Source: Yuukianura sp. NJ FZ-2021
Taxonomy: Eukaryota
Direction of reading: 5' to 3'
DNA: 64,000 bases
Assembly (NCBI GenBank): GCA_046563655.1
Contig: CM102287.1
Coordinates: 6,262,001-6,326,000 of the forward strand
Shown here: positions 1-64,000 of the stretch, in pieces
How the letters are laid out: every line of letters begins with the position of its first letter
How positions within the stretch are numbered: the stretch's first letter is position 1
The notes under the pieces: generated by a model
What the model was told of the DNA's origin: nothing
What the model saw: only the letters and a program-made list of their open reading frames with translations
The model's database searches: none
Position numbers and translations under genes: made by a program

Positions 1-147
1 CTAAGTTGACTTTGTCGATTAAGAGTAAATTTGACATCAATGTATAACATTAGAGTGCTTTCTGTTTATACTGTATAATATTGCCAATAAGCAAGACTTA
101 AGTCCTCCTTCGTTTTCTAAATCGTGATCCTATAACTCTAAAATTGA

Positions 148-1680
148 TTAAAATGTTGCTCCAACTGGATTATTCCTTGCAATGCTTTCGATGAAATCTG
201 CTGCTGCACATTGGCTTTTGGTGGATTGAATTCTTTTGGAAATAGATCTCATTCTTCTCTCCAAGAGGTCATCCGCCAGTAGTTGCTCAATGCTGCGAAG
301 GATTTCTTCCTCAGTAGCCTCGTATGGGTGCAAACGCAAACCCAGGCCAGTTTCGTGTATGCGTTGTGCATTATCTAAAGTTTTCCAAAAAAAAAAAAAT
401 GTCAAAAAAAATCAAAAACAACGTTTTAAAATTCAGGCAAAAGAGAAGCGAACCTAGTTGATCCCAAAGATGCCCTAGAACTAGCATCCGCTTGCCATAG
501 TAGAAGGATTCTGTCACAGTGTTGTTTCCCCCGTGGGTAATCACAAGGTCAACCAATGGCAGTACTCTCGTCTGGGGAACGTTATTTGCACCCCACATGT
601 TGTCAGCAAGTTCAAGTTCATCTCCCAGAGGTCCTAAAATTATACAAACTTATTAAAATAAGTTTACAAAATTTCGTAGTATGACTTTTATGAAATGTAC
701 CTTTCGAGACAATGAATCTGTTTGGAGACTTTGCAAGTATTTTGATGAGTCTCTTCATGAGGTCAATGTCTGCTGATCCAATTGTACCCATAGAGAAATA
801 CACAAGTTTTGCCTGCCCTGTCTTTAGCTTTTCAGGCACTTCGAAATGCTCTTCAGTACTTCTGATAAAAGTATCGAAGCGATGCCAATTCGGTGGATTT
901 GGGCGTAACGAAGTGTAATCAAGTTCAAATGGGTACATGTAGATGTTACCCCACTCGGATGGTTTGAAAAGGAAAGGATAGGAAAAATCGTCTGTTGGCC
1001 CGCCATTTTCGATCGTCCATTTTTTGACGTCTTGAATAAAATTACGATAAACTTTGTTGGCTTCATCCTCATAAATTTTCCAAAGACTGCGGTCACTATC
1101 TGTTCCATATCCAGACTGCGGCGGTGGGACATTTAACCCGGAGAGTCCAATGGGGTTGTGAGAAATGCAATGGATCCATGGAGTTCCTAACGCAAAAACG
1201 TTGCTGACAATCAAATATTTTCTGATTTGCTTTTCAGCTTTTATTGAATTTACCACTGTTCATTAAAGATGGCACATGTATAAGTTGATCAGTAATTACA
1301 ACGTCCGGTTTCACTTTGTCCATGATTTCTTTGTACCTTCGATGTTGGTTTTTGTTTTGTGTAAATACTTCCTCCCAAATTTCAAGATGCAACGCTTCAT
1401 GGCGCTCAATTGGCGGTAACCGAGCCGCCGCACCGGATTTAGCCAAAAGTTTTGCGAATTCGTCGCCGCCACTTTCGTTTTGCTTTCCTTCGTTTGATGC
1501 AGGCGCCTCCAACAATTCTTCACTGAAGCCAAGCGCTTCCAGTTTGCCTTTCCAGTTTATGGGTGTTGCAAATACGACTTTGTGTTGCCTATTACGTAAC
1601 TGTTCGGCTAACCCTATGCAGGCATTAACATGACCTACAGCGTCCATAGGAGCAAACAGGAACGTGTAACACTTCGGCAT
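148..1680 (-). CDS. UDP-glycosyltransferase (GT1, cytosolic bacterial MGT-like/mite-type), copy 1; exons 1680-1254, 1186-701, 633-454, 374-148
   Basis: N-terminal GHVNACIGLA catalytic-His motif; VYFSMGT; UGT signature VPQTRVLPLVDLVITHGGNNTVTESFYYG...WDQLDNA; three GT-AG introns join the ORF pieces in frame; no signal peptide or C-terminal TM. Confidence 0.93.
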
Positions 1681-2787
1681 GATTTCTAAAATTAATACCT
1701 AATTGCTGAAGCTTGTATACTTCACAGGAAAATTAGGTTTAAACTTTTCCGCAAACAATTTTAATAGTACTAAAGTTGTCGCCTGGATTACTTTTTACTA
1801 ATGTGGCCATGCGTGCTGTTTTTAAGCAGAACGATTTTTTCTCACCCAAAAAAAAACTGTTTGTTTAATAGTGTTATTAGATAAAACATATCAAAGCACG
1901 AAAGGATGAAAAATTGTAAACTTGTTATCGTAAGTGCAGGTTATCGAGCGTGTACTTTTCTAAAACTCAATATTGACTTGCGGAGTTTCTGTCAAAACCC
2001 ACATTTTTTAAAACTACACGATTATGTTTTAGATCGAAATGGATCTATTGAAAAGAAGAAAAACGCGTTCTACTGTCCTTGTTTCTTCGAAACTTCCATA
2101 AATTGCATGCATTTGGGCGGAGGAGCGTGTGTCATGAAATAATTAAAACTTTAAATTAAAACTTTTACGATCTAAAGTTGCTAGCCTTGTCAACTCTTAA
2201 AAAAATGAAGGGCATGGCATGGATTTGTGTTAAATCAGAAAATTGAACGTCTTCCGCGCTTCACTTTTTTAAGTGCGATTATCTGTACACAAGGAAAATG
2301 ATAGCAGAATTTGTTTAATACGGTGTGCAATGTTTTTGCTGTTTACACAGCATCAAAAGTAAAGGTTTGCAATTCCCAAAAACTCAGAGGTGTAACAGAT
2401 TAGCGAAAGTGACATTTTAATATTTTTTTAATGTGTTTTGAAGTTTTTTTTTATGTGTCTTGGGCTTTGATGAGCATAAGTACGTCAATAACTGGTTACA
2501 ACGAACTACGTATAACATAAGTTGTAAATATTTTCTTTCATTTTTTTAAACTGTGTTCAGCGATGGTACAAAGAAAAACATGAAGTAAAATTATGAATTA
2601 TGTATACAAGATCATAAGGCGACATACGTAATCGCCGAATTGTCTGTTTGGGATCATTTTTGTCAGTACTACATAATAGAAAAGTGACGTATCTGTTTGC
2701 ATAATTCTGTCCGACATTATGCTTTCAAGTGTTTTTCTGTGTACTGTTTGCATTTGCAAGTCATTCTGAAAGAAAATTGGAAGTGGT

Positions 2788-4369
2788 TTAGGATCTTGTT
2801 CCAACTCGGTTATTCGCTGCGACGTTTTCTATGAAATCGGCTGCTGCAGATTGGCTTCTTGTTGATTGAATTCTTTTGGAAATAGATTTCATTCGTTTCT
2901 CTAGCAGATCGTCACCCAATAGCTGCTCAATGCTGCTCAGCAATTCTTTCTCTGTAGCCTCGTAGGGATGTAGTCGTAATCCAAGACCAGTTTCGTGTAT
3001 GCGCTGGGCATTATCTAAAGTTTCAAAAAAATGTTCTTCTTTTTGTCATGCTAAAAGTCCTTTAGCTAAATAATTTGGAGTTTTTCATTTTCATTTGAAA
3101 ACTCGCCTAGTTGATCCCACAGATGCCCTAGAACTAGCATCCGTTTGCCAAAGTAAAATGATTCTGTCACAGTGTTGTTCCCCCCATGGGTAATCACAAG
3201 GTCAACCAATGGCAGTACTGTCGTCTGGGGAACGCTATTCTCTCCCCACATATTGTCAGCCAGTTCAAGTTCATCCCCCAGGGGTCCTAAAATGTATTCA
3301 AAGTTATCAAAATCAATTATAATTTGATTTTATGAAATTTTAAGATACCTTTTGACACAATGAATCTGTTTGGTGATTTGGCAAGTATTTTGATGAGTCT
3401 CTTCATGAGGTCAATGTCTGCTGATCCAATTGTACCCATGGAAAAGTACACAAGTTTCCCGTGACCTGTCTTCAGTTTCTCCGGTATTTCAAAACTTCCT
3501 TCAGTATTTCTTATGAAGGTGTCGAAGCGATACCAATTCGGTGGATTTGGACGTAAGTAGGTGTAATCCAATTCGAGTGGGTACATGTATAAGTTTCCCC
3601 AGGGGGAAGGTTTGACAAACCTAGGAAAGTTGCATTCAATTTCGGGCCCACCATTTTCAATACTCCAGTTTGAGACCTCCTGTGTATAATTGTAAAAAAC
3701 CTTGTTGACAACATTGTCGTAAATTTGCCAAAGGCTTCGATCGCTGTCTTCTGCATATCCAGAACACGGTGGAGGGACGTTGACCCTGGAAATACCAACG
3801 GGGTTGTAGGAAACGCAAAGCATCCATGGAGTTCCTATCAAGACCAGGTTAGCTTATACATTGTATTATTTAATTGAAAGTAACTAATTAGTAAATTATT
3901 TTCGATTTTTAAATTAACTTATATATTTACCACTATCCATTAACGCTGGTACATGAATAACTTGATCAACGATGACAAAGTCCGGTTTTACTTTTGCCAT
4001 GATTTCTTTGAGCCTTCGATGTTGATTTTTTGTTTTGTTAAAACTTTCTATCCAAAGTTCAAGATACAACTTTGCATAACGTTCAATTGGCGGTAGTTGA
4101 GCTGCAGCACTGGATTTAGCCACAATTTGTACAAACTTATCACCTTCATTTTGTTTTTGTATTGCTTCATTTTTTTCTTCCTGTGATTCTGGAGCGTCCA
4201 GCAATTCTTCAATGAAACCTAGTGGTTCCAGTTTGCCTTTCCAACTCATGTGTGTGGCAAATACGATTTTGTGTTGCCTATTTCGTAATTGTTCGGCTAA
4301 TCCTATGCATGCATTCATGTGTCCTGTGGCGTCAAGAGGAGCAAACAGAAACGTGTAATGGTCTGCCAT
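2788..4369 (-). CDS. UDP-glycosyltransferase copy 2; exons 4369-3931, 3834-3349, 3286-3107, 3014-2788
   Basis: Same motifs and intron positions as copy 1; intron 3 has a GC donor (G|gcgagt); ends AANNRVGTRS*. Confidence 0.92.
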
Positions 4370-5479
4370 GGTTTTTGAAATTATGAGGAATTGAATTGAA
4401 GGGATTGCTCAAAATTGACTTCTAATTGAACGAATGATTCCAAACTTTTTTTGCAATATGGTTGTTGTGAATTATGCACTACTGGGTAGCACTAAAGCAT
4501 TACTTGCTTTTTATAAGCAAAATAATTCTGGCAAAAAAAATACTTACGTTTTAGATAACAAAAATTGCGTCAAAGTCCAAGATCATTCTAAATCGTAAGG
4601 AAGAACTCATCAAGCTTAGCAAGACTGTATCTTTTAAATTTGTTACAGTGACGTGTAGAATTAAAGTTGTTGATGTGGCTATGCTAAGGTTGCACAAAAT
4701 ATCCTACCAGAATAGAATTAAAAAACAGGAAACTCGAAAAACACGATGCTGGTTTAGTTGAATCCAAATAAATAAAATCAATGCAGCTACGTATGTGTGG
4801 AGGGAGTTTGTCTCCTGAGGTTAGCTCCAACGTTAAAGAAAATAATTTACAATTTAATTTACCATCACAGTATTTTAGAACACATCGTCAACAAAAGTGA
4901 ATAAGACACTTTTAAATTAAAACCAACACATGAGTCTAAATGAAAAAATGTATGCAGTGTAATTAAAAAATTTTAAATTCTGTACGTTTTTTTAAACTGA
5001 ACTGCAGCAAGGCTTAAAAATTTGCAGGAGTTTTTAACAAGCGGAGCTTTCGTTTTTTCTTTCATGTGGACGATGAAGTTACTTTATTGAAAACTTGTAG
5101 GAAACCTTGGAGTTTCCTGGAAATTTTTTGTAGGTCTTTTTACATGAATAGTGAGCTAACTTTTGTCTCATTTACAATGCTATAAAAAGCATTTTGTAAT
5201 TTGAATCTCACAAAATCTGGTTATTGGCTCACGAGTATCTTTCCTGGAAAATAGCACCATTTCAAACAAGGAAAACTTGCTAAAAAATATTCCTTAAAAA
5301 TTCAAAGATATTTAAAACATATCATTTTATTTTTTGTTGTGGACGGACTGAATTGCACGTAACCAAATCTTTGACGTATTGAGTTTGCATTTACTTAATC
5401 TACGTCAGAGTAGATAACTTACTCGGATGATGTTGCTAATTTATTAATTCATCGTACTTTTAATTCAGAAATTATAAAA

Positions 5480-6110
5480 CAATATATACGATCCTGTTTG
5501 CGTCCGTGGCGTGGATGCAGTGGGACATATGAATGAATGTATAGGAATAGCAGAGCAATTAAAAAACCTTGCTCACAATCAGCAAGTTGTTTTTGCTCGC
5601 CAATATCCTGGAAAGAAACATTAGAATTTTATTTTAAAAAAAAACTTATATCCATTCTTTTTAATTGTGCATTCGCATCAATTTTTTAGCTTTTCGCAGA
5701 CGAGAGTGCTGCCGCCATTATTGGTTGATCTTGTCATTAATTACCCACAGGGGAACAATACTGTGACAGAGTCCTTTTACTTTAGCAAATGGACGCTGGG
5801 ATGAACTAGGTACACATTTCGAAAGAAATCTGTTTAATGTATGCTTACTTATTCATTAAAAGATATTCGTTGTTTGGAAAAAACGTTAGATAATGCCCAG
5901 TATTCGCGGTAACGAAACCGGACTTAGATTGCGTCTACATCCTTACGAGGCTACTGAAACCGAAATTTCTTGGAAATGAATTTCAGGGATGAATTTCTTG
6001 AAAAGAAATCTATTTCCAAAAGAATTCAATCCACCAAAAATCACTAGGTAGTAACAGACTTGATTGAAAAGTTTGAAAAAAAAATCACTCCACTGACGCA
6101 ACAAACTAGA
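5480..6110 (+). pseudogene. Degraded, inverted UGT pseudogene lacking exon 2 and most of exon 1
   Basis: Frameshifted remnants read DAVGHMNECIGIAEQLKN (~5515-5570), QTRVLP..LVDLVI..GNNTVTESFYF (~5700-5785) and DNAQ..ETGLRLRLHPYEATE (~5890-5960), with stops and deletions. Confidence 0.85.
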
Positions 6111-6467
6111 ATTTTATATTGTACTTCAATTAAAAGAACGTAAAATTAAACGTGCAAGCTTAATGTGCAATTAACAAACACTGGTACTGGGAATAAATTA
6201 AAAGGTATCTGCTGCTCATAAACTTGTTAATGCCAAAGGAATCGACCACGGTACTTACGATTTAGTTGAAAGCGTTTTTGAAGTGTAACAAATAAAACGT
6301 TCGGTTTTCAGAATTTTTTGTTTCGTAGTTTCATCGCTGAATGAGTCGTACACTCTCACCCTAGCGAGAAGGCTATGAGTACGATTCTCTGCCTAACTTT
6401 TAGTAACCTGCAAGTTGCCAATTTTTGCAAGGATTTTTCACTTTTGCAAAAACTCTTATGTCTCAAT

Positions 6468-8012
6468 AGAGAGTTACAGCAACTCACTTTATGGAAAATA
6501 TAGAATATAGAATATAGATATAGAATATGGAACGCTCCATATTCTATATTTTGCGATTATGGGAAATACAGAAAAGTTCTATAATTTCGGTTATGAAATA
6601 TAGAATACAGGAGGAAAAGCTCTCTGACTGGGAAAATTGAGACGCGCAGTTTAATTTTTAAAACAATAGGCTGGTTTTAAACGTATCGTTACTAAATGTC
6701 GCCATGTAGCTTCTTAAAATAAGCTGAAATGACAATGTCGCCGTAACCTAAGTCTCCTAAAGCAATGTCGCCAGTTGCATTTTCAATTGCAATGTTGCCA
6801 AGTGCAACGTTGCCAATTGCAATGTCGCCACTTGAAATGTCGCCATAACGTATGTCCATTTGAAATGTCGCCAATTGCAATGTCTCCACTTGAAATGTCG
6901 CCACTTGAAATGTCGCCATAACGTATGTCCATTTGAAATGTCGCCAATTGCAATGTCTCCACTTGAAATGTCGCCATAACGTATGTCCATTTGAAATGTC
7001 GCGACGACGACGTCGCCGCGACCGATTCGCTTATAGCAGTCGCCTTTATTAATGTCGCTAGCTTCAATGTCGCCGTAACCTATGGCACTAATTGCAATGC
7101 CGCCAAACGCAATACCAATTGCAATGTCGCCCACCGCAATACCAACTGCAATTGCGGCCAATCGCAATGTCGTCATATAAATGTCGCCATAACCTATCTC
7201 ACTAATTGTAACGTCGCCACAGATAATGTCGTCATACGTAATGTCGCCAATTTCAACGTCAGTCGCCCATGGCGACAACCTAAAACGATAATACCGCCGT
7301 AACCGATGTCGCCGCGTCAAATTTTACTAGTTTCAATGTCGCCATAACCTGTCACAAATTGCAATGTCGCCACCTAATGTCCTTAATTGCAATGCTGCTG
7401 AAACTCGTGTCGCCGGTTTCAGTGTCGCCAGTCACCCCTGTTGCAATTAACGAATGTTGTTGCTTGTGGCAAATAACTTAGGAATGTCGCCGATTCGAGT
7501 TAGTTGAAATGTCGCCGTGCGAATGTTGGAAAGATAAATGTTGTAAATTTGAATGTCGCCGTCAGAAGTTTTGTAAGATGTCGACATTTGTCACTACCAT
7601 GTTACAAAAAATATGTCGCCCGACAAATGTCGCCAAGTTATGAATGTCGCAAATGTCGTCAAATGGCAGAATTTTTGACACTTTCCCGCCGTAACAAGTT
7701 ACTTAACTATTTTCTAATTCCTTAAACTTTACGCTAGCATTTGGCGATAAATGACAATTTACGTGGCGACACTAATTTTGGCGACATATACCTTCGCGAC
7801 ATTTATTTTGCCCACTGTACCAATGCAGTCTACTTTCGTGGGTTTAAACAGGACTCAACCGTTTGAAATTCCTGTAACTTATATTTATAATTTTTTCGTG
7901 TAAATTATGCTGTAAGTGTAGGTGTTTCATATTTCAAAATATAGAATATGAATATAGAATCTATATTTTTATTCTATATTTCACTCTATATTTGAGTTTG
8001 CTGTAACTCTCT
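6468..8012. mobile_element. Non-autonomous TIR element (MITE-like) containing a nested repeat array
   Basis: Terminal inverted repeats agagagttacagcaa(a)ctca at 6468 and ending 8012; flanked by AAT on both sides (TA is an alternative reading); subterminal atatagaat repeats at both ends. Confidence 0.75.
6690..7820. repeat. AATGTCGCC-based degenerate repeat array, probably a nested non-autonomous element
   Basis: Dozens of (a)atgtcgcc units, with higher-order near-identical blocks at 6830-7000; units flip orientation (ggcgaca) near 7740-7800; ends in cccactgta. Confidence 0.8.
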
Positions 8013-8187
8013 AATCTCTCATCCCATGCTCACTCGTTCGACAGAAGAGAATCGTAGCTCGACGTTGGCAAATCGTGCAACAAATGATGAATTCGGAAAA
8101 CCAATCTAACGTCCGTATTTAGTCAAAAATGAGAAGCAAGGGGGTATAAAACCGGAGTCTTTAATTTCCAAAAGTCATACAGAAGCC

Positions 8188-9757
8188 ATGGAGCCACTCA
8201 GCACTCACTGTACAGCCACAGCGGCGGAATCGCTGAACATTTTAGCGGATTTTGCAATTGGCTTGTCAGTCTGTGCTGTTTTGGCTATCTGGTTTCACCT
8301 GATTTTCAGATACAGCTCTGCAATAATAAACAAAGTACTTGATCTCATTACAGTTTCATTCGAGGTCACAGGGGGCATGAACCTTTGTGGAGATCTTTAC
8401 GGGTATACCCTGGAATGGCTGTACGAAAATGTCGAAGACTGGAAACACTGCAGTATTAATGCTGACACTAACACTGATGAACACGGAAAAGTGACCACGG
8501 TGCTTCAGAAACCACCGGGATTTCAAAAGACTCCGCATTACTTCAAGTTCAACGGCGCCTGGATTCGTGTTCAGCGCAGGCGCTTGGGTGAAGTTGGAAT
8601 TATTAAGGACGAGACTCCAATTGAATCTGTGACTTTTCGAACTCTGTTCTGTCATGCCTCAGTTCTCGAGGTCATTCTGGACCAAATCCATTCCAAGTTT
8701 GAGGACGAAGAGCCCAACAAAACACTCACCAAGTACTACTACGCACGCGCAGGTAACAGATGTCGCTGGGAAGAAATGGAAAATGCCAAGAGGAAACGAC
8801 CGTTAAATTCGGTAATACTTGACGAAACTACGTTTGCGCGATTTGTGGATGATGTCAAGGAATTTCGTAACAGCGAAGACTGGTATCGTGATCGTGGAAT
8901 TCCCTATCGTCGTGGCTACTTGCTTTTTGGACCTCCAGGTATTTTCACAATTATTAAGAAAAAAAAATGTTCTTTTTTTTAAATATTTGAAAATCTGCGC
9001 TGAGATAGATGGGAAGGGAATCGCTCATCTAATCGATAATCTGTTACAGGAAACGGAAAGTCGTCTTTCGTGAAGGCTATTGCCGGAGAATTTAGGTAAT
9101 TTTTTTTTCGGTTTTTTAAACTTTCGTTTTTCGAAATTTTGATTTTGCAATATTTTATTCTATAGTTACAATATTTGCATTCTCTCGCTGACGTGCAAGG
9201 AACTGAACGATGACAGTTTGAACAGTTTGATGAACAGTACACCAGAGAATAGTATAATTTTGCTTGAGGATATCGACGCAGCATTTCCTAGTCGCGATAC
9301 GGCTATGAACGAAGACGACAGCGACAAAAAGTTCAAGATAAACTTGAGGTCGCCAAAAGGAGAGGTCAGCTCAGGAAAGGTGACGTTGCGCGGACTTCTT
9401 AATGCCATGGACGGAGTAGCTTCAACAGAAGGACGCATCATATTTCTCACAACCAATTATGTGGAAAGACTTGACCCAGCTATGACACGTCCAGGACGTG
9501 TGGACATGAAGGTTGCTATTGCACTTCCAACGGAGAATCAAATCGAAAGAATGTTTGTTCGGTTCTATCCGGAAGCTTCAGAGTGCAATAGAACCGAATT
9601 TGTCAAAGCGATTCTTGGACTCAGTCAACCCGTGAGCATGGCCATGATTCAGTGTCTGTTTATGCTTCATAAACGAAGTCCACCCGAGGTCATGACCTGT
9701 GCTGCTGCATCCTACTTTGAAGAACAGTTCTTTTCTCTTGTACCAAATATTAGCTAA
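8188..9757 (+). CDS. BCS1: BCS1-like mitochondrial AAA ATPase; exons 8188-8938, 9050-9095, 9166-9757
   Basis: [25 protein letters not shown] Walker A across intron 1, IILLEDID Walker B, TTNYVERLDPAMTRPGRVD SRH, N-terminal hydrophobic segment; TATA-like tataaaa ~40 bp upstream. Confidence 0.9.
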
Positions 9758-9852
9758 ACTTCACCCATTGCGTAGTAAACGCACCTAAAAAGGACTGAAA
9801 ATAAATCACATTAAATAATACACATAATTTTTATTACACTCATGAATACATT

Positions 9853-12800
9853 TTAATGGGTAACTGAGAACGGACTAACTTTTGTATTTTTGTTAGTTTT
9901 TACAAACTTAAGTGTGATTTTGGTTTTGTTTCTTATTGCTTTCCAAAATCCGAAACTTTCGGCGTGTGTGAATGTTTCCACTTTTGTTTTCCCTGTAATT
10001 CTCCATCTTTTGTGAATTTGCACTTTGTAACAGTACGCTAGAAGATGAGGTTTAAGTATTTCAGACATGCAGACAATTGATGCAAAAGCGACTAAAATGC
10101 AGTATAATCTAAAAAAGGCTGTGAGTGTTCTTAGGTTCAGATACGATAGCTTCTCATTTTGTATTCGTAGCGCTTCAAATTTCTTCTTTTCAAGTGGTCT
10201 GTTGATTAGCCACAACTGGAAAGCTTCCCAGTACATAACAAGACCGGAATTGCCTAATCCTTGTATTTTCGGTTTCCAGAATTCTTTCTCCAGTTCCTCA
10301 CGGAAAATAAAAACGTAGTTGAACTTTTGTAGTCGCAGTGATTTTGGAACAGTGTAAATATAACGGTTCGTATACCCCAACTCCTCCACCCTCTAAAAGT
10401 AATAAAATACGTGTTTTATTAAAAAATATATTCGTGACCTTACGGTATTACGTATTCTTCTCCTTGAGTAAATACACCTTACATCTTTCAAATGTTCAAG
10501 CGCGCGCAAATGGGAAGTTGGATCAGTTTGAAATACTGCTCCAGTACATTCTAAGAATTTGTCCGGTTCATCGATTGTCGCGTCTAGCGAAATTTGTGAC
10601 AGTAATTGGTTCATCAGAGGACTTCGCCTGTTCAGGTTCGGATCTAAGCAGGTTTCGCTTAAAACGTATCTCTGGTGTCGCTCGTCAAGTTGAACTGGAA
10701 AAACCTTCCGTGGTATTTGCATATGAAATTCTGCTTTGAGAAGTTCCAGTTGAGTGGCGCCTTGAATAAAGGCATGATTGCACATGTCTGTTATAAACCG
10801 AATATTGTAGTAAGTCCTCGATCGAGGAATATCTGAGTCTGACGTTGAAGGTAGTGGTGACATGGTTGATGGTCGCTGGGTAGACCAAGAATGCGACGTA
10901 GCTGGTGTTGGCCCCTCTCGTAGTGTTGGCTGATCAGAAGGATTTGGCATGCCAATGACCAATCCGGAGGGCTGTGGGTTTGGAGTGATCAAAACTGAAG
11001 GATGTAGCGTTCCAGTGACCAAACCGAAAGGATTTGGCCTTGGAGTGATCAAACCCGAGGGATGTAGCGTTCCAGTGGCCAAACCAAAAGAATTTGGCTT
11101 TGGAGGGATGAAACCCGACGGATGTAGCGTTCCAGTGACCAAACCGAAAGGATTTGGCCTTGGAGTGTTCAAACCCGAGGGATGTAGCGTTCCAGTGACC
11201 AAACCGAAAGGATTTGACTTTGGAGGGATGAAACCCGAGTTGGGGGATATCAATTCAGGAAAAGGATTCAATGGGGCTAAGTGTGGTGGTGGTGGTAGAA
11301 TGACTGATTTCCGTATTGGTTTCTCGTTATTTTGAAGGAGTATTGGCACTTTATGGTCAGCAACAATATCATACGATTCTATTATTTCAGGTGGGACTGG
11401 TATCAGCAAATTTATTGTCAAATAACTTTTATATTCATTTGTAACGATGATGGGGATGAGTAGAGTAGGTGTAAACGCTACGACAAATGGAAACCAAGAC
11501 ATAAATTTTCTTGGATAATCGTAGCCTTGCTCAAAAATTAATGCCACGATTGGCTGAGTAATAGAACTTCGAGTGTTCAGTTTCCAGTTTGCAATAGCTG
11601 TTAAGAAAAAAGTTTTTTTACGGTAGAGTAAAAGACATTTTGTGTTTTATAGTATTATAGTCGGTGTAGCATATTATAATAAAAAATTATTCTAGATACA
11701 AAATTACAATAATAATAATTATTATTACCAGAAAAACAACCCACCGATGTGAGTATCGCTCCCAAGAAAATCCAAACCGGAAGTTCTAACGGACTGAGAA
11801 ATTCGTGAAAATGAATTCCGTCTTCTCTAATTTTTGCGCACCCAAGGAATGTATACTCCGCAGCAATGGAACCTGTAATGACGTCTACTGTCACTCGTCC
11901 CGGAACTACTTTCATGACACTCTGCTCCTCAATGTCAGTGAGGTGAAAATCCGTTCGTAGCCGATGGATATCCCGTCCCAGGTTGTTCACCCCAATGGAC
12001 CAGCTTAGAGAACAGTCTGGGTAACCAGTGATTCTTCCCTTGAGAAGTACTGGTAGAATAGATTTAGCAAAGACCCAACTGGGCACTTGAGTACTTTCCA
12101 AAGGAACTCCTACAGCAACTGTTTCCAGTAATTGTGTACAAAATAAGTTACTTCCAAGTTCGGTAGGACCAGCCTCAATTGCAGTCGTCATTTGGTGAAC
12201 GAGGGCAGCGTAAATTTGGGCATGCGTAGAAACGTTTGACTGTGTAAAGTTTATTGGCTCAAATGCAAGGGATTCTTTGGAATTCATCGGGGTAGTACAG
12301 TTCCGCGTGGTTAGAGAACCGATACGCGGTTGAATTTTTGCGCAAATGCTTTCCAAGGCCCACTTTTCAAAATTGTGAGAATAAATTATTGAAATAAGAA
12401 TATATTGTTTTCGCGTTTGAAAGACCCAGCCCGTGACCCTTGACTTTTTGAGCCAATAGTCCCGGAGATGAATGTAGGCAAAGTAGGTTACTCGAATTGG
12501 GTACTTGGTATAGTTCCAAGGCCATGGTTCGTACAATGGTTGACGTTCACCAAATCTTGACAGAAGTGTATCGAACAATGGACCACGTATGCCCATTATC
12601 CTGGTTTCAACCAAAAATTTCTCTTCCATTTCTGTCGTATCTTGAGATACTGGCGGGTTGTAAACAAGAATTGCTCCACTACCATCAAATTTCCGAAGTT
12701 TTGGCATGATGTAAAACGGCCTTAAAGGTGAACGAGGAGGCAAAGTATGATAAAGTCCCCTTGAAATTAACTCCAAGTCCTCTTGCGTTGGTTCTTGCAT

Positions 12801-12992
12801 GGTAACGAGGACAACTGGATGGTAAAATGGTTTACCGTCGAGGTCAGGGTCAGTGTGGTTTATGACAAGAACAGTGAAACAAGATTTGAATATGGAAACA
12901 CTGTGGCTAATTGGTTCTAATAGTGTATTACACCATTGACAAAAGGTCAACATTTGTAGGAGATGAACAACAAACTTCGCAATTGTAGACAT
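9853..12992 (-). CDS. Divergent ionotropic-receptor-like membrane protein; exons 12992-11729, 11597-10444, 10392-9853
   Basis: Signal-like N-terminus; FLSPLELPVWIFL (pre-M1/M1), ALIFEQG (M2-like), IIVTNEYKSYLT (M3-like), GNSGLVMYW and a final TM resemble IR/iGluR topology; splice sites join the three ORFs. Confidence 0.6.
10957..11240 (-). repeat. In-frame 60-bp tandem repeat (~4.5 copies, 20 aa unit)
   Basis: gatgtagcgttccagtg recurs every 60 bp at about 11001, 11061, 11121 and 11181; encodes PNPFGLVTGTLHPSG-type units. Confidence 0.95.
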
Positions 12993-13259
12993 CTTTTTAC
13001 TTCAAAAGACAGATGAGTTAAGTGAAGCTGTACAAGGCAACCACTGATGTGAGTTGACTTTCACAGCGTCTTTCACTTTCTAATCGCGTGAAATGCCAAA
13101 GCGTGACAAAATTCAATTCTTGACGGTAAAAATATTACTGTAAATATTTTATATATTTTATTTGAAATTGTTATGTAGACATGAAGGCCAAAGTCAAAGT
13201 ATAATTAATTACAATACTACACGCTATTTGCCCTGTATATCCAACAAAATGTTTATGTA

Positions 13260-14205
13260 GGGGAGGATGGGGGCAGGTGAATCACTTTTTGTTTAAAAAT
13301 CGATAAAAAATTACCAGTAATTTTTTAAATTTTTCTGTAAACGGGATTTCATTAACTATGCATTCGGTAAGGTATTTATAATTATTTTACATTTTTAAAC
13401 ATTTCGATATTCTTTTAAAAAACGTTTTTGTAAAAACTGGGAAGTGATTCACCTGACCCCACTCTATGGGGGCAGGTGAATCAGGTCATGTGGTCAGCTG
13501 AATCACTGGCTTCAATTAATCAAATGTGAAGAAAACTTCAAATTTTCTGTTAAACAATGCTAGGGCAAACTGTTCTGAATTGCTTCAAAATGGTTGCCGG
13601 TTTACATTAATTAAATTGCCAGTAGAATTAATTTTTTTGCAATTCACAGCTTTTTGGTACGTTCTTGGATGGATTTCGACAAAAAAAAATTGAAAAAATC
13701 GTTTTATGACGTAAAAACGATTAAAAACTACAAAACACGCCAGTTAAATTGATCTTCCACCATAGTCTAAAAAATGTATTTTTTTAAGCTATAATGTACT
13801 ATCCAATAGCGTGTGATTCACCTGACCCCACCTCCACTTTTTTCATTAAACACAGTTCGGCTAGTCATGCATCACTGAAAAAATCAGCTGTTATGATCTA
13901 CTCGTGCAGAATCGATTCAGGAACCTATTTCTATAATCAAAATACCAGAAATTCACTAGGTTTAGGTGTGCTGTGTGATTTAGTGCTAACATGAAGATTT
14001 TAGTATTGCCTTTTTTCGACCAATTTTTCTTTAAAAAATCTGGGCGATTACCAGGCAAATTAATTTCGCTACTGACACTTGTGTTATAAAGAAATATGCA
14101 TGATGTGTATAATTGTGAATTTTTCCGATTTTTAAACTGCATTTAAACCAAAATTATTTAGGGTGATTCGCCTGACCCCATGATTCACTTGCCCCCATCC
14201 TCCCC
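13260..14205. mobile_element. MITE with TA flanks (Tc1/mariner/pogo-type)
   Basis: TIR ggggaggatgggggcaggtgaatca / tgattcacttgcccccatcctcccc, TA on both sides, internal copies of gtgattcacctgacccc; no transposase ORF. Confidence 0.88.
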
Positions 14206-14268
14206 TACTTGTGTTGGGTAAGCATGTCAGTATGTCAAGAAAGCGGTAATATTTTTAGTGAACGCCAA

Positions 14269-15979
14269 TCAGCGAACGCTGTTGTTTATTGCGATGCTTT
14301 CAACAAGATCTGCAGCCGCTGATTGACTTTTGGTAGATTGAATTCTTTTGGAAATTGATTTCATTCTTCGTTCCAGCAGTTCGTCGCCCAATAGCTGCTC
14401 AATGCTGCTCAGCAGTTCTTCCTCACTAGCCTCATAGGGATGTAGTCGCAAGCCAAGTCCAGTTTCATGTATACGCTGGGCATTATCTAAAGTTCAAAAA
14501 AAAACTGCGTCTTTTTTGTAATTCTAAAAGTCCTCCAGCTAAACAATAATTGCGATTTAGCTCATTAGAAAAACTCGCCTAGTTGATCCCACAGATGCCC
14601 TAGAACTAGCATCCGTTTGCCAAAGTAGAATGATTCTGTCACAGTGTTGTTCCCCCCGTGGGTAATCACAAGGTCAACCAATGGCAGCACTCTCGTCTGG
14701 GGAACGCTATTTTCACCCCACATATTGTCAGCCAGTTCCAGCTCGTCTCCTCGGGGTCCTACAAATATTCAAAATTATTATAATAAAAGTAAAAACTTAA
14801 CTTTTAAGAAATGCACCTTTTGACACGATGAATCTGTTTGGTGATTTGGCAAGTATTTTGATGAGTCGCTTCATGAGGTCAATGTCTGCTGATCCAATTG
14901 TACCCATGGAAAAATACACAAGTTTCCCGTGACCTGTCTTCAGCTTTTCCGGGACTTCGAACTTTTCTTCAGTTTCTCTTACGAAAGCGTCGAAGCGATG
15001 CCAGTTTGGTGGGTTCGGCCGTTCTGAAGTGTAGTCCAATTCCATAGGATACATGTAGATGTTTGCATATTCGCTGTGCTTTAACCAGTATGGATAAGTA
15101 TACTCCAGTTCGGGTCCGCCGTTCTCGCTAACCCACGTCTTAAACTTTTGAAAAATGTCACGAAACACTCTTTTCCCCTTGTCTCGGTACTTCTTAAATT
15201 CTTCTTTGTCTCCGTCAACAGGATATCCAGAGAAGGCTGGAGCAACATTGTCGTCACACATCATAAGCGGGTTGCAAGAGCAGCTGAGTACCCACGGCAC
15301 ACCTGAAAAAAAAGTTTTCTAAATAAGTTAACGTAATAAAACAACTCTTGTTGGTATTAACCCTGATTCATAAATGCACGAAACGTAAAGTGTTCACTCG
15401 TGAAAATAAAACAGATCTCGGCGGAAATCTTGAACGTTGAACCGTTTCCGAAATAATTGGCGCCAACGGACGGCCAGACGGACAGACAATGTCGATGGAT
15501 ACAGTAATACAGTAGCCTTCGCTACTTCATTAATAGATGAGAGATTTTTGCTGACTTTTACCTTGATTCATTAATGCTGGAATTTGAACATCAAAATCTA
15601 CAATGACGACATCAGGTTTGACTCTGTTCATGATTTCTAGAAACGCCGTATTTTGTAACTGCAAGGATTCAAACATTTCTTCGTACATTTCCAAATGCAA
15701 CCTTTCGTGTCTTTCTATTGGTGGAAGTCGTGCTGCATGTGCTAACTTTCCAAACATTTGGGCAAACGTATCAGTATCTCCCGGTTCCTTTGTCTTTTCC
15801 GATCCTTGATACAATTCCTCAATGAACCCATGAACTTCTAGCTTTCCTTTCCAACTCATTGGAGTAGCAAAAACAACACGATGACCTCTGCTAAGCAACT
15901 GTTGTGCAATACCCGTACTAGCATTGATGTGACCCACTGCCTCAATAGCCGCAAACAAAAACGTGAACTTTTGAACCAT
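14269..15979 (-). CDS. UDP-glycosyltransferase copy 3; exons 15979-15562, 15302-14817, 14758-14579, 14484-14269
   Basis: GHINASTGIA, VYFSMGT and THGGNNTVTES motifs; same intron positions as copies 1-2; GC donor at intron 3. Confidence 0.92.
15390..15530 (+). mobile_element. Possible DINE-1/Helentron-like short element in UGT3 intron 1
   Basis: cggacggccagacggacagac microsatellite-like tract followed by a gtagc-cttc-gctac stem-loop; this intron is much longer than in the paralogs. Confidence 0.4.
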
Positions 15980-16232
15980 ATTGTGCGTGAAATTAAAAAA
16001 TTTGAAGCGTAAGGAATTTGCTTAATTTTTGACAGACTTTGGGTTCTACACTTTCGTAGACTTGCTTTTTGACACTGAAGTGGTGGACTACAACTGCAGG
16101 AAAATTATACATGGTGTAAATTATGTTTGCAATTCTTTCCATGAAAAGGATATGCGAATTTTTTGCAATAAAAATTCGCAAATCACGATGCAGATTAGTT
16201 CAAGGTTGTCTGAATTCCTACTATTATCTATA

Positions 16233-16936
16233 GTAAATAAGGTGTTCATCAGTTTGGAGTAGCAGAGGGGTGCGCCCGCGTGCAAAAAAGGGGCGCGGGG
16301 GCGGGTGCGGCATAATTAATTTAAATTTGGTAAAAAAAAATGCAAAAGTGAAAAATAAATGAATGTTGATAAAAATCAATACTTTTAATAATATAACTAA
16401 TTAATTTTAATTAGTGTTTAAATAATTAATATGGAAAATTGTTTTTTTTGTGTTTTTTAAGTTTCACGTTATATAAACAATCAGTTAAGTAAAAATTGAT
16501 TAAAACGTGTAATAATATAATATAATTAATGAATTTTAATTAATTAATGAATAATTAACATAAAAAATTGATTTTTTTAGAAACTTGAATGGAAAAATCG
16601 ACTTTTTATATTAATTATTCATTAATTAATTAAAATTCATTAATTATATTATATTATTACACGTTTTAACAAGTTTTATTTAATTACTTGTCTGTATAAC
16701 GTAAAACTAAAAAAAACACAAAAAAACCAATTTTCCATATTAATTATTTAAATACTAATTAAAATTAATTAATTATATTATTAAAAGTATTGATTTTTAT
16801 CAACATTCATTTATTTTTCACTTTTGCAATTTTTTTTACCAAATTTAAATTAATTATGCCGCACCCGCCCCCGCGCCCCTTTTTTGCACGCGGGCGCACC
16901 CCTCTGCTACTCCAAACTGATGAACACCTTATTTAC
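16233..16936. mobile_element. Foldback/MITE-like ~700-bp near-perfect palindrome
   Basis: Arms of ~345 bp are reverse complements (gtaaataaggtgttcatcagtttggagtagcagagggg... / ...cccctctgctactccaaactgatgaacaccttatttac) around a short spacer near 16580-16594. Confidence 0.9.
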
Positions 16937-17306
16937 CACAAATAGTACTGAACAACACTATTAGTTATCAGTTATTAAAACAACCTTGGATTAGCTTACT
17001 TAAGTGCCACGTTCTATAAAATGAGCTAAATAAAAAGATTAATATGTCATCCATCTTGACAATATGAATTTTTATAGTTACTAATTATAATTACCTAAGT
17101 ACTTTTTGTTAGTTTAGATTTGGAATGCGATGAAGTTTTGATTTTACAGCTAAGTTTTGCGAAACCTTACCCTAAAAAGGCCCCAGTTTTTCAAATAATT
17201 TCTCAGCACCAAATCGTACCACCAGATTAGTGAAATACACTTTGCCTGAAATAGCTAAAGAAGTTTGTTAAAGAAATTCATCAAAGACAATTTTTCCCCC
17301 GCTTAC

Positions 17307-18407
17307 CTTGATTCATTAGTGCAGGAATTTGCACCCCCAAATCCAGAACGACGACATCAGGTTTGACTCTGCTCATGATTTCTAGAAATGCGGCGTTTTG
17401 AAACTTCACGGATTCAAACAATTCGTTGTACATTTCCAAAAACAAGTTTTCGTGTCTTTCTATTGTCGGAAGTCTTGCTGCATATGCAAATTTTCCTACA
17501 ATTTGGACCCATGGATTTGTATCTCCTTGCTCCTGCGTCTTTTCGGTTGAGGTAAGGTTTAACGATCGTCATTGTAGCCGCACAGTGTAGCCGCCGGCGG
17601 CCATCTTGAGTGGCTACAATGGGTGGCGACACTTGTGCGGCAACATTTGTAGCCGCTCGTGGAAAATTTTGCCTTGTAGCCACCATGTTGTAGCCGCACA
17701 TGCTAAATAAAACTGGCAACACTGCTTAACAATTTAAGATAACCTAACCTATAGACGCAATCAGTATTGCGAACATTAAACAACGTAACCTACAGACGCA
17801 ATCAGTATTGCGAACTTTAAAAAACCTAACTCCGCGCCTTCGGCGCGGGAAAATATAACAGGATTTTGGATTTCCTGAATCAAAAAGTAAAGGTTGCCAA
17901 TCTAATTATTTTTTTGTTGTTTCATTCAGAGAATTAGCCTTTATTTTCCCGCGCCGAAGGCGCGGCGTTAGGTTAGGTTAGCACTTGACAATAGTAATTA
18001 GATTCGAGGATTTCGTTTACGTTGACTGGCCAAATTCTAAAACATTGTTGCCAGCGTTATTTCGCATATGCGGCTACAGTAGAGTGGCGACAAGGGAAAT
18101 TTTCTCACAGGCGGCTACAAATGTTGCCGCTCTGGCGTAGCCACCCATTGTAGCCACTCAAGATGGCCGCCGGCGGCTACACTGTGCGGCTACAATGACG
18201 ATCGTTAAACCTTACCTCAACCGTCTTTTCCGAAGTCTGATACAATTCTTCAATGAACCCATGAACTTCTAGTTTTCCTTTCCAACTCATTGGAGTCGCA
18301 AAAACAACGCGATGACCTCTGCTAAGCAACTGTTGTGCAATTCCGGTACAGGCATTGATGTGACCCGCTGCTTCAACAGCAGCAAACAAAAACGTAAACT
18401 TTGACAT
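17307..18407 (-). CDS. Orphan UGT first exon (exon 1b), split by a MITE; candidate alternative first exon of UGT copy 3
   Basis: With the insert removed the frame is open: MSKFTFLFAAVEAAGHINAC...SEKTQEQGD...VQIPALMNQG, ending at an intact phase-1 donor G|gtaagc; TATA-like motif ~110 bp upstream; no exon 2-4 of its own. Confidence 0.75.
17545..18222. mobile_element. MITE with long TIRs and 8-bp TSD (Merlin- or Mutator-like)
   Basis: TSD gtcttttc at 17537-17544 and 18223-18230; first ~83 bp of the TIRs are perfect, imperfect out to ~175 bp; GG termini; internal taacctaacct and ccgcgccttcggcgcgg hairpins. Confidence 0.93.
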
Positions 18408-18807
18408 TTCAATTGAAATACAAGGCGTCTATATTTTTAATTTTGCACTATGTTGTGCTTTTTGGATTTTGTGCTATTTTATAAATTTCAGCTCAAAATC
18501 TCTTCCGCTTCCTTTTTATACCGAGTGTGATAATTCCAGCAAGAATGAAAACGAGTGCGGTTTTTGTCTACAGATTCTAAGCACGGTCACGATGCTTTTT
18601 GTCTAGTTCGCACGCACTGGAATGATTAGGCCGAAATTTTGATTAAATAGTTACGTAAAGTCTTTTAACATTTTTGATATTGATGCGATAATTACAATCT
18701 ACAGTTAAGTTAACGATAATAATCTAGGTTAAATTCTAGGGCTGTTAAAAATCTTTTCATAATTCAAAACCAATTTTGAAGTGTGCTAGACTTTCTCCGT
18801 TGTAATC

Positions 18808-21035
18808 ATGAAGCTCTCAATTCCATTGCTTGTTGCTGTCTTCGTCTTTGCAGAAGGAAATACGGATTTTGAAGGGTAAATTGTGAATGTGATTATTACA
18901 AAAAAAATATCAGTTTAGAAAAAAAAGACGAGTAAAGACAGTATGAAGTTTATTCGCTGCTTTCTATATTTCTGAAGGTCACAAGTCCTTAGTATAACAA
19001 TCTCCACGCAGAAGCAACTTGAATTGCTCAAGCAGCTTGGTCAAGATGCTAACCTTGATTTCTGGACCTCTCCAAAATTGCATGGCGTCGCCGACGTTAT
19101 GGTCAGTTCGTCCCAAAAGGAGTACTTGACTGCATTGTTTTCTAGAGCAGGAATCAAGTGGAACGTCAAAATCAACAATGTCAAAAGGTAACCTTGAATT
19201 ACCCATGATAAAATTTATTGCTTAGAAAGTGTGCTAACAAAACGTGGTAACAAAAACACTTGAAAATGTCATTCCTATCTTGATTCTTAACAGCATTGTT
19301 GAACAGCAGAAGAGGATTAATGATAGAGCAATCATGAAATCTGAAGATCAAATGTCATGGACAGCCTACCATCGCTATGATACGGTAATTCCAACTTTTT
19401 AAATTTTGATTATTATTTTCCAATTTCGAATACTGATAAAAATTTGTCAGATAATCGCTTGGCTGGACAGCATTGCGTCAAATGATCTCGTGACATTGAC
19501 CGTGATTGGAAAAACTGTTGAGGGCCGTGATATTCATCAAGTCAAGATCTCGACGGGGCTGGATTCAAACGGACAGGTCAAACCAGTTGTATTCATTGAT
19601 GCTAATTTTCATGCTCGTGAATGGGTCACACACGCTGCTACTACTTGGATCATCAATGAAATAGTTTCAAATTCTGACAACTACGATGACATTCTGTCTC
19701 GGTTTGACCTGGTCATTGTTCCTTTGGCAAATCCTGATGGATACGAATTTACACATGAAACTGATAGACTTTGGAGAAAGAATCGAAGCATCAATCCAAA
19801 CACCACTTGTGTTGGAACTGATCTCAACAGAAATTTTGACTACTACTTTGGTACTTTCAGCGCAAAGAATACTGCAGTCTACTTCAAAAAATTAACGCAA
19901 CTTTATCTTGCTCAATACAGGAGGTGAAAATTCGTCCGACGATCCTTGCAACATTTTTCACAGTAAAAAAATCACCACAAAAATTTTTATTATTCCAATA
20001 CAATTTTTGGGGGCAATTTTTCTTTACTGATGGTTTAAATTTTTATATAGAGGGTCCCGAACCATTTTCAGAATTGGAATCTAGAGCAGTTCGAGACGCC
20101 ATTACGAATCTTCAAACTGAAACTGTTGTACACGCTTACTACACAATACATTCGTACGGTCAGGTGCGATAGCATACTGAATTATTATATTTTCACCTAT
20201 TAAAAGAATATACCAAACGTATCGTATGCAAAAGTGCGTTTATATACATACACGTAAATGTTCAATATTTTACCAATGAATCAATTAATATACTGTATAT
20301 TTGCGTACTCAATGTATTATTCTTGAATTGATTTTTAATCTCAGGTTTTCCTTCTATCATGGGGACACAGCTATGGAGCTTACCCCGAGGACTATTCGGA
20401 ACTTGTAATCATAACATTCATTTTCTCAACCTACGTCAATTACTTACTAAATCTGACCATTTCGTATTTCAATGTTTTAGTTGACATGGGGCATAAATAG
20501 TGTCGCAGCTATTACAGACGTTCATCAAGCTCTTTACACTACAGGACAAGGCGCAGAAATTCTATGTTAGTGAAGAACTGGAGTATTACATTTAAAATGC
20601 ATTATCAAAGAAAGTAGTTTAGTTTTTTAAACCAAATGTTTAACTATTTGAAAGATCCAATGGGAGGATGCAGCTATGATTGGGCGAAGGCGCAAGGCGT
20701 AAAGTACACTACAACTATAGAAGTGAGAGATACAGGGGACTACGGTAAGCTCCTTCAATACCGATTATGGTGACATTGCGAGCGGTTTTTTTAGTCATAT
20801 TTGAGTGTATAACAAAAATCGAGCTATTAACTAACTTTTACTATTTGTGTATTATTTAGGTTTCCTGCTACCAGCAGAACAAATAATTCCTACTGCAGAA
20901 GGTAAATTACAGAAAAATTGCTAATGTTTATCATGTTTGTTGTGAATGTTTTGATTGAAAACGGAGTATTTCTTACTTTACATAGAAATTTGGGCTGGTA
21001 TTCAAGTCATTGCAAGCACCACTCCATCGCGTTAA
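18808..21035 (+). CDS. Zinc carboxypeptidase, M14A (CPA/CPB-like), multi-exon with signal and pro-peptide
   Basis: MKLSIPLLVAVFVFA signal; HAREW, WRKNR, DLNRNF, HSYGQ, IEVRDTG motifs across GT-AG-bounded exons. Confidence 0.92.
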
Positions 21036-22061
21036 CTAGATGCTGCAGTAACTTTTTCTGACCTACGCCAACAACATTCCGACCAAGCAACCAAAAACTG
21101 AAATGTGAATTAAATGTGAATAAATATTTAAAATCTAAACAAATTGAGCCAGAACCTACCTGCATGCGAGGTATCAGCGGCAAATAAATAACAACATTAT
21201 CTGCATTTTTCAATTTTCTGGGTCCTGTCTATTGGTTAAGTAGGTGACATTCGTTATTGACCTGCACACATATCTTTTGGCACCTTGTCTTACACTGACC
21301 TTAACAAACATATCTGCTCTGCATTTTACTCACAATATTAAAGCTTTCAAGGAAAGTTTATTGTACAATATTCTGATGTTATGTTAGTTCACGTTGTTGG
21401 ACAATCAAACAGATTTGATGTGAAAATGGAATAAATTAAAGTAAGAACGGGAGGCTTATTAAAATGCAATACATAAACCATACAACAAAACAAAAAAAAC
21501 ATTGAAAAATGACACTATTTAAGAAGTGCATTTAATTTAGTTGTGATTAAAAAGGCTTATACTACTTTGAGATAGTGAGACAACGGTAAAGGCAAATGGC
21601 ATGGATTTAATCACGATGATTTTAACTTACGCCTTTTGGTAAACATAGTGGAGGATACAAAGGGTGAGACGCCAAGCGGAAAGTTGTAATCTCCATCTCT
21701 GCTTTCACTGCATTCAGGATGTTAAAGTGGATGTTGAATGTAGGATTATAAGAAAATTTCTATGATGGTATGGATTTGAATACTGTGTCTTGTCAAATTT
21801 ATCAAACTTTCCTTTTGTTTTATAATACTCCACAATAAGTACTTTGAAAATTGTATTTAAATAGGTTGAACTTCTAATTTCCATTTAGTTCAACTCTGAC
21901 CATAGCATTTGCAATCCTTTCTTCCAACTTAATCCAACTACAAATACAAAAATTTAAAAAAATAGTTTTGCTTTAGTTTAATACTAAAGTTTAGTGTTTT
22001 TTTGAACTTCTGAAGTTTAAATTCCCATAGTGTTTGGTAACGAGTTCGTAGGTTGGTCAAA

Positions 22062-22562
22062 ATGAGTCAGAAATTATCATTTATTGCGTCTACAGTAGCT
22101 GGAATACTTGCAATTATCACATTCTTACTGCCATCTCTGCATGCAAGATCATTGGAAGTAGTTGAGACGGACAAAGATCAAGTGGAACAGGAAGATTGGA
22201 GTGCAACAAATCATTATGTGATTTCCTATTTCAACTTGAAATTTTAAATGTTGTTTTAAAACCATTTTAATGGAATTTTGAATCTATTTTCGCAGCCTCA
22301 TCCATCCTTCTCATACGCCTATGGAGTCGCCGACGATGTCACTGGTGACATGAAGAAGGCCTATGAGACACGAATGGGTCGTTTTGTAGAAGGAGCGTAT
22401 CAAGTTCTGCAACCAGACGGGATTCTGCGCATTGTGACCTACACAAGCGACCCCATTCGAGGTTTCCAGACAAAAGTTCAAATGCTCAACGGCTATGCAG
22501 TTCATCCCATTTCCGAAGTGCCCGAACCCCAACGTCACCGCCGCCATTTTAATCCTATTTAG
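22062..22562 (+). CDS. Cuticular protein with RR-2 type chitin-binding domain (2 exons, intron ~22218-22294)
   Basis: Signal peptide followed by FSYAYGVAD..TGDMKKAYETRMG..VEGAYQVLQPDG..RIVTYTSD..RGF R&R consensus. Confidence 0.9.
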
Positions 22563-23160
22563 TAACCGTTGAGAATGGAGAAATGTCCCATACGAAACTG
22601 TTAGTTCTTAACTAATAAATTCAAAATTCGATACCAAAATCGACTGCAGAGCAAAACAAATGCCTTTTTCACCAAAACTGCCGTTTCCGCTAGGGAATGA
22701 CTACCTAAAATTGTCAAAGTAAATAAGAAATGAGAATTTATTGCATCCGCTGCATCACATTGTGGAAAGAGTGTTTAAAACGTTGTAAGATGACAATAGA
22801 ATGCAACACATTAAGTAAACTTAATTACAAAGGCTAATTTTGTTTAAAAAAAAAATCTTCATACTGAGATGGTGTGACGAAATCGTTCGCATTGAGTATG
22901 TTCAAAAAGTAACGTGAAACTTTAAATTGCTAAATAAAACCAGCTTGAATTACTATTATTGTCCATCTTCTGGTCGATAATGACTGCATCTTACTCTTAA
23001 TGTTCCTGATTTGTTTCGCACTCTGTTGTCCTGTTGATCTTAAGTTTATTAACCTGCCTTGTCACTCTCATAATTACTTTCTCTAAACTGTAAATGCCCT
23101 TTTCAAAAACCACACGGATCCTCTTTACAGTAAAACCAAGTAGAACTATTGTTGTATTTG

Positions 23161-25225
23161 TCATTGTGTTTTATCCAACAATTCAGGAGATGACCAGTTG
23201 TGATTGACTGCTGGGAACAATGACGGAAGGGGCATTTCAAACAGAAATCCAGGAAGGACTCCTGACTGATTTTGACTTGAACCTAAGAATTGGGCTGTGA
23301 AGATTGACTCCAATATGCCTTGATGAAGCGAATAGTCTCTGACAAATTGCGAATTCCAAGTTAGCAATTGTTCTAAAAATGGATTTGGAGCGGGAATTCT
23401 TAAAGTGTTCAAGGGAAATTCGGAGTGTTGAGGCATTTCAAACGCGTTTCTACTAGGAAAATGCGATAAAGGTTCAGAGGAAGGGACACTACTGGTGAAA
23501 GTCGTAATTTTACTTTCTCCTATGATTTGGTCACTTGACGCCGAATTGCTAGAAACTTCAGGTTTGATTTCTTCTGAAAGTCTGGAAAAGTCGTTGGAAT
23601 CAGCGATAGTGCTGGGAGGAGCGTAATTAACGCAAGTTCGACATTGTCCGGTGACAGAATCGATGGCTGAATTGTGCGCCCAACGTTGACATTTTGTGCA
23701 CTTTGACCTTTTGATTGGAGATATTTCCCCTTGTTCGAGATCTTCTTCATGTGTTTTGAGGTGGGCTCGAAGGTTACAGGACAAGGCAAACTTTTTTCCG
23801 CAAGTTGTACAACTATATGGTTTATCACCTGGAAAGGTCAAAGGTTAACTAATAGGTTTGTTTTTACTGTATTCGCACAGAAAATGAGCAAACAACTATG
23901 ATTCCTACCTGAATGAAGTAAAATGTGATTTCTTAGATTAGTTTGTTTTGAAAATCCGCGTTGGCATATGGAGCACTTAAACGGCCATGTTCCACTATGC
24001 ACGTACTGATGACTCTTCAGGTCACCTGGAGTGGGAAAGGACTTACCGCAGTTAGGAGTAGGACACTTATGAGGCTTTTCCTGGAAACAATAAACAGTTT
24101 GGAGAATATTTAAAAGAATTGAATTGATGGACATTGATTGAAAATCGTATGGGCTAAAAATCACTGTTTTGGGAGTGGCCAACTTTCAAAAACCAGAGTT
24201 CTGTCATTCAACACTTCTGTTACGAAATTTTTTAAAAATGGAAGACGCTTACCTTGTTGTGAGTCATTCGATGGTAGTAGAGGTTAGACGAAGCAGTAAA
24301 TCGCTTTCCACAGGTTTGGCACGCGTGGGGCTTTTCACCAGAGTGGATGCGTCTATGTGTGTTTAGACTCGAGCTTGTACTGAATCCTTTGCAGCATACA
24401 TCACAGACATGCGGCTTTTCACCTGGGGAAAGCAACGCTTTATGCTACATTATAACGTCATTCAGATTTTTCGAATGTAAAACACTCCACATAAAGTATT
24501 GTTTAGTTCACATCGTCATTTCGTCTGTTTAAATTCGTTTCAAATAGAATGAAAAATACAGTTGGTAGATTATCAATCTACTAACCCTAGAAGAATCGTT
24601 GAATAATGAAAGATTAAATGATTAAAATGCTTTACGAAACGCTTCTGTACAATAATTTGTTGTCATCGTCACAGGGGGGTTATATGTGGTCAAGCCAGAG
24701 AAAGTTAAATGCTTAAATTAAATATAATTCCACAACTTTTTTGAAATACCTGTATGAACTCTCAAATGGCGCTTTAAAAGCGATGGTCTGTCGAATCCTT
24801 TAGAACAAACACTGCATGTTAGCAAGGCCCTTTCTTTTCCCCTGGTTCTCAGAATTGGTCGAAAGGACGCTGAACTGAAAACGTTAGTTTGTGCACTTGG
24901 AATTGGAAATTCCGTTTCGGTACTTGGTGATCTCCGTGTTCTCGGACTTTCGATGTCGTTTGAAACAAGTTCACTGGATTTTGTGCGTTTCAGAATATTT
25001 GAGATTGCAAATGATCCGTGATAATTAGTTGGACTTTTCTGACGCAAATGCCTTTCGCAATTTGTTCGGGACGCTTCAATGTCCCTTTGCTGCTGAGGTT
25101 TCGACAGGTCCAGAGGTTCTTGAAAAAAAAATTATTTTTTCATATCCAACATTGTTAAGTCAGCCTGTTTTGGAAAAAATGGAAGTTATACCTTCAAAGT
25201 TTAATTGCTCAACTTCCAAATCCAT
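23161..25225 (-). CDS. Six-finger C2H2 zinc-finger transcriptional repressor
   Basis: Six CxxC..HxxxH fingers with HT/SGEKP linkers over several exons; N-terminal PLDLS and FAISNIL motifs; start codon at 25225 inferred from splice phase. Confidence 0.88.
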
Positions 25226-28200
25226 CTCAAACGGCAAATTTTCAAGCCGAACCAAGTTGAATTTGAGCGCCTAGCGAAAAAACATTGAGTTAATCAGGGT
25301 GAGGTTCTCTCACAACATAGGTACACATTCTTTGTAGCCAGACTGTCACATAATTTTTCAAAACTGGCGTTTGACGTGACATGCTAGAAATCTGTGTCAC
25401 TTTTCCGACAACTTTTTTTTTCTTCCCATTTGACGTTGTAATTTAATACCCCAGTACTCTGCAACATTTTAATTTGGCAAATGGAAATTCAATCACGGTA
25501 CAATACGGTGAAAGGTTGGGGAAAAAAAGGATGCCTATGTTCTACATTGTAAAAAGATAAATCAATCCTGAGAGTGTCACATACGCCAATTATGCAGCTG
25601 GAAAAGTTTGTCGTGGATGTCCATAACTTAATTAAAAAGTGAGTTAAAATCAAAATTCGAGATTGAATTTACCTCAGTGTGTGGTAATTTTGTAATTTCT
25701 TAACGTGAATGCGGTTTGAGTAAGTTTTTGTGGGTTATAAAAACAGGAATGATTTTCTACAATAATTTTTAAATAACATTTTGAAATTTAGTGTAGTCAA
25801 TGTAATTTCAAATTATTTGTCAAGAATTTGTCGAACCTAACAGAGATAGTCGTATCTGACACAGTCTGAAGCGAGTTAACTTTTTTAAACAATGTAAGAA
25901 GTCTATTATTGTTACCTTAAGTAACGTTGCCTGATTACAGTTGTAACGGACGCTTTCACTCGATGATAATTAGTCGTTTGTAAATGTAATTAACGGTAAA
26001 GTACTCCAGAACAAACGAATATTTCACGAAAACGGCAAAACATAACCGTCACGCTTCACTTTCACCACTTAAGTCCAATTTTATAAAAATAGTTTTGTAG
26101 TTTAAGAACACATTTTTATAACACCTATAAAAATAAAATGGAGAATAAAATTAGAGCATACGGACTTTGCAAAATTAGAATTGGAAATGAAATGTTTACA
26201 TTGCGATGCGTGAGCTAATAAGCTTGAAAGTAAAACACGAAAACGTTAGAGAGACTTGATTAAATTCCAAGGGATTCGTCTTGTACACATAAGTAAAAAG
26301 TCATTGTTCGATTGGGAGATTCTGCACCGAATGCTTCAGTGCAGTAGCAGAGGGCGTTGTCACTTGAAAAGTGATTAGGAGGAGCCAAGATGCCGGATTC
26401 GTTTAGCTCCGAATACCACATCCTCCTAACCACCACGCCCTACCCTATTTTTACCTTAATTACTTTCTCATAAGACTCATGTCAGCATTCAGTAATTAAC
26501 TTTCCATCACTTTCCAAAGCTAAAATCTTGCTAGAGATCTATTTGACCTCTGATGACCTCAGCATTTTCTACATGTTGTACTGCAACAAAAACATTCCAA
26601 AACTGGAAACGAGAAGGGTGTACAAAATCGATAGCCAATTTTATGTGTTAAGCCAAGAGATCGAACCTAAATGAAACGAAAACAAATATTTGTGCTCGCT
26701 TTCTTTTCTTACTTAAAAACGTTCATAGTGTAACAATGAATTTCTGAAAAAATAGTATACAAACGCGAACAGTAAAAAATTGAAAAGTTCCATTGTCATC
26801 GTCTTAATTTCTGTTTGAAGTAAGAAAAGAGCGTTACCCTGAAACACCCTTATTTCTCCCTACTTTAAACCATTGTTTCCAAAATCATTAAGTTGATGGA
26901 CTTGAAAATGAAATGAAACCCTACCATACAGAGAGTTACTTCCAACATGACTTTTGTGAGCGGAAACAGTCTTTTCAATTGTTTCAACAATCGACCACCG
27001 CCACTACCAGTTTTGTTGAGTCATCTTCTCAATATGGTCGAAATGGAATCTACCGCATCCAAAATAGAACTAAAAAACTAGATCAGACTCTGTGATAAAA
27101 TATAACGCTTAGAGGATAGTTACTCCCTTCGAACCTTCTCAATTTAATCTTCGGCCCAATTTAAAATTTTAACAAGTCAACCTCTGTGTGTGGTAACTTC
27201 TAACTGCGTCCCTGCTACTGTTGATTGTCAATTTAGCAACCAATTTCGCAAACTATTACGGTTTGATTGACAAAGTAGTTAGTAAAAATGGTCATCTAGT
27301 TGCGGATTTTCATGTCTAAAATGTTGACATGCCTAAAATCGCTTTCTCCTTTAGATTTACTTTGATGATTAAAAGTGAATATGAGAATGGTTGGGATTAT
27401 GTGGAATTGGGTGTGGTCTCTCAAAGGGCTTCGTGCCGCTTGTTCCTTTGGTAATTAAAAGAACCTGACTCTGTGGGATAGCTTAAGATTTTAAATCAAA
27501 TGGGATTAATGATGAACCGATGACGAAGTACATTTTTTTTTGTTGATTTCTAGTCAAAGATTCTTCAGTGTACACAACAACTGTAGACTACGGGTGAAAT
27601 CATCTAAAATTTAACAGCGGAGAGAAGGAAATACTGATCAAGGAAACATAAAAATAAAAGTGGGTTCAACATTTAACATCATTTTATGCACTTGCTTTTT
27701 AAAACTATTTACACCACCGCCAAATTACCACAAAATTTGGTATCATTTTGTTGAAATTGCATTTTGGAAATAAATTAGCGTGAAAATATTGCCGTCTATC
27801 GTTTTTCCGGATTTTTCTTGTGAATTTGAAATAAGCCCTGATTAGTTATATCTTGATTTCTGCTAAATTATGAATTTAGTAAGTGGAAGACATATTACTG
27901 CATGCTATGAATTTCGTATCGCACAACTGCTTGGTTAAAAAAAACAAGTTAATAAAAAGTATAAATCTCATATTTCTCATTGGTATGATGCGTGCAAGTT
28001 AACAAGAAATTTAAAACAGTACGGACTTTACAACTTAACTTTTAAAAATTGCGGAGGTAGTCGGGGATTTGTCGGTTACAAACACGAATATTCATATTTT
28101 AGTATTTCACAAAGACATGGAGTAGAGTGATGTTGCGGTTTTTGTATCAACGGATATTGAAGTAAGCGGGGTTCAATTTTTAGAAGTTATGTTGAAATGA

Positions 28201-28299
28201 AATCCAAGAATAAAATTACGACTCCCTGGGGAAGAAGAGTTGTACTTGGAAACATTAATTCGTTGCAAGACTATTATCTACTGTTTAATGATAGTCAGC

Positions 28300-28578
28300 A
28301 ATTTCAAAACAATAATACGTCACTACGAAACACTAACACTACCCGCCCGCTGTGCAGCTACCAGTATTCGATTGCTCATCATTTCCTACATCTACACTTT
28401 CCTTTAACTTCTTCAACAAAATAACGTCAGCATCATCCTCAGTCTGCTTCCATTTTGCGTTTACCAAATGCCTTCTTCCATACAACTTTCGCCAGAACCC
28501 AGACGCGTTTGCCAGAATTTGAAACTGGGCGCCAGTTTCAAATATTTCAGGAAAGGCCTTGGTGTTAGGATGACGATA
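28300..28578 (-). pseudogene. Decayed duplicate of the PUS7 last-exon end and 3' UTR
   Basis: Collinear similarity to 40857-41130, e.g. atttcaaaacaataatac.tcactac, gattgctcatc.tttcct.catct, ttccatttt.cgtttacca; has frameshifts. Confidence 0.8.
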
Positions 28579-28656
28579 TATTGTAATAGTTAAATATTCA
28601 GCAAAATGTACATTTTTGTTAAAGGAAAAGGGACATGCAATTGTCGTAAAACCTTA

Positions 28657-31271
28657 TCAACTTTCAAATTTGTCAAAAATTTCACGCAAAACGTTCGTAT
28701 GGATAACCAGTTGCGAAAACGTTGGTCGCAATTTTTCGTCTAGGCTCCAGCATTCCTCCATGATTTCATACCTAATGTATATAAACATGTTTAAATATGT
28801 TATATAAGTTTTTATACATTAATTTTAAATGTAAATATTAAAAGAAAGTTACATTTGAGAAGGACAGTAAGGTGGACGCGGAAGTCGACTTCCTCCGAGT
28901 ATTGCCGAAATGTATTCAACACCGTACTCGTATTTTGGCCACGGTTTGTCCCCAAGTGAAAAAATTTCCCACAAAGTTACTCCATAAGTCCAAACATCCG
29001 TTTTTTGCGAAAATGTCAAGTTTCGCATAGTTTCTGGAGCCATGTATCGCCAGGGCAGGGCTGTCTGTGTCAAGATGTAAGAACTTACGTTCAAATAATG
29101 GAAACTTGGAAATATTGGTTATAGTTTCCTTTAGCGCGGTAAATTTTACCTCCTCGTCCTTAGCATAAAGAGCGTAGTTGTGTAGTGTTCGGGCAGAAGC
29201 GAAATCTGTAATTTTGGCGGTTCGGTTCACTGTCAACAAAATATTTCGCAACGCCAGGTCACCGTGACAGACTTTCTTCTGAGCCAAGAACTCCATCCCA
29301 AGTCCAACTTCGTAGCTCCATCTCACAAGATTCTTTGTCGTAATTGTCTCTTCTGCGCCCATGATGCGTTTCATATACTCTTCTGATTTGCGCATGTACC
29401 GACATCTATAGCTGCTCTCGATTTCCTTGAAGCATCCCTTGTTAGCCCGCAAATAGCTTTCCAGCGACCCCTTCTCACACAGTTCCATTACAATCCAAAG
29501 ATTTTCTAGGGATGAGGAATTTTTTCAATGAGGTAAATCAAATTTTCAAAAATTCAAAAGAAATTGAAAATTTAAACTTACGATTTGCAATTTCGGTTGT
29601 ACAGACTCCTTCCAAGTTGACAATGTTTGGATGATTTCCGATGTAGCACATCACTTTAACTTCGTCCAGAACAGCCTTGAAGTATTCGTCGTCGTAATTC
29701 AATTCACAGGAGCGTATCGTTTTCACCGCCACGGCGCACGGTTTTTCGTCATGTCGTTGCAACTGGCCCCGAAAAACCGTTCCGAATTGTCCAAATCCCA
29801 GAACCTTAGTTTCGTCTATTAGAAACACCAAAAAATGCGATCCGTTATTGGCCGATGGTCTAGTTCAATGTTGTTTAAATCGAAATTTTGTTTATTTTTC
29901 CTTAAGAGGTTACGCCATAGCTCCTTTTTATTTTATTTTTTTCAAATTCTTTGAACCGCGCATTCGACGCGGCTCCGTTGCATTGGCAAATCGAAATCAA
30001 AACTATGACTCAGCAACATGAAAATTTAAAAAATTCAAACGATTGTTGTGAAAATCGACAAAATTCGTCCACAAGTTTTTTTTTTTAGAATTCGGACTTA
30101 TGGCATAACCTGCTACGGCATTTGTCCAAACGGCCTCTACAGCAACCTTGGTCTAGGTCAAAAACACAAATGGGAATGATTTTTTCAAAAAATTTGAAAA
30201 AAAAAATTGTTCTACAAACCAATTGTAAATTGTGACTGCTCCAGTTCAAATTCTTTTTTGAAGGAACAGAAAACTGCTTCATGTCGTAACGGCGTCTTCA
30301 GTGGCCCGAACGTGTCGTTTATGATATACTGCCCCTCCACGATATTGTTGACCCAGTTCTTCAAATTTTCAACATTTGCTTTCAAAGTTGTATCTCCTTT
30401 CGACATTTTTTCATTTTCAATTTGGAGAGCAGCACTGACAGCTATTGATGATAACATGGAGAAGCCTTTGTAGAAATCTTCGAGTTCTGCTTCAGTGAGT
30501 CTACCCGGAGAGTTTCTCTGTTTCTTTTCTTTGAGCTTGACCTCTTCTATGACAATTGTCATAAAGTTGAGTATGACCCAGACAGAATATGGTTTGTAGA
30601 TGAGGTGGTAGCAGACACCAATCACAACTGAGAATGTGATAGTGTAGGTTAACCGAAGAAAGGAAATGTCAATTAGGAACAAAATGTAGGCTTGCAGAAC
30701 AAAAAACGTCGCCAGGAAATACACTTTGCAGTAGACGAGATTTCTCTGAAGAATTAGGAAAAGTGAAATAAATTTAAGAATCCAGACTTGCTTTCCTTTG
30801 AAAATAAAAAACTGCATTACGTTTTCATGGAAAAATTAACGATCAAGAATTTAAAAGTTGGACTCACTTGACCTACGGCTCTGAAGAGAAAAAAAGAAAC
30901 GACAAAGTCAACCACATCTTTCAAATACAACAGAATCCATGTGAGATAGTGGAATGCAACTACAGCTGGAATTCCATCGCTGCGCTCCAATTCTGCAGTG
31001 CCCTCTCTCGTCACATTGGAAGCTTTTTCAGGTGGAAATCCTTCTTGCGTTAACACATCCTTTGTAACCACGAAAGTGCACAAAATAGAATCAATCTACC
31101 AAGATAAACAGAAAAAAAAACTGGTTACGACCAATGCGAAATGTACGACTACTGATTGAGTTTTGCTAAAGAAAAGCCTACCATGTTGACTACAGCGACA
31201 ACTCGTGCACAACCCTCAACACTAATGTTGACACAAGGAAGTCCAGGCGGATTCCAGCGTTTAATTATCAT
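28657..31271 (-). CDS. Multi-TM (about 4 helices) tyrosine kinase, PVR/FGFR-like catalytic domain, copy 1
   Basis: GFGQFG, VAVK, HPNIVNLEG, HGDLALRNILL, DFA (in place of DFG), LPWRYMAPE, DVWTYG, CW..RPTF; hydrophobic N-terminal exons splice in frame to the kinase. Confidence 0.87.
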
Positions 31272-31654
31272 GTTCACAACGATCGAATTTGAATTTCAAA
31301 ATTGTAAAATTTCGAACTGATTCACTATGTATAATTTCTGCGGTTCGTTTTTGTTTTGTTCTGTAGGTACACATAAGAAACACAAATGCGATTTTTATTT
31401 GTAAATAATATTAACTTCCAGTTTGGAAACAAAACAGGATTGGGGAGTTCCAGGAACAGTTTTTTTCTGGATTTAAAATGTACATAAAATGTACACCTTA
31501 GTATTTCTTTCGCCATGCATACTGAAGTCAAGACATTTATTTTATAGTGAGTTAATTAGCGTGTTTCAACAAAAACTTGTTTTCGTTTTTCGTGGAAAGT
31601 CTCCTTCCTCATGGATTTTCCAGTTAACAAAAACGGAGATACGGCATTATATTA

Positions 31655-31700
31655 AACTAGAATAACTGCGTTGCCTATCGGCAACGCAGTTAGTCTAGAG
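31655..31700 (-). mobile_element. Possible Helitron-type 3' terminus
   Basis: Stem-loop aactgcgttgcc-tatc-ggcaacgcagtt flanked by CTAG; on the minus strand the CTAG is followed by T. Confidence 0.4.
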
Positions 31701-32068
31701 TGTGGCGAATGTACCAGTTTGACAGAATAATCGTAGTATATCGCAGTCTTTAAAACAAATAGGAGAAAAACCAAAACTTGAGTACAATGAGCCCGCATCC
31801 GGGTTACTTCAACCCGTGTTTTGGTGTTCGTGCAGTGAGAGTTAACTCCTGTGCTGGATAACCTTGAGTTCAAAGCGAGAGTTAACTCTCACTTTCCTTC
31901 CTTTAGTAGCCACGATGACTCTTGCACAATGCTGCAATATGTAGTAGATTATTAAAGTAATATTTATGTCATATTCTGTCAAAAGAGATAATAAATATTC
32001 ATATAAAAAACATAGATATGTAATAACAATTAGGTGGCAAGGTCTACATTTCGCGAAAACGGAAAAAA

Positions 32069-34400
32069 TTATGAGTTTTCAAGTTTGTCAAAAATTTCAC
32101 GGAGGACTTTTGTATGAAAAACCAGTTGAGAAAATGTTGGTCGCAAATTTTCATCCAAGTTCCAGCACCCTTCCATGACGGCATACCTAATGTACGACAA
32201 TTAAAAACATATATAATAAATGTGTATTATAAATATTTATAATAGTATTAATATGGATTTACATCTGAGGAGGACACTTAGTTGGACGTGGAAGCCGACT
32301 TCCGCCAAGTATGGCCGAAATGAAGTCAACACCGTACTCGTAGTTCGACCACGGTGTGTCACCGAGTGAAAAGATTTCCCACAACGTTACTCCATAAGTC
32401 CATACATCCGTTTGCTGCGAAAATGTCAAGTTTCGCAGACTTTCGGGCGCCATGTATCGCCAAGGCAGGGCCGTCTGAGCCAATTAAATAACGAGATTTT
32501 CAAATTTTGAAAAGAATTTAGTTTAATTTTTACTACCTCTTCGTCCCTGGCATAGAGTGCATAGTTGTAGAGTTTCCGTGCTAAGCCGAAATCTGAAATT
32601 TTGGCGGTTCGATTCCCAGTTAGCAAAATGTTGCGCAGAGCGAGGTCACCGTGACACACTTTCTTTTGAACCAAAAACTCCATCCCGAGTCCAACCTCGT
32701 GACTCCATCTGACCAAGTTCTGGGTCGTAATCGTCTCTTCTGCGCGAGTAATGTGTTTCATGTACTCTGCTGATTTGCGCATGCGCCGACATTTATAACT
32801 GCTCTGGATTTCCTTGAAACCGTTCTTGTTATTCCGCAAGTAGTTTTCCAGTGAGCCCTTCTCACACATTTCCATTACAATCCAAAGATTTCCTATGAAG
32901 GAAAATTTCAATTCAATTTAAAAAAGTTAAAACTATGTAAGGTAAACTCACGATTTGCAATGTCGGATGTACACACTCCCTCCAAGTTGACAATGTTCGG
33001 GTGACTACCAATGTAGCACATTACTTTGACTTCATCAAGCAGAGCCTTGAAATATTCGTCGTCAAAATCGTCACTGGCACGCGCTGTTTTCACGGCCACG
33101 GCGTGCGGTTTTCCGTCATTTCGTCTCAACTCACCCCAATAAACAGATCCGAATTGCCCAGATCCCAGAATCTTAGTTTCGTCTGTTAAAATACGAAAAA
33201 AATGCAATCTAATTATTGACCGACGTAGTTCAAAAAATCAACTCAAAATTGTTTTTCTAAAATTCGAAAAAAAGTGTTCTGCGAACCAATTGTAAATTCT
33301 GACTGGTCGAGCTCAAATTCCGTTTTGAACGAACAGAAAACTGCTTCATGTGACGGCATCTTCAGCGGCACGAACATGTCATTTCTGATATACTGCGACC
33401 TTGGCCCTTCCACGATATTGTTGACCCCGTGCTCCAAAGTTTCGAAATTTTGTTCCAAGGTTTCATGTTCTTTCAAGCTTTTTTCATTTTGAATTTGGAG
33501 GGAAGGACTGATTACTATTGATGACAACATGGAGGAACCTTTGTAGAAATCTTCGAGTTCTGCTTCTGTGAGTCTGCGCGTTGAGTGTCTCTGTTTGTTT
33601 TCTCTGACCTTGACCTCTTCTATGACAATTTTCATAAAGTTGAGTATGACCCAGACAGAATATGGTTTGTAGAATGCGTGGAAGCAGAAACCAATCACAA
33701 CTGAGACTGTAATAGTGTAGGTCAGCCGAAGGAGGCAAATGTCAATTAAGTACACAGTGTAGGCTTGCAGAACAAGAAACGTCGAAAAGAAGTACAGTTT
33801 ACAGTACACGAGATTTCTCTGAAAAAATATGAAAACTTAAATGAAACGAGTCCAAACTGGCTTTTCCTGCTTTTCCGTGTCAATGCAATATTACCGCTTG
33901 TTACTCTACCGGTACTTTAACATTTTGTGTTTTGAAGAAAAATTTATAAATGCGAATTCGACAAAATTCAAAAGATGAACTTACTTGACGTACGGCTTTG
34001 AAAAGAAAAAGAGAAACGACAAAGTCAACCAAATCCTTCAAGTACAACAGAGTCCACGTGAGATAGTGGAATGCAATTGTCGCTGAAATTCCAGCGCTGC
34101 GCTGAAGTTCTGCAGCGCCATCTCCAGTCAAATTTTGCGGATTGAGCGTTTCTTCGAGAGGAAATCCTTCTTGTGTTACTATATCTTTTGTAACCATCAA
34201 GGCGCACATAATACATCCGATCTAATCATAACAGAGATGTGTACATTTTCTGCAGGTATTACATAAAAGTATATTTAGTTTGAAAAATTGGAGAAAGATA
34301 TTTTAAGTACCATGTTGATAACTGCAACAACTCTTATAGAACCCTCGACAGTAACGTTGACACAAGGGAGTCCAGGTAGCTTCCAGTGTTTAATCAACAT
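32069..34400 (-). CDS. Multi-TM tyrosine kinase, copy 2 (tandem paralog)
   Basis: Same exon structure as copy 1; GSGQFG, VAVK, HGDLALRN, canonical DFGLAR, LPWRYMAPE. Confidence 0.88.
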
Positions 34401-35096
34401 CTTTACTGTTCTGGATTTTGAATTTCAAAATTGTTCTGTTTTGAGTTGAAAAGTTTTGGATTGACTGAAACATGTAATGTATGTGGTTCGTTTTTGTTTT
34501 GGCTTTTGGTATTAACTCTGTTGACATTCTGGTCAAAATTTAAGTACTTTTTTCGTCTCTTGCAATGTTTTTCAAGTTTGAAAACAAAACTGGATTGGAG
34601 GATTCTTGGAACAGTTTTTCCTCATTATAAAATGTGCATCCAGTATTTTCCAGATCAGCGTACTATATGCTCTATACGTATTAGTATTTATCTTATTATA
34701 TGAGGATTGGTGAGTTTGAGTTTCTGGCAAAAACTTGTTTTCATTTTTCATAAAAACTGACGAAATCCGTTCCTTTTCCTGTCAACAAGAACAAAGGCGG
34801 TTGAGTTTCGAACTGAGTAATTAAATTCATTATTTTATGTTTTATTTTTAATATGTAAACATTTGAAATGGTCACAGCAGAACACGAACTAAGACTCAAT
34901 AATATATTTTATTTCATTTTTATAGTTGTTAGGAAATCCAAAAGTTTGTTATTGGAAGGTCTACGCTTGTGGCTAAACGTAATGTTTGTGCTCACTAACT
35001 TTAATGTTAATGCTGATATTAAGTACAGTATAGCTCAAGAAAAAGGAGTCAAAAATATTAAGTTTCAGGCAGTGCAGGGTGCCTGGAAGCAATCTT

Positions 35097-36658
35097 TTAT
35101 GTTGAATTCCAATGTCTCTTTCTTGATGTTCTTCTTGCCTCCATCGAAATATTTAACCTGTTCGAAAACATTTATTTTGAAATTGAAAGGCCAAGGATTC
35201 AAAATTTATGTAAATTTTAACAACAATTCATACCTTTCTTCCTCTCCTTCCAAGAGTTTTTTATACGTTGCAATTTCGTTGTCAAGTGCCACTTTAGTCT
35301 CCATCAAATCCTGGTAGTCGTTGATTACTTGCGTCTTTTCTGCTTGAAGCACACCTAGTTGATCTTGCAGATTTTTGGCGCATGCGCTGGCAGCTTCTGC
35401 TTCAGCCTTCATCATGTCTTCCAAACTTTTGATTTGGTTAGACAAAAAGTCTTTTTCCTTTTCTAGTAAAATTACACGGGCCTTTGTAGTTTGTAAAGAT
35501 TTTTCTATAGTTTGGATTTCATTTGTTTTTGATTTAAGAGTTGCCGCCATTTGGTCTTTCTGTTTCATCAAATCCGCTTCTTTCAATTTAAACAAATTCT
35601 CTTGTTCTGTTTTGTTACTTGCAATTTGCTTTTCACACTCCAACCGCAAAGATTTGATAACTTTTTGAACGTTGGTTTCATAGTCTTTGCCCAACTTTTC
35701 ACCAACTTCTTCAATTTTCTTTTGATTAAAAGTGCGCAAAGCGACTACTTCCTGTTGATGCATTTCCAATTTGGACTGCAGTTCGGTTGTTTTGGACTTC
35801 AGTTGATTTGTCAATTCTGCATTCTGGATTGTGACGGTTTCCAAATTCTTTTTTAGTTTTGCCGATTCGTCTCCGAGTTTCTTAAGTTCGGATTCCAGCG
35901 ATTTGTTCTTGGCTGTGAGATGCGAATTTTCAGATTTCTGTTTCTCGAGTTCTCCAGTTTTGGCGATGGCGTCATCTCTGTGTTTTTTTGATTCTTTCTG
36001 GAGATCAGAAATTTCTGTTTTGTTTTGCTGCAATCTGAAAAATTAATTTTTTAGGACCTAAGAAATCATTCCGTTTGGCAGAGATTTAATGAGGAAATTT
36101 TTTACTTTAGGTTTGCTTCGGTCAATTGTTTCTTCGCCTCTTGGAATTGCAAATTCAGACTTGATTTTTCATTTTGGCAATCCAAAAGCTGCTTTCGAAT
36201 GTCCGTGTTTTCTTTTCCCAGAGACTCATGGATTGTTTTTGTGGTGACTTTCAAAGTTTCCTCAGCAGATTCAACCTTAGGTGGAATTTTTGTTAAGATT
36301 CCAATTTTATCAATCTACTTTTTTAAGTTTTGAGATTTGTTTTTACTTGAACCGAGAGTTGTGAATTTTCAAGCTCGAGTTGATGGTTACGTTCGATGAT
36401 GGCGGCAAGTCTGTTGTTCAAGGCAATCAGCGTGTTTTTTTCGTCCAGTCTTGACAGGCGAGTGGCCTTTGCAAGCTCTGTGCGAGCATCACAAATTTCC
36501 GAATTTACTAATTTCCTTAATTTCACATTTTTAAAAAATTTGGAAACTGAGATTTGAGTGGTACCTCCATTGGGTGAGGATTGTACTGGGGAGGGCGTTG
36601 TCGGTGCTGGGGAAGACGTCGGTGTTTCCTGTTTCTGACTTCGGGATCTCGTCGCCAT
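35097..36658 (-). CDS. Lamin-derived intermediate filament protein lacking Ig-fold tail and CaaX
   Basis: Coil 1A LNNRLAAII and rod-end ALDNEIATYKKLLEGEEERL motifs; last exon RLNISMEARRTSRKRHWNST*. Confidence 0.88.
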
Positions 36659-39072
36659 GACTGACTCCAAAACACTCCGAAAGACTCTGCTTAAAAACGA
36701 CAGTTCAAAACAAAAACTGAACTTACGGTTTTGTTCAAACGGGTTTCCGCTTTGTTCAAATATTTTGTTCCCTCTGAGGTTGTAGATTTGGAAATGGGTC
36801 GGATGAAGCTGAAAGTGGGACAGAGTCAGATGAGTGCTAACGAGACACCCACACACACCAGAGTCTATATTGGGAAATGAGCATAGAAAGATATTTTTGT
36901 ACAAGAACATAATGGCCAATAGCAAAAACGGCCGATTTACCAGGGCCCTTACAAAGGATACTTATAACAGGGTAAGGGGCACTTGTAAAGCGGCGCTTAC
37001 AAAAGAAGTTAATAACCGCCAACGGTAAAAGCGATAAAGGTTGAAAAAAAACTGTAAAACCTGTAAAGAAGCTTTTGTATTTCTGGATTTTAAAGGATTA
37101 GAGGTTTTTTGAGTGCTTCTAAAATTTTGAGTCTAAAATTCACCAGGTTTCCATTTGTCTTGAGTAGTAATGTGTTTGGATTCTCTCATTTCTCTTAGTA
37201 TTTGAGTCTCATTCTAATCTAATTAAGTTAGATAACGTTAGCTTAACTTAATCAATGTGTTTTACATCATTTTGTACGTTTATGTATAACTGAACGTAAC
37301 CTTGGTATGCGTGAGAAATATTATATAAGAATTATTTTCATTCCATCAAATTACGCTAAGCGCGAAGTCGTAGTCAACAGTAGTTTTGTTTAATGCAACT
37401 TTGATCATTACTGGAGACGAAAAATTTTGTGAGGCTTTATGATTGGCGTGTTTTGGATTAGCGTTTGTTGTTTTGAGATTGAACATTAAAACCTTGCGGA
37501 GGGCCTTGAAAAAAGTTGGCAAATCGATTCTCTGCACAAGGAAAGTACATTTTTTTGCAGACCAAAACAGGAACTGACATTGAAATTCTACACAAGAGTA
37601 GCCGTGCAGGTAAAGCGCTTCCATCTAATTAATGCTTTAAAGCCTCTTACCTGAAGATAACAAAAAAAATTCAATTTTGAGTGTTGTTTACATTTATAAC
37701 AGAAAAAACGCTTGGTTCAAACACTCAAAATAATCTCAAGTGACCAAATACTTAATGAAATAAATGATGAAAGCTGGCGACGTGATGGATAAAAAATAAT
37801 TCATAACGTTCAACGAAACTTTGCCAATGAACATTATGCACCGACTTACTAAAAATTAATTCGTGTGAAATTTTATTTACATCAATAATCTTTTTGAAAG
37901 TTGAATTTCTTTGTTCAGTCACTGTGCGGATGATGGAGATGATGATTGGGACAGCATGCTGCTCGCATCTCTCTCGTCAACGTTTTCAGGTGGCACAGTC
38001 CGTCGTCAGTCAAATAACACGTAGCTACAAATAAATTGCAAAACACGTTCACAAAAACTTACAAAAAAAAAAAAAAACTAAAGAAGTGTAATTTCAATAG
38101 TTTCATTATAATAATTTCAATGTGCTTTGTCGCTTGTTTTTAAAGCAAATCGATCTAAAAACGGCTTGCAGCCAAGAATGAACTGAACTGAACTGTAACT
38201 GTAATACTGATTGAGGTATGCGTAACAAAAGTTTAATTACCGTCGACGCTGTAGTTCTGGTGAAGCGAACTCGCAAGCAAAAGAAAGAAAAGCAAGATGA
38301 AAAGTTTCCTCATTTTAATAACTAGATACTACAAAATTTAACCTAAAACTAAAACGCTGTTTCAACAAAGTTCAAGAAAGGTTTACACAATAATTGTGTT
38401 TGAATTATTCTAACTTTTTGTACAGAGACTAATTCAATGCAGGCAAGAAATTGAAGTTTGCTACCACAATCAAATCGAATACTGCTTAATTACTTTTTAC
38501 ACTTTGTGGTTAACAACTATGCGGCAAACTCTTTTCATAGATAAATACATGACTTAAGTGACTGAACATTGGTAAAGCCTATATTTATAATCTGATTATT
38601 TTACAGTAATTGGAATTTTTACCTTAAGGAAAATCGTGTTAAGAAAAGATAGACGTTACACGCGTCTACTAACAAATTGTATGTTGACTGGGCCATTGCT
38701 ATGATTTAATTGTTTCATACAATTTTAGTAATAATTCTCCTGTATAATATCAAAAATTGACTGAATTTAAATTCATGACACTAAACCTGAATTAAAAAAA
38801 ATAAAAAACCGTCCTTGAACTAAAACCAAATTTAAAAGTGGGAGTGTTCATGTAAGTTAACTTTGTTTGACAAAAATTCGGCACGCCAAACTGGTTATTT
38901 TGACAAACGAAAATCCTTCAAGGTAGCTACAACAAAAAAAAAACTCTATAAAAGCGTAACTTTTGTTCACATTTGAACTTTAAAACGCAAAATTCAAGAA
39001 TTAGTTTCCTAGCTCTGACGGGCTCTGACGAAGGTTGAAAAGAAGAAGAGTGAAAATAAAGTTTAGCACAAG

Positions 39073-40318
39073 ATGGCAAAACTTGAAATTTTGGATTGTT
39101 CTGAAATTTCGGGAAATTTAGAAGATATTAAAAGCAGCAAAAAGTTTCAGAACTTTGCACAAAAATTGGGAACCGCAATGACGGAGACTGGATTTGTTTA
39201 CTTGATAAATCACGATTTAGACGATAAAGTGGTGAGAAATTTTTTTCCTTTCAAAATTTTTGTTTTTCAAAAATAATTTCAAATTTTTCCGAATTTGTTC
39301 CATTAGGTTGAGGAAATATTTTCAAAATCGCAAGATTTCTTTCGGTTACCCAACGCAGTGAAGTCAAAATATTTGAAAAGAAATCCGGCCGAAAATTTTC
39401 ATGGCTACTCTTCAGCAGGCCAGGAAAAGTAAGACAAAATTCTACACGCTGAATTGAAAACAATTTTTGATCAATTTTTATTATACTTTTCAAAAAAAAA
39501 TATTTCAGGGTTAGTTATGTGGAGGGCCTGTACAAGGACCACGATGTGACTGATTTCAAAGAATGCTTCGATTGTTGGGGAACGCTTGCGCACGACAATT
39601 CAAATTTTCCCGCCGAAATCCCTGGTTTCAAAACCAGCGTTGACCTTTTCCGCTCTTCGCTGGTTGACCTCGCTTCCAAAATACTTTACGCCTTTGCCAC
39701 ATTTTTAAATCTAGAAGACGGTGATTTCTTTTTCAAGCAGCACCAAGCACTTTTCGCAAATCCAACCATCAAATCTCATAATTTCATAAGGTCCAACTAC
39801 TATTTTCCGATTGATTCCGAACTCGTTCCGACCATTAACCGAGACGACCTGCGACTCGGAGAACACTGTGATGTTGACACTATGTCGTTTCTAGTGCAAG
39901 ATGCCGTCGGAGGGTTGGAGGCTAAGCATCCCACGGCGGGCTGGATTCAAGTCACTCCCATCCCTGGCTCAATCGTCCTCAATGTTGGATCTGTCATGGA
40001 AGTTTGGTCTGGCGGAAATTTACTGTCCACTGTAAGAAACTCCAAAATTCAATTTCGAAATTCCCGAAAGCTTTCATTATGTTTTGTCTAAACATTTGAT
40101 GTTTTCAGCCACATCGTGTCCGTCTAATGCCTGGCACCTCGAATGTTGCTAGGCAAAGTGCTGCTCTGTTTGTGCAACCGGATGGACATGTCAAATTTTC
40201 TCCAGTTGTACCGGAGAAGGCGGATTGGATACCTTCTGTTGTACAAGATGATCCAGAAATTCCGCATTTTCAGTTCTTCAGTAACGTTATTAAGCAAGTA
40301 ATGCCAGGAGCATACTAG
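39073..40318 (+). CDS. 2-oxoglutarate/Fe(II) dioxygenase of the IPNS-like (DIOX_N + 2OG-FeII_Oxy) fold, 4 exons
   Basis: GFVYLINH N-terminal motif, EHCD (HxD), distal HRV and RQS (RxS) motifs; TATA at ~38947. Confidence 0.88.
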
Positions 40319-40888
40319 GTTGTTACATAAGTAAATATAACAACGCAAAATGCCTGAAGCCTGATACATAGACTGTTGTGAGCCAAAGTGCTGAAAGTGT
40401 ATAAATTAACTTCTTTTTCCAGGATACTGAGAATTTAAAGTCAACTAAAATCGGCAACTTACACAAACCCTCCAGAATTTTTAAATGAAAAAAAAAATGA
40501 GAGATGTTGCTCTCCTTGAAGAGTATTTCTATGCCTGGTGATTTTTGGAGGTTTCAGCAAAAACTAGTTAGGTTACAAAGTTCCAAAAGTTCAATGTTCA
40601 AGGCTGGCTGGAGCGAAATGACAAGAACGATTTGCAGTTGCAGTTGACAATTGCACGGATATGGGGCGAAGCCCCAGCAAGAATACGAAGCAATTCTGGT
40701 TACTCCTAAATTGTAGGAACAAGTACAGGCTTTAATTCTATGGCAGCAACTCAGCTATAGTCACTAAAACCTGACAAAATGGAACAACTTTTAATTCATC
40801 TTTATAATTAAGTTATAAATTGAAAATTAAACTTCACTTTCTCCACTAATTAACCAATTTCAAAACAATAATACATCACTACAAAGTA

Positions 40889-43387
40889 TTACGACCCGCC
40901 AGTTGCGTTGTAACCAGCATCTGCACACGATTGCTCATCGTTTCCTGCATCTTCACAATCCTTTACCTTCTTCGGCAAAATAACATCAGCACCATCTTCA
41001 CTTCCGTTTTCTTCCATTTTTCGTTTACCACTGCCTTCTTGTGTAGAACTTTCCCCCGAATCCAACGACGAGTGCTCAGCTTCAGCTTCAAGTATCTCCC
41101 GAAGGGCCATGGTGGCGTAAGATGACGACGGTAAAGAAAACTCAACGATGACACATGTCTTGTCTTTCTCTAAAAGAGAGTTGTTCCTGAGAGAAACTTT
41201 CGGTTTATCCAGCATCAAGTCGTAGTCAGATGGGATAAATTCATCCAGGTTTTCACATTCATTGTAAGGAATGATTTCATGATTGACATTTCCAGGAAGT
41301 ACAACCACTTTTCTGTACGACCCCTTGGGTATCTCTGACCTGTAAACAAAAAAAGTTAGGTAGTCTGACCTTCAACAACAAGTTAGGTGTATAAGATAAT
41401 TGTTTTGTCATTTTGTGTGACTACCTTGGACGGAAGTTGGAGAAGCCCTCAGTTACTTCATTTTCTACCAGCAACTGGTTCCAGAATGGTTTTAAATTGC
41501 ACGAGTCTGGAATCCTGATCAGCGATCCTTCGATAGGTATAATAACGTCAAAAATTGTGTAGTTCCCGAGATCTTCTTCAGTGAGTACTTTCAGTTTCGC
41601 TTCATTTGTATTTGAACCTGCGGACTCTTCAGATTTTCCTAATTCAGCTGTTTTGAAATTATCTTGATTGGAAAATTGCATTTCATCCATAACCATCTCT
41701 GCACTGTCCATTAACAGAGCTTCTGAACTTGCATCCAGAAAAACCAAGTCTCCAACAACTGGTTGTAGTCCATAACGCTGAATTCGATATGAGGCAAGGT
41801 GATTCCAGAGGTAGCTTTGATAAGAATGAAAGTAAAGCGTTCTAGTGTTCCTCGGTAATGTGCAAAATGCTGACCAGAAATCACTGGTAGAATAGAATTT
41901 GGAAAGACCGAAAATCAGAGTCGCTTCAATGGACATGTGATGCTGTGGTAGCTCCATTACAGCTTTTTTCGGATCTCGATTTTCTAGCCACAGCTTTTTA
42001 GCTTTCTTCATGAAATGACGATCTCGTGCCTCATTTGGCTCCAGAATGAGATCGAAGGCCTAGAAACAGAACCCAATGTTGTCAAATGCATCGGGCTTTT
42101 CGAAATTGGAATCATTAGAGACTTGCCTTAAGCCAGTCCATTTGAAGAAGAGCTTTTCCAACCAAATGTGTCGAAGTCTTGAAGCTTCCGAATCTTTGTA
42201 GTCCGAAATAGTTAATAAATCCGTTCTTTGAGAAACTGTCAATTGCAAGTGATATAGTTTCATGTGATTCTGCCTGTACATCTCGAATCAAAATCTTGAA
42301 GTGGTTTCCCTGTAATTGTCCCAAATGTAAAGGTGAGTCCTGGTATGAAAAATTTCCAAGCTTCGAATTGGTTGAACACTGGTTCAGTTCTAGAAGTCGT
42401 TTGGCATCAATGTTAGAAAAGCAAATACGTTGTACAGTCTTGGCCTGCTTGTCTTTTGTTCCAGCAAATGTTATGTGTCTGGAACTAAACCTAATAAGTC
42501 ATAAATCAAATAATTTCTGTTTCACTTCAGCCGAATTTCACGAAAACGTTCAGTTCTGTTACCGTAACTTGCGGCACAAGAAATTGATGGCGTCGAAAGT
42601 GTCAATTCCTTGTTTGTACAAAACACAGTGGGTAAACTTGGCCCTATCATGTGGACGTCTTTCAACGTTGTACTTGCCTAAGTGGAATCCACACGCAAAG
42701 ATTTCAATATTTTGTGTGACTTTAGTGAGATAGTGGTGTTAATTAGTCATCTTTACCTTTCCGAGGTTTTATGGAAACGTGGATATATTTCTCTCCATCT
42801 TTGTCAACCGTTTCTGATTTCAAGTTATCGAACATTCCTATCCAGCGATGAATTTTCGTCCGTGTAGGTTTGTCTGCTGATGTAACCTAATGTTATGAAA
42901 ACAGCTGTTAAAATGTCCGTTAAGGAAAAAAATCAGTACATTTATCCCGAGCTTAATGTCCGCGGATTCCTCGTCGGCTAATTGCAACTTCCGGATTTCA
43001 TCTACGATAGCAGTTGAAAGCCAATCTCGCAAAGTTTCGTCAACTGCTACTTCTTTATCGTCGCCTGCAATTTCAGTCTGTTCGCTCTCACTGGGCAACT
43101 TGAAAGAATTCAAATTGACAAGTACACCATGATGGTCAATTTCATGAACGTGAAAATCCGAGAATCTAGCAGCAATAAACCGTGATCATTTATTTATAAT
43201 GCACTCAATCCCTATGCTTAATGTTTTTGTTACTGGTCACTGGTGTATGTACTACCTACTACAGGTCCGAATTGTCTAACCTTTGCTTCACAAATCCTTT
43301 GAATCTTTTAATCTTGGTTTCAACATCAGTTCCAGAAATCCGGTGTAAAATTCCAACTTCTTCCTCAGATCTTGGGGTGGGGGCCAT
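40889..43387 (-). CDS. PUS7: Pseudouridine synthase 7 (TruD family)
   Basis: KQRFSDFHVHE, AGTKDKQARTVQ catalytic motif, LQGNHFKI, GFINYFGLQRFG, HSYQSYLWN, FSLPSSSYATMALRE. Confidence 0.93.
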
Positions 43388-44831
43388 CCTTAATGAAATT
43401 AAAACTGCATAAGCATAATGACAATGTGCTGGCGAAGGTGATACCGATACGGTAGTCGCCTCGCAGTCTAGTCAGTCAGTAGTTGATCGGATTTAGAAAC
43501 GCCAAGATTTATCTTAACTACATAGTCCTTTATCTTACCTTGTCTTAGGTTAGGTTTCAGTGCAAATAACAATATAATAATGGTGATTACTAATGACTAC
43601 TTTATGACCAATTCAATCACAATCACAATCAAAATGGAAGATAAACAGGGAACGCACGTTGGCGTCGGCACGTAACTTGTTAATAATGTAATTAGAATTA
43701 CAGTTAATTGTGTAGTAAGCAAGGCTTGCTTTCTTAGGTTATGTTATTTTTGAAGCTCCATTCTTAAGTCGTACTAGCAGCCACCTCTGGGTACGACAAA
43801 ATCAGACAAACAGCGTATGGCCTATGTCGGTGTGACAAAACAGAATTCCGATCCGACTACTCGAAGAGTTTCCAGATATAATTGGCAAGTTCATTTAGAA
43901 TCACGCCAACCTTTGACCTTAGAATTCATCAATTTCTAAATTGTGTTAATAATTGTGCAGTGAGGTTAAAGTCTTCTAACAGTAATACATACAAAGTACA
44001 AGTTCATCACTTGCCCAAATCAACTTGTCTTTTATTCTCAACCGGCGAAAAATTTTGTGCAACTGACTGTTTACGTGTTTATAATCCGGAATTTATGAAA
44101 GACGGCAATTTAAATCCCGCCCCGCGGAAATTTAAGTTTGAAATTAGCCTGCACTTTTGCTTTTCAAAAAAAAATCAAATGAATGCAGAATCAGAATGAA
44201 TGTTTTCTTTTTGTTTTTATCAATTTGCAAAAGACTTTTGGTTTCATTGAAAAACTCGCTCATTCTTCCTTATCCAGTGCTTCTTGTTATCTGAAAGAAT
44301 TTAGTTGATAATTTAGACTAAACAGTTATAAATAACAGTGAAACCGTTTGTTTAGATTGTAATGGTAAAGTGGAACTTACGATAAGTAAGTACATTGTTT
44401 ACTCTTTTAAGAAACAGCGACCTTCCTTACCCACTTTCAGTTGTTGTCAACTTGTCGCGCAACTACTTTTATAAGTGTCATTAACCCTCTGTCACCCGGA
44501 CAAGTAAGGGTAATGGATCCATGGTCATCTGATTCGTTGCATAAGTTATTGACCTCAGACATCGATGGATACTGGATTCACTGGATATGCCGTGCTTGAA
44601 TCCGACTACATCGTTGGCACACATCACAACCTTTATACTGTGGAGGAGACGGAGGCGGCGGCGGCGACCGATACTGGAATACAGTATTCCATTAGTTGTA
44701 GCGGCATTGGTATTTGGTGACGGAGATGGAATGGAATTGTTTTGTTTACCCAAAAGAAAGTACTAGACTAACAACTAGCATAATTTAAATTTGTGTATCA
44801 GTTAAGTATTTTTACGGTTTACTGGGGAGGG

Positions 44832-47214
44832 ATGGCTTCGGGGTCAACTTCTTCCTCTCCACCGAGTCCGCCGCCGTCACAATGGCCAGTAGCATTTGAG
44901 CAACTATTAAACTCCTCAACTGGCAAGGATCTGTTCCTAGACTATCTGCGCAATGAAGATGAAGGCTTAAGTTTACCAATGTTATTTCTGCTGGCTGTTG
45001 AAGGTCTTAAAGTCGAAGGTAAACACTATATAATTTGTACTATATAGGAATCAGTCGTGAAACTCAACTTTCTTGATACATGTTTTGTTTGTTTTCCAGT
45101 TGCAGAAGGGGCCAGTGAAGATCAGAAGATTATAAACTCCATAAATGTCATTTATCAGCAGTTGCTTCCATCCGTCTCCTGTCTTACCGAAAAAATATCG
45201 GATGATATTGGAGACAGAATTTCCGACCCGGACGTTGATGTTACCATTTACGATGAAGCGGTGGAGGAAGTTAAAGAATACCTTAGCAGAGATCTATATC
45301 CAAACTTTCTGAAGTCGGATTTCTACTTAGCTGCTATCGATCAGGAATTCGGGCTTGGTGGTGGCGAACCACCTCCTACCGCAACCGCGGCTGCTGAAAC
45401 CGTTTCGTATCAAGTGCCATCAACTAGTAGCGCAGTTCCAGGACCGAGTAGTTCCGCAATGTCACAACCGGAAGCATCGCATCGTTTCAGAGACCTTTTA
45501 ACCGTTGACGAAAACGAGGTTGTGGTGTCCTTCAAGCGTCCGAAAGCCTTCCAGCTAACGGAGGACCGCATTTTAATATCACAATACCACCGCGCCAAGA
45601 AAGGAACCAAAACAGGGCAGCTCAATCCTTACCATGCTCAATACTCTAGCTACAATCCTGTGTCACGTCAGGATTCTGAGATTCAGAGTATTAGTTCAGG
45701 GTGTACTGATGAGTCAATGTAAGAACTTTGAATTTACTTACAATTTATGTATAGAAATGAATTACTTGAATCGTTAAATTCAAATTACATAAACTTTTAT
45801 TTAGTGGGAAGAGTCGCGCACGAGTTCGAGCAACAACCCAGGACAATCTTCCGCGCCTGGCTATGTATAATCCTCCTAAGCGGGAAGACTATGACAAGCA
45901 TCACGTAGCAGAGGCAGATCCGGCACAGTTCGCTGCTCAACTAATGTTGAAACTAGAAGTTGTAGCCCGAATGACCACAGAAGAAAGGGTTCCAAAGCAT
46001 AAGTTCGATTTTGAAGGGCATCAGCTCAAATCGAATCAAAATCGGGCTATGAAGCAAAATATTTTTGGGACCGGAATTGACAATAAAGCATTGACAACAC
46101 ACTTGAAGAAATTAGAAGAATCAAGTCACCTTGAGCCAACTCGTTATTTCGGAGAAGAGCCAGAAGAAGTTCAAGCCATCCTGGGTTAGTTGATTTACTC
46201 AAACAACTTTTAACTAATAAAATTTGAATCGTTAATTCTTTGATTCAGATCAACATGTCCGACGGGTTTGGAAGGATTCTACGACTCCAGAATTTAGCCG
46301 CTCTCCGCGAAATGAGGCCATCGTCGTGGATTCCAGAAAGTCGAGAAAAAGCCATCACACTGCCGCACCTCAGTTTCATGCTGCTGCTGCTGCAACTGCT
46401 CTTGTAAAGGTAAGTACGAAAAGTGATCTTATACTGTCGGCATCCTTAAGAAAACTGTCAATTTTCAATTGACTCAGCAGTATCAGATCGTCAATTGTAT
46501 TAAAAAACTTAACTAACATATTCCAGGGAAAATCAATGCAGACGCTGGATTCTGGTATTGGTGGTGATAAAGAATACCGCAGCTACAAACCCCGTCCACC
46601 CGCTCCAATGCCAAGATGGACCAATAAGCAATTCATTGACCCAGCCGGAGGTGACGGTGGAAAAAGTTCTGCTTGGGACGTGGGCTTTGGGCAGACGAAT
46701 CTCGAAAGGTGAGCATATGAGTTCGTATCATATTTTTGAAGCAAATTGAAACAATTGTATTCTGTTGTTAGAACCAAATCTGGAGATTTGCCATTTCGTG
46801 GCGGACCACCACCCATGGGAGGACCTGTTCAACCTTTACCACACCGACGTCACTCTCCGCCAAGTGGAGATGATGCTGTCAGTGTTCTGGTCCACTATGA
46901 ATTTGAACATGAAAAACCGTTCCTCATCAAAATTGCAAAGAACAAACTGACTCTTGGATACCTGAAGTCTAAGGTGCCGAAGAAAGGGAACTGGAAGTAT
47001 CTATTTAAATTGGGCGATGCAGATGATAGGAACAAGCTGATTAATTACGAACTCAAGCGAGATGAAGAGGTTAGAGTAATATTTTGAATCTTGATTATTG
47101 TAGATTACTATAATGCAATTTTTTGGAATCTAGATCCTGCCAATGTTTCGTGACGAGTGTGTTATTGTTATACTCAAATCTATACAACCGCCAGAGATGA
47201 GCAATGTAGTTTAA
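44832..47214 (+). CDS. Axn: Axin (Wnt destruction-complex scaffold)
   Basis: N-terminal RGS domain (LL...GKDLFLDYL; YPNFLKSDFY), NPYH..YNPVSRQDSE, GSK3-binding PAQFAAQLMLKLE, beta-catenin-binding ILDQHVRRVW, C-terminal DIX (LTLGYLK..KKGNWKYLFK..LP). Confidence 0.9.
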
Positions 47215-47838
47215 TCGACGGTGACAGCTTAATTATGAAACGGAAACCTCAAACGCGCTACAAGCCTGCCACTAGGATTGTTATTCTTGGAATTCTTTGA
47301 TGGTTGGCCGGTGACTTTACAAAGATGACTCGGATTGTGTTCGTCATCATCGTGCAAAAGAATGGCAGAATCCAGGCCACAGCTTCTACTTAACTCAAAT
47401 ATCTGTACAAAACTGAGAATGGAGAACAGGGAATGCGCTTGTACCTGGAGAGAAGGTAGGTTCGAAGAAAGTGTTCATTAATACATTTACTAAAAATCAA
47501 GTTTAGAAACCATAACAAGCCAGATTTTCTTTTCTTGGCCGCATTTTACCATACCCAATCCTCAACACAACAAAACTTTTGAAATGAAATCAAAATTTTT
47601 GGTACCGAGAGGATGTTATTGATCAAATTAGACAAAGTTACTATTTGGCATTTTTATATTTTGTAACATTTCTAAGAAACCTCAACTGACAAAATGAAAG
47701 CAACACAGATCATGCAAATAAAATACAAAGTAACTTTTATTTTTATGTGTTGGAGCGATTGACGAGCATCATGAGGGTCACTGCTTTTAAACAGAAAAGA
47801 AAACTTAAGTACTATTCCTGTTTTAAGAAGTATTCTGT

Positions 47839-49961
47839 TTATACTGCATTAATCGAAGTATTTCTAAGATGTGTGTCAATGACGATCTGCGTATGTGGAT
47901 CTATGAGGGGGTATGGGAACCGGATGCCTGAGGGGTAAATGGGTTCGGGTTGCTGGAATCGTGGGGTAACACTAACGTTGTCTGCAGTCGATGGAGTCAA
48001 GTACTCTGGCTGTCCAGCATGCACCCACCAAGCACCTTCTTCTTCACCTTCGCCAGTTTCGGAATCACCAACCTTCGATTCTGATGCGACATCTTCGGTT
48101 TCTTGTGTTGATCCAAGAGTCACTGGAGGTTGCCCATTGGTAAGAACCGTATCTGGGCGGGGCTGGTTAAGCCTGGATACGAACACTGGGGCATTGGAAT
48201 CCGATGGTGACGATTCTACGACATCCGGAACAGCGAAAATACCTGAGAAGTAAACGCTTGCTGAAGTGGGATCCCGAATTTCAAAATAAAATGAGCGATT
48301 GGCTATGAATTCTTCAGCGATGAAGCCACTTAGCGGGACAACGAAGACTCCAGTGGCACTTCCAGCTTTGGTTCCATTTTCACCCACTTCAATAACACTT
48401 TTGGAAATAATTTCGTCTACACGTAGCGGCTTCTTGGAAATTTTGCTCAAATTGGATGTCGATTTCGTTAGAGACGTAAGTCCAAGCTATCAAATGTACA
48501 AATACGAATGCTCATTTTGAGAAATGCTATAAATATGTTGAATAACCTTTAAATCCTAACCTTCTCCAGGGCACTGGTGACCTTGATTTGTGTTTCAATC
48601 TTGAACTTTGGAATGGTGACTTCACTTTCGGACAATTTGAAAGAAATTGCACTGGAATTGTACGTTTGAAGACGCTTGAGAAGAGTTGGCAATCCATCGA
48701 ACTTGTTTGGAAGATAAATCCGCAAAACTTTGGTGTAAGACTGTGAGAACAGCAAAGTAGGATTTAGATTTTTGAATAAGATTTTTGACTTTTTCTAAAA
48801 TGATCTATGAAACTGATTTTCTTAGTAGGTTGCCGCAATGAAGAAACTGATTGCAAACCTTATAAGGAAGTTCCAGAACAGTTGCATCAAGGTCGTTGAC
48901 GTTTGCAATGTAGTTGCTGCTCTTCTGGTACATCATTGGAATTTCCTGGACACTTCCGTCCAATAGTGTGAACGGAATATTTCTGAATGTTATTTGGAAC
49001 GCATGCTCCCAAGGTGCCTAAAACAAAAGATTTTAAATGAAAACTTAAATACTTGACTAACTTTAACTGTTTAGTTGTGTGGACTTTTAGATTTACGTCG
49101 AAGTGCACTGCGTTGATGATGACCATGTCAGTGTCCTTGCGCAGAGACGTGGGACCTATGAGGTCTTGGATGAGGCCGTTTGTGGCATTCTTGATAAAGT
49201 CATTGATGGCTTCGTAGTCTCTAAAGTCAAACTGGTCACGCAAGATCACTTTTGACTTGTTCAGTGCTTCCTTAAACTCTGGCAGAAGAACGAGGTCCAC
49301 AGCGGTGAAGACGACGGTCAAGCTTGAAATGTCGGCAGCAGGCTGAAACAACCAAAAGATTTTTTTGCAATATGAACCCCGAAACTTCTCCTCGCTTTTC
49401 GTTTGAAATTCTAGATTTTTGAAAAATTCAAAGCCTTTTCACCTTTGGATCATCCACTGCTCGCTGATTCTCAAATTCTTTGAGGTATGAGTCCAATTCA
49501 CGATAAGTTTGACTGTCAGCCCCAAGTTTCAGTGGCACAAGAGCGGAATTAACAGAGAAGGGTGAAATTACTTTGTTTCCATCCAATGTTAAGAAGATCT
49601 GAAAACGAAAATTTTCACTTTTCCAATCATGCAACTTAAATTTTTAGAACATCGCTTCGGGCGACTTTCTCAAAATATACGAAACTAAGTTTTCGTTTAC
49701 TAACGGATTCCAGTGTTTCTGTGCTGGATTCAACGAATGTTGCATTCGCCGCTGCGTCTGGAGCGTCTTTTGCCGCAGCACTCACGAACATAAGAATACC
49801 TTGAAGAAAATCGTCAATATAGCGCTTTATTTACCAATTTCAAAAAAAAATCCGAAATTTTGAATACCGAATGTAGATTTGAATAATAAGTGTGAATGAC
49901 ACTTTTGTTTTGTTTGTAGCTTACACACGAAGCCGGGCGGCAGGGTCTTGCGATTGAACAT
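47839..49961 (-). CDS. Serpin with long C-terminal extension
   Basis: ISPFSV, INDFIKNATNGLI, IINAVHF, IPKFKIE, hinge EVGENGTKAGSAT, FIANRSFYFEIRD; start codon inferred from splice phase. Confidence 0.88.
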
Positions 49962-50859
49962 AATCAATTGATCCTTGTTACGATTATTGGAACTTTTTTG
50001 ATTTTGGTGTAGTTTTCAACACAGTTTTTCCTTAATAATTCTTGGGTCGTATATAACAATTGAGGTTTGTATTACTAGATAGTTGCTGAAATTGTTGATT
50101 TACTGACGTAGGAAGACAAGAAGTTTATAAGAGGCGTAATGAAGTGACTGACGGGCAAAAAATACAAAAAAGTGGTTAGAGCTGAAGGTGTGCAAGTTTT
50201 CGTTCCTTTTTGACGGAGATTTGGAATTGTGCAGTAAATGACGACGTACCAAAAAGCAATTTTAGTATTTAGTCGCTGTGTATTTTAGTATACACTTTGG
50301 ATTTTTGGGGAATTTGAGTTGAACAGAATTTCTTTGGAATTTTGAACAAGTGGAAGCTTTGATTATTCTTGCCTTTCCCCTTTCTTTTCTTAGGAAAAAA
50401 AGCAACAAAAGATTTGAAAACGGGAATAAATTGGGAAAACAAGACAACTTTGCCTTGTTTCAAAATTCATTCCGTGTTGTTGTGAACCTGCAACTTTGGA
50501 CTTTATTTTGTACTTTTAAATCGGAATGTTGTTTGGTAACACACAGGTTTGATTGCAAGTTTTGGAACAAATTTTTTGTACTTGCAAAAAGCACTTTACA
50601 AAGTAACAGTAAAAATATTACTCCGAAGAATAGTAGCAAAGCAACTTGCTACTCAATTTGCAAAAAATGCTATGCAATAATGCAATGAAAGCCATTTTGC
50701 AGTAATACCGTAATGGTGGTGGCAAGTGGTAGGTTCAAACGCGATTCCAAAACTTGTTGCTGGTGAGTGACAAAGTTTAACTTTAATGTACTATGTTTGC
50801 ATTGAATTGAGTTGTCCTGACCAAAGCATAAAACTAAAGCTATCGGGACATTTTATGAG

Positions 50860-52162
50860 TCATTTGATTACTTCGGTTATTGAAACTGGAAGAGTTCTTC
50901 GGTTGGGGCAACTGAGTTTGGTCCGTAGAGTAATCCCTGGAGAACCATTCCAAAATTGACAGGCCAATCGTACCAGTAATACTCGAAAGACATTTCTGCC
51001 ACGATCTCCTCCAACCCTCTGATTTTTCTTGCCTGCAAGGTATTAAATTAGGTCACTGCTTAGGCGGATTTTGGTTTGTATTGTGACAACTGTAAAAATT
51101 AAAAGTTGGGTATAAACTCACCCCAACAATCATATCTGCAGATCCACATGAAATCATAGCCATTGCATACACACACCAACAAGCCAATCTCTTCTTCACG
51201 TCCACGTGGGTCATATGCTGGTAAAGTACTTTGGTTCCGTGTGATTTGTTAAACTGAAAGAACACATTCAGGGTAATTAACTCAAGTAATTGTTAAAATG
51301 AATGTATAGAATTGATGTTTGTTTTTGCGGTTGCTTAATTTGTTTCAAGTCTGACCTTGTCTTTAAGTCCAACCGATGTCCAGCACATTTCAGTGAGACT
51401 TTTTAGCAAGTTTATGTGGAACTGTTCCTGGAAATGCTTTCGGTTCAAAAGCCAGACCAGAAGAGGTATGGCTCCTTCGGCTAGTCGCTGAGACTTTGCA
51501 GTTCCATAGTAGGCATTTCGACATAGTTTCATAAATGCTTCCTCCAAAACTTCCAAATTTGTGTCCACAGTTGGCCTGTCGTCGTCGTAAAGGAAACGCA
51601 AAACACGTTAGGTTGTGTGGTAGGGACTTTACAATTGGAAAATTTACGTCGAAGGCAAATTCCGGCACTCGTCGATGAGTATCTTTCGATATCTTCGCAC
51701 TTCATCATTGTAACGATCCAGTGCAGTAATATCCAATTCAATTTCTTCCTGATTTTTACTTTTTGGCACTTCGTCCTCGAACTTGTACTCTTCTAGGTTG
51801 AGAGACGCCGAAAATATAGAAAACTCGGAGGGAGTCACTATATCAGAAAAGGCCAAACAAACCGGATTAGATTGGAAGATCAGATAAGATTCGCACGATT
51901 TTATGTGTGACAGCATTAGATCTTCTTTTTAGTGCTTACAATCGTTTTTAAGATTTGGTTGCTCAGAGCGTCGTTTGTTGACAACGGGCATAAAGTAATT
52001 CGGAATTCCTGTCCCAATGGTTGGTTCTATTAAATACAAAAAGTGTGTGTTTAAAGTTTGCAAAGCTTGTGATTAGCGATTTAGCTGTCATTTAAACTTT
52101 AAATAGATGTTTTTCGAACTTGGTGGAACATAGCTCGTGCGTCTCCTTCTCATTTCATCCAT
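50860..52162 (-). CDS. Armadillo-like helical protein resembling ARMH2
   Basis: Five short GT-AG introns join exons in frame; ARM-like EGAIPLLVWLL; LACWCVYAMAMISC and C-terminal WYDWPVNFGMVLQGLL recall the ARMH2 C-terminus (from memory, not searched). Confidence 0.55.
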
Positions 52163-52789
52163 GACTGATTTGTTAGGCCAACAGTCTGTAGATCACTCCG
52201 AATTGTGTTCTCAAGTTGTAGTTCGCTTGAAGATTTTCTGGATCTCCTTTGAATGTTTGAACTCGTAAGCTTCTTATTAGTTGGGCCACAATCCTGTATG
52301 CAACCAGCTTTCTCCCGTTGCACAGTGGATGTTTTTTTTATTATTTGGTTCTCAGGGAATCAAATAAATTTTGTAAACAAACTAACTTATCAGTGTCATT
52401 TTGACCCAAAAATTGAGGTACCGATTGATTTTTTGCCTGGAAATGCCTGACCCTCTAATGACAAACCGAAGAGTGATTAGCGTTCTGAAAGACTTGAACT
52501 TCAACATTTTGAGGTGCAAATCGGTGAATATTGCTTAATTAATGAACAAGGCTTATCCAAAGTAGTTCCAAATTTTTGTTTATTTTATTGGTTGCAATAA
52601 TCATAATTTGCGAACTTGTAATTTCGCTTTCATAACTTGATGTTATGTTGAGATTTGGCGTCACCACGGTGGACGCGCCAAATACATACTTTCAAAAAAT
52701 CTGAAATTTCAAACCATTCTTTGTCTTTTGTCTGTATTGTCGGTCGTCAAAAAGTCCAAGTCGTTTTTCGAGCCAGTCACAAGTTAGTT

Positions 52790-52925
52790 AAAGTCATCCA
52801 TCAGTTAGTAAAAGTCATCAGTTGGTCAAAGTCATCAGTTGGTCAAAGTCATCAGTTGGTCAAAGTCATCAGTTGGTCAAAGTCATCAGTTGGTCAAAGT
52901 CATCAGTTGGTCTAAGTCATCATTC
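52790..52925. repeat. 17-bp minisatellite (aaagtcatcagttggtc), about 6 near-perfect copies plus degenerate flanks
   Basis: Period 17 read directly from 52811 onward. Confidence 0.95.
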
Positions 52926-54090
52926 GTCAGTCATCCGTCTGTAAAAGTCAAGGTCGTTCGGAGTCAACAGTCCAATTACTAAATGTTGAAAGAAGCATAA
53001 TGGGTACATTGTGTAATGTTGCATTCCTTCAACCGAATGAGTTGTCAACGGCAACGTTGAAATTAAAGTTTGTTTCAAAAAACGCCTGAACTGTTTTTTT
53101 TAAAACCGACCACTGTGCGTTGGAGTGATGGATTTGGATTTAGATGATTTGGCCTTTTTCGTTTGCTCCTGAGCTAACATATCTTCAGAAATATTGAGAA
53201 AAGTGATAAGAATTTCTTATTGAGAAATATTTGTGTTTGTTGTTGACCTTTGGAGTTACCATGTCATACCAAAACAGAATCAACATTTTTAATTTTAATT
53301 TAATTTTTTAAGTTTCATTTCAGTGTTGGAGGGTTCGGATAAAAATTGATTATTTAAATATTTCTAAAACTATAGAAATTACTGCTTGAAAAGTTAGACG
53401 AAATTTGGCATCGACTGATATCAAATTCACCCAAAAAGCCTGTTGCTAACACACTGAAATTAGTGTTTGAAAAGGAAAGTTGAATATCGTAGACCATGAG
53501 GTCAGGGACGGAAAACCCAACGCTGCAAAGTTGCGAAATTACGTTTTCTATCGATTAAAAGAAAGAAAACAGCACCATTCTCGGTGGGAAGTCCGTTCCA
53601 CTCCCAACCCCGAAAAACTAAAATAGTCGCTACGAACTGATCGAGTCTGGGTCGGCTGGGAATGCGACCCACTCACTCACAGGAGTCGCTACAGGAGGAG
53701 ACCTAGTTTTACTAGAGTGTTGCGACTTTTCATCTGGAGACTGGGTCGCACCCTGTAGCGGCTGTGGCAAGCTGTCTGTTCACTTTTGTTTTGCTTTTCA
53801 TATTTTCCCAACGCGAAGTTCCATCCTTCCATCATCTGTTATCTTTTGCTTGTGCTTTGTAACTTTTCAGATTTTAGGTTTTGCAGTTGATCCTTGAATC
53901 TGAATTGCCAGCGCACTGTCTAACGTAAATCGGTTTCCTTTGACATTAATTTGGTAAGTATTTAGACATTTGTCTTATTCTTTTTACACTAACCTTGGGA
54001 TTATGTTCCTTTCCCATTAGGCGTTAACTGAAGCCAAAACAGAAGAACTTCAACTGAATAACCGGCAAAACTTGTAACCGTTTACGAACG

Positions 54091-57000
54091 ATGGATAATT
54101 CGGCCATTCCGATAGTCGAAGCTGAAGTAGAAGATGAATTTGAAGACAACGATGACCATGGCGCTATCGATTCAGATCCCGGTGATACTTGTGATGATAA
54201 TATCCTTTCATTATTTTCCAATGCCTCCGGTCCCTCGGCCTCGGTTCCGGTAATTTTGGCTTCTAAACTAAAGATTGTGAATAGAATTTGTGTTGATGCA
54301 GACATTAAAAATGATTACAGGAGGAGAAAAGTGGAGCTACGACACCCAGATCAGTGAGATCCATTACTGAAAATACGACCAGTCACGCTCTAGATCTCAG
54401 TTTTCCGGAGATCTTAGACCAACTCGAACAAGCAGTGGATGAAGCAGACCGCCGTAGAGGAAACAACAGTGTAGACCGCTCACATAACAAAGTGGACTTG
54501 GCAGACCTAATAAGCATGATGGTATGTAAGTTATAGGTTAGCAGAAGTTAGAAGGAAGGTTTAATTTATTTTCAATTGACGATATTCTTTTAGGAAAAGG
54601 AACCGACTGCGCCGTTAGAAGTTTTGGACTTAATGGAGGCTTATGAAAAAGACATCTCGGCACAGAAGTCTCAAATTACAAAGTTACAATGTGAAAAGTC
54701 CAAGTTATCAATACAATTGGAGGAGAGCAGGGTAAGGATTTGATTTAAATTACGAAAATTATGCGACAATTCTCAGGGCGAATAGGCTTCTACTTCATCG
54801 TTGAAGCTACTGGGATAGTCATTACTACCAACTGGAAAGTCTTTTGCTGAGATCACTCCATGGCCTCCTAGGGATGGTATTCTGGAAGGGAGTCTGATTG
54901 GATTGATTGGCAGCTTTTGTTGAAGACCTGGGCGACGTCCTTTCTGTTGCTCTCCAAGAGTTGCTGCAAGGGCTCTTACAGCATTGAACGTTTCTTCTCC
55001 AGTTGGGATGATTTGGTTCGCTGGAAGTGCAAAACCATACCTTCCAGTGTCCCGAAGTTCAAACGTATATGCATACTTGATTCCAGCACCACCTATGAAT
55101 TGGTCCAGCATTACTTTCTAGATCTAATATTGTCGAGGTTAAAAAGTATGGACTTACCCTTGGCCCAATCATCCGAACCTGGAAAAATTGAAATCGGTTA
55201 ACTTTTGTTTGATTCCGCAGCTTCTTATTATTTCGAGTTTCTTACCACCAGCGGCAGAGTAGAGCAAATCTGGAGCTGTTCCTAGCTGATACCTCGTTCC
55301 ATATGTGGCTTCAAGGGCTTGTTTTCCTTTGGCAGCGACTGACATTAGTTCACTGTAATCGCTTGGTTTCTCTTTACCGTAACCCCATGGAACGAGCATA
55401 AGTTGTGAATAGGAGTGGAACGTTAGATACATCAAGATGTGGTCACGTCTAGCCAAAATTGCATTGGAAACTGATGATGTCTCAGGTTCAGAAAAGGCTC
55501 GCGGTCCTCTGTAGATTTCACTGCATGGGTCATTCGATGTTCCTTTAGGTTGGCAGTAAATGCGTGATTAGTTAGTTGTTTAGTTGTAGGTTAGGAATGT
55601 AATTAGTATTCGTTAAGTTTACCGGCTCCACCCCATTTGTATCCCCAGTTTCGGTTAGGATCGACACCGCGACAGCCCAAGAACGAAGTCGTTCGGCTTC
55701 GTGTCTTTCTCCAGAATCTGTCCTTAGTATGCGAGTACTCATAGCCATCAACATTTATAACTGGCACAAAGTACCTGTTTGAGAAACAATTTAAGTGAGT
55801 GGCCATTTTAATTAATGATTAACTCAAAATTCAGTTACCAGTCAAAATCTTTGAGCATTTGTCGGCTTTTTTCCTCGTCTGTGACCAGTTTGTTGAGAAT
55901 GTACAGTGCAGTTGCTGGAGAAATCCATTCACGGGCATGCATTCCACCATCTATCCAGATAGCCGGTTTCTTTTCTCCACCACTGGACAGTTTTACAAGA
56001 ACGATGTCACGACCTTCCCCAGTTTTTCCTATTGTTTCCATTGACACAGTGGCTCCGGTCGCCGTTCGCCTTCCTAAGTTAGCTAGATACTGGCAGTACT
56101 CCTGGATAACTATGAAAACACAAATTTGAATTATATTATTTCAGATACTGCGTACTCAACACACGTCGTACACTTACCATTGTATCTCTGGTAATTGCTC
56201 CAGTTCATTCGGTGACCTGTAGCTAGCTGTCGTCCAGTCTCGGGAGCCACTTCAACTGGTACATTCTCTTCTTGAATCAACTGGTCAATGTCATCGTGGA
56301 CGATGTCATGCTCCACGCCGAGTTCCTCCAGAAGACTTTTTACATGGGGGTACAAGTTTGGAGAGGCGAGGATGTCTGTTGTCTGATGTGTTTTTGGAAA
56401 CGTCCAGAAATGAACTCCATGTTTGCCATCAAGGCTGAGCATAAGGGCTTCTGCCAAATCGGGTTGATCTAGGGCAGAAGTCCTCAGTAGTTTATAGCCA
56501 GAGTAGGACTTCTTAGTATTGGGCTCATCTGGTCCCGTTGGAATGGCGTCTATTTGAGACAGGGATCCAAGTAGAACAAATGTCGCTACAAGTATGGACA
56601 ATATCCTGGATAGTGTTGACATTCTGCTGATGAATTTGTTTTTACGTTAAGAGAATTGTTTGCCAACAGGCATACGCAATTGCCAAGGTTTTATACAATT
56701 TCAATTTTTCGGCAATTATGGTTTCTGGCAACTGCGGTTGTAAATACTTTCGGATTCCCGAAATTATTGTTTGCTGTAATTTGGGGAAAACTGTTCTGAT
56801 GAATTTGCTTGTGCAGCGAATTCTTTTTATTTCAATCGTCAAAACCTAAGTTAAGCGTGCGAAGTAGCTTTGCAGAAAATTCTCGCCCCCTTGTGTAGTG
56901 ATGACCTCCGTCCTCCTGATAGATCTTGGCACATTTTCGACCTATTCATGGAAATTAGAACTTGTGGATTTTCAACCTCGGATCACTTTTCGTTTTGATT

Positions 57001-60000
57001 CCATTACTATTTACAACTATTGTGCAATTTCTATCCTGTGATCAGAGAGTTAATGAAGGACATCAAGCAGTACCCTAAAGCACGCTAGAAATTGTCACAT
57101 TTGTAATTGTAATGCTAATGGGTGACATTAACCCAATTGATGGAATAAATGTATACAAAGTATCATTTAATCTTACTAGGAAAGGGGACTGGTCTGTTTG
57201 TATCGATTTGTAATTCAATGGAACTTTTCCTAAAAGCATTCAACCATGAGATTTTAATTTTGTTCATTTGTTTTCCCTTTTAGGTGCGAGAGAAGCGGGT
57301 GAAAGCGAAACACTTGAAAGAAGAAAAATCGCTTCAGGATCGGATCTCTTCGCTGGAATCGAACTTGACGGCTTTTGAGCATGAACGAAATGAATTGAAA
57401 GCCAGGGAAGCCGAGCATGTTCAACAAATTCGGAAGCTCCAGGAACAACTTGTTGTATCTCAGCGAAATTCTCAAGTTAGAAATCGTCCTCCTGTACAAC
57501 CTAAGGCGACCAACACCGAAACTTTGAAGGACAAATTGATTGAAGAGGAGAAGAAACGTCAAGAACATCTCGAGTGTCGAATTGCCGAACTCGGGAACCG
57601 GCTTATGGAGTATGAAGCAAAGGTAATATAACACAAATACAGTGAAGTTTTCATCTCTAAATGTGGATTTCAATTTGACGTTGCAGGAGAAATTGATACT
57701 TTCGCAGAAGTTAGAACGAGATTCCCAAAGCGCCTACTTCAAGGAACAACTCAATTCCCATACTGTTCTGATCGACAGTTTGAAGGAGGAACTTGCCTTA
57801 GCCAAGATCAAAGAAACGGAATTTGCAAAGGAGAAAGGACTGGCTGAATTTAGAATCAGGGAACTCCAGCAAGAGCTAATGTTGTCCAGATCAGCGAAGC
57901 CGGTGAGTGTTTTGACCAGCATGAAACACAAATTACAATTAATGTTAAGGTTGTTGCGGATTCTTCGCTTTTGAAGCGGTGATTTCAACCTGCCGCCAAG
58001 CGGTAAAAATTCCCGCCAAAACGATTTTAACGTGCGTAGTGTGGTTGGCTTGCGCTTTTATTACTAAAATGAGTACTAGTAGTGAAGAAATTCGAATGCC
58101 AAGTTATTTCTTTTTATTATGCGGTGAACTAATTTCTACGGTTATTTAATTTTACTAAATTTAATATGCTATGCATCAAAAATGTTTCGTTTTCATGAAA
58201 TTGAATTTGCTGTTAAATGTTTTTCTTCTTCCCTTCGCCTTTCCGTGGGCCTCCTTTGAGAACCGAAAAACAGACGCAGTACTTATCTGGCGTTTGTGGG
58301 TCGTGATACACCGACGGTGATTCGGGTGGCGTATCGGAGAACAACTCCTTGCACTTGCAATTTTCCCAAGGCAGTGGTGCTCGGATTTTGATTTGGTCAC
58401 TTTGATTTGGATTTGGCGCTTGTTCCACAAAGCAGTGACAGGTTCCTGTATCATCGCATGTTGCTTTGCGACCGAAAAGAGTAGTCGCAACCGGGTTTTG
58501 AAAACTTAAAGACGGCTCACAGATCGTCCCGCAAATTCCCGGCGTGTCTTGGCAGCGTTTGAAACTGCCTCCGCCGTGCTAAATGAAATCAAGTCAATTT
58601 TAGAATCAAGTTTTTATACAACTCCGATATTTATTTGAATTCTCACAAGCGATAAGCAGTACTCACCACTTTTACCACCATATAAATCACAAAAACTGCA
58701 AAGCAGACGTTTTTCATTTTGGAAAAGAACCCGGGTGACTCGGTGATGAAAATGATTTGGAACTGTGCAGAGTTGACATGGAATTTTCAGGAATTAGGTT
58801 TTTCCTTTTCAGTGAATTATCATTTCATTGTTTTCGTTCCAATTTTTCTTTGGTCTTTGAACTAAGATCAATCAAAAGTCTGCATTGTAATTCCAACACT
58901 TCCCAAAAAAATTGACAAAAGTAGTACACTCCCGGAATTACATTTAACTTCTAATTTGAAGGCGCGTGTTAATGCCAAAATAATGTGTTTGTTGACCAAA
59001 AATTGCTAAATTGATGCTGTAAATACATATTTTGTTATTGTTTTTAGGAAAGTGGAAGAGGAAAAGGAAATCCGAAGACCTTAGACGAACTAAGTACGCT
59101 GAAAAATCAAGTAAACACTTTGAAGTTGAATCTCAAGAATGCCGAATCTAGTCGTAACGGTTTGCAGCAGAAGAATACTGAAAATCAAAAGAATTTACGT
59201 AAACTACAGAACCAAGTTCGTACGCTTCAGCGAATCCTGTATCACAAAGATCCTGCCAGTCTTCCTCCAGTTATGAATGTACTGGACTCTGCTAAAGGAA
59301 ACAAAGATGCATCTGATAAGAACAAAAGCGATAGAGAGAATTTTCTGGAATTGAGAGTTGCGGAATTGGAAAATCAACTGCAACACCATTATGCTCATAC
59401 ACAGGTATTTGATTTTGAATTGTTAGAATCTTTTTTCTCAATTCCTACTTGCTTAATCTTTTTGTTTTGGTTGTAGGAGAATTTAGAACAACCATTCAAA
59501 CTGGATCGTGGTGCTGGCGATAATGAGCAAATGGCGATGAATCAAGACAAATTGATTGCGGAACTGCGTGGAAGACTTGTTTCGCAGATGCAGCTCGTGA
59601 ATTTCTTGAAGGAAAACTTGATTGTCGCCAAAGGGAGAGAAGCGGAGTGGGAAAAGGAGAAGGAATTGTTTGAATTTAGAATTCGGGAACTAAAGGAAGA
59701 ACTAACTTTAGCGAAAACTCTGGGAAAACCGGTGAGTTCAAACGTTCCGGAAATGTAAACTGTGTTACCTGCTTTTCAAATCCCAAGCTCCTATCCTAAT
59801 TGTAGGACAATGTATAAAATATTTAGTTAATTGTTTGTAGTGTACAGCATTTTTTGAAGTCTGAATATCCTTTGCTTCTGCTGCTGAAACAATTTTAGTT
59901 TCGTGGTTTCATGAAGAACGGGTTTTATTCTTTGTTTATACACAGGAAAATCAGGTTTTAGCTGATTTGACCGAAACTATCCAAAGCTTGAACTCTCGAT

Positions 60001-60368
60001 ATGTTTATCGCGAGAAGGAATTGGATAACCTAATTCGTCGGTTGTCGTTGAAGACGTTGACAAGTGCCTGTCCTCCTTCAAACCTAGCATTCTTGCCAAC
60101 TACTGGCATACCAACTGATCTTTACACAAACAGACAAGTACCCTTGGGATATCTTCTTGGAAGTGACACGACCAATGCTCTACCTGGCCCTAGTCATAAT
60201 GATTTTGGAATTCTGTCTCCCAACACTACTGTCCAGCTTGTAAGAGGATCCTTAGATGAATTCCTGTTACAGGATTCCACCAGTTATAAAAACCGACGCT
60301 CCCACTCTTTCTCCTCTCACTTCTACCGTGAAACTCCAACGAGTGGAGGGAAAAATGTAAACAGCTGA
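54091..60368 (+). CDS. Coiled-coil protein, CEP162-like; exons 54091-54249, 54321-54521, 54594-54731, 57284-~57621, ~57687-57902, 59048-59404, 59477-59731, 59946-60368
   Basis: Phase-0 splice sites link the exons across two large introns; [28 protein letters not shown] and [13 protein letters not shown] resemble the CEP162 C-terminal region (from memory). Confidence 0.65.
54773..56622 (-). CDS. Carboxypeptidase B-like M14A, nested antisense in an intron of the coiled-coil gene
   Basis: Signal peptide and pro-domain; HAREW, WRKTR, DPNRNW, FHSYSQ, GGSDDW (Asp at S1'), FELRDTG. Confidence 0.93.
58213..58717 (-). CDS. Small secreted Cys-rich, defensin-like (CS-alpha-beta spacing) peptide; exons 58717-58667 and 58578-58213, 138 aa
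   Basis: aaaATG start, signal-like [17 protein letters not shown]|gtgagt, acceptor tttcatttag; C-x6-C-x3-C-x20-C-x5-C-x-C followed by two more CxC. Confidence 0.75.
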
Positions 60369-61234
60369 TCTGTCATTTGTTTACTTAATCTTAACAGTTC
60401 ACTCACTCTTCCTCTCATCCTCTTCAGTTAAAGTTTACTTGCTAATAACTAGCTTGTGTTTCATTATTAGCCATTTTAAGTTAGTAGTGAGTTGGTTAAT
60501 TTGCAATTACGCCAAGATCCAAGTGGTTAAACTATTCTCAAAATAACCCTTGTGCTCACCAACTGAAGTTTTACGGTAACAGTGGGAGGAGGATAGAGGA
60601 GTTAGCCAATCAGAGCGAGTTTTTATAACTGGTGGAATCCTGTACTCAATAACTGATTTTGCTACTTTATAGTAAGCTCTGCCGTTGTGGTCTCAAAAAC
60701 AATTGTGTTAGTCATTTCAAAATTTCTTTCTCAAACCAATAACTTTTCGGTCGAAACAAAATTTAAGTTGCAGTTTTTTTTGCATTACTTATCATCACTG
60801 TCAACTCAACTTGAGTCACAAATTTACACACATTCATACACTCGTCTGTTCATTTTAGTTCAACTTTTTGTAATTTTGTAATCTTTGAATTATGATTTTA
60901 AAAATTTCATCTTTAGACATACAGTAGCATAAACTTTTTACATTTTTGTGAGAGTTTTTTCTCGAGATCTATCTTTTGAATGCTGAAAGGAGTAAAATGA
61001 ATTTTATTTTCGAAATTTTCTGGTATTATATACACTCGCGAATCAAAAAAGTAGTGATTTCTTTCTCTTTGACCCATTTTCATAACAATCCCTGCACTCG
61101 ATAATAATAGTAAGGTGAGACGGGATTCAAAAGCTCTAAAATTGTTCTAAATTCTAATTGAGACAGCATTTGGGGAGAGTTCCCATTTAAAGAGTGAATT
61201 CGTTGTGAAGGTATCAGGTCGCCGTGATTCGTCA

Positions 61235-62944
61235 TTAGTCCAGAGCTAATTTAGTGTTGGAATGCTGGTTTCTGGCGTACATGATTACAAGTGCAGCACC
61301 TCCGAAAATGACGCTGGAAACTTGGTTCCATCCCAAGCCCATTTTTCCAGACACGGTTTCATAAACCTAAACAAAACAAAAACAAAATGTTAAGGTTTTC
61401 GGTGAATTTGTTTCAGTAGTAAGTTAATTAATTAATAGTTTAGTTTAGTTTAGTTTTTATTCTGATTTATTATAATTGCCATCATTTACCTCATTGTTGG
61501 TAGCCGGGAGTATTTTTTCGGAGAAAGAATAGTCCCTGATGAAATCTCCGCGGAAGGTTCGCTTTAGATCGTCTCGGGCTAAAGCGTCCCGCACAATTAC
61601 TTGATTTCGTTCGCTGTCTTTCCTCTCTGCCAAGACAAAGCGACGCTCATTGCTTCGGTCGAATGTTGGCGCAGCGATACGTTCGGCTTTGCGTTCCTTA
61701 CGTTCTAAGGTGTGACGATACTCCCGGGAATCTCTTGCGTCTGCGGGCTCTGATCGTACCAATCGTGCCTGGATTCGCTCACGGTTTTCGGTAACTGCTC
61801 GTCGGCTGGAATCGCGGGACTCTCGTGTTGCCCGATTTTCGCTGCCAGAGTCTCGGACTTCTCGAACGGCTCGTCGGCTGTCGGTATCTCTTTCGTAATC
61901 TCGGACGTCCCTAACCGTTCTTCGGTTCTCACTACCGGAATCTCGGACTTCGCGAACGGATCGTCGGGTATCGGTATCTCTGACTTCTCGCACGGCTCGT
62001 CGGTTCTCACTACCGGAGTTTCGGACTTCCCTAACGGTCCGTCGGCTTTGGGAATTTCTGACTTCTCTCACCGCTCGTCGATTTTCGTTACCTGAGTTTC
62101 GGGCTTCGCGAACGGTTCGTCGGCTGTCAGTAGCTTCTCGTTCTCGTCGCAAATTTCGAACTTCGTTTGCGGGTTCTCGGATTTCCCTTACCATCCGACG
62201 TTCTGTCAATGTGTCTTTCCTTGCTTCTTGTGTTTCACGAACTGCGCGACGTTCATTTCCAAGGTTTCGTGTTTCTCGTCGGTCGTTGCTGCCCACGTCC
62301 CTGACTTGCCGCACCGTTCGACGTTCCTCGCCACCTAGCTGTCTGACTGCTCGCCGCTCGCTGTTGGAGTCTCGAATGCTTCGTTCAACGCTGTTTCGCT
62401 CCTCGGATGTTCTGACGAGCCGCCTGCTCTCAGCTTCCTCACGATTTTCTCGTACAGTCCTTCGAGCGCTGTTTTCTCTCTCACGGCTTTCTCTAACAGC
62501 TCTTTGGTTTTGCTCTTCCCGAACTAAGCGTCGATTTTCAGCGTCTCGCGTAAGCTCGCGACGGTTTTCAAGGCGAACGGAACGCCTGCTGGGGCTGATT
62601 TCTCTTTCACGACTTTCTCGTACTACCCGCCTGTTGTCTTCTCGTTCTCGACTGTCACGGATTTCCCGGGTTTCTCTTACAAGTCTGCGGTCTTGACTCT
62701 CAGCTCGGGAAGTATCAGTGACATGTCTCCGACTATCGGCTGAAGGTAAAGTTCGCCGTTCTGTCGTTCGGTCAAAGTCTCTGGCTTCTGAAATTCGCGC
62801 TGATTTGCCAGTTTCAGTGATTCTTTCAGTAGGAGCCTGGAATCGGTGAGAAGAAACGATCGACTCAGACCTGACGAAGTTGCTGTAGCTTGTGTTTGCA
62901 AAGACGACAAGAGCTATGGAAAGTAGAAGTGACGCTGTCTTCAT
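61235..62944 (-). CDS. Arg/Glu-rich repetitive protein with signal peptide and C-terminal hydrophobic segment (intron ~61489-61367)
   Basis: MKTASLLLSIALVVFA signal; many RRxVRE repeats; last exon contains VSSVIFGGAALVIMYA; TATA at ~63031-63038. Confidence 0.8.
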
Positions 62945-63762
62945 CGCCACGTTCAGCGGTTCTGTTTTCAGAAAAGTTTTGAATTAAGGGTACTCTACTG
63001 GCTGCTGGAATTTCGAATGTTTCGGTGAGGAGAAAGTCGAGAAATGGAGTCGAGAAATTGAAGTGATTCTGGAGCCAAAGGGCGACGTTCTTTTATACTA
63101 AAAATTTTTCCAGAAAAATCGTTCCACACGCTCAGTTTCTAATTCTGGACTAAATTATCTTTAAATTAAATCCGAATTTAAATTGGACTTCGGTGACGAC
63201 GTGGACTCAGAGAAGACTTCAAGAAATTTTGAAATTGAAGTTAAGTCAAGCAATATGAACTAAATTGGAAACGGGAGAAGCGATCCGTTTTATCACTAGT
63301 GTCCAGGCCCCTGTGTGATTTACGTTCTACACAAAATCCCTAATTCTATTACGTGTTTTAAAACGCCTCCTCGTAAATAACTTCCAAGAAAGTTCTCATT
63401 CACTTTAGAAAATTGATTTAAAAAAAATTGAATGAAAAACGAAAAACTGCGCCGCAGTTTCTCCAGCTTTCGAAAGTGTCAATGGATCCCTTCACAAAAA
63501 ATATCCGAAGTTTATTCCTGGAGAAGATCGACTACGAGCGAAATTTGTACAGGACCCGACTACAAGTTTAGTGTCAAATGACGTCACTAGAATATTTTAC
63601 ACTACATTTGACTCTTGTTATGATAAGGACTAAATAAATGACTCAAGATTCAGGTTGGAATTAAAATGCTGGTGCACGACGATATGCAGGCTAACTACAG
63701 TGCATAAAAGATGCCCGATTCGCTTCTGGAATGTTTAGGAAGACAGGCAGTGTCGAAGAGTT

Positions 63763-63943
63763 CTAAGCTGCTGCCTTGCTTGGTGCAGGAGCTTTGGTGT
63801 CCTTCTCCAGTTGCTTTCCAAGGTACTCCCAATTGTGAACCATGAACTTCTGAACACAGATTAGAGCTTCGTACTTGACACTTGAATTTTCGTGTGTAAG
63901 CAGTGCCATTACAACTTGCTTGCCTCCCAGCTGCTCAATGACG
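63763..63943 (-). CDS. ATP6V1H: V-type ATPase subunit H, final exon (gene continues beyond the window)
   Basis: [46 protein letters not shown], the conserved subunit H C-terminus. Confidence 0.93.
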
Positions 63944-64000
63944 CTAAATACAACAAAGAATTCAACGTTAACAATGTCATGCGCAAAAAAAAATGAAATA

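What the first reader, a model, noticed from the sequence alone, without database searches (positions are those of the whole stretch)
17531..18230. Introner-like MITE whose TIR carries a splice donor that would excise it in frame
Seen: the TIR begins ggttgag|GTAAGG, a near-consensus 5' splice site 7 nt inside the element. Because it is in the TIR, it is present whichever way the element inserts. On the coding strand the donor (18215) is phase 0 after ...SEKTVE. Two AGs just past the far end are also phase 0: AAG in the TSD (17541-17539) and CAG (17535-17533). Splicing would give SEKTVE-TQEQG or SEKTVE-EQG instead of SEKTQEQG, leaving the ORF intact. Known: introner transposons create introns by supplying one splice site and co-opting the other from the target. 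Inference: this may be intron gain in progress. The weak polypyrimidine tract is a caveat.
Basis: partly seen in the sequence, partly recalled or inferred. Interest (0 to 1): 0.85.

Follow-up and report, generated by a model that had tools for sequence, protein, structure and literature searches.

The report
Young transposon insertion in glycosyltransferase exon
A small mobile DNA element has recently landed inside the coding part of a detoxification-type enzyme gene; its ends carry a sequence that looks like an intron start, but nothing yet shows that the cell splices it out.

Summary
A 678-bp non-coding element (17545-18222) has an 83-nt perfect, 192-nt overall, terminal inverted repeat and a perfect 8-bp target-site duplication. 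It interrupts a minus-strand first exon of a bacterial-type UDP-glycosyltransferase (UGT) cluster. AG|GTAAGG lies 7 nt inside each terminus. AGs at 17539 and 17533 would leave +9 or +3 nt, so the frame is kept.

New here: the family is multi-copy in public DNA runs. A DNA contig from one sample joins 17545 to 18232, skipping exactly 686 nt (678+8). So an empty site exists and the insertion is young and probably polymorphic. The host exon has no exons 2-4 of its own. It looks like an alternative or orphan first exon upstream of the next UGT gene, yet it evolved under purifying selection (dN/dS 0.28).

Splicing could not be tested, because no RNA run was listed. Several features argue against clean excision:
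- the acceptors are weak;
- a better-looking acceptor sits inside the element;
- the transcript would fold at -431 kcal/mol, burying the donor in the stem;
- local introns are 58-96 nt and AT-rich (8 of 9);
- the 7-nt offset of the donor preserves the frame only at favourable sites.

Verdict: an ordinary young MITE insertion. Intron gain remains possible (about 15%) but unsupported.

The parts
17545..18222 (.). Non-autonomous, foldback-like TIR DNA transposon (MITE), 678 bp
   Evidence: The ends were defined by the TIR. They are supported by loose ends of other copies that diverge just before 17545 in X3, X5 and X6 (table 7). The whole element is 72.5% self-reverse-complementary. Its ORFs have no Pfam match.
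17537..17544 (.). Target-site duplication, left copy (GTCTTTTC)
   Evidence: On the coding strand this reads GAAAAGAC and holds the candidate acceptor AAG (17541-17539).
18223..18230 (.). Target-site duplication, right copy (GTCTTTTC)
17545..17736 (+). Left TIR arm (about 192 nt; the first 83 nt pair perfectly with the right arm)
   Evidence: One search gives the arms as 17544-17735 and 18032-18223, one base off because the flanking C/G also pair.
18031..18222 (-). Right TIR arm
18210..18217 (-). Donor-like motif AG|GTAAGG on the coding strand; the G of GT is at 18215, in phase 0
   Evidence: 7 of 8 match to AGGTAAGT; real donors of the 9 UGT introns plus the exon's own donor match 5 to 7 of 8.
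17550..17557 (+). Mirror copy of the donor-like motif in the other TIR. It would serve if the element sat in the other orientation.
   Evidence: Follows from the perfect 83-nt TIR.
17533..17541 (-). Two candidate phase-0 acceptors: AAG (17541-17539, inside the TSD) and CAG (17535-17533)
   Evidence: There are 10 of 17 pyrimidines upstream of the AAG, with A at -3. There are 7 of 17 upstream of the CAG, with C at -3.
17875..17894 (-). Better-looking competing acceptor inside the element: ACCTTTACTTTTTGATTCAG|G
   Evidence: It has 13 of 17 pyrimidines, the highest of all AGs scanned between the donor and 17200, and lies 341 nt from the donor. By my own reading of the sequence, use of it leads to a stop inside the element.
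18223..18407 (-). 5' part of the interrupted first exon (MSKFTF...YQTSEKT)
17307..17544 (-). 3' part of the interrupted first exon (EKTQEQGDT...ALMNQ), ending at its own donor AG|GTAAGC (G at 17306)
17823..17974 (.). Inner 152-nt inverted repeat (33-nt arms, 97% complementary) with far higher read depth than the rest of the element. It is probably a nested or shared mini-element.
   Evidence: pair I2. table 2: summed depth of 128,695-161,343 in X1 in the two bins that hold its arms (17798-17854 and 17912-17968), against 5,592-89,829 in the other bins that lie wholly inside the element; weak hit to MIR2934 at 35 bits, below the gathering score of 100, so not a member.
17573..17697 (+). Four subterminal TGTAGCCGC repeats, mirrored by four on the minus strand at 18070-18194
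   Evidence: 8 matches in the window, all inside the element, against 0.14 expected.
14269..15979 (-). Next UGT gene (gene C, 4 exons). Its exon 2 (starting at 15302) is the only downstream exon 2 that the interrupted exon could join.

Best explanation
This is a young insertion, probably still segregating, of a high-copy non-autonomous TIR DNA transposon (a MITE or foldback-type element with an 8-bp TSD).

Where it landed: a length-variable acidic loop encoded by an extra first exon of a tandem cluster of bacterial-type (MGT/YjiC-like) UDP-glycosyltransferase genes. The genome is eukaryotic, probably that of a mite or another small arthropod.

The donor-like GGTAAGG belongs to the terminal sequence that the family keeps at both ends, presumably for its transposase. 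It is not shown to be a splicing device.

Likely consequence: a null or strongly reduced allele of this one first exon, since a stop follows 14 codons into the element. That loss would be tolerable because the cluster is redundant and the empty allele is still present.

Shown: the anatomy, the insertion in a coding frame, the multi-copy status and the existence of an empty-site DNA form.
Inferred: that the empty form is an allele, that the exon is an alternative first exon of the next gene, and that the allele is mostly non-functional.
For: Transposon anatomy:
- 83-nt perfect and 192-nt overall TIR, with a perfect 8-bp TSD.
- 8 subterminal TGTAGCCGC repeats.
- No protein family in its ORFs.

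Multi-copy status:
- 978 contigs of X1 were laid on the 1701-nt stretch.
- In X1, summed word depth over the bins that lie wholly inside the element is 5,592-161,343, against 146-250 in most flank bins.
- Loose ends of other copies start at 17545.

Empty site (table 5):
- A joint 17545->18232 skips 686 nt (678+8), in 1 contig each of X1 (depth 154.9) and X3 (40.3). These are 2 of the 4 runs laid, both from one sample.
- Its depth equals that of the single-copy flank.
- The same contig matches 17000-17545 with 6 other letters and 2 gaps.
- At 17457, 17458 and 17495, all X1 depth carries the non-window letter.

Host exon:
- It is intact once the element and one TSD copy are removed.
- dN/dS is 0.28 against gene C exon 1, with dS 0.42.
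- The insertion site lies in a stretch where the paralogs differ by 4-7 residue indels.
- Exons 2-4 occur 3 times in the window, exon 1 occurs 4 times.

Against clean excision:
- Weak far-end acceptors and a better-looking internal one.
- Hairpin of -431 kcal/mol, z = -44.
- No AG in the last 30 nt of the element.
- Local introns are 58-96 nt in 8 of 9, with GC 0.16-0.38. The candidate is 677 or 683 nt at GC 0.45 (the script mis-set the start of intron A2, which is 67 nt).
Against: - The donor-like motif is as good as or better than every real donor in the cluster (7 of 8, against 5-7 of 8). It is rare by chance (about 0.005).
- The frame is preserved.
- The site lies in a loop where 1-3 extra residues look tolerable.
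- The donor is transcribed about 650 nt before its complement, so U1 could bind before the stem forms (inference).
- Maize Ds1, a non-autonomous element of the Ac/Ds system, can supply splice donors and acceptors from within 35 bp of its termini when it sits in an exon. I saw this in passages of PMC5432752 citing Wessler 1991.
- No contig that carries the window's own flank-to-element junction was listed in any of the 4 runs laid. The insertion allele itself was therefore not seen independently.
- The empty-site evidence comes from one sample only.
Confidence: 0.7

Rival explanations
1. One reading: the element behaves as an introner. U1 uses the TIR donor at 18215. The spliceosome uses the AAG in the TSD or the CAG six nt further on. 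The mRNA then keeps its frame with 3 extra residues or a Q-to-VE change, and the insertion is a nascent intron.
For: - Donor motif matches 7 of 8 and is present in both TIRs.
- Both AGs are in phase.
- The insertion lies in an indel-tolerant loop of an exon with dN/dS 0.28.
- The mechanism has precedent: introners that supply one splice site and take the other from the TSD, and TIR DNA transposons as about 82% of classified introner families (passages of PMC11282704 and PMC12130899).
- TIR pairing that brings intron ends together is described for tunicate MITE-derived introns (PMC11282704).
Against: - No RNA data.
- The acceptors have 10 of 17 and 7 of 17 pyrimidines upstream, and purines directly before the first AG.
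- An internal acceptor has 13 of 17.
- The donor is buried in an 83-bp perfect stem.
- The candidate intron is about ten times the usual local length and more GC-rich.
- Because the donor is 7 nt inside the element, excision never restores the original message. It keeps the frame only when an AG falls at the right place in the TSD or flank (inference from the sequence). That is not the design of a specialised introner.
- The empty allele is present at full single-copy depth in the only sample seen.
- More than 98% of introner-bearing species in the 2025 survey are aquatic, unicellular or fungal (passage of PMC12130899).
Confidence: 0.15
2. The TIR donor is used but pairs with an acceptor other than the far-end AGs. 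Candidates are the internal CAG at 17875, the TTTCAG at 17246, or exon 2 of gene C. This would give aberrant or alternative mRNAs, as in Ds-type exonization, rather than clean excision.
For: - The best pyrimidine tracts after the donor are at 17875, 17246 and 17255.
- Ds and Ds1 give several isoforms from terminal donors, many with premature stops (passages of PMC5432752).
Against: No RNA data. The ranking of acceptors rests only on pyrimidine counts and ignores branch points and RNA structure.
Confidence: 0.25
3. The empty-site contig is not an allele but a near-identical paralogous copy elsewhere in the genome. In that case the insertion could be fixed and older than it looks.
For: - The UGT exon family is duplicated several times in the window.
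- Contigs cannot be assigned to loci.
- Only one sample shows the joint.
Against: - The contig matches 300 nt of non-coding flank (17000-17298) as well as the exon, with 6 differences and 2 gaps in 546 nt.
- Its depth equals the single-copy flank depth.
- At its three SNP positions no X1 contig carries the window's letters, whereas a second locus should add them.
- The 83-nt perfect TIR and the perfect TSD fit a recent insertion.
Confidence: 0.1

Closest known systems
Introners: intron-generating transposons of the Micromonas type, and the families surveyed by Gozashti et al. 2022 and 2025
   Same: A short non-autonomous TIR/TSD element sits in coding sequence. One splice-site-like motif lies in the element and the other possible site lies in the TSD. 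The element belongs to a multi-copy family.
   Different: - Defining evidence is missing here: spliced copies, and many copies that are introns.
- The donor lies 7 nt inside the element, so excision would leave a 3- or 9-nt scar and would be frame-neutral only at favourable sites.
- The acceptor is weak.
- The host is probably a terrestrial arthropod, a group in which the surveys I read report almost none. In PMC9860276, introners occur in only two animal groups among animals and land plants. In PMC12130899, the words arthropod, Acari and arachnid occur 0 times in the main text; its datasets were not seen.
Maize Ds/Ds1 (Ac/Ds system) insertions in exons that are spliced from the transcript through donor and acceptor sites near their termini
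   Same: A non-autonomous DNA transposon with subterminal repeats and splice-donor sequences within the first 35 nt of its end. The outcome is leaky or alternative rather than a clean intron. (That Ac/Ds is a hAT-superfamily system with 8-bp TSDs is recalled, not from a call.)
   Different: For Ds1, splicing was shown experimentally (Wessler 1991, known to me only through its citation in PMC5432752; the paper itself is not held). Here nothing is shown. This element starts with GG, not the hAT-type terminus (the terminus consensus is recalled, not tested), and has far longer TIRs.
MITE-derived non-canonical introns of the tunicate Fritillaria borealis
   Same: TIR pairing could bring the two ends of the inserted element together in the RNA. 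TSD-like repeats lie at the junctions.
   Different: Those introns have non-canonical ends and rely on a changed spliceosome (passage of PMC11282704). This case would use canonical GT..AG, and nothing is known about its spliceosome.
Ordinary MITEs and foldback elements that cause insertional polymorphism in gene families
   Same: All features tested: TIR, TSD, no coding capacity, many copies, an empty site, and insertion into a redundant detoxification-type gene cluster.
   Different: None that was tested. The only distinctive point is the good donor motif in the terminus.

Membership tests
MITE / non-autonomous TIR DNA transposon | Terminal inverted repeats | tested here: met
   83 nt perfect, 192 nt at 88%.
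MITE / non-autonomous TIR DNA transposon | Target-site duplication flanking the element | tested here: met
   GTCTTTTC on both sides. The empty-site joint skips exactly 678+8 nt.
MITE / non-autonomous TIR DNA transposon | No transposase coding capacity; small size | tested here: met
   678 bp. ORFs are at most 102 aa with no Pfam match.
MITE / non-autonomous TIR DNA transposon | Many copies in the genome | tested here: met
   hundreds of contigs and very high summed depth over the element in X1, X3 and X5, plus loose ends with differing flanks at 17545. Only 1 copy lies in the 64-kb window.
Introner (intron-generating transposon) | Copies are removed from transcripts by the spliceosome | not testable with these tools
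Introner (intron-generating transposon) | Many similar copies that are introns of unrelated genes | not testable with these tools
   No genome is held. There is one copy in the window. Scans of three collections gave only 19-mer chance matches or nothing.
Introner (intron-generating transposon) | The element carries or co-opts both splice sites so that excision leaves a working message | tested here: inconclusive
   The donor motif is good. The acceptor comes only from the TSD or flank and is weak. Excision would leave +3 or +9 nt, which is in frame at this site.
hAT superfamily | 8-bp TSD | tested here: met
hAT superfamily | Short TIRs with a YARNG-type terminus (consensus recalled from memory) | tested here: not met
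   The terminus is GGTTGAGG and the TIR is 192 nt. The superfamily is therefore left open; a Mutator-like or Merlin-like element with an 8-bp TSD is equally possible from memory.
hAT superfamily | Related autonomous copy encoding a hAT transposase | not testable with these tools
   No genome is held.
MGT/YjiC-type UDP-glycosyltransferase (host gene) | Sequence similarity to the family across the protein | tested here: met
   Exon 2 of gene C has 40 hits at E<=1e-5. 39 of the 40 carry PF00201, PF04101 and PF06722, and many are named MGT family or YjiC. The best named eukaryotic hits are from the mites Oppia nitens and Brevipalpus obovatus, at 39-47% identity. Single exons alone gave no Pfam hit.

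The most novel reading that the evidence does not exclude
A high-copy MITE of a terrestrial arthropod, probably a mite, carries a strong 5' splice site in both TIRs. When it lands in an exon next to a suitable AG, it is spliced out in frame. The segregating insertion in this UGT first exon would then be an intron caught at birth, in an animal lineage where introners are essentially unreported.
Probability: 0.12. Interest if true: 0.7.

Novelty: new member of a known kind. Interest (0 to 1): 0.3.

Why it matters
If the element were spliced, it would be a rare live example of intron birth in a land animal. Both the filled and the empty allele would be available for comparison, so the fitness cost and the splicing efficiency of a newborn intron could be measured directly.

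As the evidence stands, it is one more young MITE insertion that knocks out or weakens one member of a redundant detoxification-type gene cluster. That is useful as a marker of recent transposon activity and as a presence/absence polymorphism, but it is not surprising.

Tried and rejected
- **RNA evidence.** The look-up of sequencing runs (kind any) listed no RNA holder. This says nothing about expression.
- **Whole genome.** None is held, so other copies could not be surveyed.
- **Other copies in public collections.**
  - A 19-mer of the TIR gave 3 metagenome loci, but blastn showed that only the 19-mer matches. These are chance hits, not copies.
  - The 24-mer gave 0 matches in genome contigs and 0 in viral contigs.
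- **Annotated gene model.** I looked for a model that would show how this exon is joined.
  - The 79-aa 3' exon part found nothing among longer proteins at E<=1e-5.
  - Exon 2 of gene C found only relatives at 67% identity or less.
  - So this species' own proteins are not in that database.
- **Earlier findings of the scan.** Nothing was found by place, by sequence or by words.
- **Rfam.** Only sub-threshold hairpin-like hits.
- **Runs X5 and X6.** No empty-site joint was listed for either, and table 5 was cut (12 rows not shown). No statement on these runs is possible.
- **Assembly artefact.** Considered and rejected, because a perfect 8-bp TSD and an exact 686-nt difference from the empty form are the signature of transposition.
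- **hAT membership.** Considered and left open, because the terminus does not fit the recalled consensus.

Full report
**What is there**

Window 17545-18222 is a 678-bp element.
- Its two ends are perfect inverted repeats for 83 nt and 88% complementary over 192 nt.
- Overall it is 72.5% self-reverse-complementary, so it is a foldback-like MITE.
- Its first 24 nt occur exactly twice in the window, once at each end on opposite strands, against 0 expected.
- It is flanked by a perfect 8-bp duplication, GTCTTTTC, at 17537-17544 and 18223-18230.
- It holds eight TGTAGCCGC motifs, four near each end, against 0.14 expected in the whole window.
- Its ORFs are short and match no Pfam family.
- An inner 152-nt inverted repeat (17823-17974) has much higher read depth than the rest and may be a nested or shared mini-element.

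**Where it sits**

The window is eukaryotic: no prokaryote genome is held for it and its genes have short GT..AG introns.

Three complete four-exon genes lie on the minus strand, at 148-1698, 2788-4408 and 14269-15979. They encode UDP-glycosyltransferases of the bacterial MGT/YjiC type.
- The best named eukaryotic relatives are from the mites Oppia nitens and Brevipalpus obovatus, at 39-47% identity.
- This fits the proposed bacterial origin of mite UGTs (passages of PMC4943190 citing Ahn et al. 2014).
- That the host is a mite or another small arthropod is my inference from these hits.

The element interrupts a fourth first exon (18407-17307, minus strand).
- tblastn finds exons 2, 3 and 4 three times each, but exon 1 four times, plus a decayed remnant on the plus strand at 5508-6074.
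- So the interrupted exon has no downstream exons of its own before gene C's first exon begins at 15979.
- It ends in the same phase and with the same kind of donor (CAAG|GTAAGC) as gene C exon 1.
- With the element and one TSD copy removed, it is an open 138-codon frame.
- Against gene C exon 1 it shows dN 0.119, dS 0.422 and dN/dS 0.28. The two complete genes A and B give 0.27.
- I therefore read it as an alternative first exon of gene C, or as the still well-kept remnant of a gene. This is inferred, not shown.
- The insertion site falls in an acidic stretch where the four paralogs differ by indels of 4-7 residues.

All are confirmed.
- On the coding strand the exon reads ...SEKTVE|GTAAGG, with the G of GT at 18215 in phase 0.
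- The AAG ending at 17539 lies inside the TSD copy. The CAG ends at 17533.
- These give candidate introns of 677 or 683 nt out of the 686 inserted, leaving +9 or +3 nt.
- If the element is retained, the frame stops 14 codons after SEKT.

**Chance**
- A match of 7 of 8 or better to AGGTAAGT is found at 30 of 128,000 positions in the window. That gives about 0.005 for one in the first 20 nt of a given terminus.
- The motif is therefore unusual for one family taken at random. It is less so for a family singled out because of it.
- Frame preservation is roughly a 1-in-3 event.

**DNA reads**

The single run search gave six DNA holders and no RNA holder. I laid four of the six (X1, X3, X5, X6) on 17000-18700.
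- The family is multi-copy.
  - 978, 379 and 210 contigs of X1, X3 and X5 were laid.
  - In X1, summed depth over the bins that lie wholly inside the element is 5,592-161,343, against 146-250 in most flank bins.
  - Loose ends with unrelated flanks start at 17545. Many copies also diverge after 17592.
  - So the outer 48 nt, which include the donor-like motif, are shared by several subfamilies.
- One contig each in X1 (depth 154.9) and X3 (depth 40.3) joins 17545 to 18232.
  - X1 and X3 come from one sample, so this is one observation.
  - The joint skips 686 nt, exactly the element plus one TSD copy.
  - At the join the contig differs from the window by what amounts to a synonymous TCG-to-TCC change (my reading of the joint coordinates).
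- That contig matches 17000-17545 with 6 other letters and 2 gaps.
- Its depth equals the single-copy flank depth.
- At 17457, 17458 and 17495, all X1 depth carries the contig's letters rather than the window's.
- I conclude that an empty site exists in DNA, most likely as an allele, and that the insertion is recent. The perfect 83-nt TIR and perfect TSD agree.
- Caveats:
  - contigs drop variants;
  - one sample only;
  - no contig carrying the window's own flank-to-element junction was listed;
  - no empty-site joint was listed for X5 or X6, and 12 rows of the joint table were not shown.
- A second joint (18402->17000, "goes back 1403") belongs to the same contig. It fits a haplotype that also lacks the second MITE at 16222-16947. 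That is arithmetic inference only.

**Can it be spliced?**

No RNA could be examined, so this rests on indirect features.

In favour:
- The donor motif (7 of 8) is at least as good as the ten real donors of the cluster, which match 5-7 of 8.
- It is present in either orientation.
- The site is in a tolerant loop.

Against:
- The element has no AG in its last 30 nt, so the acceptor must come from the target.
- The two candidates have 10 of 17 and 7 of 17 pyrimidines upstream, and purines directly before the first AG.
- An acceptor inside the element at 17875 (ACCTTTACTTTTTGATTCAG|G) has 13 of 17, the best of all AGs between the donor and 17200. By my reading of the sequence, use of it runs into a stop.
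- The transcript of 17500-18270 folds to -431 kcal/mol (z = -44), with the donor inside the long perfect stem.
- Eight of the nine UGT introns are 58-96 nt and one is 259 nt, with GC 0.16-0.38. The candidate is 677-683 nt at GC 0.45 (with intron A2 corrected to 67 nt).
- The donor lies 7 nt inside the element. Excision can never restore the original message. It is frame-neutral only when an AG lies at the right offset in the TSD or flank (inference). This is unlike the described introner design.

**Comparison with what is known**
- Introners are transposons that are spliced out of exons by carrying or co-opting splice signals. In Micromonas each supplies one site and the TSD the other (passages of PMC12130899 and PMC11282704).
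- TIR DNA transposons make up about 82% of classified introner families.
- Among animals and land plants, the 2022 survey found introners in only two animal groups (PMC9860276).
- More than 98% of introner-bearing species in the 2025 survey are aquatic, unicellular or fungal. I did not see the datasets of either paper.
- The closest mechanistic analogue is maize Ds1, which provides donors and acceptors within 35 bp of its termini when it sits in an exon. I know this from passages of PMC5432752 citing Wessler 1991; the 1991 paper is not held.
- Huff et al. 2016 on Micromonas and Aureococcus is recalled only.
- The element meets every tested criterion of a MITE. The two defining criteria of an introner (spliced copies, many copies that are introns) could not be tested.
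- The 8-bp TSD fits hAT, but the GG terminus and long TIRs do not fit the recalled hAT consensus. The superfamily is left open.

**Verdict**

The element is a real, young, probably segregating MITE insertion in a coding exon.

The idea that it is an intron being born is not excluded, but it has no direct support and several structural features weigh against it. I put it at about 0.12-0.15.

The most likely state is a disrupted or leaky allele of one redundant UGT first exon. Interest is modest unless RNA from carriers shows the predicted junction.

Noticed in passing
window 16222-16947: A second, unrelated MITE: 237-nt TIRs at 97%, an AT-rich core with its own inner inverted repeats, and GC-rich subterminal blocks. 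It lies between the interrupted exon and gene C. A read contig joint (18402->17000) fits a haplotype that lacks it too, but this is arithmetic inference only.
   Followed up: partly
window 17823-17974: An inner 152-nt inverted repeat of the element has much higher summed read depth than the rest of the element, in all three organism runs. This suggests a separate, far more abundant mini-MITE nested in or shared with it. It gives a weak hairpin-type hit to MIR2934 at 35 bits, below the gathering score of 100.
   Followed up: partly
window 15582-15557 and 15382-15357 (minus strand): Intron 1 of gene C is 259 nt, against 67 and 96 nt in genes A and B. It holds a second, 21-of-26-identical copy of the exon-1 end plus donor, 200 nt downstream of the first. 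This looks like an insertion flanked by a long direct repeat that lengthened the intron. The origin is unknown.
   Followed up: partly
window 3106-3015 and 14578-14487 (minus strand): Intron 3 of UGT genes B and C appears to start with GC (G|GCGAGT), where gene A has GT (G|GTTCGC). These would be GC-AG introns if the exon joins inferred from the protein alignment are right.
   Followed up: no
window 5508-6074 (plus strand): Decayed fragments of a further UGT copy (pieces like exons 1, 3 and 4, at 50-71% identity) lie on the opposite strand.
   Followed up: no
window 17740-17760 and 17962-17980: Short runs of TTAGG/CCTAA units lie inside the element, and read loose ends carry TAGGTTAGGTTAGGTTA. 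From memory, TTAGG is the usual arthropod telomere unit. I could not tell whether this means anything.
   Followed up: no
window 17545-17592 and 18175-18222: Read contigs join 17592 to 18175, skipping 582 nt, in X1, X3 and X5 (2 contigs each). Many copies also diverge after 17592. So mini-derivatives of about 96 nt, and subfamilies with other cores, share the outer 48 nt.
   Followed up: no

Follow-up and report, generated by a model that had tools for sequence, protein, structure and literature searches.

It is fairly probable that genes A and B, which lie in tandem on the minus strand of the window (the whole stretch of 64,000 nucleotides that was analysed), and their homolog C from a metagenome contig are real, selected genes of an arthropod, itself probably springtail-like, and encode integral-membrane kinases of the PDGFR/VEGFR/PVR class, in which a compact lineage-restricted polytopic module (~175 aa, 4-6 helices) replaces the signal peptide, the ectodomain and the single membrane helix. 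The initial annotation of this DNA had described a hydrophobic multi-segment domain running in frame into an RTK-type kinase in both paralogs. This is borne out by complete open reading frames through the seven exons of each gene, by introns that are GT..AG in 12 of 12 cases and by the exon 3 that the two parts share: H4-H6, LTEAELEDFYKG and the remaining juxtamembrane stretch form a single uninterrupted exon, which is joined to the kinase exons via a phase-1 intron.

Gene structure, conservation and selection

The products of the two genes share 439 of 584 aligned residues (75.2% identity), and a tblastn search within the window found no copies besides A and B (Table 1). Exons 1 and 2 have phase-0 introns, exon 2 of A having phase 0 on both sides. 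An in-frame stop is present 8 codons upstream of the gene A start, and an upstream search found no conserved coding exon 5' of A or B. Neighbours enclose both copies, the stop of gene B bounding A and an intermediate-filament gene bounding B, and with the rod-domain exon of the latter lying upstream of gene B there is no room for a large ectodomain. The absence of an Ig ectodomain, which had been claimed from the start, is likewise confirmed by Pfam, where the six N-terminal ORF pieces matched no family, Ig domains included.

Table 1. Positions in the window of the two kinase genes, their exons and the neighbouring gene, and residues of the hydrophobic segments.
Feature	Positions	Strand	Basis
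Gene A, 7 exons, 586 aa; 28657 is the final base of the stop codon	31271-28657	-	
Gene A exon 1 (aa 1-30), with the start codon, a conserved sequon (N-x-S/T) at N15 and the first half of H1	31182..31271	-	gene model
Gene A exon 2 (aa 31-106): rest of H1, hydrophilic loop (variable; N-x-T sequon), H2, H3 (FHYLTW...LKD.VDFVVS)	30868..31095	-	gene model, alignment, AF2
Gene A exon 3 (aa 107-281): H4-H6 (to 30542), LTEAELEDFYKG (30499-30464), ~80-100 more residues	30220..30745	-	one open exon
Gene A exon 4: kinase N-lobe (G-loop LGFGQFG, VAVK)	29582..29815	-	PF07714 E 2.1e-13
Gene A exon 5: kinase insert, catalytic loop HGDLALRN, DFA replacing DFG	29150..29505	-	PF07714 E 1.5e-22
Gene A exon 6: C-lobe and end of activation segment (PWRYMAPE)	28853..29064	-	PF07714 E 7e-20
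Gene A exon 7: last part of the kinase domain and a short tail; stop codon TGA 28659-28657	28657..28771	-	gene model
Gene B, 7 exons, 591 aa; 34400 is the A of the ATG	34400-32069	-	
Gene B exon 1 (aa 1-30)	34311..34400	-	gene model
Gene B exon 2 (aa 31-109): end of H1, loop, H2, H3	33985..34221	-	gene model, AF2
Gene B exon 3: H4-H6 (to 33615), LTEAELEDFYKG (33572-33537), remaining juxtamembrane stretch	33287..33818	-	gene model, AF2
Gene B exon 4: kinase N-lobe (LGSGQFG, VAVK)	32952..33182	-	gene model
Gene B exon 5: kinase insert, HGDLALRN, DFGLAR intact	32537..32892	-	gene model
Gene B exon 6: C-lobe	32263..32474	-	gene model
Gene B exon 7, stop TAA 32071-32069	32069..32186	-	gene model
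Neighbour outside the system: intermediate-filament gene, rod-domain exon	35206..36042	-	PF00038 E 2.3e-28
Hydrophobic segments of A (residues)	H1 24-40, H2 74-88, H3 91-104, H4 112-131, H5 138-155, H6 158-172		Kyte-Doolittle

Outside the window, searches that covered 1.84 billion representatives and one metagenome locus yielded a single homolog. This third homolog, C, on metagenome contig L001, has seven exons as A and B do; its introns are GT..AG in 6 of 6 cases, and all six have the same positions, order and phases as those of A and B. The search for the same architecture in other genomes, which had been suggested as a check, has led to a second species, with the architecture under purifying selection. 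Reading frames and exon structure are conserved across A, B and C despite synonymous sites between A/B and C that are saturated, with pS about 0.8. In comparison with C, the N-domain gives pN 0.22-0.27 at pS 0.79-0.82 (saturated) and the kinase pN 0.24 at pS 0.80-0.86; exon 1 gives pN 0.26 with pS again saturated (its dN/dS between A and B is 0.35), exon 3 of A pN 0.21 at pS 0.70, and H4-H5 pN 0.15-0.21 at pS 0.70-0.77. The membrane module is under purifying selection equal to that of the kinase. Identity to C is 60.6-74.0% in the H2-H6 core, 61.5-64.3% in the kinase, 43.5-47.3% in the juxtamembrane stretch and 32.3-41.9% in loop 1, and 87 of the 175 positions in the N-domain alignment of the three copies are invariant. 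With homolog C and the selection on the sequence taken together, the pattern exceeds what chance would give.

The exon joins are all predicted from splice consensus and comparative conservation, and it could be argued that the gene models are an artefact, with exons 1-2 forming part of another gene, for a small membrane protein, or not being co-expressed with the kinase, whose transcript would start elsewhere. We consider this very unlikely. H4-H6 and the juxtamembrane stretch are in one exon, the frame is open across its acceptor side, and the order, positions and phases of the six introns have been kept between species in the face of the synonymous saturation. The first Met of exon 3 sits inside H6, and H4 and H5 can therefore be translated only from an upstream start; the purifying selection on H4-H5 indicates that such translation takes place. 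Exons 2 and 3 are separated by introns of 122, 166 and 70 nt, with no intervening stop codon or polyadenylation-type break.

Hydropathy and topology of the membrane domain

The hydrophobic N-terminal domain is 174-177 aa in length, which is more than the ~150 aa first estimated; the about four helices of the same estimate fit the hydropathy data, by which 4 to 6 would be possible. Six stretches in A reach 1.4-2.3 on the Kyte-Doolittle scale (window 19). The second test was a simple sum on a Hessa-type scale with a cut-off of 4.0 (within the kinase portions of the three proteins, the best window is above this cut-off), and it picked H1, H2, H4 and H5 in 3 of 3 homologs and H6 in A only; in B and C just four segments were picked, H3 and H6 being weak or short. 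In the single-pass relatives P0007, P0029 and P0012, the same script found one strong segment each ahead of the kinase domain. Residues 72-173 (~100) are almost unbroken in their hydrophobicity, with charged turns of 1-12 residues as the interruptions. In A, B and C alike, the one variable hydrophilic loop (loop 1, 30-50 aa) contains an N-glycosylation sequon. A sequon is also conserved in the N-tail; if H1 spans the membrane, the two cannot both be luminal. H1, which is preceded by ~23 residues, may act as a signal anchor or as a signal that is not cleaved. Polar residues within the hydrophobic segments are invariant at H79, D93, Q124, D132, H153 and N166, which suggests that the helices pack into a bundle whose polar core is functional and are not a mere anchor.

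AF2 models of single-exon peptides (3-sequence alignment each) contain uninterrupted helices at residues 2-77 of exon 3 and 35-78 of exon 2, the exon 2 peptide being modelled as helix, coil and long helix with pLDDT 72-78. Hairpins are not resolved in these peptide models, and AF2 thus does not give the number or orientation of the helices. Several topologies fit a positive-inside count made by hand on the three-copy alignment, and none is singled out by it. By hydropathy and single-exon AF2, the four strong segments would fit a four-helix plan with both ends cytosolic, with two weaker segments besides, and the module appears compatible with 4 to 6 helices.

Alternatively, A, B and C may be single-pass RTKs with a short ectodomain, in which H1 is an odd signal peptide or anchor, loop 1 is a tiny glycosylated ectodomain and one of H2-H6 spans the membrane while the others are interfacial or re-entrant. 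The short or weak H3 and H6, the four segments with which B and C pass the threshold, the appearance of H2+H3 and of H4+H5+H6 as continuous helices in AF2, the sequon in loop 1 of every copy and the existence of single-pass relatives with a short outer part, e.g., P0007, are all in line with such a protein. It is nevertheless an unlikely one, given the near-continuous hydrophobicity of residues 72-173: the run 112-173 comprises 62 residues and therefore is not one span of 20-25 residues. In addition, H1, H2, H4 and H5 pass independently in each of the three homologs, and a core that is conserved like the kinase and has invariant buried polar residues is typical of packed polytopic domains.

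A polytopic module could also have been borrowed from a known family. The initial annotation was reminded of LAPTM/DUF4728-type proteins, and a DUF4728/LAPTM-type tetraspan fused to a kinase might reside in the endosome or lysosome and phosphorylate cargo or trafficking factors there, not at the cell surface. The positive-inside count best fits a four-helix N-in/C-in arrangement (H1, H2, H4, H5), as this would require, and an Atlas feature search with H4-H6 of B listed, among its named matches, clusters of arthropod proteins some of which carry DUF4728, at 0.87 (12% of members) and 0.76 (47%), although both values are under the 0.9 lead threshold of Atlas, which is uncalibrated for protein parts. 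However, a Pfam scan at E<=10, which covered the exon 2 and exon 3 peptides of all three genes separately, matched PF15860 or another consistent family in 0 of the 6 peptides, their sub-threshold matches being unrelated to one another, and an exhaustive profile search found no standalone relative. The kinship is thus not upheld, and we regard a fusion of this kind as quite unlikely.

Kinase class and springtail relatives

Judged by its sequence, the kinase is VEGFR/PDGFR/PVR-like. PF07714 is matched by all three of the gene A kinase exon pieces tested (50.7, 80.6 and 71.8 bits; cut-off 23.1), the closest solved relatives in the PDB are EGFR, VEGFR1/2, PDGFRA, FLT3 and FGFR2 (E down to 2.6e-18), and a tree of 22 rows places A, B and C amid PVR/VEGFR-like kinases. 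There is a kinase insert, the activation segment contains tyrosines, and the C-terminal tail is very short. The catalytic motifs GxGxFG, VA[VI]K, alphaC Glu, HxDLxxRN, DFG and APE are all found in B and C; gene A has DFA where DFG is expected, and its kinase may be weakly active. HGD replaces HRD in A, B and C, as it also does in fly and sawfly PVR/PDGFR-like rows and in the Orchesella kinases.

The nearest named relatives of the kinase are single-pass springtail kinases. Orchesella dallaii P0007 (583 aa) and O. cincta P0005 are short springtail RTKs annotated 'VEGFR2-like', which have 40-41% identity over exon 5 and are the nearest named rows by tree path length; the fork uniting them with the genes described here has support of 91/93 and is drawn open in the 22-row tree. 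In P0007, a soluble N-terminal part of ~140 aa is combined with one strongly hydrophobic helix, whereas the genes described here lack a soluble ectodomain and encode 4-6 hydrophobic segments. In P0007, LSEKEIDEFMKG lies ~17 residues past the membrane helix, and LTEAELEDFYKG lies ~16 residues past H6. H6 and the juxtamembrane motif align with the single helix and motif of this single-pass relative, if weakly (E 0.043). The motif had been called PVR-like, a label that is not supported: a regular expression for it matched 2 of 39 proteins, namely the L001 gene itself and P0007, and no fly PVR/PDGFR-like or VEGFR protein among the 39 listed.

Possible mechanism and comparison with known systems

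With the N-terminus in the cytosol and an even number of spans, the kinase would be in the cytosol. H6 and the juxtamembrane motif may be a remnant of an ancestral single-pass TM-JM-kinase cassette, with the helices upstream of H6 gained through exon shuffling; the domain shuffling put forward at the outset is plausible in view of the phase-0 introns that flank exons 1 and 2, while the alignment that bears on it is the weak one of H6 and its motif. Given that these proteins lack a sizeable ectodomain, intramembrane events, and not a soluble protein ligand, would probably switch the kinase. We infer that activation might come about through self-association of the helix bundle or through its pairing with partner membrane proteins, which might be A for B or single-pass kinases from the expanded family to which both belong. 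It is conceivable, and we propose it tentatively, that these genes encode a functional bilaterian multi-pass RTK that arose independently of the 7TM-tyrosine kinases of sponges and choanoflagellates, in which a novel 4-6-helix polar-core bundle was grafted onto a PVR-type TM-JM-kinase cassette and serves as a sensor that gates the kinase from the bilayer, its input being a lipid, a hydrophobic ligand of small size or another membrane protein as partner. If true, a different type of membrane module can drive a PVR/VEGFR kinase cassette, and these genes are a conserved natural case of a polytopic bundle without an ectodomain. A protein of ~590 aa would be a small tractable system for the control of a tyrosine kinase by a helix bundle.

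RTKs are taught as single-pass proteins that are activated when a ligand draws their ectodomains together. A tyrosine-kinase domain with a kinase insert is common to the PDGFR/VEGFR/PVR class (vertebrate III/V, insect Pvr) and the genes described here. Class III/V RTKs have Ig domains, the usual signal peptide and one membrane helix; in contrast, Pfam finds no Ig domains in these genes, which appear to lack the usual signal peptide and to have, by hydropathy, several hydrophobic segments.

No nematode proteins are among the 38 matches listed for the kinase. The KIN-16 family proteins of C. elegans are single-pass with short ectodomains. One report describes this family (kin-15, kin-16, old-1, flor-1) as lineage-specific tandem PVR/FGFR-like membrane tyrosine kinases that are specific to C. 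elegans, with OLD-1/FLOR-1 as a kinase/pseudokinase pair (PMC10523662). By this description, B (DFG) and A (DFA) might be analogous to the OLD-1/FLOR-1 pair.

A closer parallel is provided by fusions of 7TM domains to tyrosine kinases (GPCR-TKs), which another report gives for choanoflagellates and sponges only, as absent from metazoans besides sponges and as functionally uncharacterised, with a repeated origin by fusion being proposed (PMC12716839). The statement of the initial annotation that metazoan RTKs are single-pass needs qualifying to the extent that such fusions are known in sponges according to this report. In GPCR-TKs, as described there, and in the genes described here, a polytopic membrane domain is directly joined to a C-terminal tyrosine kinase. 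GPCR-TKs have seven helices, whereas these genes have at most 6 hydrophobic segments, and no 7TM Pfam family matched the exon peptides of A, B and C at E<=10. The hosts differ as well: choanoflagellates and sponges for the GPCR-TKs, and here an arthropod-like bilaterian with a PVR/VEGFR-like kinase. A design of multi-helix bundle and RTK-type kinase is not reported for bilaterian animals (PMC12716839), and if the polytopic reading of A, B and C is true, the polytopic-tyrosine kinase fusions published for choanoflagellates and sponges would extend to a bilaterian.

Gene models of the tandem paralogs

The window is AT-rich (GC 0.33-0.45), its introns are short and bounded by GT..AG, and its gene content is animal-like, with intermediate filament, M14 carboxypeptidase, serpin, RGS, TruD, BCS1-like and C2H2 zinc finger genes. 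Two tandem tyrosine-kinase paralogs, A and B, lie on the minus strand at 28657-34400, an interval that the initial annotation had delimited exactly, its end points being the stop of gene A and the start of gene B. The predicted models of both genes were built from the sequence read-out and then checked by script; the 12 introns, 59-404 nt in length, all have GT..AG ends, and the two proteins are 75.2% identical (439/584). No copy besides A and B was found within the window by tblastn.

The same annotation held that a multi-helix domain runs in frame into an RTK-type kinase in both paralogs, and the predicted gene models confirm this through a shared exon and conserved introns. In A and B, the hydrophobic segments H4-H6, the motif LTEAELEDFYKG and about 80 further residues are encoded by one uninterrupted exon (exon 3); a phase-1 intron, located at an identical position in A, B and a third homolog, C, from a metagenome contig, connects this exon with that of the kinase N-lobe. 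The first Met of exon 3 falls within H6, and thus H4 and H5 can be translated only from an upstream start, which is supplied by exons 1 and 2 through phase-0 introns.

Gene A is limited upstream by the stop codon of gene B, and gene B by the intermediate-filament gene (PF00038, E 2.3e-28); an in-frame stop is present 8 codons 5' of the gene A ATG, and upstream of the two ATGs A and B show patchy similarity at the nucleotide level and no conserved coding piece. Neither gene has space upstream for a large ectodomain. The similarity patches are found in the ~330 nt 5' of both starts (31272-31600 and 34401-34730; e.g., 70 nt at 78.6%), are not conserved in the metagenome contig and are probably duplicated promoter sequence. 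Between A and B, dS in the hydrophobic N-terminal domain (N-domain) is about half that in the kinase part (0.34 vs 0.67), a pattern suggestive of gene conversion in the 5' halves of the pair, or of exchange there at a more recent date.

The last rod exon of the intermediate-filament gene is followed by a short candidate tail exon (~20 aa) alone, and a lamin-type tail was not seen; should the host be a springtail, this gene could encode a cytoplasmic-type filament protein. Such proteins are rare in arthropods. The best database identity of the BCS1-like gene is only 39%, which makes a fast-evolving paralog likely.

Positions of the kinase genes, their hydrophobic segments and other genes in the window
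Feature	Position	Strand	Remark
Gene A, 586 aa	exons 31271-31182, 31095-30868, 30745-30220, 29815-29582, 29505-29150, 29064-28853, 28771-28657	-	
Gene B, 591 aa	exons 34400-34311, 34221-33985, 33818-33287, 33182-32952, 32892-32537, 32474-32263, 32186-32069	-	
Motif LTEAELEDFYKG, gene A	30499-30464	-	
Motif LTEAELEDFYKG, gene B	33572-33537	-	
H1	residues 24-40		gene A numbering
H2	residues 74-88		gene A numbering
H3	residues 91-104		gene A numbering
H4	residues 112-131		gene A numbering
H5	residues 138-155		gene A numbering
H6	residues 158-172		gene A numbering
Homolog C, 602 aa	L001 exons 759-860, 927-1211, 1282-1771, 1848-2081, 2169-2533, 2615-2832, 2929-3043		complete
Intermediate-filament gene	35066-36961; rod exons 36323-36961, 35206-36042	-	directly upstream of gene B
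BCS1-like AAA ATPase gene	8110-9757	+	divergent; BCS1_N, AAA, lid domains
M14 carboxypeptidase exons	19403-19927	+	
M14 carboxypeptidase exons	56131-56646	-	
Serpin gene	47839-49438	-	

A third homolog and constraint on the N-domain

The same architecture was sought elsewhere and found once. An exhaustive profile search with exon 3 of A and B among 1,835,955,588 proteins gave a single match, P0001, a 151-aa fragment which is the gene of metagenome contig L001 (5947 nt) itself with intron read-through at the end; a kinase-exon search gave a 59%-identical fragment, P0002, also derived from L001. A word-indexed search for longer proteins with A exon 3 yielded 1371 candidates, none at E<=0.001, and a metagenome scan with the exon-3 alignment yielded 179 pattern matches, none confirmed; a second scan with P0002 as the query led to L001. 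Homolog C shares the seven-exon structure and the intron phases of A and B, and all six of its introns are GT..AG. The 17 ORF peptides that flank the L001 kinase gene have no match in the window, synteny being limited to the kinase gene. The 3050-5947 part of L001 contains ORFs of up to 232 aa, without a Pfam family or a match to the window.

Synonymous sites are saturated between A/B and C (pS 0.79-0.86), and at non-synonymous sites the N-domain has diverged as much as the kinase has (pN 0.22-0.27 and 0.24, respectively). Identity to C is 60.6-74.0% in the H2-H6 core, 61.5-64.3% in the kinase, 43.5-47.3% in the juxtamembrane stretch and 32.3-41.9% in loop 1, the stretch between H1 and H2. In the N-domain, 87 of 175 positions are invariant in A, B and C, and the invariant residues include polar ones within the hydrophobic segments (H79, D93, Q124, D132, H153, N166). 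Taken together, these sequence comparisons with C argue that the membrane domain is coding, functional and constrained at least as much as the catalytic domain.

Hydrophobic segments and topology

Residues 1 to ~175 are strongly hydrophobic, with six stretches delineated by Kyte-Doolittle windows and by a free-energy sum (a simple script using a Hessa-type scale, with a cut-off of 4.0). H1, H2, H4 and H5 pass the free-energy threshold in A, B and C; H6 passes it in A only and H3 in none. By the same script, the best windows in the kinase part of the three proteins lie at 4.36-4.68, over the 4.0 cut-off, and a single strong segment precedes the kinase domain in each of the single-pass relatives P0007 (from Orchesella dallaii), P0029 and P0012. 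Loop 1 is hydrophilic, varies in length (31-50 residues) and has an N-x-S/T sequon in each of A, B and C, which also share a conserved sequon at N15.

The kinase must be on the cytosolic side. With six spans, or with four (H1, H2, H4 and H5), both ends can be read as cytosolic and loop 1 as outside, a location that would suit its conserved sequon. In a five-span reading with the N-terminus out, the conserved N15 sequon would be used instead. The Lys/Arg count on the A/B/C alignment favours the four- or five-span readings, though not decisively. AF2 predicts a continuous helix for residues 2-77 of the exon-3 peptide alone (pLDDT 81-94) and for residues 35-78 of the exon-2 peptide alone (pLDDT 72-78); these models confirm the predicted helical character of both peptides, and hairpins are not separated in such single-exon models.

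No Pfam family was found in any of the six N-terminal ORF pieces. The LAPTM/DUF4728 kinship suggested by the initial annotation is not supported by Pfam: searches with six exon peptides at E<=10 returned nothing of this kind, only unrelated sub-threshold matches (Spot_14, HVO_2248, C4_MG1, DUF5777). In an Atlas search, A exon 3 reached a recognition of 1457, short of the 2300 mark, and nothing was listed beyond unnamed clusters and DUF2254 (14% share). When the H4-H6 part of B was used in an Atlas feature search, arthropod clusters with DUF4728 scored 0.87 and 0.76, under the 0.9 mark, and DUF4728 stays a lead only.

H2-H3 (30937-30900, ..LTWILLYLKDVVD..) is weakly similar to H6 (30592-30542, ..SVWVILNFMTIVIEE..), scoring 25-28 against a shuffle mean of ~16 in the three homologs, with 3-11 of 500 shuffles attaining at least the observed score; the other five helix pairs were unremarkable in this test. 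The similarity hints at a partial growth of the bundle by membrane-helix duplication, and internal duplication was rejected, the signal being too weak given six comparisons.

Kinase relationships and comparison with known systems

Each of the three kinase exon pieces tested has a PF07714 match (E 2e-13 to 1.5e-22), and among solved structures exon 5 is closest to EGFR, VEGFR1/2, PDGFRA, FLT3 and FGFR2. In B and C, the G-loop, VA[VI]K, alphaC Glu, HGDLALRN, DFG and APE are all present; gene A has DFASAR (29206-29189) vs DFGLAR in B and C, and may act as a partner of B with a weakened or a regulatory role. The catalytic loop reads HGD rather than HRD in A, B and C, as it does in springtail kinases and in the PVR/PDGFR-like rows of fly and sawfly; the variant is therefore characteristic of the family and does not indicate inactivity. 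A tree of 22 rows groups A, B and C in a starred clade (100/99); by path length, the closest named rows belong to Orchesella cincta and O. dallaii, and the joining fork (91/93) is drawn open. These matches point to an arthropod host, probably a springtail-like one. Membership in the nematode KIN-16 family, a first guess from the short introns and TTTCAG-like acceptors, was dropped because there are no nematode proteins among the 38 matches listed and the closest named kinases come from springtails.

P0007 is a single-pass protein of 583 aa with LSEKEIDEFMKG ~17 residues after its membrane helix, and this helix-motif region aligns weakly with the end of H6 and LTEAELEDFYKG (BLASTP, E 0.043). 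A regular expression for the motif matched two of the 39 proteins scanned (P0001 and P0007) and none of the fly PVR-like and vertebrate VEGFR matches among them. The description of these genes as PVR-like thus stands for the kinase but is not supported for the juxtamembrane motif; of the interpretation as a whole, the selected multi-helix kinase is supported, and the LAPTM/DUF4728 kinship and the PVR-like motif are not.

We propose that a bundle of four to six helices anchors a PVR-type kinase, that H6 and LTEAELEDFYKG may descend from an ancestral TM-JM cassette, and that the helices upstream of H6 may have been gained through exon shuffling. Lateral association within the membrane, of the kinase with itself or with partners, would control its activity; B and the DFA-bearing A could be such a pair, by analogy with OLD-1/FLOR-1 of C. 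elegans (PMC10523662).

From sequence evidence, A, B and C are most likely a real, selected and lineage-restricted multi-helix membrane tyrosine kinase. This architecture was not described in the literature searched on springtail/Collembola RTK expansion, multi-pass tyrosine kinases and DUF4728, nor was a springtail RTK expansion. A holozoan tyrosine-kinome survey sorts receptor kinases by their transmembrane and extracellular domains, and its available sections mention no polytopic forms (PMC8662651). In choanoflagellates, 7TM domains with C-terminal tyrosine kinases are reported in a GPCR paper (PMC12716839). With six hydrophobic segments at most, a PVR-type kinase and no match to 7TM families, A, B and C fall outside that group; the working principle is the same.
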